Below, piece by piece: positions 1 to 33,540 of a DNA stretch of 33,540 nucleotides. The stretch is from positions 1 through 33,540 of the forward strand of contig DIWQ01000004.1 of assembly GCA_002423555.1 (NCBI GenBank), written 5' to 3'. The stretch comes from Patescibacteria group bacterium UBA6102. Lineage in GTDB: Bacteria > Patescibacteriota > Minisyncoccia > Minisyncoccales > UBA5738. A program made the position numbers and the translations under genes. The notes beneath the pieces are model-generated. The model was not told the origin of the DNA and did no database searches. It saw nothing but the letters and a program-made list of their open reading frames with translations. The stretch's first letter is position 1; every line of letters starts with the position of its first letter.

Positions 1-336
1 AAAGAATCCAGCCCGGCCAACGATCAGGATAGCGAAGGAAATCCAATCAATTACAACGAATTCTCCGCGATGATGAAGGGAACATTGAGCCGCTTTTCGT
101 GGAGCGTGGAGGGAGTCGGAACCTCTTGCGGCGGCGGAGGCTATATAATGCCGGTTGATTTATTCATTGAGCACCGTGACCCAATCGGCGGCGCCGGATG
201 TTCCCGGTTTACCTACGGCGACTATGTTTACGCCCCGGAGATATTCAACGATCAAAAAAGCCACATCGTCAGAATGAGCAAAAACCAGGGCGACAAAGGC
301 GCCAACGGAGTGTTTGTCTTCATCTACGGCAATTAG
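1..336 (+). CDS. 3' end of a CDS that starts upstream of the window; function unknown
   Basis: Frame 1 is open from nt 1 to TAG 334-336, so the ATG at 70 in the ORF track is probably internal. No motif recognised. Small membrane protein A follows 42 nt later, the same arrangement seen after the lipase gene. Confidence 0.45.
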   Translation, partial: KESSPANDQDSEGNPINYNEFSAMMKGTLSRFSWSVEGVGTSCGGGGYIMPVDLFIEHRDPIGGAGCSRFTYGDYVYAPEIFNDQKSHIVRMSKNQGDKGANGVFVFIYGN

Positions 337-357
337 CGAATTTGGCGCGGGGGGAAG

Positions 358-447
358 ATCAAAAACTAACAAAACGATATGGCAAAAAAGCAAAAAATAT
401 GGCTGGCGGTTTTTTTGGCGATGTTTCTGGTGCCGGAGATTTTGTGG
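358..447. repeat. Direct repeat copy A (90 bp): 21 nt of upstream leader plus the first 23 codons of small membrane protein A
   Basis: Hand alignment to 3031-3120 gives 88/90 identical (mismatches 366 vs 3039 and 376 vs 3049). Identity stops abruptly after ...gagattttgtgg. Confidence 0.95.
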
Positions 448-723
448 TTTTGTGGCATCAGAGGGAATATTGGAGTGCCGTGGGTTCCAATTGATGGTTT
501 TTCCCAATTGATGGGTATTTTAACAGCTTATTTTACGACATTGATTCCATTTATTGGTTTAGTGGGATTACTAAAAACTATTAAAGAATTGCAAATTAAC
601 AAAAAATTTAAAATCTTCTTATTTATTGTAATAATTCCGATTTTATGTTGGTTGGCGTTTCTAACATTAATGCTAATTTGGGTAATGATTTATTATATTG
701 ATAAAGCCCCTCAAATTGGCTAA
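379..723 (+). CDS. Small integral membrane protein, paralog A (114 aa, about 3 TM segments), unknown family
   Basis: ATG 379. Lys-rich N-terminus MAKKQK followed by three hydrophobic stretches. The first 23 aa are identical to the 3052-3420 product, and both end P-x-I-G-stop. TAA 721-723 lies 4 nt before the next ATG. Body is AT-rich (13/60 GC in 601-660). Confidence 0.7.
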   Translation: MAKKQKIWLAVFLAMFLVPEILWFCGIRGNIGVPWVPIDGFSQLMGILTAYFTTLIPFIGLVGLLKTIKELQINKKFKIFLFIVIIPILCWLAFLTLMLIWVMIYYIDKAPQIG

Positions 724-727
724 ACAT

Positions 728-3028
728 ATGAAGCGATATTTGCCGATGTTTTTACTTCTGTTGATTGCATTTTCTTTATTCGCCTATTCCTGGGCGCAGG
801 AGTTGCCCGAGATTATCATTGAAGACGCGGACGCGACCACCACGATTGATCTGGCAACCCCGCCCGCGGATTTCTTTGTTGTCAATGAGCCTCCGTTTCT
901 TTTATCCGATGAGGTGGCGATTTGCCATGCCGATGCAAGGGAGGTGATTGATTTGGCAACTCCGCCGGAAGATTTTTTTGACGCGTCGGAAGCTGATTTG
1001 CGCTTGTCCGACGAAGTGGCAATCTGCCGCGCCGATGAAAAAATAACCATCAATCTGGTCGCTCCGCCCGAAGAATTCTTTGATCCCGCGCCGGAGGTGA
1101 AAATTTTATCCCGCACGCCGGTGCTTTTTGTGCCGGGATTATTGGGGACGGAGATAAGCGCCGGCGGCAATATGATTTGGATTAATGAAGAAATGTACAA
1201 CCCGTTCAATTCAGATAATTTTATGGACATATTAGCATTTGATAGTAATCTACTGCCGATTAACGCAACAGCATTAAAATATGTAATCAAGGAAAAAAAC
1301 TATTCTCTTTTTAATATAATTAATTTTCATTATGACTACACCCAAGGTCTGATGGATGAATTTGCCGCGCAGGGGTATGATGCGGCGGAGGGTAGCGAGA
1401 GCCAGACTTTTTACACCTTCCCCTACGACTGGCGTTACGGCGCCAGCGGAGTTTACCCCAAACCGAAGGAAACCGGCCAAATGGATGTCACCAACAGCGT
1501 TCTGCTGGGGCGAAGAATTGAAGAGCTGGCAAAAATTTCTCCCACGGGCAAGGTGGACGTGATCGCCCACAGTCTGGGCGGATTGATCGCCAAAAAGTAT
1601 GTTCTGGAAAACGGCAATCCCCAAATCGGCAAGCTGGTGTTTCTGGGCGTGCCGAATTTGGGCGCGCCGCTGGCGGGAAGAGGACTGATCACCGGCACGG
1701 ATTTTGGCGTATTCGGACTAAACCCCCAAGAATTAAAAAAAATCTCTCAAAATATGCCGGCCGCCTATGATTTGCTTCCTGCCAAGAATTACTTTTCCGC
1801 CAAAGGAAGCTGGGTGAGAATTCTCAAAGAAACCGATCGTTGGGGAGTCAACGAGACTCAAAATCTTGACTGGACGCAAACCCGAATCTATCTTGCCGGC
1901 GCGGGCGCCAACAATACCGCCTTGGCCAATGCCGCCAATCTCCATTCCGACGAATTTGACGGCGACAATATCTATGAGATTATGGCAAACAAGAGCATTG
2001 ACAGTTACAATATCGCCGGTTGCCGTTCGGCGACTTTTTCCACCTTGCTGGATATGCAGAACAAAACCGGCGTTCATCAATACTACGATTATTTTGAATT
2101 CGCCAACGGCGACGACACCGTGCCGTTTGAATCGGCCAACCGCAAACTGGCAAAAGACGAAAACACTTTCTACGTCCGCGACGCCAAGCACGGGCAAATG
2201 CCCAGCGCCGACGGCATCTGTCAAAAGATCGCCGGCATTATCTCGCAAAACAACATTCCTTTGCCGAACAATAAAATCATCACCCGCGCCCAATTGCTGG
2301 AAAATGAACGCCTCTGCCGCCTTCTGGGGATCGCGCTCCGCATTGACAGCCCGCTGGCGATCAAGGTAACCGATCAGGACGGCAACATCATTGAAAATGT
2401 TGCCGGCGTCGGCCCCAAAAATGAAATCCCCGGGGCGATGTTTGAAATCAACAACGGCAAAAAATTCGTCTACCTGCCCCAAAATGAAAACCAGCAATAT
2501 CAAATCAGCCTGCAAGGCGAAGGCGACGGTTTTTTCACTCTCACCGCCCGCGCGGTGGAAGATGATCTCCTCCGGGAGCCACGGGTTTTTTCTCTCTTGC
2601 CGGTGTCAAAAAATCTTTCCGGCGGGATTGAATTGAACGGACGGGAAACAATCATTAAAATTGACAACGACGGCGACGGCGAAATTGACCAAACCATTTC
2701 CCAGGATGAAACTTTCACCATCAATGAATTGATGGCCGACTTTAACCGCTATGTTGCCGCCGGACTGATTAAAAACCCGCAACGCACGGTTATTCTGGCG
2801 CAGTTGAAACTCTTGCAAAAAGAATTTGCCGCGTTGGAAAAATTGCAAGCCGACAACCGCTTGCCGCAAAAAGCCAAAACCGCGGCGATTGCCGCGGCGG
2901 GGCGGTTGATCAACCGGCAGATAGATTTGCTGGCCAAAGAAATTCAACTGATGGCCAAGCGGGGAACCGTCGGCAAAGAAATCGCCCAAGCGTTGTTGAG
3001 CGGATTGGAACGGGTGAGGATTAAGTGA
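728..3028 (+). CDS. Secreted LCAT-like phospholipase/acyltransferase (alpha/beta hydrolase) with N-terminal tandem repeats and helical C-terminal extension
   Basis: Start moved from track ATG 698 to ATG 728, because 698 would overlap the upstream gene and 728 gives the signal peptide MKRYLPMFLLLLIAFSLFAYSWA. Motifs: PVLFVPGLLGTE, FPYDWR (YDWR = 1424-1435) and nucleophile elbow AHSLGG (Ser codon 1571-1573), the trio typical of the LCAT/PDAT lipase family. DNDGDGEID is a Ca-binding-like motif near the C-terminus. Confidence 0.8.
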   Translation: MKRYLPMFLLLLIAFSLFAYSWAQELPEIIIEDADATTTIDLATPPADFFVVNEPPFLLSDEVAICHADAREVIDLATPPEDFFDASEADLRLSDEVAICRADEKITINLVAPPEEFFDPAPEVKILSRTPVLFVPGLLGTEISAGGNMIWINEEMYNPFNSDNFMDILAFDSNLLPINATALKYVIKEKNYSLFNIINFHYDYTQGLMDEFAAQGYDAAEGSESQTFYTFPYDWRYGASGVYPKPKETGQMDVTNSVLLGRRIEELAKISPTGKVDVIAHSLGGLIAKKYVLENGNPQIGKLVFLGVPNLGAPLAGRGLITGTDFGVFGLNPQELKKISQNMPAAYDLLPAKNYFSAKGSWVRILKETDRWGVNETQNLDWTQTRIYLAGAGANNTALANAANLHSDEFDGDNIYEIMANKSIDSYNIAGCRSATFSTLLDMQNKTGVHQYYDYFEFANGDDTVPFESANRKLAKDENTFYVRDAKHGQMPSADGICQKIAGIISQNNIPLPNNKIITRAQLLENERLCRLLGIALRIDSPLAIKVTDQDGNIIENVAGVGPKNEIPGAMFEINNGKKFVYLPQNENQQYQISLQGEGDGFFTLTARAVEDDLLREPRVFSLLPVSKNLSGGIELNGRETIIKIDNDGDGEIDQTISQDETFTINELMADFNRYVAAGLIKNPQRTVILAQLKLLQKEFAALEKLQADNRLPQKAKTAAIAAAGRLINRQIDLLAKEIQLMAKRGTVGKEIAQALLSGLERVRIK
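845..1099 (+). repeat. In-frame 102-bp (34-aa) tandem repeat, 2.5 copies, in the lipase N-terminal region
   Basis: Units start at 845, 947 and 1049: IDLATPPADFFVVNEPPFLLSDEVAICHADAREV / IDLATPPEDFFDASEADLRLSDEVAICRADEKIT / INLVAPPEEFFDPAPEV. The copies have diverged at nucleotide level. Confidence 0.9.
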
Positions 3029-3030
3029 CA

Positions 3031-3120
3031 ATCAAAAAATAACAAAACAATATGGCAAAAAAGCAAAAAATATGGCTGGCGGTTTTTTTGGCGATGTTTC
3101 TGGTGCCGGAGATTTTGTGG
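3031..3120. repeat. Direct repeat copy B (90 bp), partner of 358-447
   Basis: 88/90 identity to copy A, 2,673 bp downstream of it. Covers the leader and the first 23 codons of small membrane protein B. Confidence 0.95.
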
Positions 3121-3420
3121 CCACAATCAACAATTATACTCTATTCTTGGATTAGGGAAGTTTTTTTCGGTATTTCACCGGTTGCCGGAGAATTTTCAAG
3201 ATTTAGTATTTTTAGTTTTAATCAATTGCCACAATTATCAAATGCTTTATTTTTGTTGAAAATATTTGGACTAGTTTCTGCTTTTATTTATTCCTTAATA
3301 TTATTTTCCAAATCAAAAAATGTAAAAATATTGATAACAAATATCATTATAGCTTTATTGTTGATTGTTAATTTATTTTATATTTTATTTTTGATAAATT
3401 TTAGCCCTCGTATTGGCTAA
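3052..3420 (+). CDS. Small integral membrane protein, paralog B (122 aa, about 3 TM segments), unknown family
   Basis: Same 23-aa N-terminus as paralog A and the same hydrophobicity layout. Ends SPRIG-stop, and attggctaaa including the stop codon is shared with copy A (715-724 vs 3412-3421). Very AT-rich core (10/60 GC in 3301-3360). Confidence 0.7.
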   Translation: MAKKQKIWLAVFLAMFLVPEILWPQSTIILYSWIREVFFGISPVAGEFSRFSIFSFNQLPQLSNALFLLKIFGLVSAFIYSLILFSKSKNVKILITNIIIALLLIVNLFYILFLINFSPRIG

Positions 3421-3573
3421 AACATGTTTTTCCATTGCGAGATTTACAGCTGTGAGGAGGGCGGGGTGAGCGATCCCAAGCCGGTGCGGTAGTAAGTGGC
3501 GGGAAATAGTGAGAATTTGGCTTTTTGGCGCTTTTGAAGTATATTTAAAATGTGTTTAATGAGGCGTAATGAA

Positions 3574-5319
3574 ATGATTGGAGGGCGGAAAGCCAAAAAA
3601 GTTTTATGGTGCGGGTTGGCGGCGGTAGCGATGATTGCGCTGTTGCCGTTTTTTGCGCGGGCGGATAACTATGGCGATCAGGCGGCGTTCAACATTGACA
3701 AGCAATACGATTCGGCGGGAAGAAGCCAACTTTCGGCATCGCTGGTCTGGGCGGGAGCGAAGATCTATTTTTATGCCGACAATGCCTGGTGGAACAATTT
3801 GGATTCGTCGGAGCGTCAGCGATACGGCACTGTGCTTTCGGGTCTGGATGCGGAATTTTCACGACACATCCAGCCCAAGCTCACGGAGCTTTTTGGCGCT
3901 AGCGCCGGTTCCGGCCCATCCCGCAACGGCAAACTCACAATCTTGATTCATCAAATGATCAAGGGTACCGGCGGCTATATCAACACGGCGGATGGTTATT
4001 CCAAATACCAATCTCCCGGATCAAACGAAAGAGAGATGGTTTATTTCAATGTTTCTTTTGTTGACGCGCCGCTGGCAAAAACTTATCTGGCACATGAATA
4101 TACGCACTTGATCACCTTTAACCAAAAGGAACGTTTGCGCCACGTGATTGAAGAGGTCTGGCTCAACGAAGTCCGCGCCGAATATTCCTCCACGATTTTG
4201 GGTTATGATGCTCCGTTCGGAGGGAGCAATTTCCAGCAACGGGTGAGATCCTTTTTAAACGACTCCGGCAAAAGCTTGACGGAATGGGAAAACGTGCCGG
4301 CCAACTACGGCGCGGCGCATTTGTGGGCGCAATATGTTGTTGACCATTATGGCGTCGCGATATTGGCCGATTCCATGAAAAGCGACCAAACGGGAATTGC
4401 CTCCATTGATTACGCGCTGAGAAAAAACGGCTTTGATGTTGATTTCACCCAAGTTTTTCGCGACTGGATTGTCGCGCTGGCGGCCAATGATTGTTCAATC
4501 GGCCCGAAATATTGTTATAAATATCCGGATTTGCGGGAGTTTGCCGTTTCTCCCCGAATCAATTATCTGCCGGTCTCGGATCAGGTTTCCTTGTCGGTGA
4601 CCTACAACACGCCCTATTTTGCCGCTAATTGGCAAAAAATCACGGGCGGCTCCGGCAGTTTGCGCCTTGATTTTGCCGCCGCCGGGGAGCACAAATTTAT
4701 TGTGCCTTATTTGACTTGCGATTCTGCCGGAAAGTGCTCTGCCGGCGAACTGGAAACCGCCGCGGACGGCAATGCGATGTTGAAAATTGAAGATTTCGGC
4801 CGGCGTTATTCTTCACTGGTTTTGATGCCGTTCGGTTCGGGGAAAAATTTCGGCTTCGGTTCAGGGACAGGAACAATGTTGCCTTATTCGTTTAAAATTT
4901 CAATCGTGCCGACTGAAGTGGCACCCGCCGGAGAAACGGAAAACGAAAAATTGCAAATTGAGGCGTTGCAAAAACAGGTTGATGCATTAAAAGCCGAGAT
5001 TGCCCGCGTGATCGCAATTTTGGCGGCGCGAGTTTCGGTCGCGCCGAAATTTTCCTGCGGCGCGATTACCGCCGATTTATGTTCGGGCGCGGCAAACCGC
5101 GCGCAAATTGTTTGTCTGCAAGAATTTTTGAGATCGCAAGGCAGTTTGATTTATCCGGGCGGACTTTTGAGCGGCAATTTTGACGCCGCCACCCGCGCCG
5201 CGGTGATCCGCTTCCAGGAAAAGCACGCCGCCGAAATTCTTTGGCCGCTGGGGTTGAAATCCGGCACCGGCTACGTCGGCGCCGCCACCCGCGCCAAGAT
5301 CAACCAGTTAATGAAATAA
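3574..5319 (+). CDS. Secreted zinc metallopeptidase (gluzincin, HExxH...WLNE) with coiled coil and C-terminal peptidoglycan-binding domain
   Basis: Probable start is ATG 3574 (MIGGRKAKKVLWCGLAAVAMIALLPFFARA signal peptide); ATGs at 3550 and 3559 are also possible. HEYTH lies at 4093-4107, followed 20 residues later by the Glu of VWLNEV, an M1/MA-clan-like arrangement. The C-terminal LQEFLRSQG...GNFDAATRAAVIRFQEKH matches the PG_binding_1 pattern. Confidence 0.75.
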   Translation: MIGGRKAKKVLWCGLAAVAMIALLPFFARADNYGDQAAFNIDKQYDSAGRSQLSASLVWAGAKIYFYADNAWWNNLDSSERQRYGTVLSGLDAEFSRHIQPKLTELFGASAGSGPSRNGKLTILIHQMIKGTGGYINTADGYSKYQSPGSNEREMVYFNVSFVDAPLAKTYLAHEYTHLITFNQKERLRHVIEEVWLNEVRAEYSSTILGYDAPFGGSNFQQRVRSFLNDSGKSLTEWENVPANYGAAHLWAQYVVDHYGVAILADSMKSDQTGIASIDYALRKNGFDVDFTQVFRDWIVALAANDCSIGPKYCYKYPDLREFAVSPRINYLPVSDQVSLSVTYNTPYFAANWQKITGGSGSLRLDFAAAGEHKFIVPYLTCDSAGKCSAGELETAADGNAMLKIEDFGRRYSSLVLMPFGSGKNFGFGSGTGTMLPYSFKISIVPTEVAPAGETENEKLQIEALQKQVDALKAEIARVIAILAARVSVAPKFSCGAITADLCSGAANRAQIVCLQEFLRSQGSLIYPGGLLSGNFDAATRAAVIRFQEKHAAEILWPLGLKSGTGYVGAATRAKINQLMK

Positions 5320-5333
5320 CAATTAAAAGTATT

Positions 5334-6137
5334 ATGGATAAAAAAATCGGCATTGTCGGAGTGGGTGTTGTTGGTAATGCGGTTGCCAGTGTTATTCCGG
5401 GCGTGTTGCTCTATGATAAATACAAAAACATCGGTTCTGTTAAGGAGGTTAATGAAGCCGAGATTATTTTCGTGTGCGTTAATACTCCTTATAATCCCGA
5501 AAAAGGATGCGATATCTCTGCGGTGGATGAGGTTATTTCTCAAATCAAAGGAAACAAAATCATAGTCATAAAATCAACCGTCACTCCCGGAACAACCGAA
5601 AAAATGCAAGCAAAGTATCCACACCACTCCGTATTGTTCAATCCTGAATTTTTGCGCCAAGCGCATGCTACTGATGACATGAAAAATCCCGATGAGCAAG
5701 TTGTCGGGTATACCGCAAAAAGCAAGCAATACGCGCAAGAAATTTTGGATATTCTGCCCAAATCGGAGCATAACTTTATTGTTCCGTCCAAAGACGCGGA
5801 AATGGCAAAATATTTTTCAAACACCTTTTTAGCGCTTAAAGTTATTTTTGCCAACCAGATTTATGATGTATGCCAGAAAATGGGGATTGATTATGATGCG
5901 GTGAAAGAAGTGGCATCGGTCAGTCCGAGATTCGCGTTTTCTCATTTTGACGTAAATTTTGACGGCTACAGAGGTTATAGCGGCGCCTGCTTGCCTAAAG
6001 ATACCAAAGCTTTAATTAGATTTGGCGACGAAATCGGCGTTGACCTCTCCCTGCTTAAAGAAGCTGATATGATCAATAAAAAACTTTTGTTTTCCAATAA
6101 AGATATTTCCGGCGACCTTCTGAAATTATATCAATAA
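5334..6137 (+). CDS. UDP-sugar 6-dehydrogenase family protein (WbpA/Ugd-like), short form lacking the C-terminal UDP-binding domain
   Basis: Start set to ATG 5334 (MDKKIGIVGVGVVGNAV Rossmann motif); track start 5241 would overlap the upstream gene. Motifs FNPEFLRQA, AEMAKYFSNTFLALKVIFANQIYD and catalytic-Cys motif GACLPKD (Cys codon 5988-5990). Only about 48 aa follow the Cys. Confidence 0.7.
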   Translation: MDKKIGIVGVGVVGNAVASVIPGVLLYDKYKNIGSVKEVNEAEIIFVCVNTPYNPEKGCDISAVDEVISQIKGNKIIVIKSTVTPGTTEKMQAKYPHHSVLFNPEFLRQAHATDDMKNPDEQVVGYTAKSKQYAQEILDILPKSEHNFIVPSKDAEMAKYFSNTFLALKVIFANQIYDVCQKMGIDYDAVKEVASVSPRFAFSHFDVNFDGYRGYSGACLPKDTKALIRFGDEIGVDLSLLKEADMINKKLLFSNKDISGDLLKLYQ

Positions 6138-6145
6138 CGAAATAT

Positions 6146-6943
6146 ATGGAATACATAATTGTTGGCTCCGGTTTTATTTTCAGGCGGCACCTTCTTTCAA
6201 TAAAGGAAACCGGCGGCGAAATATTGGATGTTGTTAACGAAACGCACGGTCGGGGAGACGAATGGAAAAAAGCGATTACCAATCCCGACGCGGATTGCGT
6301 GGTTATTCTTGCGCCGAATTATTTACATTATGAAATCGCCAAGGCCGCCAATGAAGCGGGGAAGACCGTTTTGTGCGAAAAGCCGCTGGCGTTAAAATCC
6401 GAACACGTGAAAGATTTGGCTGACCGAAAAAATATTTTTGTGGTCCAGCAGTTGCATTATCACGAGGGAGTGATAAAAATGAGGCGTGAAATATCAAAAG
6501 ATAAACATTATGATATTCACATTGACGTTGATGTTCACCGCGACCGGCACTATTTTGACGGCTGGAAAGGCAATATGGAGTTATCCGGAGGGCCGTTATT
6601 TACTCTTGGTGTTCATTATTTTGAACTTTTGCTGTATCTGTTTGGCCCCGCGACCAGAGCACAGATGACCAGTTTTGACGGTAAAGCCGGCCAGGGGATC
6701 ATTGAAGGAGCCAATTACAACTGTCAATGGCGCGTGAGCGTGGGGGCTCCCGTTGGCCAAAACAAAAGATTTTTCAACGTTAACGGCATTGCCTTAAACC
6801 TTTCCGGCAAGGAAAACCTGGCCGAAGAGAACCTGCATAATTTCGTGTATCAGGATTTACTGCAAGGGAGGGGAGTGACCCCCGCACAAGCTCTTCCGGC
6901 AATTGAATTGATTGAAAAATTATATGACGATTACCATTCATAA
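6146..6943 (+). CDS. wbpB: Gfo/Idh/MocA-family oxidoreductase, WbpB-like (UDP-GlcNAcA 3-oxidase type)
   Basis: Motifs APNYLHYEIA...VLCEKPL, QQLHYHE, GWKG...SGGPLFTLGVHYFELLLYLFG and LHNFVYQDLLQGRG follow the WbpB-type layout as I recall it. Synteny with the acetyltransferase and aminotransferase genes supports the call. Confidence 0.6.
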   Translation: MEYIIVGSGFIFRRHLLSIKETGGEILDVVNETHGRGDEWKKAITNPDADCVVILAPNYLHYEIAKAANEAGKTVLCEKPLALKSEHVKDLADRKNIFVVQQLHYHEGVIKMRREISKDKHYDIHIDVDVHRDRHYFDGWKGNMELSGGPLFTLGVHYFELLLYLFGPATRAQMTSFDGKAGQGIIEGANYNCQWRVSVGAPVGQNKRFFNVNGIALNLSGKENLAEENLHNFVYQDLLQGRGVTPAQALPAIELIEKLYDDYHS

Positions 6944-7502
6944 AACTGCCGAAGTATCAATCAATGCCAAAATCGGCAAGGGCACGAAGATTTGGCAAAA
7001 CGCGCAAATTGCCGATAACAGTGAAATCGGAGAAAACTGTGTCATTGGCCATAATTGCGCGGTCTTTGGCGCAAAAATTGGCGACGGCGTTAAATTGGAA
7101 TCCAATGTTGACGTTTGGCGGGGGGTATTATTGGAAGATTTTGTCTTTGTTGGCCCTTCGGCAGTTTTTACCAACGATTTGAATCCGCGGGCAAAATATC
7201 CCAAAAAAGATTTTTCGCAATATGGCCAGTGGCTTTCAACTTTAATCAAAGAGGGAGCGACTATCGGCGCCAATGCCACAATCGTTTGTGGGACTGTCGT
7301 TGGCAAATGGGCCTTTATTGCCGCTGGAGCGGTTGTCAAGGGGGAAGTTCCCGATTATGCGTTGATGGCCGGGGTTCCCGCCAAGCAAATTGGCTGGATG
7401 TGCGAATGCGCCAGCAAACTTGTTTTTAAGAACGGTATGGCGGCATGCAAAATCTGCGGTCGGAAATATATAAAATCGGGCAATGTTATAAATGAATCGT
7501 AA
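6924..7502 (+). CDS. wbpD: Left-handed beta-helix N-acetyltransferase, WbpD/WlbB-like
   Basis: Hexapeptide repeats (IGKGTKIWQNAQIADNSEIGENCVIGHNCAVFG...) and a C-terminal GVPAKQIGWMCECASKL motif typical of this subgroup. ATG 6924 (MTITIH) is preferred; ATG 6912 is possible. Overlaps the upstream stop. Confidence 0.6.
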   Translation: MTITIHKTAEVSINAKIGKGTKIWQNAQIADNSEIGENCVIGHNCAVFGAKIGDGVKLESNVDVWRGVLLEDFVFVGPSAVFTNDLNPRAKYPKKDFSQYGQWLSTLIKEGATIGANATIVCGTVVGKWAFIAAGAVVKGEVPDYALMAGVPAKQIGWMCECASKLVFKNGMAACKICGRKYIKSGNVINES

Positions 7503-8652
7503 TGCAAATATGGAATTTTTTGATTTGAAAAAGCAATATCAGGATCTAAAATCCGAGATTGACGCGGCGGTTTTGGATGTGCTTGAAGACGGAGTGTTTA
7601 TCGGCGGCCCGGCGGTGGAAAAATTTGAAAAAGAGGTTGCCGATTTTTTGGGGGTAAAGCATGCGGTCACTCTTAATTCCGGCACTGATGCGCTTTATTT
7701 GTCGCTAAGGGCGTTGGGGATTGGCGCGGGAGATGAGGTGATTACCACGGCATTCACTTTTTTTGCCACGGCCGAAGCGATCGCGGCCGCCGGCGCCAAA
7801 CCCGTATTCGTTGATATTGATGCGAAAACTTTTAACATTGACGCCGACCAAATTGAAGCGGCGATTACGGAAAAGACAAAAGCGATCATACCGGTGCATC
7901 TTTTCGGCCAAATGGCAGATATGGCGCCAATTAAGAAGATTGCGCAAAAACATAATCTGAAAATTATTGAAGATTGCGCGCAAGCAATCGGCGCCACTCA
8001 AATTATTAATGGCAAGGAAGTTAAGGCCGGAAATATTGGCGATTGCGGCTGTTTTTCTTTTTTCCCCACCAAAAACTTGGGTGCTTACGGTGACGGGGGA
8101 ATGGCGACGACCAATAACGACGAAATTGCGGCGAAAATCAGAATGTTAAAAGTTCACGGATCATCTCCCGAAAATAAATATAAAAATTTGGAAATCGGCG
8201 TCAATTCTCGTTTGGACGCGATTCAGGCCGCTATTTTGAGTGTCAAGATCAAATATCTTGATCAATGGAATGACCAGCGCGCGGCAATCGCCAATCGCTA
8301 TGGCGAGGCATTTGAAGGCGTTGGCGACATTGTTGCGCCGTTTGCCGCGCTGAACAATCGCCACATCTATCATCAATACACAATAAGAACCGCAAAACGC
8401 GATCAACTGGTGCAATTTTTGAAAAATGCGGAAATTCCCGCAATGATATACTTTCCTTTTCCGATGCACTTGGAGCCCGCATTGGGTTATTTGGGCTATA
8501 AGATGGGCGATTTTCCCGAAGCCGAACGCGCCGCCGCCGAAGTTTTGAGCCTGCCGATCTACCCGGAATTTACGAGAGCGTGTTGCGAATCAGTAGTTCG
8601 TGTAGTGGAAATTTTTTGCAGAAGTCATAAAATAAATCCGTTTAATAATTGA
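7492..8652 (+). CDS. wbpE: DegT/DnrJ/EryC1-family PLP aminotransferase, WbpE-like
   Basis: N-terminus EFFDLKKQYQDLKSEID...FIGGPAVEKFEKEVADFLG, then NSGTDALYLSLRALGIGAGDEVITTAFTFFAT and SFFPTKNLGAYGDGG (PLP Lys). Alternative start ATG 7510. Confidence 0.7.
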   Translation: MNRNANMEFFDLKKQYQDLKSEIDAAVLDVLEDGVFIGGPAVEKFEKEVADFLGVKHAVTLNSGTDALYLSLRALGIGAGDEVITTAFTFFATAEAIAAAGAKPVFVDIDAKTFNIDADQIEAAITEKTKAIIPVHLFGQMADMAPIKKIAQKHNLKIIEDCAQAIGATQIINGKEVKAGNIGDCGCFSFFPTKNLGAYGDGGMATTNNDEIAAKIRMLKVHGSSPENKYKNLEIGVNSRLDAIQAAILSVKIKYLDQWNDQRAAIANRYGEAFEGVGDIVAPFAALNNRHIYHQYTIRTAKRDQLVQFLKNAEIPAMIYFPFPMHLEPALGYLGYKMGDFPEAERAAAEVLSLPIYPEFTRACCESVVRVVEIFCRSHKINPFNN

Positions 8653-8795
8653 CAGTATCAATTTCTTTGCTATATTTTAGAATGATGATCAAGGGGGGAT
8701 TAATAAGGGAAGCGAGTGCTTTTATAAACCGAGGGCGTTGGATAACTGGCAAAATTGTCAAATTTGGAAAATTTACGTACGGAGGATTTTTAAAT

Positions 8796-8804
8796 TGATA
8801 TAAT
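8796..8804 (+). promoter_or_regulatory. Extended -10 promoter element (TGaTATAAT) ahead of the synthase-phosphatase gene
   Basis: TG at 8796-8797 and TATAAT at 8799-8804, inside the only sizeable gap (8653-8831) of the left half of the locus. No good -35. Its position argues against the TTG 8805 start and for ATG 8832. Confidence 0.35.
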
Positions 8805-8831
8805 TTGACGGCTACCCAACACCCTAAAACT

Positions 8832-10394
8832 ATGGCAATCTTAAAGATGGGAGAAAGAGTAATCTCTAACGAAGGGCCAGCTTTTGTTATCGCTGAAATA
8901 GGGCATAACCATCAAGGCAATCTTGGCGTAGCCTTGAATATGATTAAGACTGCGGCGGCCTGCGGAGTTAGCGCAGTCAAGTTTCAAAAACGAGACAATA
9001 AGCATCTTTATACTAAGGCGATGTATAATCGTTCCTATGATAACGAAAATAGTTTTGGTACTACCTATGGCGAGCATCGGGAATTCCTGGAATTTGATTT
9101 TGATGAATACAAACAACTTAAAAAATGCGCTGAAGATAATGGCGTAGAGTTTCTTTGTACAGCTTTTGATATTCCAAGCGTTGATTTTTTGGAAAAGCTC
9201 GGCGTCAACGGTTACAAGGTTGCATCCGGGGATTTAATGAACACTCCTATGCTTGAGCATATCGCTAAGCTTGGCAAACCGATGTTCGTTTCAACGGGTG
9301 CGGGGACGATGGATGAGGCGAAGATGGCATATACGGCAATTAAAAAATACAATGATCAATTGTGTTTTTTGCATGCCATTTCTTCATATCCGGCAGAATA
9401 CGAAGATCTTAACTTAAATGTTATTCCTACCTTGCAGAATGAATTCCCAGATATAATTGTCGGTTATTCCGGCCACGATAACGGTATTTTAGCGGCATCA
9501 ATAGCTTATATGCTGGGGGCTCGGGTGATTGAGAAGCATTTCACGATAAATCGAGCTTGGAAGGGAACGGATCATAAATTTTCGCTGGAACCGGATGGTA
9601 TGCGAAAACAAGTGAGAGATCTCAACCGTATAAAATCTGCTCTTGGCGAAAACGAAAGGAAGGTGTTTCCGATAGAAAAGGATTATCGTGCAAAACAAGG
9701 GAAAAGCATTTTTTCGGCGAAAAATTTGGTCGTGGGCACGATTTTGACAGAAAGCGACATCGTGATTAAATCGCCGGGCGGCGGCATGGAACCTTATAGA
9801 TTAAATGAGGTTATTGGAAAAAAACTAAACCTTTCAATTAATGAAGAAGAAATGATTAAACCGGAACAGCTTGCGGGTGGTAGTCCGGACAACCGCGAAA
9901 TAGCGCTGAGTATGAATGACATAGTCAGGAGATTAAAATTGATTGTCTTTGATTTTGACGGGATTTTTACGGATAACCGCGTAATTGCTATGCAAAATGG
10001 CACCGAGGGCGTTGCTTGTTGGAGAAGTGATGGATTGGGACTTGATGCCTTAAAAGAAACGGGAACAAGCGTTCTTGTTTTGTCCGCAGAGGAAAATCCT
10101 GTTGTTTCGGCGCGTTGCCAGAAGCTGGGTATTGAATGTATCCAGGGGTATCGGGACAAAGCCATTATCCTTAAAAAAGAACTTGGAAAAAGAGGGCTGG
10201 CGCTCGGTGAAATTGCTTATGTCGGGAATGATATTAACGATATTGAATGTTTAAAGATCGCCGGTTTACCGATGACTGTGGCTGATGCTTATTCTGAATT
10301 AAAGCCGTACGTAAAATATACCACAAAGAAGCCGGGAGGATACGGCGCGGTCAGGGAAATTTGCGACATGATTGCTAACATTAAAAATTTATAA
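8832..10394 (+). CDS. Fusion protein: NeuB-type sialic/ulosonic acid (9-phosphate) synthase with SAF domain + KdsC-type HAD phosphatase
   Basis: N-terminal part: FVIAEIGHNHQGNL...AVKFQKR, YSGHDNG, EKHFT, then a SAF-like NLVVGTILTESDIVIKSPGGG. The HAD domain starts at about nt 9933: LIVFDFDGIFTDNRV (DxD motif), SDGLGLDAL, YVGNDINDIECLK. The track start is TTG 8805; ATG 8832 or 8847 is more likely. Confidence 0.8.
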   Translation: MAILKMGERVISNEGPAFVIAEIGHNHQGNLGVALNMIKTAAACGVSAVKFQKRDNKHLYTKAMYNRSYDNENSFGTTYGEHREFLEFDFDEYKQLKKCAEDNGVEFLCTAFDIPSVDFLEKLGVNGYKVASGDLMNTPMLEHIAKLGKPMFVSTGAGTMDEAKMAYTAIKKYNDQLCFLHAISSYPAEYEDLNLNVIPTLQNEFPDIIVGYSGHDNGILAASIAYMLGARVIEKHFTINRAWKGTDHKFSLEPDGMRKQVRDLNRIKSALGENERKVFPIEKDYRAKQGKSIFSAKNLVVGTILTESDIVIKSPGGGMEPYRLNEVIGKKLNLSINEEEMIKPEQLAGGSPDNREIALSMNDIVRRLKLIVFDFDGIFTDNRVIAMQNGTEGVACWRSDGLGLDALKETGTSVLVLSAEENPVVSARCQKLGIECIQGYRDKAIILKKELGKRGLALGEIAYVGNDINDIECLKIAGLPMTVADAYSELKPYVKYTTKKPGGYGAVREICDMIANIKNL

Positions 10395-10412
10395 AAAATC
10401 AAATTATTAATT

Positions 10413-11246
10413 ATGGGAAACAATTATCTTAATTCTTTATATAACTTAAAAGACAAGGTAATTGTTGTAACCGGAGCGGCGGGACAGCTTGGGGGGCAAT
10501 ATGTTCGCGCTATGCTTGAGGTCGGTTGCCGGGTGGTTGCCATTGATTATGATCTAAGCAATCCCAAAGGTAATTTATCGGCTTTGCGATCTGATAATTT
10601 GATGGTTCTTGAGGTTGATATTACAAAAAAAACTTCGATTCAAGGAGCACTGAAAAAAATTTGCGATCAGTTCGGCAAGGTTGACGGATTAATCAACAAT
10701 GCCGCAATTGATGCACCGCCCGGCGGATCGGACGAAAATGTCGGCCCTTTTGAGACTTATCCGGAAACTGCCTGGGACAAAATGATGGAAGTAAATTTGA
10801 AGGGCATGTTTTTGTGTTGTCAGGTTTTTGGTTCCGATATGGTTGCAAAAGGGAGGGGCAGTATTGTTAATATCGCGTCAATTTATGGTATGTTATCTCC
10901 CGACCAGCGCATATATGAATACAAGTATAAAAATGCTGGAGCAAAAGCCAAGCCTTTTTTTAAGCCGGTGGCTTATTCCGTTACCAAATCCGGCGTCTAC
11001 AATTTAACCAGATGGTTGGCGACGTATTGGGCGCCAAGCAATATTCGGGTTAATACTTTGACCTTAGCGGGAGTTTTTAACAATCAGGACGAACCGTTTC
11101 TCGGGAAATATATTCAAAAGGTTCCGCTAGGAAGGATGGCCAAACAGGAGGAGTATTGTGGGGCGATATTGTTCCTGCTTTCAGATGCTTCATCATATAT
11201 GACTGGTTCAAATATGGTTGTTGACGGCGGTTTTTGTTGCTGGTAA
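10413..11246 (+). CDS. Short-chain dehydrogenase/reductase (SDR)
   Basis: VIVVTGAAGQLGG cofactor motif, NNAA, and catalytic YSVTKSG (YxxxK). Confidence 0.8.
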   Translation: MGNNYLNSLYNLKDKVIVVTGAAGQLGGQYVRAMLEVGCRVVAIDYDLSNPKGNLSALRSDNLMVLEVDITKKTSIQGALKKICDQFGKVDGLINNAAIDAPPGGSDENVGPFETYPETAWDKMMEVNLKGMFLCCQVFGSDMVAKGRGSIVNIASIYGMLSPDQRIYEYKYKNAGAKAKPFFKPVAYSVTKSGVYNLTRWLATYWAPSNIRVNTLTLAGVFNNQDEPFLGKYIQKVPLGRMAKQEEYCGAILFLLSDASSYMTGSNMVVDGGFCCW

Positions 11247-11274
11247 AGATTTTGTTAATTTTATTAGCTAAAAA

Positions 11275-12759
11275 ATGAGTCAATTTTTTAAAAATTTTAT
11301 TGGAGGAAAATGGGTTGATCCGGTGTCCGGAGATTTTTTTGAAAACAAAAATCCGTCTGATATCGGCGAGGTAATGGGACTGTTTCCAAGGTCGGGAAAA
11401 GCGGATATTGATGCGGCGGTTTTGGCCGCTTCCGCCGTTTTTGATAATTGGCGAAGTATGCCTCCCCACGAGAGGGCGAAAATTATTTTTGAGGCGGGAA
11501 AGATTATGTCCGGTCGAAAAAAAGAGTTGGCGGAAATTATCTCTAAAGAAAATGGAAAGACGGTCAAATCCGCGATGGGCGATGTTCAATCCGCAATTGA
11601 TATGTCTTTTTTTATCGGTGGGGAGGGATATCGATGGTATGGAAAAACCGCTCATTCGGCGCTTCCCCAGCGGTTTGCGATGACCAAGCGTTATCCGATC
11701 GGAATAGTCGGGCTCATTCCGTCTTGGAATTTCCCGATGGGACTGGCGGGATGGAGGGTTTTTCCGGCGCTTTTTTGCGGTAATGCCGTGATCATGAAAT
11801 CGGAAGAAAATACACCGGAAAGTGCTCACTGCATAACTGAAATTCTTGATGAAGCGGGTTTGCCGAAAGGTGTTCTTAATCTTATTCATGGCTTGGGAAG
11901 CGAAGCGGGGGATGCGTTAGTCAACCATCCCGGAGTATCAATGATTTCATTTACGGGTTCGAGTAAGATCGGGAGCCTTGTCGGAGTTAATTGCCTGAAA
12001 AAATTGGCTAAGACCTCCTTGGAGCTTGGCGGTAAAAATGCAGTGATAGTTATGGATGATGCCGACATCAATCTGGCCGTCAACGGGGTTGTCGCCGGGG
12101 CCTTTTCCCTATCTGGCCAGCGTTGCACTGCCACAAGCCGTCTGATTTTACAGGATGGCATTTACGATTTTTTTATGGAAAGGCTCCTTAACGCCACTGG
12201 TAAGTTAAAGATTGGCCCTGGTAGCGACGATGCTTCCGATGTGACACCCTTGATTAGCAAGGTTCAATGCGAACGTATATTGAACTGGATAGAACGGGCA
12301 AGGGAAGATGGTGCTAAAGTGATCCGAGGCGGGGAAAGATTGGAAGGTGGTGTTTACGATAAGGGGTATTATATCAATCCGACTATTATTATTGATGCGT
12401 TGCCTGATTCCTCAATAGCCAGAGAAGAAATTTTTGGGCCGGTACTCGTGGTTTTTCGCGTCCAATCGTTTGACGAAGCGGTTAAAATTGCGAATAACGC
12501 GCGTTACGGTTTATCAGCTTCGCTGTTTACCAAGGACTTGAATAGAGCTTTCACTTTCTTTGATGATATCCAAACTGGGGTTTGCTATATTAACGCACCA
12601 ACCTATGGCGGAGAACCACATATGCCGTTTGGGGGCGTAAAAGATTCCGGACTTGGCTACCGGGAGGTTGGCTGGGCCGGAGTCGAAGCTTATTCGGAAG
12701 TTAAAACAATATACGTTGATTACAGCGCGAAAATTCAGACAATTCAAGAAAAAAAATAA
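11275..12759 (+). CDS. NAD(P)-dependent aldehyde dehydrogenase family protein
   Basis: N-terminus FIGGKWVD, LELGGKNA (catalytic Glu), GQRCTATSR (catalytic Cys) and EEIFGPV. Confidence 0.85.
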   Translation: MSQFFKNFIGGKWVDPVSGDFFENKNPSDIGEVMGLFPRSGKADIDAAVLAASAVFDNWRSMPPHERAKIIFEAGKIMSGRKKELAEIISKENGKTVKSAMGDVQSAIDMSFFIGGEGYRWYGKTAHSALPQRFAMTKRYPIGIVGLIPSWNFPMGLAGWRVFPALFCGNAVIMKSEENTPESAHCITEILDEAGLPKGVLNLIHGLGSEAGDALVNHPGVSMISFTGSSKIGSLVGVNCLKKLAKTSLELGGKNAVIVMDDADINLAVNGVVAGAFSLSGQRCTATSRLILQDGIYDFFMERLLNATGKLKIGPGSDDASDVTPLISKVQCERILNWIERAREDGAKVIRGGERLEGGVYDKGYYINPTIIIDALPDSSIAREEIFGPVLVVFRVQSFDEAVKIANNARYGLSASLFTKDLNRAFTFFDDIQTGVCYINAPTYGGEPHMPFGGVKDSGLGYREVGWAGVEAYSEVKTIYVDYSAKIQTIQEKK

Positions 12760-12772
12760 TTTTTTGAGCTCA

Positions 12773-14695
12773 ATGGTAAATATATCTTTTGTTGATAAAA
12801 AAGAAATTGATCGGATAATTAATGCTGTTACAGATAAAAATTCCAGACTTGATATTTTGGCTGATATCTGCCGCCTTAATGCGCTTTCCGCGGTCAAGAA
12901 AGCTGGTTCCGGCCATCTTGGGTCCAGCTTCTCGGCAATGGAAATTATGGTTGCGATGTATTTTTCAGAATTGAATTTGACTCAAGCAGGATTAAAAAAT
13001 AAAGACAGGGATATTTATTTTTCTTCAAAGGGTCATGATTGTCCAGGGCATTATTCCGTGCTTATGGCTGCTGGGATTTTGCCATTTGAAAAATTGATTA
13101 ACTTGAGGCGCTTGGGAGGATTGGACGGTCATCCGGATGTCGCGATTCCTGGAATGGAGGCAAACACCGGCTCTTTGGGGATGGGCATTTCCAAAGCCAA
13201 GGGAATGGCGATTGCAAAGAAAATGAAAGGTAGCGGCGGTCGGATATTTGTGATGTTGGGCGATGGCGAACTCCAGGAGGGTCAGATATGGGAATCATTG
13301 CAAACCACCGTTGCCCAGAAAGTAAGCAATATTACCGCAATTGTTGATTTTAACAAAATTCAGACCGATCGTCCGATTGTCGCGAATGTTGACTTGGGCG
13401 ATTTGGAAAGTAAGTTCCGAATTTTTGGTTGGCACGCTGAACGTTGTAACGGTCACGATTTTGCCCAGCTTCAGGAAGCATTTGAAAAATTAAAACAAAT
13501 TGTCAATAAGCCTAAAGTTTTGATTGCCGATACTGTCAAAGGTGAAGGCGTGTCGTTTATGGAAGGTGGCGAAATTGTGAAAACCGGATGCGGAACATAC
13601 AAATGGCATTCCGGCGCTCCGCAAGATGATGACTATACCAGGGCTTTTTCTGAAATTCTGGATAGAATCAATAAAAAACTTTCCGGGTTTGGCTCGGCTC
13701 AGTTAGAATTGAAAGATGTGGAAAAACGCGAATCCAGAGTCCACTTGAAAGATATTGCCGAGAAGGTCGTTAATACATACGCGGATACCCTGGTTAGGTT
13801 GGGCGCGGAGAGAAAAGATATTGTGGTTCTGGACGCCGATCTTGCATGTGATTGCGGGCTACGCCCGTTTGAGCAGGCATATCCGGATCGCTTTATTGAA
13901 CATGGTATTGCCGAACAGGATATGGTTTCGACTGCCGGCGGCCTCGCCAAGCAGGGTTTTCTTCCCATTGTGAATTCCTTCGGTGTCTTTCTCTCATCGC
14001 GTTCCAACGAACAAATTTACAATAATGCCACCGAACTGACAAAAATAATTTATGTTTGCCATTATTCGGGCATGATACCGGCTGGACCCGGTAAATCGCA
14101 TCAGAGCGTGCGCGATATCTCGCTTTTTGGTGCGTTGCCGAATATGGTTATCGTTGAGCCGGTTAACGCGGTTGAGACAAAAGCCACTCTTGAATGGTGC
14201 GTGAAATTCGCAAAAGAAAATTGCATGATCCGGCTTATAATTTCCCCGTCGCCGCAAACGATCAGTTTGCCGCAAAATTATGAGTTCATATTTGGCAGGG
14301 GATCAGTTATCCGGGAAGGCAACGATGCGGTTATATTTGCCTACGGTCCGGTAATGGCTAACGAGGCGCTTAAAGCTGGCGATGAACTGGCTAAGCGAGA
14401 GTTTTCTTTGAAAATAATCAATATGCCATGGCTTAATCGGGTTGACATAGGTTGGTTTGAAAGCGTTATCGGGGATTGTGCGGCAATCTATGTGCTTGAT
14501 GATCACTTTATTTACGGCGGCCTGGGAGATTCGCTTTTAAATGCAATAAATTGTTCCAAGGCACTGAAGCAAAAGAAATTCAAGAAATTCGGCATAGAAA
14601 ATGAATATCCAGCGTGCGGCACTCCCAAAGAAGTTCTTTCTTACCACAAATTGGACGGTGAAAGCCTGGCCGCCCGGATTCTTAAAGATAAATAG
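12773..14695 (+). CDS. Transketolase-family ThDP enzyme (short-type N- and C-terminal halves fused in one 640-aa chain)
   Basis: Start set to ATG 12773; track start 12653 overlaps the ALDH gene. Motifs SGHLGSSFSAMEIMVAMY, ThDP motif GDGELQEGQIWES, and pyrimidine-binding EHGIAEQDMVSTAGGLA. Confidence 0.75.
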   Translation: MVNISFVDKKEIDRIINAVTDKNSRLDILADICRLNALSAVKKAGSGHLGSSFSAMEIMVAMYFSELNLTQAGLKNKDRDIYFSSKGHDCPGHYSVLMAAGILPFEKLINLRRLGGLDGHPDVAIPGMEANTGSLGMGISKAKGMAIAKKMKGSGGRIFVMLGDGELQEGQIWESLQTTVAQKVSNITAIVDFNKIQTDRPIVANVDLGDLESKFRIFGWHAERCNGHDFAQLQEAFEKLKQIVNKPKVLIADTVKGEGVSFMEGGEIVKTGCGTYKWHSGAPQDDDYTRAFSEILDRINKKLSGFGSAQLELKDVEKRESRVHLKDIAEKVVNTYADTLVRLGAERKDIVVLDADLACDCGLRPFEQAYPDRFIEHGIAEQDMVSTAGGLAKQGFLPIVNSFGVFLSSRSNEQIYNNATELTKIIYVCHYSGMIPAGPGKSHQSVRDISLFGALPNMVIVEPVNAVETKATLEWCVKFAKENCMIRLIISPSPQTISLPQNYEFIFGRGSVIREGNDAVIFAYGPVMANEALKAGDELAKREFSLKIINMPWLNRVDIGWFESVIGDCAAIYVLDDHFIYGGLGDSLLNAINCSKALKQKKFKKFGIENEYPACGTPKEVLSYHKLDGESLAARILKDK

Positions 14696-14708
14696 CGGTA
14701 TTGACATA

Positions 14709-16028
14709 ATGACGAAATTTTTGCGTTCAAGTAAATTCGTTGAATATTCCGCCGGCACGATTGTGACCCAATATGCGATTCTTTTTGTTTCTTTAGTGTC
14801 GTCAATTATTACGGCCCGGTTGCTTGGGCCTGCTGGCTTGGGTCAACTTACGCTTCTTCTTTTGATACCTTGGTTTGCCACGGTGTTCGGCAGAATGGGG
14901 GTGGGGCATTCGGTCAATTATCATTTTGGAAAACTTTCTCCTGCCAAAATTATTGTCAATAGCTTGATTCTATCAGGGGTGCTTGGTATTTTATGTATGG
15001 CGGCCACATTTCTCGTTGCTTACTTTTTTAAGGGCACATTGCTGAAAGATGTTAATTGGAATTTGATAATTTTTTCCATCTTTTTCATCCCGTTTTATAT
15101 ATTAAGCGACCATTTGGCCGGCCTTTTGCAGGGGCTCTACAAATTGCATCTTCGTAATATCATTTATTTTTTTCAGGCGGTTATAAATTTAGTTATGATG
15201 GCCTTTTTTGTAATATTGATGAAATGGGGGGTAAGCGGTGCGGTCGGTGCGTCGATGTTTTCGCTGGTATTTCTGGCATTTGCACTGGCAGTGCCCGTTA
15301 TGAAAGAAATTAAGGGGAAAGAATTAAAAATTGATCTTAATATTATGAAACAGATTTTTGGATACGGGTTGAAATCACATGTCGGAAATATTACCAAAGA
15401 CCTTAGTTATCGGATAAATATACCCATTATCAATTATTATTTAATGCCGATTTCTGTCGGTTATTATACTATTGCCGTCCAACTTGCTGAAGTTATCTGG
15501 AAAATTCCCGAATCCATCAGCTCGGTTTTGCTTCCGAAAATAGTACAGATGAAAAAAGAGCAAGCTTATTTGTTTACGCCTCTTATAATGCGCACCTTAT
15601 TTGTGCCTTTGCTTGCATGTTGCTTGGCGGTTTTAGTTTTTGGGCAAGCGCTGATAGTATTGATTTATGGCAAAGAATTTTTGCCATCGGCTTCCCTTAT
15701 TGTTTTTTTATTGCCGGGGATTTTATCTTTATCATTCTGGAAAATCATCATCAGCGATTTGATCGCCCAGGGCCATGCCGAAAAATACAGTGCGACATCA
15801 GTGCTTTCGCTGGCAACAATGGTTATCCTTAATCTGTTACTGATTCCCGTTATGGGCATACAGGGAGCGGCAATCGCCCTAAGTCTTTCATATATTGCTA
15901 CCACCGGCCTTGCTTTAATTTTTTATGCGAGATTGACTAAAAACTCTTTTAAAAATTTGCTATTGCCAACGGCGGCTGATGTTGATATTTATAAAAAATT
16001 GCTTGGTGTTGGCTCTCCTAGGACATAA
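14709..16028 (+). CDS. wzx: Wzx-type polysaccharide flippase (MOP superfamily)
   Basis: Start set to ATG 14709, just after the upstream stop. The 439-aa product has many TM segments and the typical N-terminus ...SAGTIVTQYAILFVSLVSSIITARLLGPAGLGQ. Confidence 0.7.
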   Translation: MTKFLRSSKFVEYSAGTIVTQYAILFVSLVSSIITARLLGPAGLGQLTLLLLIPWFATVFGRMGVGHSVNYHFGKLSPAKIIVNSLILSGVLGILCMAATFLVAYFFKGTLLKDVNWNLIIFSIFFIPFYILSDHLAGLLQGLYKLHLRNIIYFFQAVINLVMMAFFVILMKWGVSGAVGASMFSLVFLAFALAVPVMKEIKGKELKIDLNIMKQIFGYGLKSHVGNITKDLSYRINIPIINYYLMPISVGYYTIAVQLAEVIWKIPESISSVLLPKIVQMKKEQAYLFTPLIMRTLFVPLLACCLAVLVFGQALIVLIYGKEFLPSASLIVFLLPGILSLSFWKIIISDLIAQGHAEKYSATSVLSLATMVILNLLLIPVMGIQGAAIALSLSYIATTGLALIFYARLTKNSFKNLLLPTAADVDIYKKLLGVGSPRT

Positions 16029-16078
16029 CCCAAGCAAATGATAATATGATAAAATACGAGAAAATAATATAATTGCTT

Positions 16079-16723
16079 ATGGATAAATGGGTGGAATATT
16101 TTGAAAATACAAACAGAAATCTCTTTGACCAGTGCTTGCGCAACCGGCGTTTGATTGAATTGGTGATTCAAAATACGCCGGCTGGCGGTCGTATACTTGA
16201 GGTAGGATGTGGCACAGCATTGCTGTCTTTAATACTGGCTGATCATGGTTTTGAGGTTACCGCTCTTGATATAAGTAAGGAAGTTGTGAATTACGCTCAA
16301 AAAAGAGCTTGTTTGGGTAAGATTAAATTGAAGTTTATCCAAGGAGACAGCTTTAATCTCAATTCATTGTTTGAGAATCGTTTTTTTGATACAGTTTGCC
16401 ATAGTGGCGTCATGGAGCATTTTAGCGATGCTGATATTATTAGGGGCCTATTAGAACAAAGACGGGTATCGAAAAGGGTTATTTTCAATGTTCCAAACAG
16501 TCGGGTTAAATCAGCCCCCAATCTTTTTGGAGATGAAAGGTTTTTAAACCAAGAAAAATGGATGGAATTGATCAAGAAAGCAGGATTTAACAAGGTTAAA
16601 GTATTTGGGGGATATGACCTGCCACGATATGTTTATTTTATCTTGCCTGGCGTTTTCTTTAATCAGAGGTTTTCTTTTTGGTGGAAATATTTTAGTAAAC
16701 ATTCAATTTTTGTATGCGAATAA
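16079..16723 (+). CDS. Class I SAM-dependent methyltransferase
   Basis: Motif I RILEVGCGTALLSL plus the acidic loop VTALDIS. ATG 16079 is preferred over TTG 16073. Confidence 0.75.
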   Translation: MDKWVEYFENTNRNLFDQCLRNRRLIELVIQNTPAGGRILEVGCGTALLSLILADHGFEVTALDISKEVVNYAQKRACLGKIKLKFIQGDSFNLNSLFENRFFDTVCHSGVMEHFSDADIIRGLLEQRRVSKRVIFNVPNSRVKSAPNLFGDERFLNQEKWMELIKKAGFNKVKVFGGYDLPRYVYFILPGVFFNQRFSFWWKYFSKHSIFVCE

Positions 16724-16731
16724 AAGTCAAT

Positions 16732-17442
16732 ATGAGGATATTGGGATTTATACCTGCGAGAGCGGGATCAAAAAGAATATCAGGGAAGAACATCATGCCT
16801 TTAGCGGGTAAGCCTTTGCTCGCCCATACCATTGAGGCCGCCAAAAAGTCAAAATATATAAATAGGGTGTTGGTTTCGACGGATTCGGAAAATATCGCAA
16901 AAATAGCCGAACAGTATGGTGCCGAAGTTCCTTTTTTAAGGCCGGAGGAAATTTCCAGAACAGATTCCACCGAAATGCAATTCTTTGAACATGCCTTGGG
17001 TTGGCTTGTTAAAAATGAAAACTATGTTCCTGATCTGATAGTTTTGCTTTATCCGACATCGCCGTTTAGAAAGCCGGAAACTATTGATCGTGCCATTGAG
17101 AAGATTTTTGAATACCCCGATGCGGATTCTTTAAGATCGGTCAGGTTGTGTTCTGAACATCCGCATAAGATGTGGGTCATTGACAATAATTTGTTGAAGC
17201 CGTTGATTAAAAGCGAAAAATCAAGCGATCACACTCTTTCTTACCAATCACTGCCGAAAGTTTATATCCAAAATGCCAGTATTTACATTACCAAACCGAG
17301 AACCATAAGAGAGATGAAATCACCGATTGGGAATATCGTCATACCTTTCATTATGGATGAGATGGAGTCAATTGATATAAACAACCCAATTGATTTTAAA
17401 ATTGCCGAAATGGTTGCAAAAGATATGAAAATAAAAAGATAA
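16732..17442 (+). CDS. CMP-ulosonic acid synthetase (acylneuraminate cytidylyltransferase, NeuA/KdsB-like)
   Basis: RILGFIPARAGSKRISGKNIMPLAGKPLL and VLVSTDSENI, the CTP_transf_3 signature. ATG 16732 is preferred; 16714 would overlap the upstream gene. Confidence 0.8.
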   Translation: MRILGFIPARAGSKRISGKNIMPLAGKPLLAHTIEAAKKSKYINRVLVSTDSENIAKIAEQYGAEVPFLRPEEISRTDSTEMQFFEHALGWLVKNENYVPDLIVLLYPTSPFRKPETIDRAIEKIFEYPDADSLRSVRLCSEHPHKMWVIDNNLLKPLIKSEKSSDHTLSYQSLPKVYIQNASIYITKPRTIREMKSPIGNIVIPFIMDEMESIDINNPIDFKIAEMVAKDMKIKR

Positions 17443-17449
17443 AGATGCT

Positions 17450-18853
17450 ATGGAAAACAAAAAAGATTCTGTCAAAAAGCCAATATTATTTATGTCTGCT
17501 TCAACCGGCTGGGCGGTTAGGAATTTTTTTCAAACGGGCATCGTTAGGAAATTAAACGATGACTTCAAAATAGTTGTTTTTACCACATCTCAAATTAGGG
17601 AAGGCTTAGTTGGTCAGGGATATGGCGGCGATTTGACATTTATAGTTTTAGATAAGTTTTCAGAGCCTTTAGCATGGCGTTTATCAAGGCAGTTAAAAAA
17701 GAAGATTTATATGGAAAGCCGGCGAAGCGCGACTGAGACAATTTGGGAAAAATATACAAAAAGGCCGATTTATCAAAAAATTGGCGGTAAAATGATCAGG
17801 GGGTTAATCCGGATAATAAAACCGGGCAGATTACTAGATTGGATAGAGAATATTGATTTAAAAATTAATAGGAACGGCGAACTTTCGGAAATATTTCTTT
17901 CGCATCGGCCGGTTATTTTTTTTGCCACTCATGCCTCATCGTTCTTTGAAGAATCGCTGCTTAAAAATTCATTAGAGAACGGCGTTCCGGCTGTTTATAT
18001 GGTTCTAAGCTGGGATCATCTTTCAAGTAAGATTGTTTTGAATAAAAAGTACCGGTCGATTTTCGTTTGGAACAAAATGACAAAATCAGAAATTTTATCG
18101 ACCTATCCTTCTTACAATGACAATCAAATTAAAATTATTGGTGTTCCGCAGTACGATATTTACGGAAGAAAAACAAAAATTTCTCGACTTGAGTGGTGTC
18201 AGCTTTATGGATTGAATCCAAATTGGCCAGTGATACTTTTCAGCACGATGCCTCAGGTCAGGCATAACCAGCAACATATTATTATTGAAAAGCTACTGGA
18301 AGAAATTGCTAAAGGTGACAAATTGCCCAATAATTTGCAGGTTTTGATCAAATGCCATCCATTTGATAATACCGATAAATACGATTCGTTGCCGGCGAAG
18401 TATCCGGTGTCGATTTACCGGTCATCTTTGCGCCCGGGGCTATCCCAAGCCTGTTGGATTCCCTCCAAAAGGGAGATGGAGGCATCTCGGGATTGTCTTT
18501 TTTTTTGTGATATCAACATAAATATTTTTTCCACCGTAACGCTGGAAGCGGCCTATTTCGGAAAACCGATAGTCCATATCGCTTTTGATCCTTTTCCAAT
18601 AAAAAACCGGATTCCTTGCAAAGAATACTATAATTTTGAACATTTTAAAAAAATCGCCAGAACAAAAGCGGCTCGAATGGTTTATTCTTATGAAGATATG
18701 TTTCTGGCCATAAATGACTATTTAAAGAATCCTGGCTTAGATTCGGAGAAAAGGAAAGATTTGGTTAAAGAATATTTTACCGTGGAACCCGGTCTTGCTT
18801 CCGGCAATTTAGTCAAAGAATTGGTTGATTTAAAAAATACTTTGTTGAACTGA
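17450..18853 (+). CDS. GT-B-like glycosyltransferase candidate (TagF/KpsS/sialyltransferase-like, HP motif); specific function unknown
   Basis: 467 aa, soluble. LIKCHPFD carries an H-P dipeptide at 18356-18361, in a position reminiscent of the HP motif of sialyl-/beta-Kdo-/TagF-type transferases. Lies directly downstream of the cytidylyltransferase. No firm family assignment is possible by eye. Confidence 0.35.
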   Translation: MENKKDSVKKPILFMSASTGWAVRNFFQTGIVRKLNDDFKIVVFTTSQIREGLVGQGYGGDLTFIVLDKFSEPLAWRLSRQLKKKIYMESRRSATETIWEKYTKRPIYQKIGGKMIRGLIRIIKPGRLLDWIENIDLKINRNGELSEIFLSHRPVIFFATHASSFFEESLLKNSLENGVPAVYMVLSWDHLSSKIVLNKKYRSIFVWNKMTKSEILSTYPSYNDNQIKIIGVPQYDIYGRKTKISRLEWCQLYGLNPNWPVILFSTMPQVRHNQQHIIIEKLLEEIAKGDKLPNNLQVLIKCHPFDNTDKYDSLPAKYPVSIYRSSLRPGLSQACWIPSKREMEASRDCLFFCDININIFSTVTLEAAYFGKPIVHIAFDPFPIKNRIPCKEYYNFEHFKKIARTKAARMVYSYEDMFLAINDYLKNPGLDSEKRKDLVKEYFTVEPGLASGNLVKELVDLKNTLLN

Positions 18854-18855
18854 CG

Positions 18856-20259
18856 ATGGAGCATCTTATTATTTTGGCGTTATCAACGCTTGTCATATTT
18901 TTTCTCATGTTTTTGGTATGGGTTAAAACCAAAGAGATTTCTTTTATCTTTGGCCTTTTAATAGTTTTTCTTTTTACTATTCTGGGAGGCTGGATTATTA
19001 CAATTGATCTTATTTTTGATAATATCTGCAGTAAATATGGATTTAACTATTATTATTTGTTTGATAAAATGTTTCCCGTCAGCCTGGATGGCGATTATTT
19101 AATGGCAATTGTTTTTTATTCTTTGTTTGTTATTTTTATTGAATTGGCGATATTGGTTTTTGCTGCAAAGAAAAACCCGGGTGTCGGTTTGAAATTTTCT
19201 CCCTATTTTTTTTCCCATTGGCGGCTGATCTTTTTTGTAATATTTTTTTCTTTTTCCAGTTTTTTTATAATGAGGGATTTTTTGATAGAGGCAATTTCAT
19301 CGGGAACGTCAGCCTATTTTTTAACTAGATATTCTACCGATAGAATTCCTTTCTATACGATCCATCAAATATTTATTCGGATGGCTCTTTTCCCGTTAGC
19401 CGTCGGAATAGCTGTTTATTTAAGCGGAAAAAAGGGAAAATATTTTTTAGGAGGGAGCGGACATTTGATTTTTTGGAGTTATGCCGTGATTTCTTCGGTT
19501 ATTGTTGCGTATGCCGCTTTATTGGGGAACAGGAACGAATTGGTCGGAGCGGCTATCATAGGATTTCTTTTTTATATAGTTAATGCCAAAAAAATTTCTA
19601 AAATTGGATTTTTGACCGCTTTTATCGGCGTTATTGCCGCCGTTGGGGTGATTGGAATCATCCGTGGCAGCAACCCTTCTTCTTATCTGGCTAGCATGAA
19701 GCTTGGAACCCTTGTCAACGGGTTAGCAAGTATTTTAACGACTAATGAAATATTTGCCGCCCATCTTTCGATGTATGGATCTCTTCATTATGGTATTCCA
19801 TTGGTTTATGGTTACAGTTTTATCAGCTTAGCATCGTCCATTGTCCCAAGTGACCTTTGGCCGGATAGGCCGCAAAATATCTACTGGCACTATTTCAATC
19901 ATATTAATGCGGTGCCGGGACAAGGCTATGTAATCCATCATGCTACTGGATGGTATCTCAATTTTGGCTTGATAGGAATTGTTGCGGGAGCCGTTTTGAT
20001 CGGATGGCTTTGGGCAGAATGCTTTAATAGCCGAGCGTTGATAAAGGGAGGCCGGTATTTCATTTATAATGTTTTCGCGGTATTGGCCCCCACTTTGTTT
20101 ATAAGTGCTCTCCCTACTTTGATGAGGGGGGGATTGGAATCGTATAAAGCGGTGGCTTTGGAACATTTTCTATTTCCGATATTGATAGTTGTTTTTTCTA
20201 TTAAACAGATCAAAGGGTCAAATTTGAAATTAAGCGGTAATTCACCAAAGAATATCTAG
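18856..20259 (+). CDS. Polytopic membrane protein, probable Wzy-type glycan polymerase
   Basis: 467 aa, 10 or more hydrophobic segments, very AT-rich (15/60 GC in 19021-19080). Located among the flippase and GT genes. No diagnostic motif. Confidence 0.5.
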   Translation: MEHLIILALSTLVIFFLMFLVWVKTKEISFIFGLLIVFLFTILGGWIITIDLIFDNICSKYGFNYYYLFDKMFPVSLDGDYLMAIVFYSLFVIFIELAILVFAAKKNPGVGLKFSPYFFSHWRLIFFVIFFSFSSFFIMRDFLIEAISSGTSAYFLTRYSTDRIPFYTIHQIFIRMALFPLAVGIAVYLSGKKGKYFLGGSGHLIFWSYAVISSVIVAYAALLGNRNELVGAAIIGFLFYIVNAKKISKIGFLTAFIGVIAAVGVIGIIRGSNPSSYLASMKLGTLVNGLASILTTNEIFAAHLSMYGSLHYGIPLVYGYSFISLASSIVPSDLWPDRPQNIYWHYFNHINAVPGQGYVIHHATGWYLNFGLIGIVAGAVLIGWLWAECFNSRALIKGGRYFIYNVFAVLAPTLFISALPTLMRGGLESYKAVALEHFLFPILIVVFSIKQIKGSNLKLSGNSPKNI

Positions 20260-20332
20260 GCCTTTTTATTATTGTATGGCTGTTATAAGATATTATTGCT
20301 GGTGTGGCATCAACATTCACCGATAAAAAAAT

Positions 20333-21241
20333 ATGAAATACATTATAACCGGAGGGGCGGGATTTATCGGATCAAATTTGGTGGAATGTTTGTGTCGTGA
20401 AGGGAATGAAGTAATCGTAATCGGGGTTGCATCCAAAGAATTTGTTTTTGGCAAAAAAATAAAATTTTATGAAATGGAAATAAAAGATTCTGCCGTTGCC
20501 GGAATCTTTGAAAAAGAAAGACCAGAGATTGTTTATCACTTGGCGGGGCCTATCAATTTAAGGCGTCCGGTTGACGATCCGCTGTTCGGATTAAGCGCCA
20601 ATTTTTTTAATGATACTAAAAAAATACTTGATCTTGGCCAGAATTTAGGTATCAAAAAGATTGTTTTTACGTCTTCTGGGGGGGCGCTTTATGGTGCAAA
20701 TTTGCCAATTCCAACGCCGGAAAACGCAAGAGTTTTCCCCGTAACGCTTTATGGAAAGGCTAATTTAATGATCGAAGATTTAATTGAAAATTATTATGGC
20801 AAATTTGATTTTCCGTTTACGATATTGAGATTAAGCAATGTCTATGGTCCGCGCCAATGGAAACAGGGGATAGTTCCTTCTATAATTGATTCGATAATTG
20901 AAGGCAAGCAGATAATCATTAATGGTAACGGAGAACAAACTAGAGATTTCATTTATGTGGATGACGTGGTGCGGGCCTTAAAACGCGTTGCCCAAACTAA
21001 TGCGAGCGGAACCTTTAACGTAGGATCGGGAAGGGAAACAACTATTAATTTCCTTTGCGAAAGAATTTCGATGATTTTGGGGAAAAAATTGAATATTGTT
21101 TATCAAAAAGATAGTTTTTCCGGCCCCCAAAGAAGTGCGGTAGAAATTTCTAAAATTAAGAAGGAATTTGACTGGGAGCCGGAGATTTTGCTTGACGACG
21201 GCTTAAGAAAAACTATTGAATTTTATCTTCTCAAAAAATGA
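20333..21241 (+). CDS. NAD-dependent nucleotide-sugar epimerase/dehydratase (extended SDR, GalE-like)
   Basis: ITGGAGFIGSNL, SSGGALYG and YGKANLMIE (YxxxK). Confidence 0.8.
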   Translation: MKYIITGGAGFIGSNLVECLCREGNEVIVIGVASKEFVFGKKIKFYEMEIKDSAVAGIFEKERPEIVYHLAGPINLRRPVDDPLFGLSANFFNDTKKILDLGQNLGIKKIVFTSSGGALYGANLPIPTPENARVFPVTLYGKANLMIEDLIENYYGKFDFPFTILRLSNVYGPRQWKQGIVPSIIDSIIEGKQIIINGNGEQTRDFIYVDDVVRALKRVAQTNASGTFNVGSGRETTINFLCERISMILGKKLNIVYQKDSFSGPQRSAVEISKIKKEFDWEPEILLDDGLRKTIEFYLLKK

Positions 21242-22347
21242 CGGAAAAACGTATCCATATTTGCTACTTGGCGGATGCGATGAGTCCGCATACGGCTAAG
21301 ATTGCGGAATATTTCCAAGAAAAAGGTTTTAAAGTTAGCATAGTTTCTTTTGATTCCAAATATTCCGGCGAAATTGAATCGCATTACATTGAAACTGGTC
21401 TGTTCTCAAAACATAAAGTCAGATACATCGTTGGTTTATCTAAATTAAAAAAAGAAATCAAAAAAATTTGTCCCGATGTTTTACATGCAATTTACGCAAC
21501 TAGCTACGGTTTTGCAGGAGCGTGCTTGAATTTTCATCCCTATGTTATTTCAGTGATTGGATCGGACGTGGCGGTTCAGCCTAAAAAATCAGCAGTTTTT
21601 AAATGGTTATTGCAATATGCGACCGATAAAGCCGATGCAATTCATTCGCAATCGCAACACTTGACCGATGGACTGGCTCTGCTCGGTGTTGATTTGGAAA
21701 AAATTTCAACCTTTACTTATGGTGTAGAGGGCGCAATCGATGGCGCTTTCCCGTCCGTCATCGGCGCCGCGCGAAATGGGAGGACAATTGTGAGCACGAG
21801 AGCGTTTGAGCCAGTTTATAACATTAAACTTTTAATCAGCGCGATCCCTTTTGTCGTAAAAAAAATTCCAGACGCAAAATTCTTGATTATTGGCAAAGGA
21901 AGCCAAGAGAATAAGTTGAAAAATCAATCAATAAATCTTAAAATCAATCCTTCTGTGGAGTTTATTGGCAGTTTGCCTCATAAAGAGTTATTGGAGGTTT
22001 TAAAATCAGCCGATATATACGTTTCTACGTCTTTATCGGATGGCCAATCGATATCTTTGTTGGAGGGGATGGCGGCAGGTGCATTCCCGGTGGTAACCGA
22101 TATCGTAGCTAATCGGGACTGGGTGCATGATGGCGAAAGCGGTTTATTGAGTTCAGCATTCGAACCGGCAGACTTGGCAAACAAAATTATTCATGCATTA
22201 TTAGACAAGGACTTAAGAAAAAGAGCGGCTACGATTAACAAAAGAATGATTGACGAAAAAGGATCTTTTGAAAAAAATATGATGCTGATGGAAAAAATTT
22301 ATTTGGATCTGGCAGGATATAATTATCGTCCGGAAGAAAAAATATAA
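21238..22347 (+). CDS. Glycosyltransferase family 4 (GT-B, Glycos_transf_1)
   Basis: C-terminal EGMAAGAFPVVTDIVANRDWVHDGESGLL (EX7E-type motif). ATGA overlap with the upstream stop. Confidence 0.8.
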   Translation: MTEKRIHICYLADAMSPHTAKIAEYFQEKGFKVSIVSFDSKYSGEIESHYIETGLFSKHKVRYIVGLSKLKKEIKKICPDVLHAIYATSYGFAGACLNFHPYVISVIGSDVAVQPKKSAVFKWLLQYATDKADAIHSQSQHLTDGLALLGVDLEKISTFTYGVEGAIDGAFPSVIGAARNGRTIVSTRAFEPVYNIKLLISAIPFVVKKIPDAKFLIIGKGSQENKLKNQSINLKINPSVEFIGSLPHKELLEVLKSADIYVSTSLSDGQSISLLEGMAAGAFPVVTDIVANRDWVHDGESGLLSSAFEPADLANKIIHALLDKDLRKRAATINKRMIDEKGSFEKNMMLMEKIYLDLAGYNYRPEEKI

Positions 22348-22361
22348 ATAGAGTAATAAAA

Positions 22362-23360
22362 ATGGCAAATATACCTTTTGTTTCAATCGTCATCCCTTGT
22401 CGGAATGAAGAAAAATTTATTGCTCCTTGCCTTGATTCGTTGATTACTCAGGATTATCCAAAGAATTGTATGGAAATTTTGGCTATTGACGGGATGAGTT
22501 TGGACGGGACAAGGGATATCTTGGATAATTATTCTCGTAAATATCCATATATCAAATATCTGGACAATTTTCGTAAAATAACTCCTTGCGCGTTCAATGT
22601 GGGCATTAATAACTCAAAAGGGGATTTCATTATAATAATGGGAGCTCACGCGGCATACGACCGGAAATATGTGAGCAAATGCATTAATGCCGCCTTAAAA
22701 TATAATGCGGATAATGTCGGCGGTATTGTCTCGGTTGTACCCTCCGGAAAATCTTTAATTTCTTTGGCGATTGCGAAGGTTATTTCTTCATCATTCGGGG
22801 CGGGAAACGCTTATTATAAAACAAGCCGGCCAAAAATGGCTAGGGAAGTGGATACAGTTTTTGGCGGATGCTATCGTAAAGCTATTTTTAAAAAGATTGG
22901 CTTATTTGATGAAAGATTGGCAAGAAATCAGGATATGGATCTTAATATTCGTTTAAAAAAAGCCGGCGGGAAAATTGTCCTTGTTCCGGGAATAGTTTCG
23001 TATTATTATTCAAAACCCGACTTTCTGGGATTTGCCAAACACAATTTTGCGGATGGTTTTTCGGTAATATATCCATTGAGATTTGGCTTGAAAACATTTT
23101 CTTGGCGGCATCTGTTACCACTGAGTTTCGTTGTCGGATTTTTAGGATTATTGGCAATGGGAACGATGAATGTTTTATTTTTATATCTTTTAACGGCGGC
23201 AATGGGAGTGTATTTTTTACTGGATATATTTTTTTCTGCTAAAATTGCATTTGTTGAAAAAAATTTTCTTCTTTCCTTTTTCGTCTTTGCCGCTTTTTTC
23301 GTTCGCCACTTTGCTTATGGTCTTGGATCATTATGGGCGTTGATAAAAATGGCAGTATAA
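22362..23360 (+). CDS. Glycosyltransferase family 2 with C-terminal TM segments
   Basis: VSIVIPCRNEEKFIAPCLDSLITQDYP and AIDGMSLDGT, with a hydrophobic C-terminal third. Confidence 0.8.
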   Translation: MANIPFVSIVIPCRNEEKFIAPCLDSLITQDYPKNCMEILAIDGMSLDGTRDILDNYSRKYPYIKYLDNFRKITPCAFNVGINNSKGDFIIIMGAHAAYDRKYVSKCINAALKYNADNVGGIVSVVPSGKSLISLAIAKVISSSFGAGNAYYKTSRPKMAREVDTVFGGCYRKAIFKKIGLFDERLARNQDMDLNIRLKKAGGKIVLVPGIVSYYYSKPDFLGFAKHNFADGFSVIYPLRFGLKTFSWRHLLPLSFVVGFLGLLAMGTMNVLFLYLLTAAMGVYFLLDIFFSAKIAFVEKNFLLSFFVFAAFFVRHFAYGLGSLWALIKMAV

Positions 23361-23369
23361 TAATTTTTT

Positions 23370-24068
23370 ATGGAAGAAATAGAAGAAATCAAAAAAAGGT
23401 ATGAACGGCGCAAGTTGTTGTCCGAAAATACGAGATATTCTTATTTCAATAAGGGTAATCTTTTTATTGTTCAGGAAAGGCAGAGGAAACTCCTTGATCT
23501 TTTATATCGTCAAGGATTTGGGTCGCTTAGAGAAATGAAAATTTTAGAAGTGGGTTGCGGCACCGGCGGATGGTTGCGGGATTTTGTTCAATGGGGAGCG
23601 CACTCCGAAAATTTATACGGGATAGATCTTCTGAAGGATAGGATTGAAGAAGCGAAAAAAATTAATCCCAATTTCAATTTTTTATGTGCGAATGCCGAAA
23701 AGCTTGATTTTGATGACAAGTCGTTTGATATTGTGATTGTTGCGACCTGCTTCACGTCAATTCTTGATGCAAAGATGAAGAAAAATATTGCCCGGGAAAT
23801 TTTAAGGGTGGTGAAAATCGGCGGGGTCATTTTATGGTATGATTTTCGATTTGACAACCCATGGAATCCCGACGTGAAAGGCATAGAAAAAAAAGAGATT
23901 AAAGAGCTTTTTGGAGACTGCGATTATAATTTCAATCTGACGACTTTGCTTCCGCCATTGACTCGTCGCTTGGTGCCGTTGAGTCTGCTGGCGTGCGAGT
24001 TGCTTGCCAAGATTCCCTTTTTAAAAACGCATTATTTAGTTGTCATTAAAAAGAAACAATCAAAATGA
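23370..24068 (+). CDS. Class I SAM-dependent methyltransferase
   Basis: ILEVGCGTGGWLRDF motif I, IVIVATCF and GGVILWYDF. Confidence 0.75.
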   Translation: MEEIEEIKKRYERRKLLSENTRYSYFNKGNLFIVQERQRKLLDLLYRQGFGSLREMKILEVGCGTGGWLRDFVQWGAHSENLYGIDLLKDRIEEAKKINPNFNFLCANAEKLDFDDKSFDIVIVATCFTSILDAKMKKNIAREILRVVKIGGVILWYDFRFDNPWNPDVKGIEKKEIKELFGDCDYNFNLTTLLPPLTRRLVPLSLLACELLAKIPFLKTHYLVVIKKKQSK

Positions 24069-25225
24069 GGAAAGATTTTTTACCATTCCACAAAGCATCA
24101 ATCGGGGAGAAAGAGATCGGCGAAGTCGTTGATTCTTTAAGGTCGGGCTGGATTACAGCGGGGCCGAAAACCAAAAAATTTGAGGAGGAATTTACGCGCC
24201 GCGTTGGCGCGGAATATGGGGTGGCGGTCAATTCTTGCACCGCGGCGATGCATCTGGCGCTGGCGGCAATCGGGATAAAAGAAGGGGACGAAGTGGTCGT
24301 GCCGGTAATGACTTTTACCGCCACCGCCGAAGTGATCGCATATTTCAAGGCAACCCCGATTTTTGTTGATTGCGATCCCGACACTCTTCTTATGGATGTT
24401 GGCTTGTTGGAAAAAAAAATAACGCCTAAAACCAAAGCGATAATGCCCGTTCATTATGGAGGCCAGTCTTGTGACGTTGATGCCATTTTAGAAATTGCCC
24501 GGCGGCATAATTTGAAGGTTATATGGGATGCCGCCCACGCTTTTCCGACTTTTTATCGGGGTAAAAATATCGGCTCTTTTCCCGATATTGTATGTTTTTC
24601 TTTTTACGCGACAAAAACTCTGGCTACCGGAGAAGGAGGAATGGCGGTCACAAATAATAAAGAATATGCCGATAAAATGAGAGTATTGAGTCTCCACGGA
24701 ATGAACCGTGGCGCTTGGAATCGCTATTCAAAGGAAGGCTCTTGGCATTATGAGATTGTGGCTCCGGGTTATAAGTATAATCTTACCGATATCGCTTCTT
24801 CGCTGGGCTTGGTGCAATTGTCCCGCGCCGATGAACTTTTGGAGAAAAGATGCCGGGTTGCGCAATGTTATTCGGGCGCGTTTGGCGGCCGGAAAGAAAT
24901 TTCGCCGCTTGCCATAATGCCCTATGGCCAAACTGCCTGGCATTTGTTTGTGGTTAAACTTAATTTGGGAAAACTCATTATTGACCGCGCCCGGTTTATT
25001 GATGAATTAAAAAAAAGAAATATCGGTTCCAGCGTTCATTTTATCCCGCTTCATTTGCATCTTTATTGGAAAGAGACGTATGGCCTCAAAGAAAATGATT
25101 TTCCGGTGGCGTCCGCGGTTTATCGGCAAATCGTTTCGTTGCCGATATTTCCGGATATGTCCGATAAGGATGTTGATGACGTGATAACCGCGGTAAAGGA
25201 AATAATTCGTCTTTATGGAAAATAA
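24065..25225 (+). CDS. DegT/ArnB/PglE-like PLP-dependent sugar 4-aminotransferase
   Basis: FLPFHKASIGEKEIGEVVDSLRSGWITAGPKTKKFEEEF resembles the ArnB-type N-terminus. SFYATKTLATGEGG carries the PLP Lys. ATGA overlap with the upstream methyltransferase stop. Confidence 0.75.
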   Translation: MRKDFLPFHKASIGEKEIGEVVDSLRSGWITAGPKTKKFEEEFTRRVGAEYGVAVNSCTAAMHLALAAIGIKEGDEVVVPVMTFTATAEVIAYFKATPIFVDCDPDTLLMDVGLLEKKITPKTKAIMPVHYGGQSCDVDAILEIARRHNLKVIWDAAHAFPTFYRGKNIGSFPDIVCFSFYATKTLATGEGGMAVTNNKEYADKMRVLSLHGMNRGAWNRYSKEGSWHYEIVAPGYKYNLTDIASSLGLVQLSRADELLEKRCRVAQCYSGAFGGRKEISPLAIMPYGQTAWHLFVVKLNLGKLIIDRARFIDELKKRNIGSSVHFIPLHLHLYWKETYGLKENDFPVASAVYRQIVSLPIFPDMSDKDVDDVITAVKEIIRLYGK

Positions 25226-25835
25226 TATGGGGTATTCTTTTTGCAAGAGGATTTTCGATTTGTGCGGTTCATTTTTGGGGATGGTTTTTTCGGCGCCGTT
25301 CTTTGTGATTGTTTCATTGGCAATTTTAATTGACTCCGGCGGGCCGGTTTTCTTTAAACAAGGCAGGGTTGGGAAAAACGGAAAAATTTTCAAAATTTAC
25401 AAATTTCGGACTATGGTTAAAAAAGCGCCGGCGCTGGGGCAAAATTTTACAACGCCGGCAAATGACGCAAGGATTACGAAAATCGGCCATTTTTTGCGTC
25501 GCCACAACATTGATGAATTGCCGCAGTTGATTAATGTCTTGAAAGGAGAAATGAGTTTGGTCGGACCGCGTCCGGAGGTTTGGGAGATTGTTCAATTGTA
25601 TCGTCCCGAGCAAAAAAAGGTTTTGTCAGTGAGGCCCGGAATGACCGATTATGCGTCGCTTGAATTTCGCCGCGAGGGAGAAATGGTCAATAAAAGCGGT
25701 GATTTGTTCAAAGATTATACCGAAAAAATACTGCCGAAGAAAATAAGCTTGCAGTTGAAATATATTGAAAGAAAATCTTTTCGCACCGATATTGAATTAA
25801 TTTTCAAGACCGTTGCCGCAATCTTGGGAAAGTAG
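25215..25835 (+). CDS. Small monotopic phosphoglycosyl transferase (bacterial sugar transferase, PglC/WbaP-C-like), initiating enzyme
   Basis: KRIFDLCGSFLGMVFSAPFF reentrant helix, KIYKFRTM and DELPQLINVLKGEMSLVGPRP. Alternative start ATG 25227. Confidence 0.85.
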   Translation: MENNMGYSFCKRIFDLCGSFLGMVFSAPFFVIVSLAILIDSGGPVFFKQGRVGKNGKIFKIYKFRTMVKKAPALGQNFTTPANDARITKIGHFLRRHNIDELPQLINVLKGEMSLVGPRPEVWEIVQLYRPEQKKVLSVRPGMTDYASLEFRREGEMVNKSGDLFKDYTEKILPKKISLQLKYIERKSFRTDIELIFKTVAAILGK

Positions 25836-25913
25836 CTTTTTTGTTGAAATTAAGCTATATTTACCCAATCGGAAGAAATTTTGCGATCCGTCGGAGCGCA
25901 CGTGGATATTTTT

Positions 25914-27782
25914 ATGAAAATTCCCAAAATTTTGACACAAAACAAGAGGGTGGCGTTTTTTGTTGCCGACGCGGTGTTGGTCGCGCTTTCGGTTTGGCTG
26001 GCGTTTATGATCCGCTTTGAGGCCGCCGTTCCCGGCCAATACTTTGAGATCATCGCGCGACTGGTTCTGATTGGCTGGATATTCTATCTGCCCGCGCTGG
26101 CGGCAAATCGGCTTTATTCTTTTTCGTGGTCCTATGTGAGCGCCAGTGAATTGATCGCGCTGGCGCGGGCGGTCGGATTGGGATTTTTGTTGCAAACCGC
26201 CGTTCTGTATCTTTTTCGGGACTTTGCCTTTTTCTCGGGGTTTCCCCGTTCCACGATCTTTATTGCGGCGTTTTTTGTTTTTATCCTTTGCGGCGGGGTT
26301 CGCTTTGCCAAAAGAATTTATTTTTATTTTTTCCGCCGGAAGAACGGCGAAGGGATCGTGCGCGTTTTGATCGCCGGCGCGGGCGATGCGGGAGAACAAC
26401 TTTTGCGCAGTATCCAAAGTTCCGGCGCGGACCGTTATTTTGCCGCGGGGTTTGTTGACAACAATGATTCCCGGCAGGGAAGCATCATCCACGGGGTGAA
26501 AGTTCTGGGAAAGATCGCGCAAATTCCCGAAGTTGTTTCGCGGCACAATATTGGCGAGTTGATCATCGCCCTGCCGCCGGGATCAAAATCCGTGAGGGAG
26601 GCGGTGCGTCTGGCCAAAACTGCCGGCCTCAAAAAAATCAGGATCGTGCCGCCGCTGGCTGACATTATTGACGGCAAATTTTCGTTGGCAAACGTGCGCC
26701 GGGTGGAAGTGGAAGATTTGTTGGAGCGCGACAAAGTGTCGCTGGATATGGACGCGATCGGGAAATTCATCGCCGGCAAAAAAGTTTTGATCACCGGCGC
26801 CGCGGGATCAATCGGATCGGAATTGTGCCGCCAAATTGCCAAATTCGGGCCGGCGGAGGCAACGCTTTTGGATCAGGACGAAACCGGGATTTTTAACATC
26901 GGCAATGAGTTAAAAAAGCATTTTGCGGACTTGCCGGTCAAGGAATTCGTCGCCGACATTCAAAATGCGTCCCGGATGAAAGAAATTTTTTCGGAAATCG
27001 GCCCGCAGATCGTTTTCCACGCGGCGGCCTATAAGCATGTGCCGCTGATGGAGCAAAACGCCGGCGAAGCGGTGCGCAACAATGTTTTCGGCACCAAAAA
27101 TCTTGCCGATGCGGCGATTTCTGCTGGCGCGCAAAACTTCATTTTCATTTCCACCGACAAAGCGATCAATCCGACTTCGGTGATGGGCGCCACCAAACGG
27201 ATCGGCGAAATGATCTGCCAGGCGGCCAATGGCGCCGGAAAAACCAAATTCGTGTCGGTGAGGTTCGGCAATGTTTTGGGAAGCCGCGGCAGTGTGATTC
27301 CGATTTTTCGCGAACAGATCCGCCGGGGAGGGCCGGTGGAAGTGACTCATCCGGAAATGAAGCGTTATTTTATGCTCACTTCGGAAGCGTGTTTGCTGGT
27401 AATGCAGGCGGGGACGCTGGGAAAGGGGGGAGAAGTGTTCGTTTTGGATATGGGCAAACCTGTGAAAATCGTTGATTTGGCCAAAGAGATGATCAAGTTG
27501 TCGGGATTTAAACCTGACATTGATATGCCCGTTGTTTATATCGGAATTCGTCCCGGGGAAAAACTTTTTGAAGAATTGATGGCCGGCGACGAGGCGGTGA
27601 GCGCCACTCAAAGCGAGAAAATTTTTATCGCCAAGCTGGCGGCGGCAGATGAGCGGTCTTTGGCGGAAAAATTGGAAAGCCTGAAAAACGCCGCGCAAAT
27701 GCCGGAAAAACAATCCCAAATTGTTGGAAAATTACAATCTTTGGTGCCGGAATTTTGCAATAACGAAAAACAAGCAAGATAG
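25914..27782 (+). CDS. Membrane-anchored nucleotide-sugar 4,6-dehydratase (CapD/WbpM/PglF-like)
   Basis: ATG 25914 is preferred over TTG 25881. N-terminal TM segments, two Rossmann motifs (VLIAGAGDAGEQL; VLITGAAGSIGSEL), AAAYKHVPLME and STDKA. Confidence 0.85.
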   Translation: MKIPKILTQNKRVAFFVADAVLVALSVWLAFMIRFEAAVPGQYFEIIARLVLIGWIFYLPALAANRLYSFSWSYVSASELIALARAVGLGFLLQTAVLYLFRDFAFFSGFPRSTIFIAAFFVFILCGGVRFAKRIYFYFFRRKNGEGIVRVLIAGAGDAGEQLLRSIQSSGADRYFAAGFVDNNDSRQGSIIHGVKVLGKIAQIPEVVSRHNIGELIIALPPGSKSVREAVRLAKTAGLKKIRIVPPLADIIDGKFSLANVRRVEVEDLLERDKVSLDMDAIGKFIAGKKVLITGAAGSIGSELCRQIAKFGPAEATLLDQDETGIFNIGNELKKHFADLPVKEFVADIQNASRMKEIFSEIGPQIVFHAAAYKHVPLMEQNAGEAVRNNVFGTKNLADAAISAGAQNFIFISTDKAINPTSVMGATKRIGEMICQAANGAGKTKFVSVRFGNVLGSRGSVIPIFREQIRRGGPVEVTHPEMKRYFMLTSEACLLVMQAGTLGKGGEVFVLDMGKPVKIVDLAKEMIKLSGFKPDIDMPVVYIGIRPGEKLFEELMAGDEAVSATQSEKIFIAKLAAADERSLAEKLESLKNAAQMPEKQSQIVGKLQSLVPEFCNNEKQAR

Positions 27783-27923
27783 TTGAATTGATGATTTGAA
27801 TTTGGTTAGCCAATCGGGGAAGTCTGATGACTGGCTAAATTAATATATAATTCAGTCAGTTTGATGCCTAAATTATATAATAATTAAGTGAAGGTGTTTC
27901 GTAATCCAAATTAATTAAAAACT

Positions 27924-28703
27924 ATGGAAAAAGAAAATCAATATTCAGAGAGCGTTTCCGAATATGAAGAAGTTGATCTGCGCGACGTTTTTAATGTTTT
28001 AATCCGGAAAAAGAAGATTATTGTTTTTTGCGCGGCGGCGGGATTGGCGGCGGCGCTGGTTGCCAATGCCGTTTTGCCGCGTGTTTACCGCGCGCAAATA
28101 AAAATTGAGGCGGGATCGTTTGAAGAGCCCGCCGGCAAAGTTGAAGAGTCTGTTGGCAAGACCATATTATTGGCCGATATTGCGCAATTGAAGGATAAAA
28201 TTGAGCAGGGTGCTTATGGCGCAAACGATAAATCTTCCTGCACTTTGAAAGCCGCCGCCGCTTCGGGGAGTAATGTTATTGCCGTCACCGCGGAATGCGC
28301 CGATCCTTCGGCGGCAAAAAACTTGCTTTCACAAGTAGCGCAAAATATAATCGCCGAGCACGATAAAACAATTGCCGCGCGCCGGCAAACAATTGAAGAC
28401 CAAGTCAAGAATTATCAAGCCAATGCCGAAGAAATTAAAAACAGTTTTCAATATTCCGCGGACAGAAGCTGTTCCACCGAAAGATATTTGGCGGTTAGCA
28501 CTCTGGAAAATAGAATTATTGAACTGGAATTTGCTTTATCGCAATCCGATAGCACCGCCGTCATTTTGGCGCCTGCCGCATCCGAAGTGCCGATAAAGCC
28601 TAATCGGGAACTTAACGTTTCACTGGGGTTGATTTTGGGTCTTTTTGCCGGAATTTTCGCGGCGCTGGCCAAAAATTGGTGGTCTAATGCCAAAAATCAA
28701 TGA
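27924..28703 (+). CDS. wzz: Wzz-type chain-length determinant (polysaccharide co-polymerase), short form
   Basis: N-terminal EEVDLRDVFNVLIRKKKIIVF plus a TM segment, a helical periplasmic-type middle, and a C-terminal TM segment LGLILGLFAGIFAALA. Confidence 0.65.
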   Translation: MEKENQYSESVSEYEEVDLRDVFNVLIRKKKIIVFCAAAGLAAALVANAVLPRVYRAQIKIEAGSFEEPAGKVEESVGKTILLADIAQLKDKIEQGAYGANDKSSCTLKAAAASGSNVIAVTAECADPSAAKNLLSQVAQNIIAEHDKTIAARRQTIEDQVKNYQANAEEIKNSFQYSADRSCSTERYLAVSTLENRIIELEFALSQSDSTAVILAPAASEVPIKPNRELNVSLGLILGLFAGIFAALAKNWWSNAKNQ

Positions 28704-30685
28704 TCAAAAATGAGGGCGGAATTTGGGTGCTTTTGGTCAAAATCGGAATTTTCGCGGCGTTGTTGACGCCGGTAATCGTGGATTTTGATCTCTATTTTCC
28801 TTTTGTGGCGTCAAAGGGATTGTGGTTTATGGCGTGTGCCCAGCTGGCCTTTTTTTCGTGGCTGGTTTTGGCATGGCATTGGCGACATTATCGCCCGAAT
28901 TTCAAAAATCCGGTGGTGGCCGCCGTGCTTGCTTATTTGGGAGTTTTGTTTTTGTCGGCGATTTTGGGGGCGGATTTTTCCGCGAGTTTCTGGTCCACCT
29001 TTGAAAGGATGGGCGGGGTGCTGATGTTTTGCCATTTGGCCGGATTTATGATTTCTGCGACCTTGGTGCTGGAGGCGCGCGATTGGCGCAATGTTTTTTT
29101 TGCCTCCGTTGCGGTGGCGCTGGCGGTCGGTTTGCGGGCGCTTTTTGACCAGTCCGCCGCCGCGCGCGGCGGCGGATTTTTGGGCAATGATTCGTTTTTG
29201 GGAACTTATCTTTTGTTTAATGTTTTTATCGCGCTTTATCTTTTTTGGTCCGAGAAAAATGCCGGCGCCGGCCGGAGAGCGGCGGTTGCGGGAATTGTTT
29301 TTGCCGCGCTGGCGTTCTGCCTGCTTGTCCAGGGAACGCAATTGTGGGCGGGGGTTATTTCGGGCGGTTTCGTTTTGCCGGAGGCGGGAATAATAAAAGA
29401 TATTTTCAATTCCGGCGCGCGCGCGGCCAAAATATCTTTTCTGGGCGGGCTGGCGCTGGCGGGAATTATTTGGCTTGCGATGCACAAAAAGCGGATTTTT
29501 AAAATCATTGGATGCTTTCTGGCGGCCGCGGGAATGATGGCATCGCTTGCGTTTTTGCTTTTTGCCATAACGCCGGGAAATTTGATTCACCAAGAAATGG
29601 CGGAAAAATTCGGGGAAAGCACCATCGGCAGTCGTTTGGCGGTTTGGGAGATTGCCTGGCGCGGATTTTTTGAGCGGCCGGTTTTTGGCTGGGGGCCGGA
29701 AAATTTCGGCTTGGTTTTTGCCCGCCATTACAATCCTTGTTTGGGCTCATCCGCCTGCGGCGGCGCGACTTGGTATGACCGCGCGCACAATATCGTGTTT
29801 GACACTTTGGCCGAAACGGGCATCGCCGGCTTGATCGCTTACTTGGCGGTTTTTGCCGCGGCGCTGTTCGTTTTGTGGCAAAACCGCCGCCGGCAAAACG
29901 GCATTCCTGCCGCCGCGGTTTTCCCGGCGCTGTTTGCCGCTTATTTTGTCCAAAACCTGACAGTGTTTGATATGCCGGCGAGCCATCTGATGCTGTTTTT
30001 GTGCCTGGGTTTTATCGCGGCGAATTTTGATCAAGGCGGGCAAAAACCGAAGACCCTTTCGCGGCCGCCCGACGGGCGCATTCTGGCGGGGGTTGCTGTC
30101 GCTGCCACAATCTGTTTTGCGGCGTTTGTTTTGTCGCCGTGGTCGGCGTCCGCCGGCGTGATCGGCGCGTCAAGAGAGCCGTTCTTTTCCGCCGCCAAAC
30201 TTGATTTGCATCAAAGAGCGCTGGAGGCGTCGCCGCTGGGAATCCGCCAGGTCCGGCTGTTTTTTGCCCGCCAATGGCTCAATGCGTCCGAAGATAAAGA
30301 ATTTATTGAAAAAGCGCGCGAAGGGGAAATTCCAATGGGAGAAATCAATCGTTACTTCAATTTTTTTACCGGCGAATTGAAAAAAAGCGGCGCGGATTGC
30401 GAATTTGATTTTGCTTCCCGTTTGGAATTGGGGCGGCTCTATCGCCAATGGAGCGTGTTTGATCGTGCCAAAATTCCGGCGGCGGTTGAAGCATTGGAGA
30501 GCGCCCGATTGCTTTCGCCGCGCAACCAACAACCCTATTGGGAATTGGCGCAGATGAAGCTCTACGAAAATAATGTCGGCGCCGCCGAAGAATCGGCGCG
30601 GCAAGCCCATGACCTTTATCCGGACAATGTTCAGTCACGGGCAATTTTGGAAGAGATTCAAAAAATCCGCGATGGTTGGCAATGA
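28700..30685 (+). CDS. O-antigen ligase / O-oligosaccharyltransferase-like membrane protein (Wzy_C domain) with C-terminal TPR-like tail
   Basis: About 12 TM segments. The loop motif WYDRAHNIVFDTLAETGIAGLIAYL is typical of the WaaL/PglL/Wzy_C family. The soluble C-terminal ~170 aa has TPR-like helices (AVEALESARLLSPRNQQPYWELAQMKLYENNVGAAEE...). ATGA overlap with the wzz stop. Confidence 0.7.
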   Translation: MIKNEGGIWVLLVKIGIFAALLTPVIVDFDLYFPFVASKGLWFMACAQLAFFSWLVLAWHWRHYRPNFKNPVVAAVLAYLGVLFLSAILGADFSASFWSTFERMGGVLMFCHLAGFMISATLVLEARDWRNVFFASVAVALAVGLRALFDQSAAARGGGFLGNDSFLGTYLLFNVFIALYLFWSEKNAGAGRRAAVAGIVFAALAFCLLVQGTQLWAGVISGGFVLPEAGIIKDIFNSGARAAKISFLGGLALAGIIWLAMHKKRIFKIIGCFLAAAGMMASLAFLLFAITPGNLIHQEMAEKFGESTIGSRLAVWEIAWRGFFERPVFGWGPENFGLVFARHYNPCLGSSACGGATWYDRAHNIVFDTLAETGIAGLIAYLAVFAAALFVLWQNRRRQNGIPAAAVFPALFAAYFVQNLTVFDMPASHLMLFLCLGFIAANFDQGGQKPKTLSRPPDGRILAGVAVAATICFAAFVLSPWSASAGVIGASREPFFSAAKLDLHQRALEASPLGIRQVRLFFARQWLNASEDKEFIEKAREGEIPMGEINRYFNFFTGELKKSGADCEFDFASRLELGRLYRQWSVFDRAKIPAAVEALESARLLSPRNQQPYWELAQMKLYENNVGAAEESARQAHDLYPDNVQSRAILEEIQKIRDGWQ

Positions 30686-30695
30686 TTGGTTTCAG

Positions 30696-30724
30696 TGGAC
30701 AATTTATGGGCGATGAGATATAAT
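30696..30724 (+). promoter_or_regulatory. Near-consensus sigma70-type promoter for the AbiE pair (TGGACA-17 nt-TATAAT)
   Basis: TGGACA at 30696-30701, an exact 17-nt spacer, and TATAAT at 30719-30724, 41 nt upstream of ATG 30765. Confidence 0.5.
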
Positions 30725-30728
30725 AATT

Positions 30729-30758
30729 CCAAAGAATACTAAATATCGTATTGTTTGG
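30729..30758. promoter_or_regulatory. Inverted repeat (11-nt arms, 10/11 complementary, 8-nt spacer) between the -10 and the abiEi start; candidate AbiEi operator
   Basis: ccaaagaatac (30729-30739) versus gtattgtttgg (30748-30758). AbiEi antitoxins are known autorepressors that bind inverted repeats in their own promoter. Confidence 0.4.
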
Positions 30759-30764
30759 AAATTT

Positions 30765-31397
30765 ATGCGCTACGAAGAATTTAAATTGCGTCTCAAAAAA
30801 TTTATAGTTTTTTCGCTTGACGATATCAAAAAAATTGATCCGCGTTTTTATCGATCTCGCTTGAATGAGTGGCAAGACAAAAAATATATTAAAAAATTAC
30901 GGCGGGGATATTATATTTTTTCCGATATTGATTTGGACGAGAGAAAAATTTTTTTTATTGCTAATAGAATATATCATCCTTCATATGTTTCCCTTGAATC
31001 GGCGCTGTCTTATTATAATTTAATTCCCGAAGGAGTTTATATGATTACTTCAGTTTCCAGCGCGAAAACTTTTGGGCTTGAAACGCCAATCGGAAAATTT
31101 TCTTATCGGCGAATCAAGCCGGATTTGATGTTTGGTTATCGCTTGGAAAATTTTAACGATCGGAATTGCAAAATTGCTGAAATGGAAAAAGCCGCCTTGG
31201 ACTATCTTTATCTTAATCCGGCGATTATCAAAGAAGGCGATTTTGCGGAGTGGCGGTTTAATAGTCGTGAATTTCTTGCTCGCGCGAATATGAAAAAATT
31301 TCGTGAATATGCCTCAAGATTTAAAAATAAAAGATTTGAAAATCGCGTTAAGCTATTTTTGAAGATGATCAAGAAATCAAATTATGCTGTCTCTTAA
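30765..31397 (+). CDS. abiEi: AbiEi-family type IV antitoxin / transcriptional regulator
   Basis: N-terminal wHTH-like segment ending ...LRRGYYIF, and the YVSLESALSYYNLIPE motif characteristic of AbiEi. Overlaps the downstream NTase gene by 14 nt. Confidence 0.75.
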   Translation: MRYEEFKLRLKKFIVFSLDDIKKIDPRFYRSRLNEWQDKKYIKKLRRGYYIFSDIDLDERKIFFIANRIYHPSYVSLESALSYYNLIPEGVYMITSVSSAKTFGLETPIGKFSYRRIKPDLMFGYRLENFNDRNCKIAEMEKAALDYLYLNPAIIKEGDFAEWRFNSREFLARANMKKFREYASRFKNKRFENRVKLFLKMIKKSNYAVS

Positions 31398-32163
31398 ACA
31401 AATTGAAAAACAATATCCCGAATCTTTACGTTTGTTCAAACGCGGAATTTTGCGCGAATATTTGCAATATAAAATTCTTGAAATAATTTTTAATTCCGAG
31501 TTCGCCAATAAGCTTTCTTTTTTGGGCGGGACCGCTTTGCGGCTGGTTTATGATAACCAAAGATTTTCCGAAGATCTTGATTTTGATAATTTTGGTCTTA
31601 CGGAACCCGAGTTTAAAATTATGGCGGAAAAAATTAAATTGGGCTTAGAGGCGCAAAGCATAAAAACGCAAATCAACGTTTCGGCAAAAGGCGCATATCG
31701 ATGCAATGTTCGCTTCCCCGACTTGCTTTTTGGGGAAGGATTATCGCCGCATCAAGGAGAAAAAATATTGATTCATATTGACACTGCCTCGCATGATTTT
31801 TTTTATCGGCCGCTTGAAAAAGTTATCAATAAATTTGATGTTTTTGCCGAGATTTTCACAACGCCACCCGATATTTTGCTTTCGCAAAAAATTTTTGCAA
31901 TTTTCAACAGAAAACGAGCCAAGGGTCGCGACTTTTACGATTTGGTTTTTTTGATGTCGTTTGCGAAGCCCAATTATGATTATTTGAAAGTTAAAATTGG
32001 AGTGAGTGATTTTGACCAATTAAAAGCCAAGCTGATCAAAATTTCTCAAGAATTGGACTTTGAAGAATTGGTGCGCGATGTTCAAATATTTTTGTTTAAT
32101 CCCAAAGACGACAAAAAAATTAAATTGTTTTTGCCCTATATCAAGTCGCTGGAAATGAAATGA
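31384..32163 (+). CDS. abiEii: AbiEii/AbiGii-family nucleotidyltransferase toxin (DUF1814)
   Basis: LREYLQYKILEII, NTase motif LSFLGGTALRLVY...RFSEDLDFD, and KRAKGRDFYDL. Confidence 0.8.
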   Translation: MLSLKQIEKQYPESLRLFKRGILREYLQYKILEIIFNSEFANKLSFLGGTALRLVYDNQRFSEDLDFDNFGLTEPEFKIMAEKIKLGLEAQSIKTQINVSAKGAYRCNVRFPDLLFGEGLSPHQGEKILIHIDTASHDFFYRPLEKVINKFDVFAEIFTTPPDILLSQKIFAIFNRKRAKGRDFYDLVFLMSFAKPNYDYLKVKIGVSDFDQLKAKLIKISQELDFEELVRDVQIFLFNPKDDKKIKLFLPYIKSLEMK

Positions 32164-33041
32164 TCATAATCAAAAAAAACGAACCGTTGGCGAATCATTG
32201 CACCTATCGCATCGGCGGGCCCGCGCGGGTTTTGTTTTTGGCCGCCGACGAGCGGGAAATTATCGCCGGCATTGAAATCGCCAAAGAAAATCGTTTCAAA
32301 ACGATGATTTTGGGCGGCGGCAGCAACATTCTTTTTTCCGATCGCGGTTTTGACGGTTTGGTGTTGAAGCTTGCCAACAATTTTATAAAAATTGCCGAAG
32401 AAAAAGAAGATCGCGCGGTGGTTTTGGCGGGCGCCGGGGCGCCGCTGGCGGCGCTGGTGAAATTCGCGCTTGATAATTCCTTGGCGGGAATGGAATGGGC
32501 CGCCGGCATTCCCGGAACGGCGGGCGGCGCGATTCGCGGCAACGCGGGGGCGTTCGGCCGCGAGATCGGCGCATCGGTTTTGCGGGTGAGGGCGCTGGAG
32601 ATCTCCGGCAAAAGCGTTGTGCCGGCAATCGTCGGAAAAGAAGATTGCGCGTTCGGTTATCGCGAAAGCGTTTTCAAGCGGAACAAAAATTTGGTGATTA
32701 CCGCCGCGAAATTTGTTTTGGAAAAGGGGAATGCAAATGAAATCGCGGACAAGATCAAGGAATGCGCCGAAAAAAAACGGATTTCCCAGCCGCTGGATTT
32801 TCCCTCGGCGGGGTCGGTGTTTAAAAACCCGGAAGGTTTTTTTGCCGCAAAGATCATTGAAGACTGCGGCTTAAAGGGAAGATCGGCCGGCGGGGCGCAA
32901 ATTTCGGAAAAGCACGCCAACTTCATTGTTAATCGCGGCAATGCCAAGGCGGATGACGTTTTGGCGTTAATCGCGCAAATCAAGGCCGCCGCCAAAGAAA
33001 AATTCGCCGTTGATCTGAAAGAAGAAATTGAAATCGTGTAA
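32160..33041 (+). CDS. murB: UDP-N-acetylenolpyruvoylglucosamine reductase (MurB)
   Basis: NEPLANHCTYRIGGPA, ILGGGSNILF, PSAGSVFKNP and GGAQISEKHANFIVN. Its ATG overlaps the abiEii TGA (ATGA). Confidence 0.9.
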   Translation: MIIIKKNEPLANHCTYRIGGPARVLFLAADEREIIAGIEIAKENRFKTMILGGGSNILFSDRGFDGLVLKLANNFIKIAEEKEDRAVVLAGAGAPLAALVKFALDNSLAGMEWAAGIPGTAGGAIRGNAGAFGREIGASVLRVRALEISGKSVVPAIVGKEDCAFGYRESVFKRNKNLVITAAKFVLEKGNANEIADKIKECAEKKRISQPLDFPSAGSVFKNPEGFFAAKIIEDCGLKGRSAGGAQISEKHANFIVNRGNAKADDVLALIAQIKAAAKEKFAVDLKEEIEIV

Positions 33042-33048
33042 ACAAAAT

Positions 33049-33102
33049 TCGAATATCGAATATCGAAATTCGAAACAATATCGAAATTAAAATTTTCGAA
33101 TT
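33049..33102. repeat. Array of six TCGAAWW units, four of them in exact 7-nt phase
   Basis: TCGAA starts at 33049, 33056, 33063, 33070, 33081 and 33096. The complementary TTCG units are phased every 7 nt at 33155, 33162 and 33169. Confidence 0.85.
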
Positions 33103-33177
33103 ATTAAAACAGGAGATCCGATTTTTGTTTTGAAAATTAAAATTTGTTTTGAATTTCGGATTTCGTGCTTCGGATTT

Positions 33178-33207
33178 CTATTTTTATTTTTTAGAAAATA
33201 AAAATAG
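33178..33207. repeat. Perfect 13-bp AT-rich inverted repeat with a 4-nt loop
   Basis: ctatttttatttt (33178-33190), ttag, aaaataaaaatag (33195-33207); the arms are exact reverse complements. Confidence 0.9.
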
Positions 33208-33209
33208 AG

Positions 33210-33218
33210 TTATCCACA
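33210..33218 (+). promoter_or_regulatory. Perfect DnaA-box consensus TTATCCACA, immediately followed by TTGACA (33220-33225)
   Basis: Exact 9/9 match to the E. coli-type DnaA box. Only one strong copy is present; the weak 7/9 match at 33247-33255 is on the opposite strand. Confidence 0.4.
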
Positions 33219-33350
33219 CTTGACAAAGTTTTTCTGCGTGAAAAAATGAAGATAACGAAAGCCGTGAAAATTTTTTTGACAAAAATTTCGCGGGCGAATT
33301 TCAAACGGTCGAAGAGATCAAAAGAATTTTAAAAATAAAAAATAAAAAAA

Positions 33351-33431
33351 ATGGCAACCAAGAAAAAAGCCGCGCCGAAGAAGAAGGTAGTCGCGAAAAA
33401 GAAGCCCGCGGCAAAGAAAAAGAAGAGGTAG
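33351..33431 (+). CDS. Small Lys/Ala-rich basic protein (26 aa), not in the ORF track
   Basis: ATG 33351 to TAG 33429-33431 encodes MATKKKAAPKKKVVAKKKPAAKKKKR. Same strand as all other genes, with an A-rich SD-less leader like the other starts. Coding status is unproven. Confidence 0.35.
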   Translation: MATKKKAAPKKKVVAKKKPAAKKKKR

Positions 33432-33478
33432 TTTTTGCGCTTCGGGAGGAAAACAAAAAAAGCTTTAATTAAAAATTT

Positions 33479-33540: not shown

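What the first reader, a model, noticed from the sequence alone, without database searches (positions are those of the whole stretch)
8832..10394. Single-chain fusion of a NeuB-type synthase and a KdsC-type phosphatase implies a 9-phosphate (KDN/eukaryote-like) ulosonic acid route
Canonical bacterial NeuB condenses PEP with a free hexosamine and needs no phosphatase. Here the synthase plus SAF domain is covalently joined (linker around 9860-9930) to a HAD phosphatase of the KdsC / Neu5Ac-9-P / KDN-9-P phosphatase type (DFDG, GNDIND motifs). That arrangement makes sense only if the condensation product is phosphorylated. This is the case in the animal Neu5Ac-9-P pathway and in the Bacteroides thetaiotaomicron KDN-9-P synthase/phosphatase pair, where the two are separate adjacent genes. 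No NeuC-type hydrolysing 2-epimerase or ManNAc kinase is present in the window, so the aldose-phosphate substrate is not the canonical one or comes from central metabolism (for example mannose-6-P giving KDN).
Basis: partly seen in the sequence, partly recalled or inferred. Interest (0 to 1): 0.6.

Follow-up and report, generated by a model that had tools for sequence, protein, structure and literature searches.

The report
Fused sugar-acid synthase and phosphatase
One gene in a tiny (0.88 Mb) bacterial genome joins an animal-type sialic-acid-family synthase to the phosphatase that should remove the phosphate from its product, which indicates that a widespread, uncharacterised surface-sugar pathway starts from a phosphorylated sugar.

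Summary
ORF 8832-10394 (520 aa, no stop) encodes NeuB + SAF + a ~20-residue linker + a KdsC/YrbI-family HAD domain. Independent metagenome assemblies carry the same fused protein.

- In two trees the synthase falls outside the PseI and LegI/NeuB anchors. It sits in a clade whose basal members are paired with BT1713-type Kdn-9-P phosphatases.
- It carries published NanS-type markers (Asp134, no Arg314) plus a clade-specific loop motif (KR, TYGEHR).
- The HAD keeps its catalytic motifs (DFDG, S, K, GNDIND).
- In other phyla the same HAD is a separate gene directly downstream. It fused at least four times, and in eight cassettes an unrelated HAD replaces it.
- The genome (97.9% complete) has no NeuC, NanE, ROK kinase, second NeuB or second KdsC.

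Caveats:
- The HAD belongs to neither the KdsC nor the Kdn-9-P phosphatase equivalog; its closest structure is the uncharacterised 3MMZ.
- About a third of complete cassettes show no phosphatase gene.
- Chain length is untested.
- Conserved SDR, ALDH and transketolase neighbours suggest Kdn would be an intermediate, not the end product.

This scan has already reported the cassette on three other genomes; the fusion is the new part. I rate it a new variant of a known kind, of moderate interest.

The parts
8832..10394 (+). Fused synthase-phosphatase gene (520 aa from the ATG; an alternative TTG start lies at 8805)
   Evidence: Continuous ORF. Domain hits. Fused homologues from other assemblies.
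8940..9656 (+). NeuB (TIM-barrel) synthase domain, residues 37-275
   Evidence: PF03102, E 2e-79. The family-wide catalytic residues E22, K50, Q52, K129, S132, S154, Y186, S213, H215, E234, H236 and D247 are all present.
8988..8993 (+). K53-R54, a clade marker; the PseI/LegI/NeuB anchors have T-[Y/F] here
   Evidence: Column counts.
9063..9080 (+). TYGEHR loop motif (residues 78-83). It is shared by the cassette clade and the Kdn-type clade and absent from the PseI/LegI/NeuB anchors. It is a candidate phosphate-binding loop.
   Evidence: The alpha2-beta2 loop of human NanS is implicated in binding the phosphorylated substrate (Cotton et al. 2014, as cited in PMC8208679).
9231..9233 (+). D134, where N. 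meningitidis NeuB has E134
   Evidence: The E134D change is reported for eukaryotic and archaeal synthases in PMC8208679.
9705..9872 (+). SAF (antifreeze-like) domain, residues 292-347. S314 (9771-9773) replaces the Arg314 that is essential in N. meningitidis NeuB.
   Evidence: PF08666. R is present in 5 of 5 anchors and S/G/C in the cassette and Kdn-type clades. PMC8208679.
9873..9932 (+). Interdomain linker, residues 348-367
   Evidence: pLDDT below 50 at residues 350-358. Linker length varies by about 40 residues among fused homologues.
9933..10388 (+). KdsC/YrbI-family (C0-type) HAD phosphatase domain, residues 368-519
   Evidence: TIGR01670 at 107.3 and 110.4 bits. The best solved structure is 3MMZ at 122.8 bits, followed by KdsC entries.
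9951..9962 (+). HAD motif I, D374-F-D376-G (nucleophile and general acid/base)
   Evidence: Invariant in 23 fused proteins and at least 90% conserved in the fused and adjacent HADs.
10224..10241 (+). HAD motif IV, GNDIND (first Asp replaced by Asn; the signature of the cassette-type HAD)
   Evidence: The same GNDxND motif is in 3MMZ. The Kdn-type and housekeeping KdsC copies have GDDxxD.
8649..8676 (+). Promoter-like site (TTGACA, 16 nt, TG-TATATT; 11 of 12 matches) in the 180-nt gap upstream of the gene
   Evidence: This is a consensus match only; the total number of sites in the region is not above shuffled controls.
10413..11246 (+). SDR, the next cassette gene (starts 19 nt after the fusion's stop)
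   Evidence: Conserved directly after the synthase or HAD in other phyla.
11275..12759 (+). Aldehyde dehydrogenase, cassette gene
12653..14695 (+). Fused transketolase-like enzyme, cassette gene. It is the only transketolase found in this genome.
16714..17442 (+). CMP-ulosonic acid cytidylyltransferase (PseF/NeuA/KdsB type), the presumed activator of the final sugar

Best explanation
The gene encodes a bifunctional enzyme that performs the first two steps of a CMP-ulosonic-acid pathway. The N-terminal NanS/Kdn-9-P-synthase-like NeuB+SAF module condenses PEP with an aldose phosphate to give a 3-deoxy-2-ulosonic acid carrying a terminal phosphate. The aldose phosphate is most likely a hexose 6-phosphate such as Man-6-P, which I put at roughly 55-60%. 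The C-terminal KdsC-family HAD domain (3MMZ type, motif IV GNDxND) then removes that phosphate. The freed terminal hydroxyl is what the following cassette enzymes (SDR, transketolase-like enzyme, aldehyde dehydrogenase) need in order to remodel or oxidise the tail. The PseF-like cytidylyltransferase then activates the sugar. The fusion is a stop-codon-loss join of two genes that are adjacent, and often overlapping, in other phyla. Shown here: the architecture, intact catalytic motifs in both domains, the phylogenetic position, the marker residues, the conserved pairing, repeated fusion and non-orthologous replacement of the phosphatase. Inferred: the substrate, the chain length and the order of the later steps.
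For: Domains and motifs.

Rosetta-stone pattern: the same HAD subfamily is a separate 170-180-aa gene directly downstream of the synthase in L006, L008 and L016, and in 36 of 86 loci overall. C-terminal fusion shows 6 parsimony changes in at least four separate groups. HAD-NeuB (P0147, P0171, P0173) and CMP-transferase-HAD-NeuB (P0139) fusions also exist in other branches.

Non-orthologous replacement: in 8 cassettes without the KdsC-type HAD, an unrelated HAD_2-type hydrolase sits directly after the transketolase. It never occurs together with the KdsC-type HAD. Of 37 complete cassettes, 25 carry a phosphatase gene.

Phylogeny: the synthase is separated from the PseI (pseBCFGI context) and LegI/NeuB (LegB/LegC/NeuC context) anchors. 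It is nested above Kdn-type pairs whose HADs reach the BT1713 equivalog cut-off (L094 247 bits, L082 184 bits, cut-off 180).

Markers: D134 and loss of R314 are as published for eukaryotic NanS (PMC8208679). KR53-54 and TYGEHR78-83 are clade-specific motifs that I place in the same loop region as the NanS alpha2-beta2 loop. All are equally conserved in cassettes with and without the HAD.

Genome: there is one NeuB and one KdsC-like domain, and no Epimerase_2, NanE or ROK above cut-off.
Against: No biochemistry exists for any member of this clade.

The HAD reaches neither the KdsC equivalog (105 bits against 208) nor the Kdn-9-P phosphatase equivalog (80 against 180). Its closest structure, 3MMZ, is uncharacterised.

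The usual Mg-binding first Asp of motif IV is Asn.

12 of 37 complete cassettes show no phosphatase gene within 10 kb. Of 46 genomes lacking an adjacent HAD, only 17 have any KdsC-family hit. A dedicated phosphatase is therefore dispensable, or is supplied by unrelated enzymes.

A supply of Man-6-P in this genome is not shown. There is no type I PMI, and only a 144-aa cupin scoring 24.7 bits on the type II PMI model.

The anchors in the trees are defined by annotation and gene context. They are not the biochemically characterised proteins (BT1714, human NANS, N. meningitidis NeuB), which I could not obtain as sequences.
Confidence: 0.7

Rival explanations
1. The mechanism is the same (phosphorylated aldose, then dephosphorylation), but the product is not a nine-carbon acid. 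The synthase would use a shorter aldose phosphate such as erythrose-4-P, ribose-5-P or arabinose-5-P, possibly supplied by the cassette transketolase. The SDR and ALDH would then oxidise the freed terminal CH2OH to a carboxylate. This rival concerns substrate identity only and overlaps with the best explanation on everything else.
For: The cassette transketolase is the only transketolase in this genome. No clear PMI or other Man-6-P route was found. The HAD matches neither the Kdn-9-P phosphatase nor the KdsC equivalog. In Thermosulfuriphilus the cassette is followed by a KpsC/KpsS-like (Kdo-transferase family) gene.
Against: The nearest outgroups are Kdn-type pairs. The synthase shares the loop motif, D134 and the lack of R314 with the NanS/Kdn type. 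The one characterised Kdn-9-P synthase whose specificity I could read did not accept Ara-5-P (PMC6200933).
Confidence: 0.28
2. The HAD acts at a different step from the synthase product. It might dephosphorylate the sugar phosphate before condensation, or act on a later intermediate. The synthase would then use a free sugar, as bacterial NeuB does.
For: The HAD is an optional cassette member and forms a distinct subfamily of unknown specificity.
Against: Every characterised member of the KdsC/YrbI family named in the NCBIfam and PDB hits, other than the phenylphosphate carboxylase subunit, acts on ulosonate terminal phosphates. The synthase lacks the Arg314 that PMC8208679 reports as essential in N. 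meningitidis NeuB, and it carries NanS-type markers. The HAD gene almost always follows the synthase directly, often with overlapping stop and start codons.
Confidence: 0.12
3. The HAD domain is a non-catalytic oligomerisation or regulatory module, like the HAD-like C-terminal domain of mammalian CMP-sialic acid synthetase (PDB 3EWI family).
For: The motif IV Asp-to-Asn change. KdsC-family proteins are tetramers, which could scaffold a dimeric synthase (my own knowledge, not tested here). 3EWI appears among the PDB hits at 64.9 bits.
Against: Motif I (both Asp), motif II Ser, motif III Lys and GNDxND are invariant or at least 90% conserved in fused and free-standing copies. The domain also exists as an independent gene. 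It is replaced by an unrelated HAD hydrolase in some cassettes, which fits an enzymatic role rather than a structural one.
Confidence: 0.07

Closest known systems
Bacteroides thetaiotaomicron Kdn pathway: BT1714 (Kdn-9-P synthase) and BT1713 (Kdn-9-P phosphatase)
   Same: A NeuB-family synthase acting on a sugar 6-phosphate, followed by a C0-type KdsC-family HAD phosphatase and then CMP activation. Kdn-type pairs of this kind (L094, L082) are the nearest outgroups of the window's clade (PMC6200933).
   Different: In B. thetaiotaomicron the two are separate genes; here they form one chain. The window HAD scores 80 bits on the BT1713 equivalog model (cut-off 180) and has GNDxND instead of GDDxND. 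Here the pair is followed by an SDR, an ALDH and a transketolase, which the Kdn-type loci lack.
Animal Neu5Ac-9-P route (NANS synthase plus NANP phosphatase)
   Same: A phosphorylated substrate and product. The window shares with eukaryotic NanS the Asp at position 134 and the loss of Arg314 (PMC8208679). It also has a conserved loop motif in the region that I equate with the NanS alpha2-beta2 loop; that equivalence is my inference.
   Different: No ManNAc-6-P supply is present (no GNE/NeuC, NanE or ROK). From my own knowledge, NANP belongs to a different HAD class from KdsC. No animal sequence was available for direct alignment.
PDB 3MMZ, 'putative HAD family hydrolase' (uncharacterised structural-genomics entry)
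   Same: The best solved relative of the HAD domain (122.8 bits), with the same GNDVND motif IV.
   Different: It is a stand-alone protein. No function or paper was found.
KdsC (Kdo-8-P phosphatase) of lipopolysaccharide biosynthesis
   Same: The same subfamily model, TIGR01670, and the same motifs I-III and C-terminal GGxGAVRE.
   Different: Below the KdsC equivalog cut-off (105 bits against 208). No KdsA-type partner is present, and KdsD is lacking because the only SIS protein in the genome is GlmS.
Bacterial NeuB, LegI and PseI (free-sugar nonulosonic acid synthases)
   Same: The same fold and the same PEP- and metal-binding residues.
   Different: Below the equivalog cut-offs (TIGR03569 294 bits against 399.65; TIGR03586 227 against 340). 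Separated in the trees. Lacks Arg314. No UDP-sugar-hydrolysing epimerase partner.

Membership tests
NeuB family (PF03102) with SAF domain | Match to the family model above the gathering cut-off, with the metal- and PEP-binding residues present | tested here: met
   266.9 bits against a cut-off of 22.1. E22, K50, Q52, K129, S132, S154, Y186, S213, H215, E234, H236 and D247 are all present. SAF scores 20.1 bits, just under its cut-off of 21, but it is folded in the model.
N-acetylneuraminate synthase NeuB/NnaB equivalog (TIGR03569) | Score at or above the curated equivalog cut-off | tested here: not met
   294.2 bits against 399.65.
Pseudaminic acid synthase PseI equivalog (TIGR03586) | Score at or above the curated equivalog cut-off | tested here: not met
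   227.5 bits against 340.25. PseI anchors serve as the outgroup in the trees.
Phosphorylated-substrate synthases (NanS / Kdn-9-P synthase type) | Sequence markers reported for eukaryotic NanS: Asp at N. meningitidis position 134 and no Arg314 | tested here: met
   D134 and S314. The markers are from PMC8208679. The window also has a conserved loop motif (KR53-54, TYGEHR78-83); equating it with the NanS alpha2-beta2 loop is my inference. No characterised NanS sequence was in the alignment.
Phosphorylated-substrate synthases (NanS / Kdn-9-P synthase type) | Phylogenetic grouping with synthases that are paired with Kdn-9-P phosphatase equivalogs, away from free-sugar synthases | tested here: met
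   FastTree support 91 and IQ-TREE SH-aLRT 82, then 97, for the clade that excludes the LegI/NeuB/PseI anchors. The Kdn-type pairs are basal.
Phosphorylated-substrate synthases (NanS / Kdn-9-P synthase type) | Catalysis with a sugar 6-phosphate and not with the free sugar | not testable with these tools
   Needs an enzyme assay.
KdsC/YrbI subfamily of HAD phosphatases (TIGR01670) | Score at or above the subfamily cut-off | tested here: met
   107.3 bits against 106.95; 110.4 bits in the genome search. This is a marginal pass.
HAD phosphatase superfamily | Catalytic motifs I (DxD), II (S/T), III (K) and IV (acidic pair) | tested here: met
   D374/D376, S418, K443 and G-N466-D467-I-N-D470. The first motif-IV Asp is Asn, and this is conserved throughout the subfamily.
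KdsC equivalog (NF007019, Kdo-8-P phosphatase) | Score at or above the curated cut-off | tested here: not met
   105.2 bits against 208.
Kdn-9-P phosphatase equivalog (NF058599, BT1713 type) | Score at or above the curated cut-off | tested here: not met
   80.2 bits against 180. Free-standing cassette HADs score 85-103 bits. The Kdn-type neighbours L094 and L082 score 247 and 184 bits.

The most novel reading that the evidence does not exclude
The fused enzyme is the committed entry point of an undescribed pathway found across many phyla. An animal-type, phosphate-dependent synthase and phosphatase would make a Kdn-like acid. Once its tail is unmasked by the phosphatase, an SDR, a transketolase-like enzyme and an aldehyde dehydrogenase would shorten or oxidise it to a dicarboxylic (heptulosaric-type) ulosonic acid. 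That acid would be CMP-activated and displayed on the surface of, among others, ultra-small CPR-like bacteria. The repeated fusion would reflect selection for channelling of the phosphorylated intermediate in genomes that have no back-up sugar phosphatases.
Probability: 0.35. Interest if true: 0.75.

Novelty: new variant of a known kind. Interest (0 to 1): 0.5.

Why it matters
Nearly all bacterial nonulosonic-acid pathways described so far start from free sugars released from UDP-sugars. The phosphate-dependent route is known from animals, one Bacteroides species and one alga.

This work shows that a large bacterial and archaeal clade of NanS-like synthases is tied to a phosphatase in three ways: as a neighbour, as a repeated fusion, or through an unrelated replacement. 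That gives gene-fusion evidence that the phosphorylated route is common in environmental microbes.

The fusion also marks the entry step of a conserved cassette of unknown product. Sources annotate these proteins simply as 'sialic acid synthase', which hides this.

Finally, the fused protein is a convenient single polypeptide for assay, and cultured carriers of the cassette exist (for example Thermosulfuriphilus ammonigenes).

Tried and rejected
1. Characterised reference sequences (BT1714, human NANS, N. meningitidis NeuB). They could not be obtained as session sequences. PDB hits are shown only as alignments, and looking up ten representatives by cluster returned no organism names. I used context-defined anchors from plasmids instead.

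2. The idea that cassettes without a HAD rely on housekeeping KdsC. Only partly borne out. Thermosulfuriphilus has a KdsC elsewhere, but 29 of 46 such genomes have no KdsC-family hit at all. These are MAGs, so absence is not proven.

3. All-against-all clustering of neighbouring ORFs. It was unreliable in high-GC genomes because spurious long ORFs won, so I replaced it with query-based maps and Pfam scans of the gaps.

4. Literature. Searches for 3MMZ, BT1713/BT1714, NeuB-HAD fusion, heptulosaric acid biosynthesis and teichulosonic acid found no description of this fusion or cassette. The Daughtry et al. specificity paper is not held.

5. Man-6-P supply. There is no type I PMI. A 144-aa cupin barely passes the type II PMI model and looks like a generic cupin. 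I left this unresolved.

6. Assembly or frameshift artefact. Rejected, because the same fused reading frame occurs in independent assemblies.

7. Vertical inheritance. None of 60 relatives (0.3-1.4 Mb genomes) carries the fusion; their best NeuB homologue is 42% identical. Together with the lower G+C of about 9-24 kb, this points to acquisition of the cassette.

8. No complex prediction or fold search was run, because sequence matches to solved structures were already unambiguous.
Full report
**What is there.** The + strand carries one uninterrupted ORF from 8805 (TTG) or 8832 (ATG) to 10394.
- Pfam finds NeuB (residues 37-275, E 2e-79), SAF (292-347) and a HAD hit.
- NCBIfam places residues 368-519 in the KdsC/YrbI subfamily: 107.3 bits against a cut-off of 106.95, and 110.4 bits in the six-frame genome search.
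VFDFDGIFTD lies at 9945-9974 and GNDIND at 10224-10241.
- The linker is residues 348-367 (9873-9932). An AlphaFold2 model built on 23 fused homologues has a mean pLDDT of 88, and the only stretch below 50 is residues 350-358.
- The fusion is not an assembly error. P0002 (93% identical, 14 member sequences), P0003 (90%) and about 20 more proteins of 530-565 aa at 45-61% identity share the architecture. Their linkers differ in length by about 40 residues while both domains stay conserved.

**Host and surroundings.** The assembly is 0.88 Mb at 97.9% completeness. Its 60 nearest relatives have genomes of 0.3-1.4 Mb. The gene opens a block of lower G+C after a 180-nt gap that holds an 11-of-12 promoter-like site. 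It is followed by:
- an SDR, an aldehyde dehydrogenase and a fused transketolase-like gene;
- a Wzx flippase and a methyltransferase;
- a PseF-like cytidylyltransferase and a TagF/BFO_1060-like transferase.

None of the 60 relatives has the fusion, and their best NeuB homologue is 42% identical. The cassette therefore looks acquired.

**Is the synthase of the phosphorylated-substrate kind?** It reaches neither the NeuB equivalog (294 bits against 399.65) nor the PseI equivalog (227 against 340). Solved NeuB, PseI and SpsE structures match it at only 130-152 bits.

I built trees from the window, the fused proteins, 80 genome loci, sampled 50%-identity representatives and context-defined anchors. 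The anchors were:
- two PseI genes inside pseBCFGI and pseGHI clusters;
- a LegI/NeuB gene beside LegB, LegC and NeuC;
- two further NeuB-family genes.

FastTree (137 sequences) and IQ-TREE (74 sequences) agree.
- All free-sugar anchors fall outside a clade that contains the window (support 91; SH-aLRT 82, next node 97).
- A subclade (support 97; SH-aLRT 91 and 97) holds every locus with the SDR-ALDH-transketolase cassette.
- The branches just below it are synthases followed by HADs that reach or approach the NCBIfam equivalog cut-off (180 bits) for the B. thetaiotaomicron Kdn-9-P phosphatase: L094 at 247 bits, L082 at 184, L089 at 169 and L086 at 166. These loci have no SDR, ALDH or transketolase.

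A published comparison reports three points about eukaryotic NanS: the alpha2-beta2 loop favours the phosphorylated substrate, E134 of N. meningitidis NeuB is replaced by Asp, and the essential Arg314 is lost (PMC8208679, which cites Cotton et al. 2014 and Joseph et al. 2013). My alignment gives the following:
- The window, the cassette clade and the Kdn-type clade have K53-R54, T78-Y-G-x-H82-R/K83, D134 and S/G/C at position 314.
- All five anchors have Arg314 and lack both KR and TYGxHR. Four of the five have Glu134.
- The family-wide PEP- and metal-binding residues are intact.

Equating the TYGEHR motif with the NanS alpha2-beta2 loop is my inference. My recollection that human NANS carries a TYGEHK motif is from memory only and was not tested.

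**Is the phosphatase domain functional, and does it belong to the pathway?** Across 31 fused and 28 free-standing cassette HADs, four motifs are at least 90% conserved or invariant: motif I (DFDGVFTD), the motif II Ser, the motif III Lys and GNDxND. The C-terminal GGxGAVRE is conserved as well. Kdn-type and housekeeping KdsC copies have GDDxxD instead. GNDxND is therefore the signature of a third subfamily. Its only solved member is the uncharacterised entry 3MMZ (122.8 bits, GNDVND), for which I found no paper. The domain is below both the KdsC equivalog (105 bits against 208) and the Kdn-9-P phosphatase equivalog (80 against 180).

Gene context ties the HAD to the synthase.
- In a Dehalococcoidia contig and a groundwater contig, the 170-176-aa HAD gene follows the 350-aa synthase directly, overlapping it by 4 nt in one and 12 nt after it in the other. 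SDR, ALDH and transketolase come next.
- Over 86 loci, the HAD is fused in 4, adjacent in 36 and nearby in 1.
- The C-terminal fusion needs 6 state changes on either tree and occurs in at least four separate groups.
- Other NeuB branches carry HAD-NeuB and cytidylyltransferase-HAD-NeuB fusions.
- In 8 Acidobacteriota and Gemmatimonadota cassettes that lack the KdsC-type HAD, an unrelated HAD_2-type hydrolase sits directly after the transketolase. It never co-occurs with the KdsC-type HAD.
- Of 37 loci with all three tailoring genes, 25 carry a phosphatase gene: 3 fused, 13 adjacent, 1 near and 8 alternative.

**Evidence that limits the claim.**
- Twelve of the 37 complete cassettes show no phosphatase within 10 kb. 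Some, such as Thermosulfuriphilus, are tight SYN-SDR-ALDH-TK-CMPT operons.
- Of 46 genomes without an adjacent HAD, only 17 have any KdsC-family hit. These are MAGs, so absence is not proven.
- The synthase markers are equally conserved in cassettes with and without the HAD. This argues for the same substrate, with the phosphatase supplied in trans. The Prymnesium Kdn study and plant Kdo work describe such redundancy.
- The motif-IV Asp-to-Asn change is unusual for an active HAD.
- Chain length is inferred only from relatedness to Kdn-type enzymes.
- Supply of a hexose 6-phosphate other than Fru-6-P/GlcN-6-P is not shown in this genome. GlmS is the only SIS protein. There is one PGM/PMM-family gene and no type I PMI. 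A 144-aa cupin at 24.7 bits is the only type II PMI hit.
- No NeuC-type epimerase, NanE or ROK kinase passes cut-off. An animal-like ManNAc-6-P supply is therefore not supported either.

**Mechanism proposed.** The NanS-like module condenses PEP with an aldose phosphate, and the HAD removes the terminal phosphate. This unmasking is required by either plausible reading of the neighbouring genes.
- Reading 1: oxidation of the penultimate hydroxyl, transketolase-type removal of the two-carbon ketol and oxidation of the stump. This was proposed by an earlier agent of this scan (e1-4532808).
- Reading 2: direct oxidation of the terminal CH2OH by the SDR plus ALDH, with the transketolase supplying the aldose phosphate.

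I could not discriminate between the two. The cassette transketolase is the only one in the genome.

**Confidence.** I put 0.7 on 'bifunctional synthase/phosphatase on a phosphorylated route'. Within that, I put about 55-60% on a nine-carbon, Kdn-9-P-like intermediate.

**Novelty.** The two-step chemistry is known from BT1714/BT1713 and from animal NANS/NANP. The new points are the single-chain form, its repeated origin, the distinct GNDxND HAD subfamily and its attachment to an uncharacterised cassette. Papers I could search do not describe the fusion, and sources label such proteins only 'sialic acid synthase'. This scan has already reported the cassette, with separate phosphatase genes, on three other genomes and on this window. 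Only the fusion and the phosphatase analysis are added here.

Noticed in passing
window 12653-14695: The cassette's transketolase-like gene is the only Transketolase_N match in the whole 97.9%-complete genome. Either this organism has no housekeeping transketolase, or this gene does both jobs.
   Followed up: partly
window 5241-6943: The UDP-sugar 6-dehydrogenase-like ORF (298 aa) matches only profile positions ~70-295 of 413 and has no C-terminal domain. The following Gfo/Idh/MocA ORF is short (265 aa). The WbpA/B-like genes may be truncated or decaying.
   Followed up: no
L017:16230-16928, L026:16172-16918 and six further loci (L033, L036, L039, L040, L049, L064): An unrelated HAD_2/Hydrolase_like protein directly follows the transketolase in Acidobacteriota and Gemmatimonadota cassettes that lack the KdsC-type HAD. 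This is an apparent non-orthologous replacement of the phosphatase.
   Followed up: partly
P0137, P0139, P0146 (metagenome proteins): Three unusual NeuB architectures. P0137 has a NeuB domain interrupted by a Hint (intein-like) domain. P0139 is a triple fusion of cytidylyltransferase, HAD and NeuB. P0146 is a 963-aa protein with two NeuB stretches, SAF and a cytidylyltransferase.
   Followed up: no
L003:16199-17884 (Thermosulfuriphilus ammonigenes CP048877.1): In this cultured bacterium the cassette (without a HAD) is followed by a Capsule_synth (KpsC/KpsS-like, Kdo-transferase family) gene. This hints that the product is transferred in the way Kdo is. It is a culturable system for testing the pathway.
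   Followed up: no
L070:8782-9720; L056:13523-14485: Some cassettes carry extra genes in the gap before the transketolase or cytidylyltransferase: a DHDPS/NanA-family aldolase-like gene in L070 and a ketopantoate-reductase-like gene in L056.
   Followed up: no
L114 (Streptomyces sp. NBC_01237, NZ_CP108509.1, about 821.7-822.7 kb): A 48%-identical synthase followed by the SDR and the transketolase-like gene lies on a 1.6-Mb linear replicon that has no annotation in the collection. The cassette therefore also occurs in cultured Streptomyces.
   Followed up: partly
window 8649-8676: A near-consensus sigma-70-like promoter (TTGACA, 16 nt, extended -10 TG-TATATT) lies in the only sizeable intergenic gap of the locus, just upstream of the fused gene and at the edge of the lower-G+C block.
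   Followed up: no
window 31384-32163: An AbiEii-type nucleotidyltransferase toxin gene sits between the glycan locus and murB, preceded by a 210-aa ORF with no family match that could be its antitoxin.
   Followed up: no

Follow-up and report, generated by a model that had tools for sequence, protein, structure and literature searches.

One of the closest described counterparts of the locus analysed here is the pathway to CMP-Kdn. In Bacteroides thetaiotaomicron it comprises the Kdn-9-P synthase BT1714, the Kdn-9-P phosphatase BT1713 and the CMP-Kdn synthetase BT1715, and the formation of a phosphorylated product that is then dephosphorylated has been shown biochemically (PMC6200933). The phosphorylate/dephosphorylate logic of this pathway (B. 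thetaiotaomicron, Prymnesium parvum) is shared by the locus, as are a NeuB-type synthase, a C0-type HAD phosphatase and a CTP_transf_3 cytidylyltransferase. However, the CMP-Kdn pathway ends at Kdn, whereas the cassette described below adds a short-chain dehydrogenase (SDR), a transketolase-like enzyme (TK) and an aldehyde dehydrogenase (ALDH) or an aminotransferase. In addition, none of the cassette domains in the window (the whole stretch of 33,540 nt that was analysed, from Patescibacteria group bacterium UBA6102) reaches an NCBIfam equivalog cut-off; only a subfamily model, KdsC, was passed.

Another related system is Kdo8N biosynthesis in Shewanella, where the tail of a free 2-keto-3-deoxy acid is likewise tailored via an aldehyde and then aminated, KdnA being the aminotransferase. 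There the terminal carbon is oxidised by the Kdo 8-oxidase KdnB, an alcohol dehydrogenase of the iron type, while the cassette uses an SDR; moreover, Kdo8N formation involves neither a transketolase nor chain shortening, whereas a ThDP enzyme intervenes in the cassette. Dedicated transketolases, e.g., Orf15 of the rifamycin/AHBA pathway, the sulfofructose transketolase SqwGH and apulose-4-phosphate transketolase, remove two carbons from a non-standard ketose to give a specialised aldehyde, as is proposed below for TK. Unlike the cassette enzyme, they serve catabolism or antibiotic biosynthesis and use phosphorylated or sulfonated ketoses; we know of no dedicated transketolase in ulosonic-acid or nucleotide-sugar biosynthesis.

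The SDR, ALDH and TK genes of the window belong to a conserved cassette of six functions, NeuB, KdsC-type phosphatase, SDR, TK, ALDH and CMP-ulosonic acid synthetase (CMPT). The cassette, with its association of TK and ulosonic-acid genes, is not described in the literature searched. We give about even chances to the reading that the trio is its tailoring half, and that the cassette makes a CMP-activated, chain-shortened (seven-carbon) ulosonic acid for a surface glycan. The features of the region are as follows:

8649..8676, + strand, promoter-like site, TTGACA-16 nt-TATATT with extended TG (11/12 matches, the top site in 8400-17600)
8832..10394, + strand, fusion of a NeuB-type ulosonic-acid synthase and a KdsC-type (C0 HAD) phosphatase (Pfam NeuB, E 2e-79, and Hydrolase_3)
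10413..11246, + strand, SDR (Pfam adh_short/adh_short_C2, E 3e-43)
11275..12759, + strand, non-acylating ALDH (Pfam Aldedh, full length, E 2e-158)
12773..14695, + strand, single-chain transketolase-like ThDP enzyme, TK (Pfam Transketolase_N, Transket_pyr and Transketolase_C)
14709..16028, + strand, Wzx-type flippase (Pfam Polysacc_synt, Polysacc_synt_3; 11 TM-like segments by hydropathy)
16073..16723, + strand, class I SAM methyltransferase (Pfam Methyltransf_25/31/11)
16714..17442, + strand, CMPT (Pfam CTP_transf_3, E 5e-27)
17450..18853, + strand, soluble TagF-like/BFO_1060-like protein (Pfam Glyphos_transf, E 2e-6)
18856..20259, + strand, polytopic membrane protein (11 TM-like segments by hydropathy)

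Every gene of the cassette region lies on the + strand. The three genes within 10413-14695 were verified as encoding the SDR, the ALDH and the single-chain transketolase-like protein; they are bordered on the 5' side by the synthase-phosphatase fusion and on the 3' side by the flippase, methyltransferase and CMP-transferase genes. The SDR gene follows the NeuB stop after 18 nt, the SDR/ALDH and ALDH/TK gaps are 28 and 13 nt, and the TK stop is 13 nt from the flippase ATG at 14709. The sequence-only reading had described three enzymes in tight co-directional order with gaps of 13-28 nt, and the Pfam assignments and gap coordinates agree with it. The promoter-like site is located in the sole sizeable intergenic gap (~180 nt), 5' of the cassette; it is a promoter lead only, the total number of such sites not being above the shuffled expectation. 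Antisense ORFs in the region gave no family matches, and no Rfam families are present in it.

The ORF of the fusion opens with TTG 8805, ATG 8832 being the likely start. Its PDB matches are SpsE/NeuB/PseI and KdsC/YrbI, and the HAD motifs DFDG and GNDxND are intact in the translation. It scores 294 bits with the NCBIfam model NeuB_NnaB (cut-off 400) and 80 bits with KDN-9-P phosphatase (cut-off 180), while the KdsC subfamily model is barely passed (107.3 bits, cut-off 106.95). The fusion of NeuB with a phosphatase implies a phosphorylated NeuB product and, subsequently, a free CH2OH tail.

In the translated SDR the TGxxxGxG and S...YxxxK motifs are intact. The top NCBIfam match is PRK09186 (182 bits). 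Next come GolD/DthD, D-mannonate oxidoreductase and gluconate 5-dehydrogenase, and lower down KduD (129 bits); models of generic SDRs, glucose 1-dehydrogenase, PtmA and BudC score between these named matches, and all are below cut-off. Gluconate 5-dehydrogenase, mannonate oxidoreductase, GolD/DthD and KduD oxidise the next-to-last carbon. The likeness of the SDR to the named families is only modestly above the generic SDR scores, which counts against the seven-carbon product. The ALDH retains ELGGKN and GQRCTA and scores 489 bits with alpha-ketoglutaric semialdehyde dehydrogenase and 472 bits with 2,5-dioxovalerate dehydrogenase, short of the cut-off of 770; these two families lead the next one by 60-80 bits. 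Both families oxidise 2-keto-3-deoxy acids at the tail aldehyde, a likeness in sequence that would support the seven-carbon product.

The TK ORF spans 12653-14695, with the true start at ATG 12773, giving 640 aa. It scores 394 bits with NF004559 (cut-off 488) and 195 bits with dxs (cut-off 466), and its closest solved structures are human TKT (E 1e-66) and then the split transketolase of C. hydrogenoformans. With canonical transketolases (human TKT, 3MOS/4KXU; C. hydrogenoformans, 6YAK/6YAJ; E. coli TktA) it shares the three-domain fold, the ThDP/Mg2+ motif (GDG...N), the activating Glu and the whole His cluster; the catalytic residues H48, H88, H120, H279, H443, E381, D164 and N194 are all kept. 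Its single chain, earlier regarded as notable, has the same ~640-aa layout as that of human TKT.

The differences concern the substrate contacts. In human TKT, Arg318, Ser345, His416 and Arg474 are presumably phosphate ligands, and Asp424 is taken to read the C4-OH. In TK these two Arg, Ser, His and Asp are all replaced: Arg318 by Val333 or a gap, Ser345 by Asp360, His416 by Tyr431, Asp424 by Pro439, and Arg474 by Ile490 or Pro492. The replacements hold across the TK family (Val/gap, Asp, Tyr/Phe, Pro and Ile/Pro, respectively), in which C361, R364 and H430 are new invariant residues and position 441 is mostly Lys. In a published model of the active site with the X5P-ThDP adduct, all five human residues are assigned to the quantum-mechanical layer (PMC8016368). 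The substrate channel of TK is remodelled around an intact catalytic core, and judging from the alignment the contacts for a sugar phosphate and for the C4-OH appear to be lost. R364 and K441 could in principle bind phosphate in another way, which counts against the seven-carbon product. The AlphaFold model of TK has a pLDDT of 63, with active-site loops below 50, and is too poor for inspection of the pocket.

The conservation of linkage was assessed with TK as the query, hence TK is present in every locus by construction. Partners were counted within 10 kb in 37 informative loci, i.e., those of relatives outside the Ignavibacteria whose two flanks each extend 6 kb or more. At least one partner (NeuB, ALDH, CMPT or aminotransferase) is found in 35 of the 37, at least three of four partners in 27, and NeuB in 30; NeuB shares the strand of TK in 32 of 33 cases and lies a median of 4.2 kb away. 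Across all 57 non-Ignavibacteria loci, CMPT is the commonest neighbour of TK (35 loci, mostly directly upstream), and SDR is co-conserved in 26. The gene order is NeuB-(HAD)-SDR-ALDH-TK-CMPT, or CMPT precedes TK within the same set. Apart from a single archaeon (Methanoregulaceae), the carriers fall into more than ten bacterial phyla: Thermosulfuriphilus, a Dehalococcoidia MAG, deltaproteobacterial/Desulfobacterales MAGs, Thiohalobacter and other Gammaproteobacteria, Chloroflexota, Pirellulales, Acidobacteriota, Nitrospirota, Gemmatimonadota, Actinomycetota, Aminicenantia and Ca. Auribacter. Pairwise distances of TK track those of NeuB, ALDH, CMPT and SDR (r 0.37-0.59, Mantel p <= 0.0015). Clustering of all ORFs in 84 loci revealed no further co-conserved enzyme family, so the pathway must begin from central metabolites. 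In Anaerolineae the cassette is NeuB-ALDH-CMPT-TK, with SDR and HAD absent within 10 kb; ketone formation there would need an unlinked or other enzyme, which speaks against the seven-carbon product. The same holds for the TK clade of Ignavibacteria/Chlorobiota, which has the same active-site signature and is solitary among unrelated genes, so that the family may have, or have gained, another function.

This solitary clade, and the public annotation of family members as transketolase or Dxs, would fit an ordinary pentose-phosphate transketolase brought by chance, with housekeeping dehydrogenases, into a glycan locus. Such a coincidence is extremely improbable given the linkage over more than ten phyla, the loss of canonical substrate-binding residues, the scores below equivalog cut-offs and the branching of the family far from E. 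coli TktA; furthermore, two transketolases are annotated in Melioribacter roseus (PMC3534657), one of the carriers of a solitary member. The sequence-only reading had taken the trio to be dedicated to the ulosonic-acid module rather than housekeeping, naming an absence of neuB/neuA linkage in relatives as the check; no such absence occurred, and the census upholds the claim.

In the Bacteroidota cassettes a class-III aminotransferase takes the place of ALDH. The two are mutually exclusive (31 versus 4 loci, with three further aminotransferase loci), and the Bacteroidota variant is a stand-alone seven-gene operon, the HAD of which scores highest against the BT1713 model (159.5 bits); no cultured Bacteroides is among the 120 matches listed for the TK of this variant. 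As both interchangeable enzymes use an aldehyde, a free aldehyde is an intermediate of the pathway, and since the aldose aldehyde is spent by NeuB, a fresh one has to be made.

The substrates, order of steps, timing of CMP activation (before or after trimming), chain length and stereochemistry that we infer are as follows. The NeuB domain would join PEP to an aldose phosphorylated at the omega position, in the simplest case mannose-6-P, to form a Kdn-9-P-type nonulosonate, from which the fused HAD domain would strip the phosphate, exposing a -CHOH-CH2OH tail. The SDR, acting at the next-to-last carbon like its named relatives, is proposed to turn C8 into a ketone, so that the tail would resemble the head of a ketose (HOCH2-CO-CHOH-); according to stereochemical considerations of our own, 8-keto-Kdn is D-threo when read from C9, as transketolase donors require. 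TK, via ThDP, would then attack the C8 ketone, split C7-C8 and remove a two-carbon glycolaldehyde unit (C8-C9). ALDH would oxidise the remaining C7 aldehyde to the carboxylate of a 3-deoxy-hept-2-ulosaric (dicarboxylic) acid, whereas the Bacteroidota aminotransferase would convert it to a 7-amino sugar. The cytidylyltransferase would activate the sugar, and TagF-like or KpsS/C-like transferases with Wzx/Wzy or ABC machinery would deliver it to a glycan.

The exchange of ALDH and aminotransferase is equally compatible with oxidation of the tail without shortening, in which the SDR would make the terminal CH2OH an aldehyde, leading to a 9-carboxy (ALDH) or 9-amino (aminotransferase) nonulosonic acid, with TK auxiliary or unrelated. 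There is a precedent in Kdo8N, for which Gattis et al. reportedly described in 2013 an oxidase and then an aminotransferase acting on the free ulosonic acid. Nevertheless, we regard this as quite unlikely: TK has been given up neither in any of the seven aminotransferase loci nor in any SDR-less Anaerolineae cassette, a specifically remodelled channel would not persist in an enzyme without a chemical role, primary alcohols are seldom oxidised by SDRs, and the named families for sugar acids and polyols to which this SDR is related work at next-to-last carbons.

It was also suggested earlier that the trio acts ahead of NeuB, supplying an unusual aldose phosphate for condensation with PEP. The trio genes do lie directly 3' of the synthase, and pathway-specific transketolases making an aldose for a PEP-condensing synthase exist, e.g., in the aminoshikimate route. 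Yet the TK family lacks the residues assigned to phosphate binding, the aldoses it could free from central ketose phosphates are central metabolites already, neither an isomerase nor a kinase is conserved along with the cassette, and placing an ALDH or aminotransferase before NeuB would consume the aldehyde that NeuB needs, unless a dialdehyde were formed. Supply of a precursor is therefore unlikely and fits less well than tailoring after the synthase.

The second role suggested earlier, a glycolyl donor, is very unlikely. TK would free glycolaldehyde from a ketose, this aldehyde being a plausible substrate for ALDH and class-III aminotransferase alike, and the resulting glycolate or ethanolamine would be attached to the sugar; some natural-product pathways do obtain glycolyl units from transketolase-like enzymes. 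However, co-conservation extends to no CoA ligase, carrier protein or acyltransferase, the self-contained Bacteroidota operon has none of these either, the cassette core contains no aminotransferase to provide a site for N-acylation, and the SDR would be left unexplained.

Transketolase reactions being reversible, TK might instead add a two-carbon ketol to an ulosonic-acid aldehyde, yielding a C11 sugar. Higher-carbon CMP-ulosonic acids, C10 diamino sugars, were newly detected in Magnetospirillum, but the preprint does not tie them to a transketolase (bioRxiv 10.64898/2026.04.20.719630). Such extension is highly improbable, as its product would be a ketose without an aldehyde, leaving ALDH with no substrate.

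The product class predicted by the chain-shortening pathway has a parallel in 3-deoxy-D-lyxo-heptulosaric acid (Dha), which occurs in the rhamnogalacturonan II of plants, in the scales of green algae and in the LPS of some bacteria and is likewise a 2-keto-3-deoxy dicarboxylic sugar with seven carbons. The likeness lies in predicted chemistry alone, and by our own reasoning trimming of Kdn would yield the L-arabino isomer, not D-lyxo. No enzymes of Dha biosynthesis are announced in the titles and abstract openings of 20 of the 60 papers on the subject. To our knowledge, no glycan of the carrier organisms contains such a C7 sugar, which weighs against the seven-carbon product.

Of the genes 3' of TK, CMPT scores 152 bits with PseF (cut-off 206) and 66 bits with a KdsB-type model. 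The TagF-like protein, with 47 bits in the BFO_1060 family glycosyltransferase domain (cut-off 200), is the probable transferase for the CMP-sugar; weak homologues lie directly 3' of TK in other loci (L009, L015, L028, L045 and L066). The polytopic membrane protein, which has no Pfam or NCBIfam match, is probably the Wzy-type polymerase of the locus. Methyltransferase genes are also seen repeatedly close to the cassette in other phyla, and the enzyme encoded at 16073..16723 possibly methylates the sugar.

A single co-directional glycan locus fills the window, and the three genes described in the sequence-only reading, encoding a short-chain dehydrogenase (SDR), an aldehyde dehydrogenase (ALDH), and a single-chain transketolase-like ThDP enzyme (TK), were all confirmed by Pfam, with intact catalytic motifs in their translations. 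The locus is composed as follows:

5334-8652, + strand: WbpA/B/D/E-like genes, for a 2,3-diacetamido uronic acid
8649-8676: best promoter-like site of the region, in the 180-nt gap after the WbpA/B/D/E-like block
8832-10394: NeuB synthase fused to a KdsC-type HAD phosphatase, upstream of SDR-ALDH-TK
10413-11246, + strand: SDR (Pfam short-chain dehydrogenase, E 3e-43)
11275-12759, + strand: ALDH (Pfam aldehyde dehydrogenase, full profile, E 2e-158)
12773-14695, + strand: TK, 640 aa from ATG 12773, three transketolase domains by Pfam
After TK: Wzx flippase, methyltransferase, CTP_transf_3 cytidylyltransferase (CMP-transferase, 16714-17442), soluble TagF/BFO_1060-like protein, 11-TM protein without a family match
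Remaining genes: epimerase/dehydratase, GT4 and GT2 transferases, second methyltransferase, DegT aminotransferase, initiating sugar transferase, PglF-like dehydratase, Wzz, Wzy_C protein

The mechanically called TK reading frame opens at a TTG within the ALDH gene; its plausible start is the ATG at 12773, 13 nt past the ALDH stop codon, and the consecutive gaps from the NeuB fusion through the flippase measure 18, 28, 13, and 13 nt. None of the antisense ORFs matched a family, Rfam returned no family in the window, the TPP riboswitch included, and promoter and terminator scans stayed overall at chance level. Near-identical DNA occurs in hydrocarbon, groundwater, landfill, wastewater, and oil-facility metagenomes; none of the RNA-seq runs searched for the locus gave a match.

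Relatives of TK at about 65% identity number in the thousands, and a scan of one genome per species confirmed at least 593 members of the family. The best 80 of these were studied with 10-kb flanks by tblastn with the window proteins and by all-against-all clustering of ORFs. TK, being the query, was found in 83 loci by construction; the families co-conserved with it are the CMP-transferase (36 loci), NeuB (34), ALDH (32), SDR (27), and HAD (21, plus fusions). Ranking after these are clusters of presumed transferases and export proteins, namely KpsS/C-like proteins, an ABC-transporter pair, and unannotated proteins of 385-480 aa encoded just behind TK. No recurrent kinase, isomerase, ligase, or acyltransferase emerged from the ORF clustering of the TK loci. 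Decoration of the sugar with a glycolyl or ethanolamine group, the glycolyl form of which had been one of two roles offered for the three enzymes, would be left without an activating or transferring enzyme. The proteins directly 3' of TK (in loci L005, L006, L012, L014, L015, L018, L034, and others) belong to several unrelated families, clusters c9, c13, c15, and c18, with no Pfam match; c18 is weakly similar to the TagF-like protein of the window (17450-18853). These proteins may represent new transferases that act on the sugar.

Flanks of 6 kb or more on each side were available for 37 non-Ignavibacteria loci, and a census of these showed at least one partner in 35, NeuB in 30, and three or more of the four partners in 27; NeuB and TK share a strand in 32 of the 33 cases, the median distance being 4.2 kb. 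The sequence-only reading had assigned the genes to a module with neuB/neuA, to be abandoned if relatives showed no such linkage; since the linkage is kept across genomes, its main claim stands for the loci examined. The complete genome of the cultured Thermosulfuriphilus ammonigenes (CP048877, locus L001) has the order NeuB-SDR-ALDH-TK-CMP-transferase-KpsS/C-like, and a Dehalococcoidia MAG the order NeuB-HAD-SDR-ALDH-TK, with the CMP-transferase further downstream. Other carriers are deltaproteobacterial/Desulfobacterales MAGs, Thiohalobacter and other Gammaproteobacteria, Chloroflexota, Pirellulales, Acidobacteriota, Nitrospirota, Gemmatimonadota, Actinomycetota, Aminicenantia, Ca. Auribacter, and one Methanoregulaceae archaeon. 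In the MAG of the latter (L041, locus positions 2303-11902) the full cassette is divided into divergently oriented halves, with ALDH-SDR-HAD-NeuB running along one strand and CMP-transferase-TK along the opposite one; its presence there implies transfer between domains of life. Over 16 loci, distances between TK sequences are correlated with the corresponding distances for every partner (r 0.37-0.59, Mantel p <= 0.0015), which fits co-inheritance as a module, with shared organismal phylogeny adding to the correlation. The cassette is very probably a dedicated and undescribed tailoring set for a CMP-ulosonic acid.

Its variants bear on the chemistry. Environmental Bacteroidota lack ALDH and carry in its place a class-III aminotransferase resembling glutamate-1-semialdehyde aminomutase, in a compact, stand-alone operon with unrelated flanks, in which a weak Epimerase_2-like match is accompanied by CMP-transferase, TK, aminotransferase, SDR, HAD, and NeuB (L033, 8159-15543; L089, 6235-13537; L090, 6212-13538, as positions within each locus). 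NeuB of these three operons is without the SAF domain. The operons sit outside any large polysaccharide locus, and this suggests an amino-ulosonic acid on a conserved structure such as the LPS core. ALDH and the class-III aminotransferase never co-occur in the sample. Since both consume an aldehyde, we infer that the pathway holds a free aldehyde distinct from the one used by NeuB. Anaerolineae have a NeuB-ALDH-CMP-transferase-TK cassette, with SDR and HAD absent within 10 kb. One Anaerolineae locus (L065, 6597-11977, Ca. Villigracilis) has a NeuC-like UDP-GlcNAc 2-epimerase directly before ALDH-CMP-transferase-TK and no NeuB within 10 kb, a hint that some versions of the cassette start from ManNAc and not from a sugar phosphate.

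In Ignavibacteria, Chlorobiota, and Kapaibacteria TK is solitary among unrelated genes (PdxJ, transporters, and DUF386 are examples), and these solitary genes form one derived clade nested among the cassette-linked ones. The Ignavibacteria copies show conserved synteny near pdxJ and adjoin a DUF386 (YhcH/YjgK/YiaL) gene (L056, 6925-7641 and 12530-12979; also L042, L046, L049, L055, and L057). In other settings the DUF386 family has been connected with the metabolism of sialic acids and keto-sugar acids. Two transketolases are annotated in Melioribacter roseus (PMC3534657), so that a solitary TK copy need not be the pentose-phosphate enzyme. The solitary Ignavibacteria genes were rejected as evidence of a housekeeping role in view of this pair and of their position as a derived clade among cassette-linked genes.

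The architecture of TK matches that of transketolases, with the ThDP-binding N domain (PF00456), the pyrimidine-binding domain (PF02779), and the C domain (PF02780). Among solved structures, TK comes nearest to human TKT (E 1e-66) and to the split transketolase characterised from Carboxydothermus hydrogenoformans. Comparisons were made with human TKT, the split transketolase 6YAJ, and E. coli TktA and Dxs from NC_000913. Some loops (His261, Arg358) are out of register in the MAFFT alignment that contains the long E. coli TktA; for positions there, the ungapped HMMER alignments with human TKT and with the split enzyme were used. An AlphaFold2 model built from a 14-sequence alignment (pLDDT 63, pTM 0.57, active-site loops below 50) was not used. 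Among 84 family members the G163-D164-G165...N194 motif and the activating E381 are invariant, as are H48, H88, H120, H279, and H443, which align to human His37, His77, His110, and His258 and to E. coli His473.

The far end of the substrate channel is rebuilt. In transketolases human Arg318, Ser345, His416, and Arg474 bind the sugar phosphate, and Asp424 (yeast Asp477) hydrogen-bonds the donor C4-OH or acceptor C2-OH. In the TK family Arg318 is replaced by Val333 or a gap, Ser345 by Asp360, Arg474 by Ile490 or Pro492, and His416 by Tyr/Phe431 next to an invariant His430, and these replacements of phosphate residues are seen against all three references, human TKT, 6YAJ, and E. coli TktA. Human Glu423-Asp424 becomes Gly438-Pro439, the Asp aligning to Pro439 or Ala437, and the motif G-E-D-G-P-(S/T)-(Q/H)-Q is exchanged for an invariant P-A-G-P-G-(K/Q)-S-H-Q. 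A published active-site model of the X5P-ThDP adduct and its surroundings includes the human far-end residues in its quantum-mechanical layer (PMC8016368). All 84 sequences, cassette-linked or solitary, share the replacements and the new conserved C361, R364, and K/Q441. Judged by these residues, TK would still perform ketol cleavage or transfer, on a substrate without a terminal phosphate and without a free hydroxyl where the Asp reads. The loss of phosphate binding conflicts with precursor supply, the other role offered from sequence alone, in which SDR, ALDH, and TK act before NeuB; there the aldehyde, too, would be consumed before NeuB. The view that the three enzymes are housekeeping ones is contradicted by linkage, active site, and phylogeny alike.

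TK scores below the NCBIfam equivalog cut-offs (in brackets) of NF004559, 394 bits (488), NF004556, 321 (575), and TIGR00232, 153 (682), and below that of the Dxs model TIGR00204, 195 (466). A Dxs-type active site has no equivalent of transketolase His100 and uses Arg478 and Asp427 for GAP. Where TK has His120 and Ile490, E. coli Dxs has Phe107 and Arg478; the Phe opposite His120 marks the active site as transketolase-type, not Dxs-type, and together with the TIGR00204 score these differences make the public label 'Dxs' doubtful. Database names in the family are 'transketolase', 'transketolase C-terminal domain-containing protein', and 'Dxs'; 'transketolase' and 'Dxs' are probably wrong, and labels of this kind enter metabolic reconstructions of MAGs.

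ALDH is by its profile scores a relative, not a member, of the alpha-ketoglutaric semialdehyde dehydrogenases (489 bits, cut-off 770) and 2,5-dioxovalerate dehydrogenases (472, cut-off 750), which exceed the next family by 60-80 bits. Enzymes of these families oxidise the tail aldehyde of a 2-keto-3-deoxy acid. If TK extended the chain instead of shortening it, ALDH would be left without a substrate. SDR scores 181.8 bits against PRK09186 (cut-off 255) and 143.5 bits against the flagellin-modification SDR PtmA (cut-off 350); after this uncharacterised group its best named families include GolD/DthD, D-mannonate oxidoreductase, gluconate 5-dehydrogenase, and, further down, KduD, all of which convert a -CHOH-CH2OH end into -CO-CH2OH. 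These affinities weakly support oxidation of the next-to-last carbon, as models for generic SDRs, glucose 1-dehydrogenase, and BudC rank among the named ones and the margin over FabG-type enzymes is small. The likeness to PtmA was set aside as a mechanistic guide, given the score below cut-off and the placing of PtmA, in a paper on P. shigelloides, in the first, GDP-GlcNAc segment of the legionaminic acid pathway.

The NeuB-family synthase, KdsC/KDN9P-type phosphatase, and CTP_transf_3 cytidylyltransferase of the window, a trio co-conserved in relatives, follow the known logic of the CMP-Kdn pathway. Comparing the NeuB and HAD domains with PDB and NCBIfam entries does not tell the possible sugar-phosphate substrates apart, and the window HAD resembles KdsC models more than it does BT1713, the Kdn-9-P phosphatase of B. 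thetaiotaomicron. In a check for a cassette around the Kdn genes of that species, no cultured Bacteroides appeared among the 120 listed relatives of the Bacteroidota-variant TK. The fusion of NeuB to a KdsC-type phosphatase implies that the condensation product is tail-phosphorylated and dephosphorylated at once; dephosphorylation of Kdn-9-P after its synthesis has been demonstrated in B. thetaiotaomicron and P. parvum (PMC6200933). A route by way of uronates, with fructuronate or tagaturonate cleaved by TK and the four-carbon aldehydo-acid then joined to PEP by NeuB, was rejected, because the fused phosphatase and ALDH would have no role.

The proposed pathway would start with the NeuB-HAD fusion, making a tail-phosphorylated product and removing its phosphate directly. 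SDR would then turn the next-to-last carbon into a ketone, giving a tail, HOCH2-CO-CHOH-, that is built like a transketolase donor; in the case of Kdn, the tail read from C9 would, by our reasoning, also have the required D-threo configuration. The pyranose ring oxygen would occupy the position normally read by the lost Asp. TK would take off C8-C9 and leave a C7 aldehyde, to be converted by ALDH into a 3-deoxy-hept-2-ulosaric acid or by the aminotransferase into a 7-amino sugar, and the cytidylyltransferase would activate the product. This order uses every co-conserved enzyme once and needs no others, and it would account for the exchange of ALDH for the aminotransferase, for the lost phosphate binding, and for the dehydrogenase affinities; for the route as a whole, from Kdn-type synthesis to CMP activation, we regard the chances as evenly balanced. 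The route is weakest in the face of the Anaerolineae cassettes, which lack SDR, and of the clade of solitary Ignavibacteria genes. As the CMP-transferase is the most frequent immediate neighbour of TK, trimming could take place on the CMP-sugar.

The aldehyde-to-amine step of the Bacteroidota variant parallels Kdo8N, a likeness in logic only. Tail amination in Kdo8N relies on KdnB, an iron-type alcohol dehydrogenase, and the aminotransferase KdnA, encoded next to Kdo genes; no such iron-type dehydrogenase was found in the window or in the co-conserved clusters. Oxidation of the tail without shortening, as in Kdo8N, would give TK no chemical role, yet TK is kept, its channel remodelled, even in the most compact cassettes.

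Ulosonic acids, which include Kdo, Kdn, and the sialic, pseudaminic, and legionaminic acids, are among the key sugars of cell surfaces, and their biosynthesis is regarded as well charted. Specialised pathways of other kinds are known to have transketolases of their own. To our knowledge, and in the papers found, no described ulosonic acid pathway includes a ThDP enzyme. Literature searches (transketolase with NeuB, nonulosonic acid, or Kdn; heptulosaric acid biosynthesis; BT1713/BT1714) yielded no description of the cassette, and the higher-carbon CMP-ulosonic acids of the SugarBase preprint are C10 diamino sugars, with no link to a transketolase made there. A TK with a rebuilt substrate channel inside a nucleotide-sugar cassette is a combination unreported in the literature searched; the predicted product class, CMP-ulosaric acids, likewise appears new, no describing paper having been found. 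Tentatively, and with somewhat less assurance than for the pathway in outline, the cassette may be the first route to a CMP-ulosaric acid, a C7 sugar of the Dha (3-deoxy-D-lyxo-heptulosaric acid) type or its 7-amino counterpart in Bacteroidota, with a TK that has lost phosphate binding trimming the glycerol tail of a free or CMP-linked nonulosonate by two carbons. Occurrence in at least several hundred species-level genomes of many phyla points to a widespread uncharacterised acidic sugar of environmental microbes. If the proposal is true, many uncultured bacteria, along with at least one methanogen, carry a new acidic sugar on their surface, a new transketolase subfamily is defined, whose new substrate class is of interest for carbon-carbon bond biocatalysis, and there is a candidate answer, in the form of a testable hypothesis, to how the seven-carbon Dha-type ulosaric acids are made.

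Several further features of the window are worth mentioning. The locus looks mosaic, because its G+C content is 0.37-0.39 over the flippase, transferase, and polymerase genes (15000-24000), 0.42-0.46 in the NeuB-SDR-ALDH-TK block, and 0.46-0.55 further downstream, as if the enzymatic cassette and the serotype-specific genes had different histories. Ahead of the glycan genes, 698-5319 encodes two large secreted or anchored proteins, each with one N-terminal hydrophobic segment, of 776 aa with an LCAT-like lipase domain and of 589 aa with a C-terminal peptidoglycan-binding domain. The WbpA/B/D/E-like block opens with a UDP-glucose/GDP-mannose dehydrogenase homologue (5334-6137) of only about 267 aa, its N-domain match beginning at profile position 72 and the C-terminal UDP-binding domain being absent; this protein may be truncated or non-functional; the adjoining GFO_IDH_MocA protein (265 aa) also looks short. 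An AbiEii-type nucleotidyltransferase toxin gene (31384-32163) overlaps the end of an unannotated 210-aa ORF (30765-31397), and the two (30765-32163), which separate the Wzy_C/O-antigen-ligase-like gene from murB, probably form an inserted type IV toxin-antitoxin pair.
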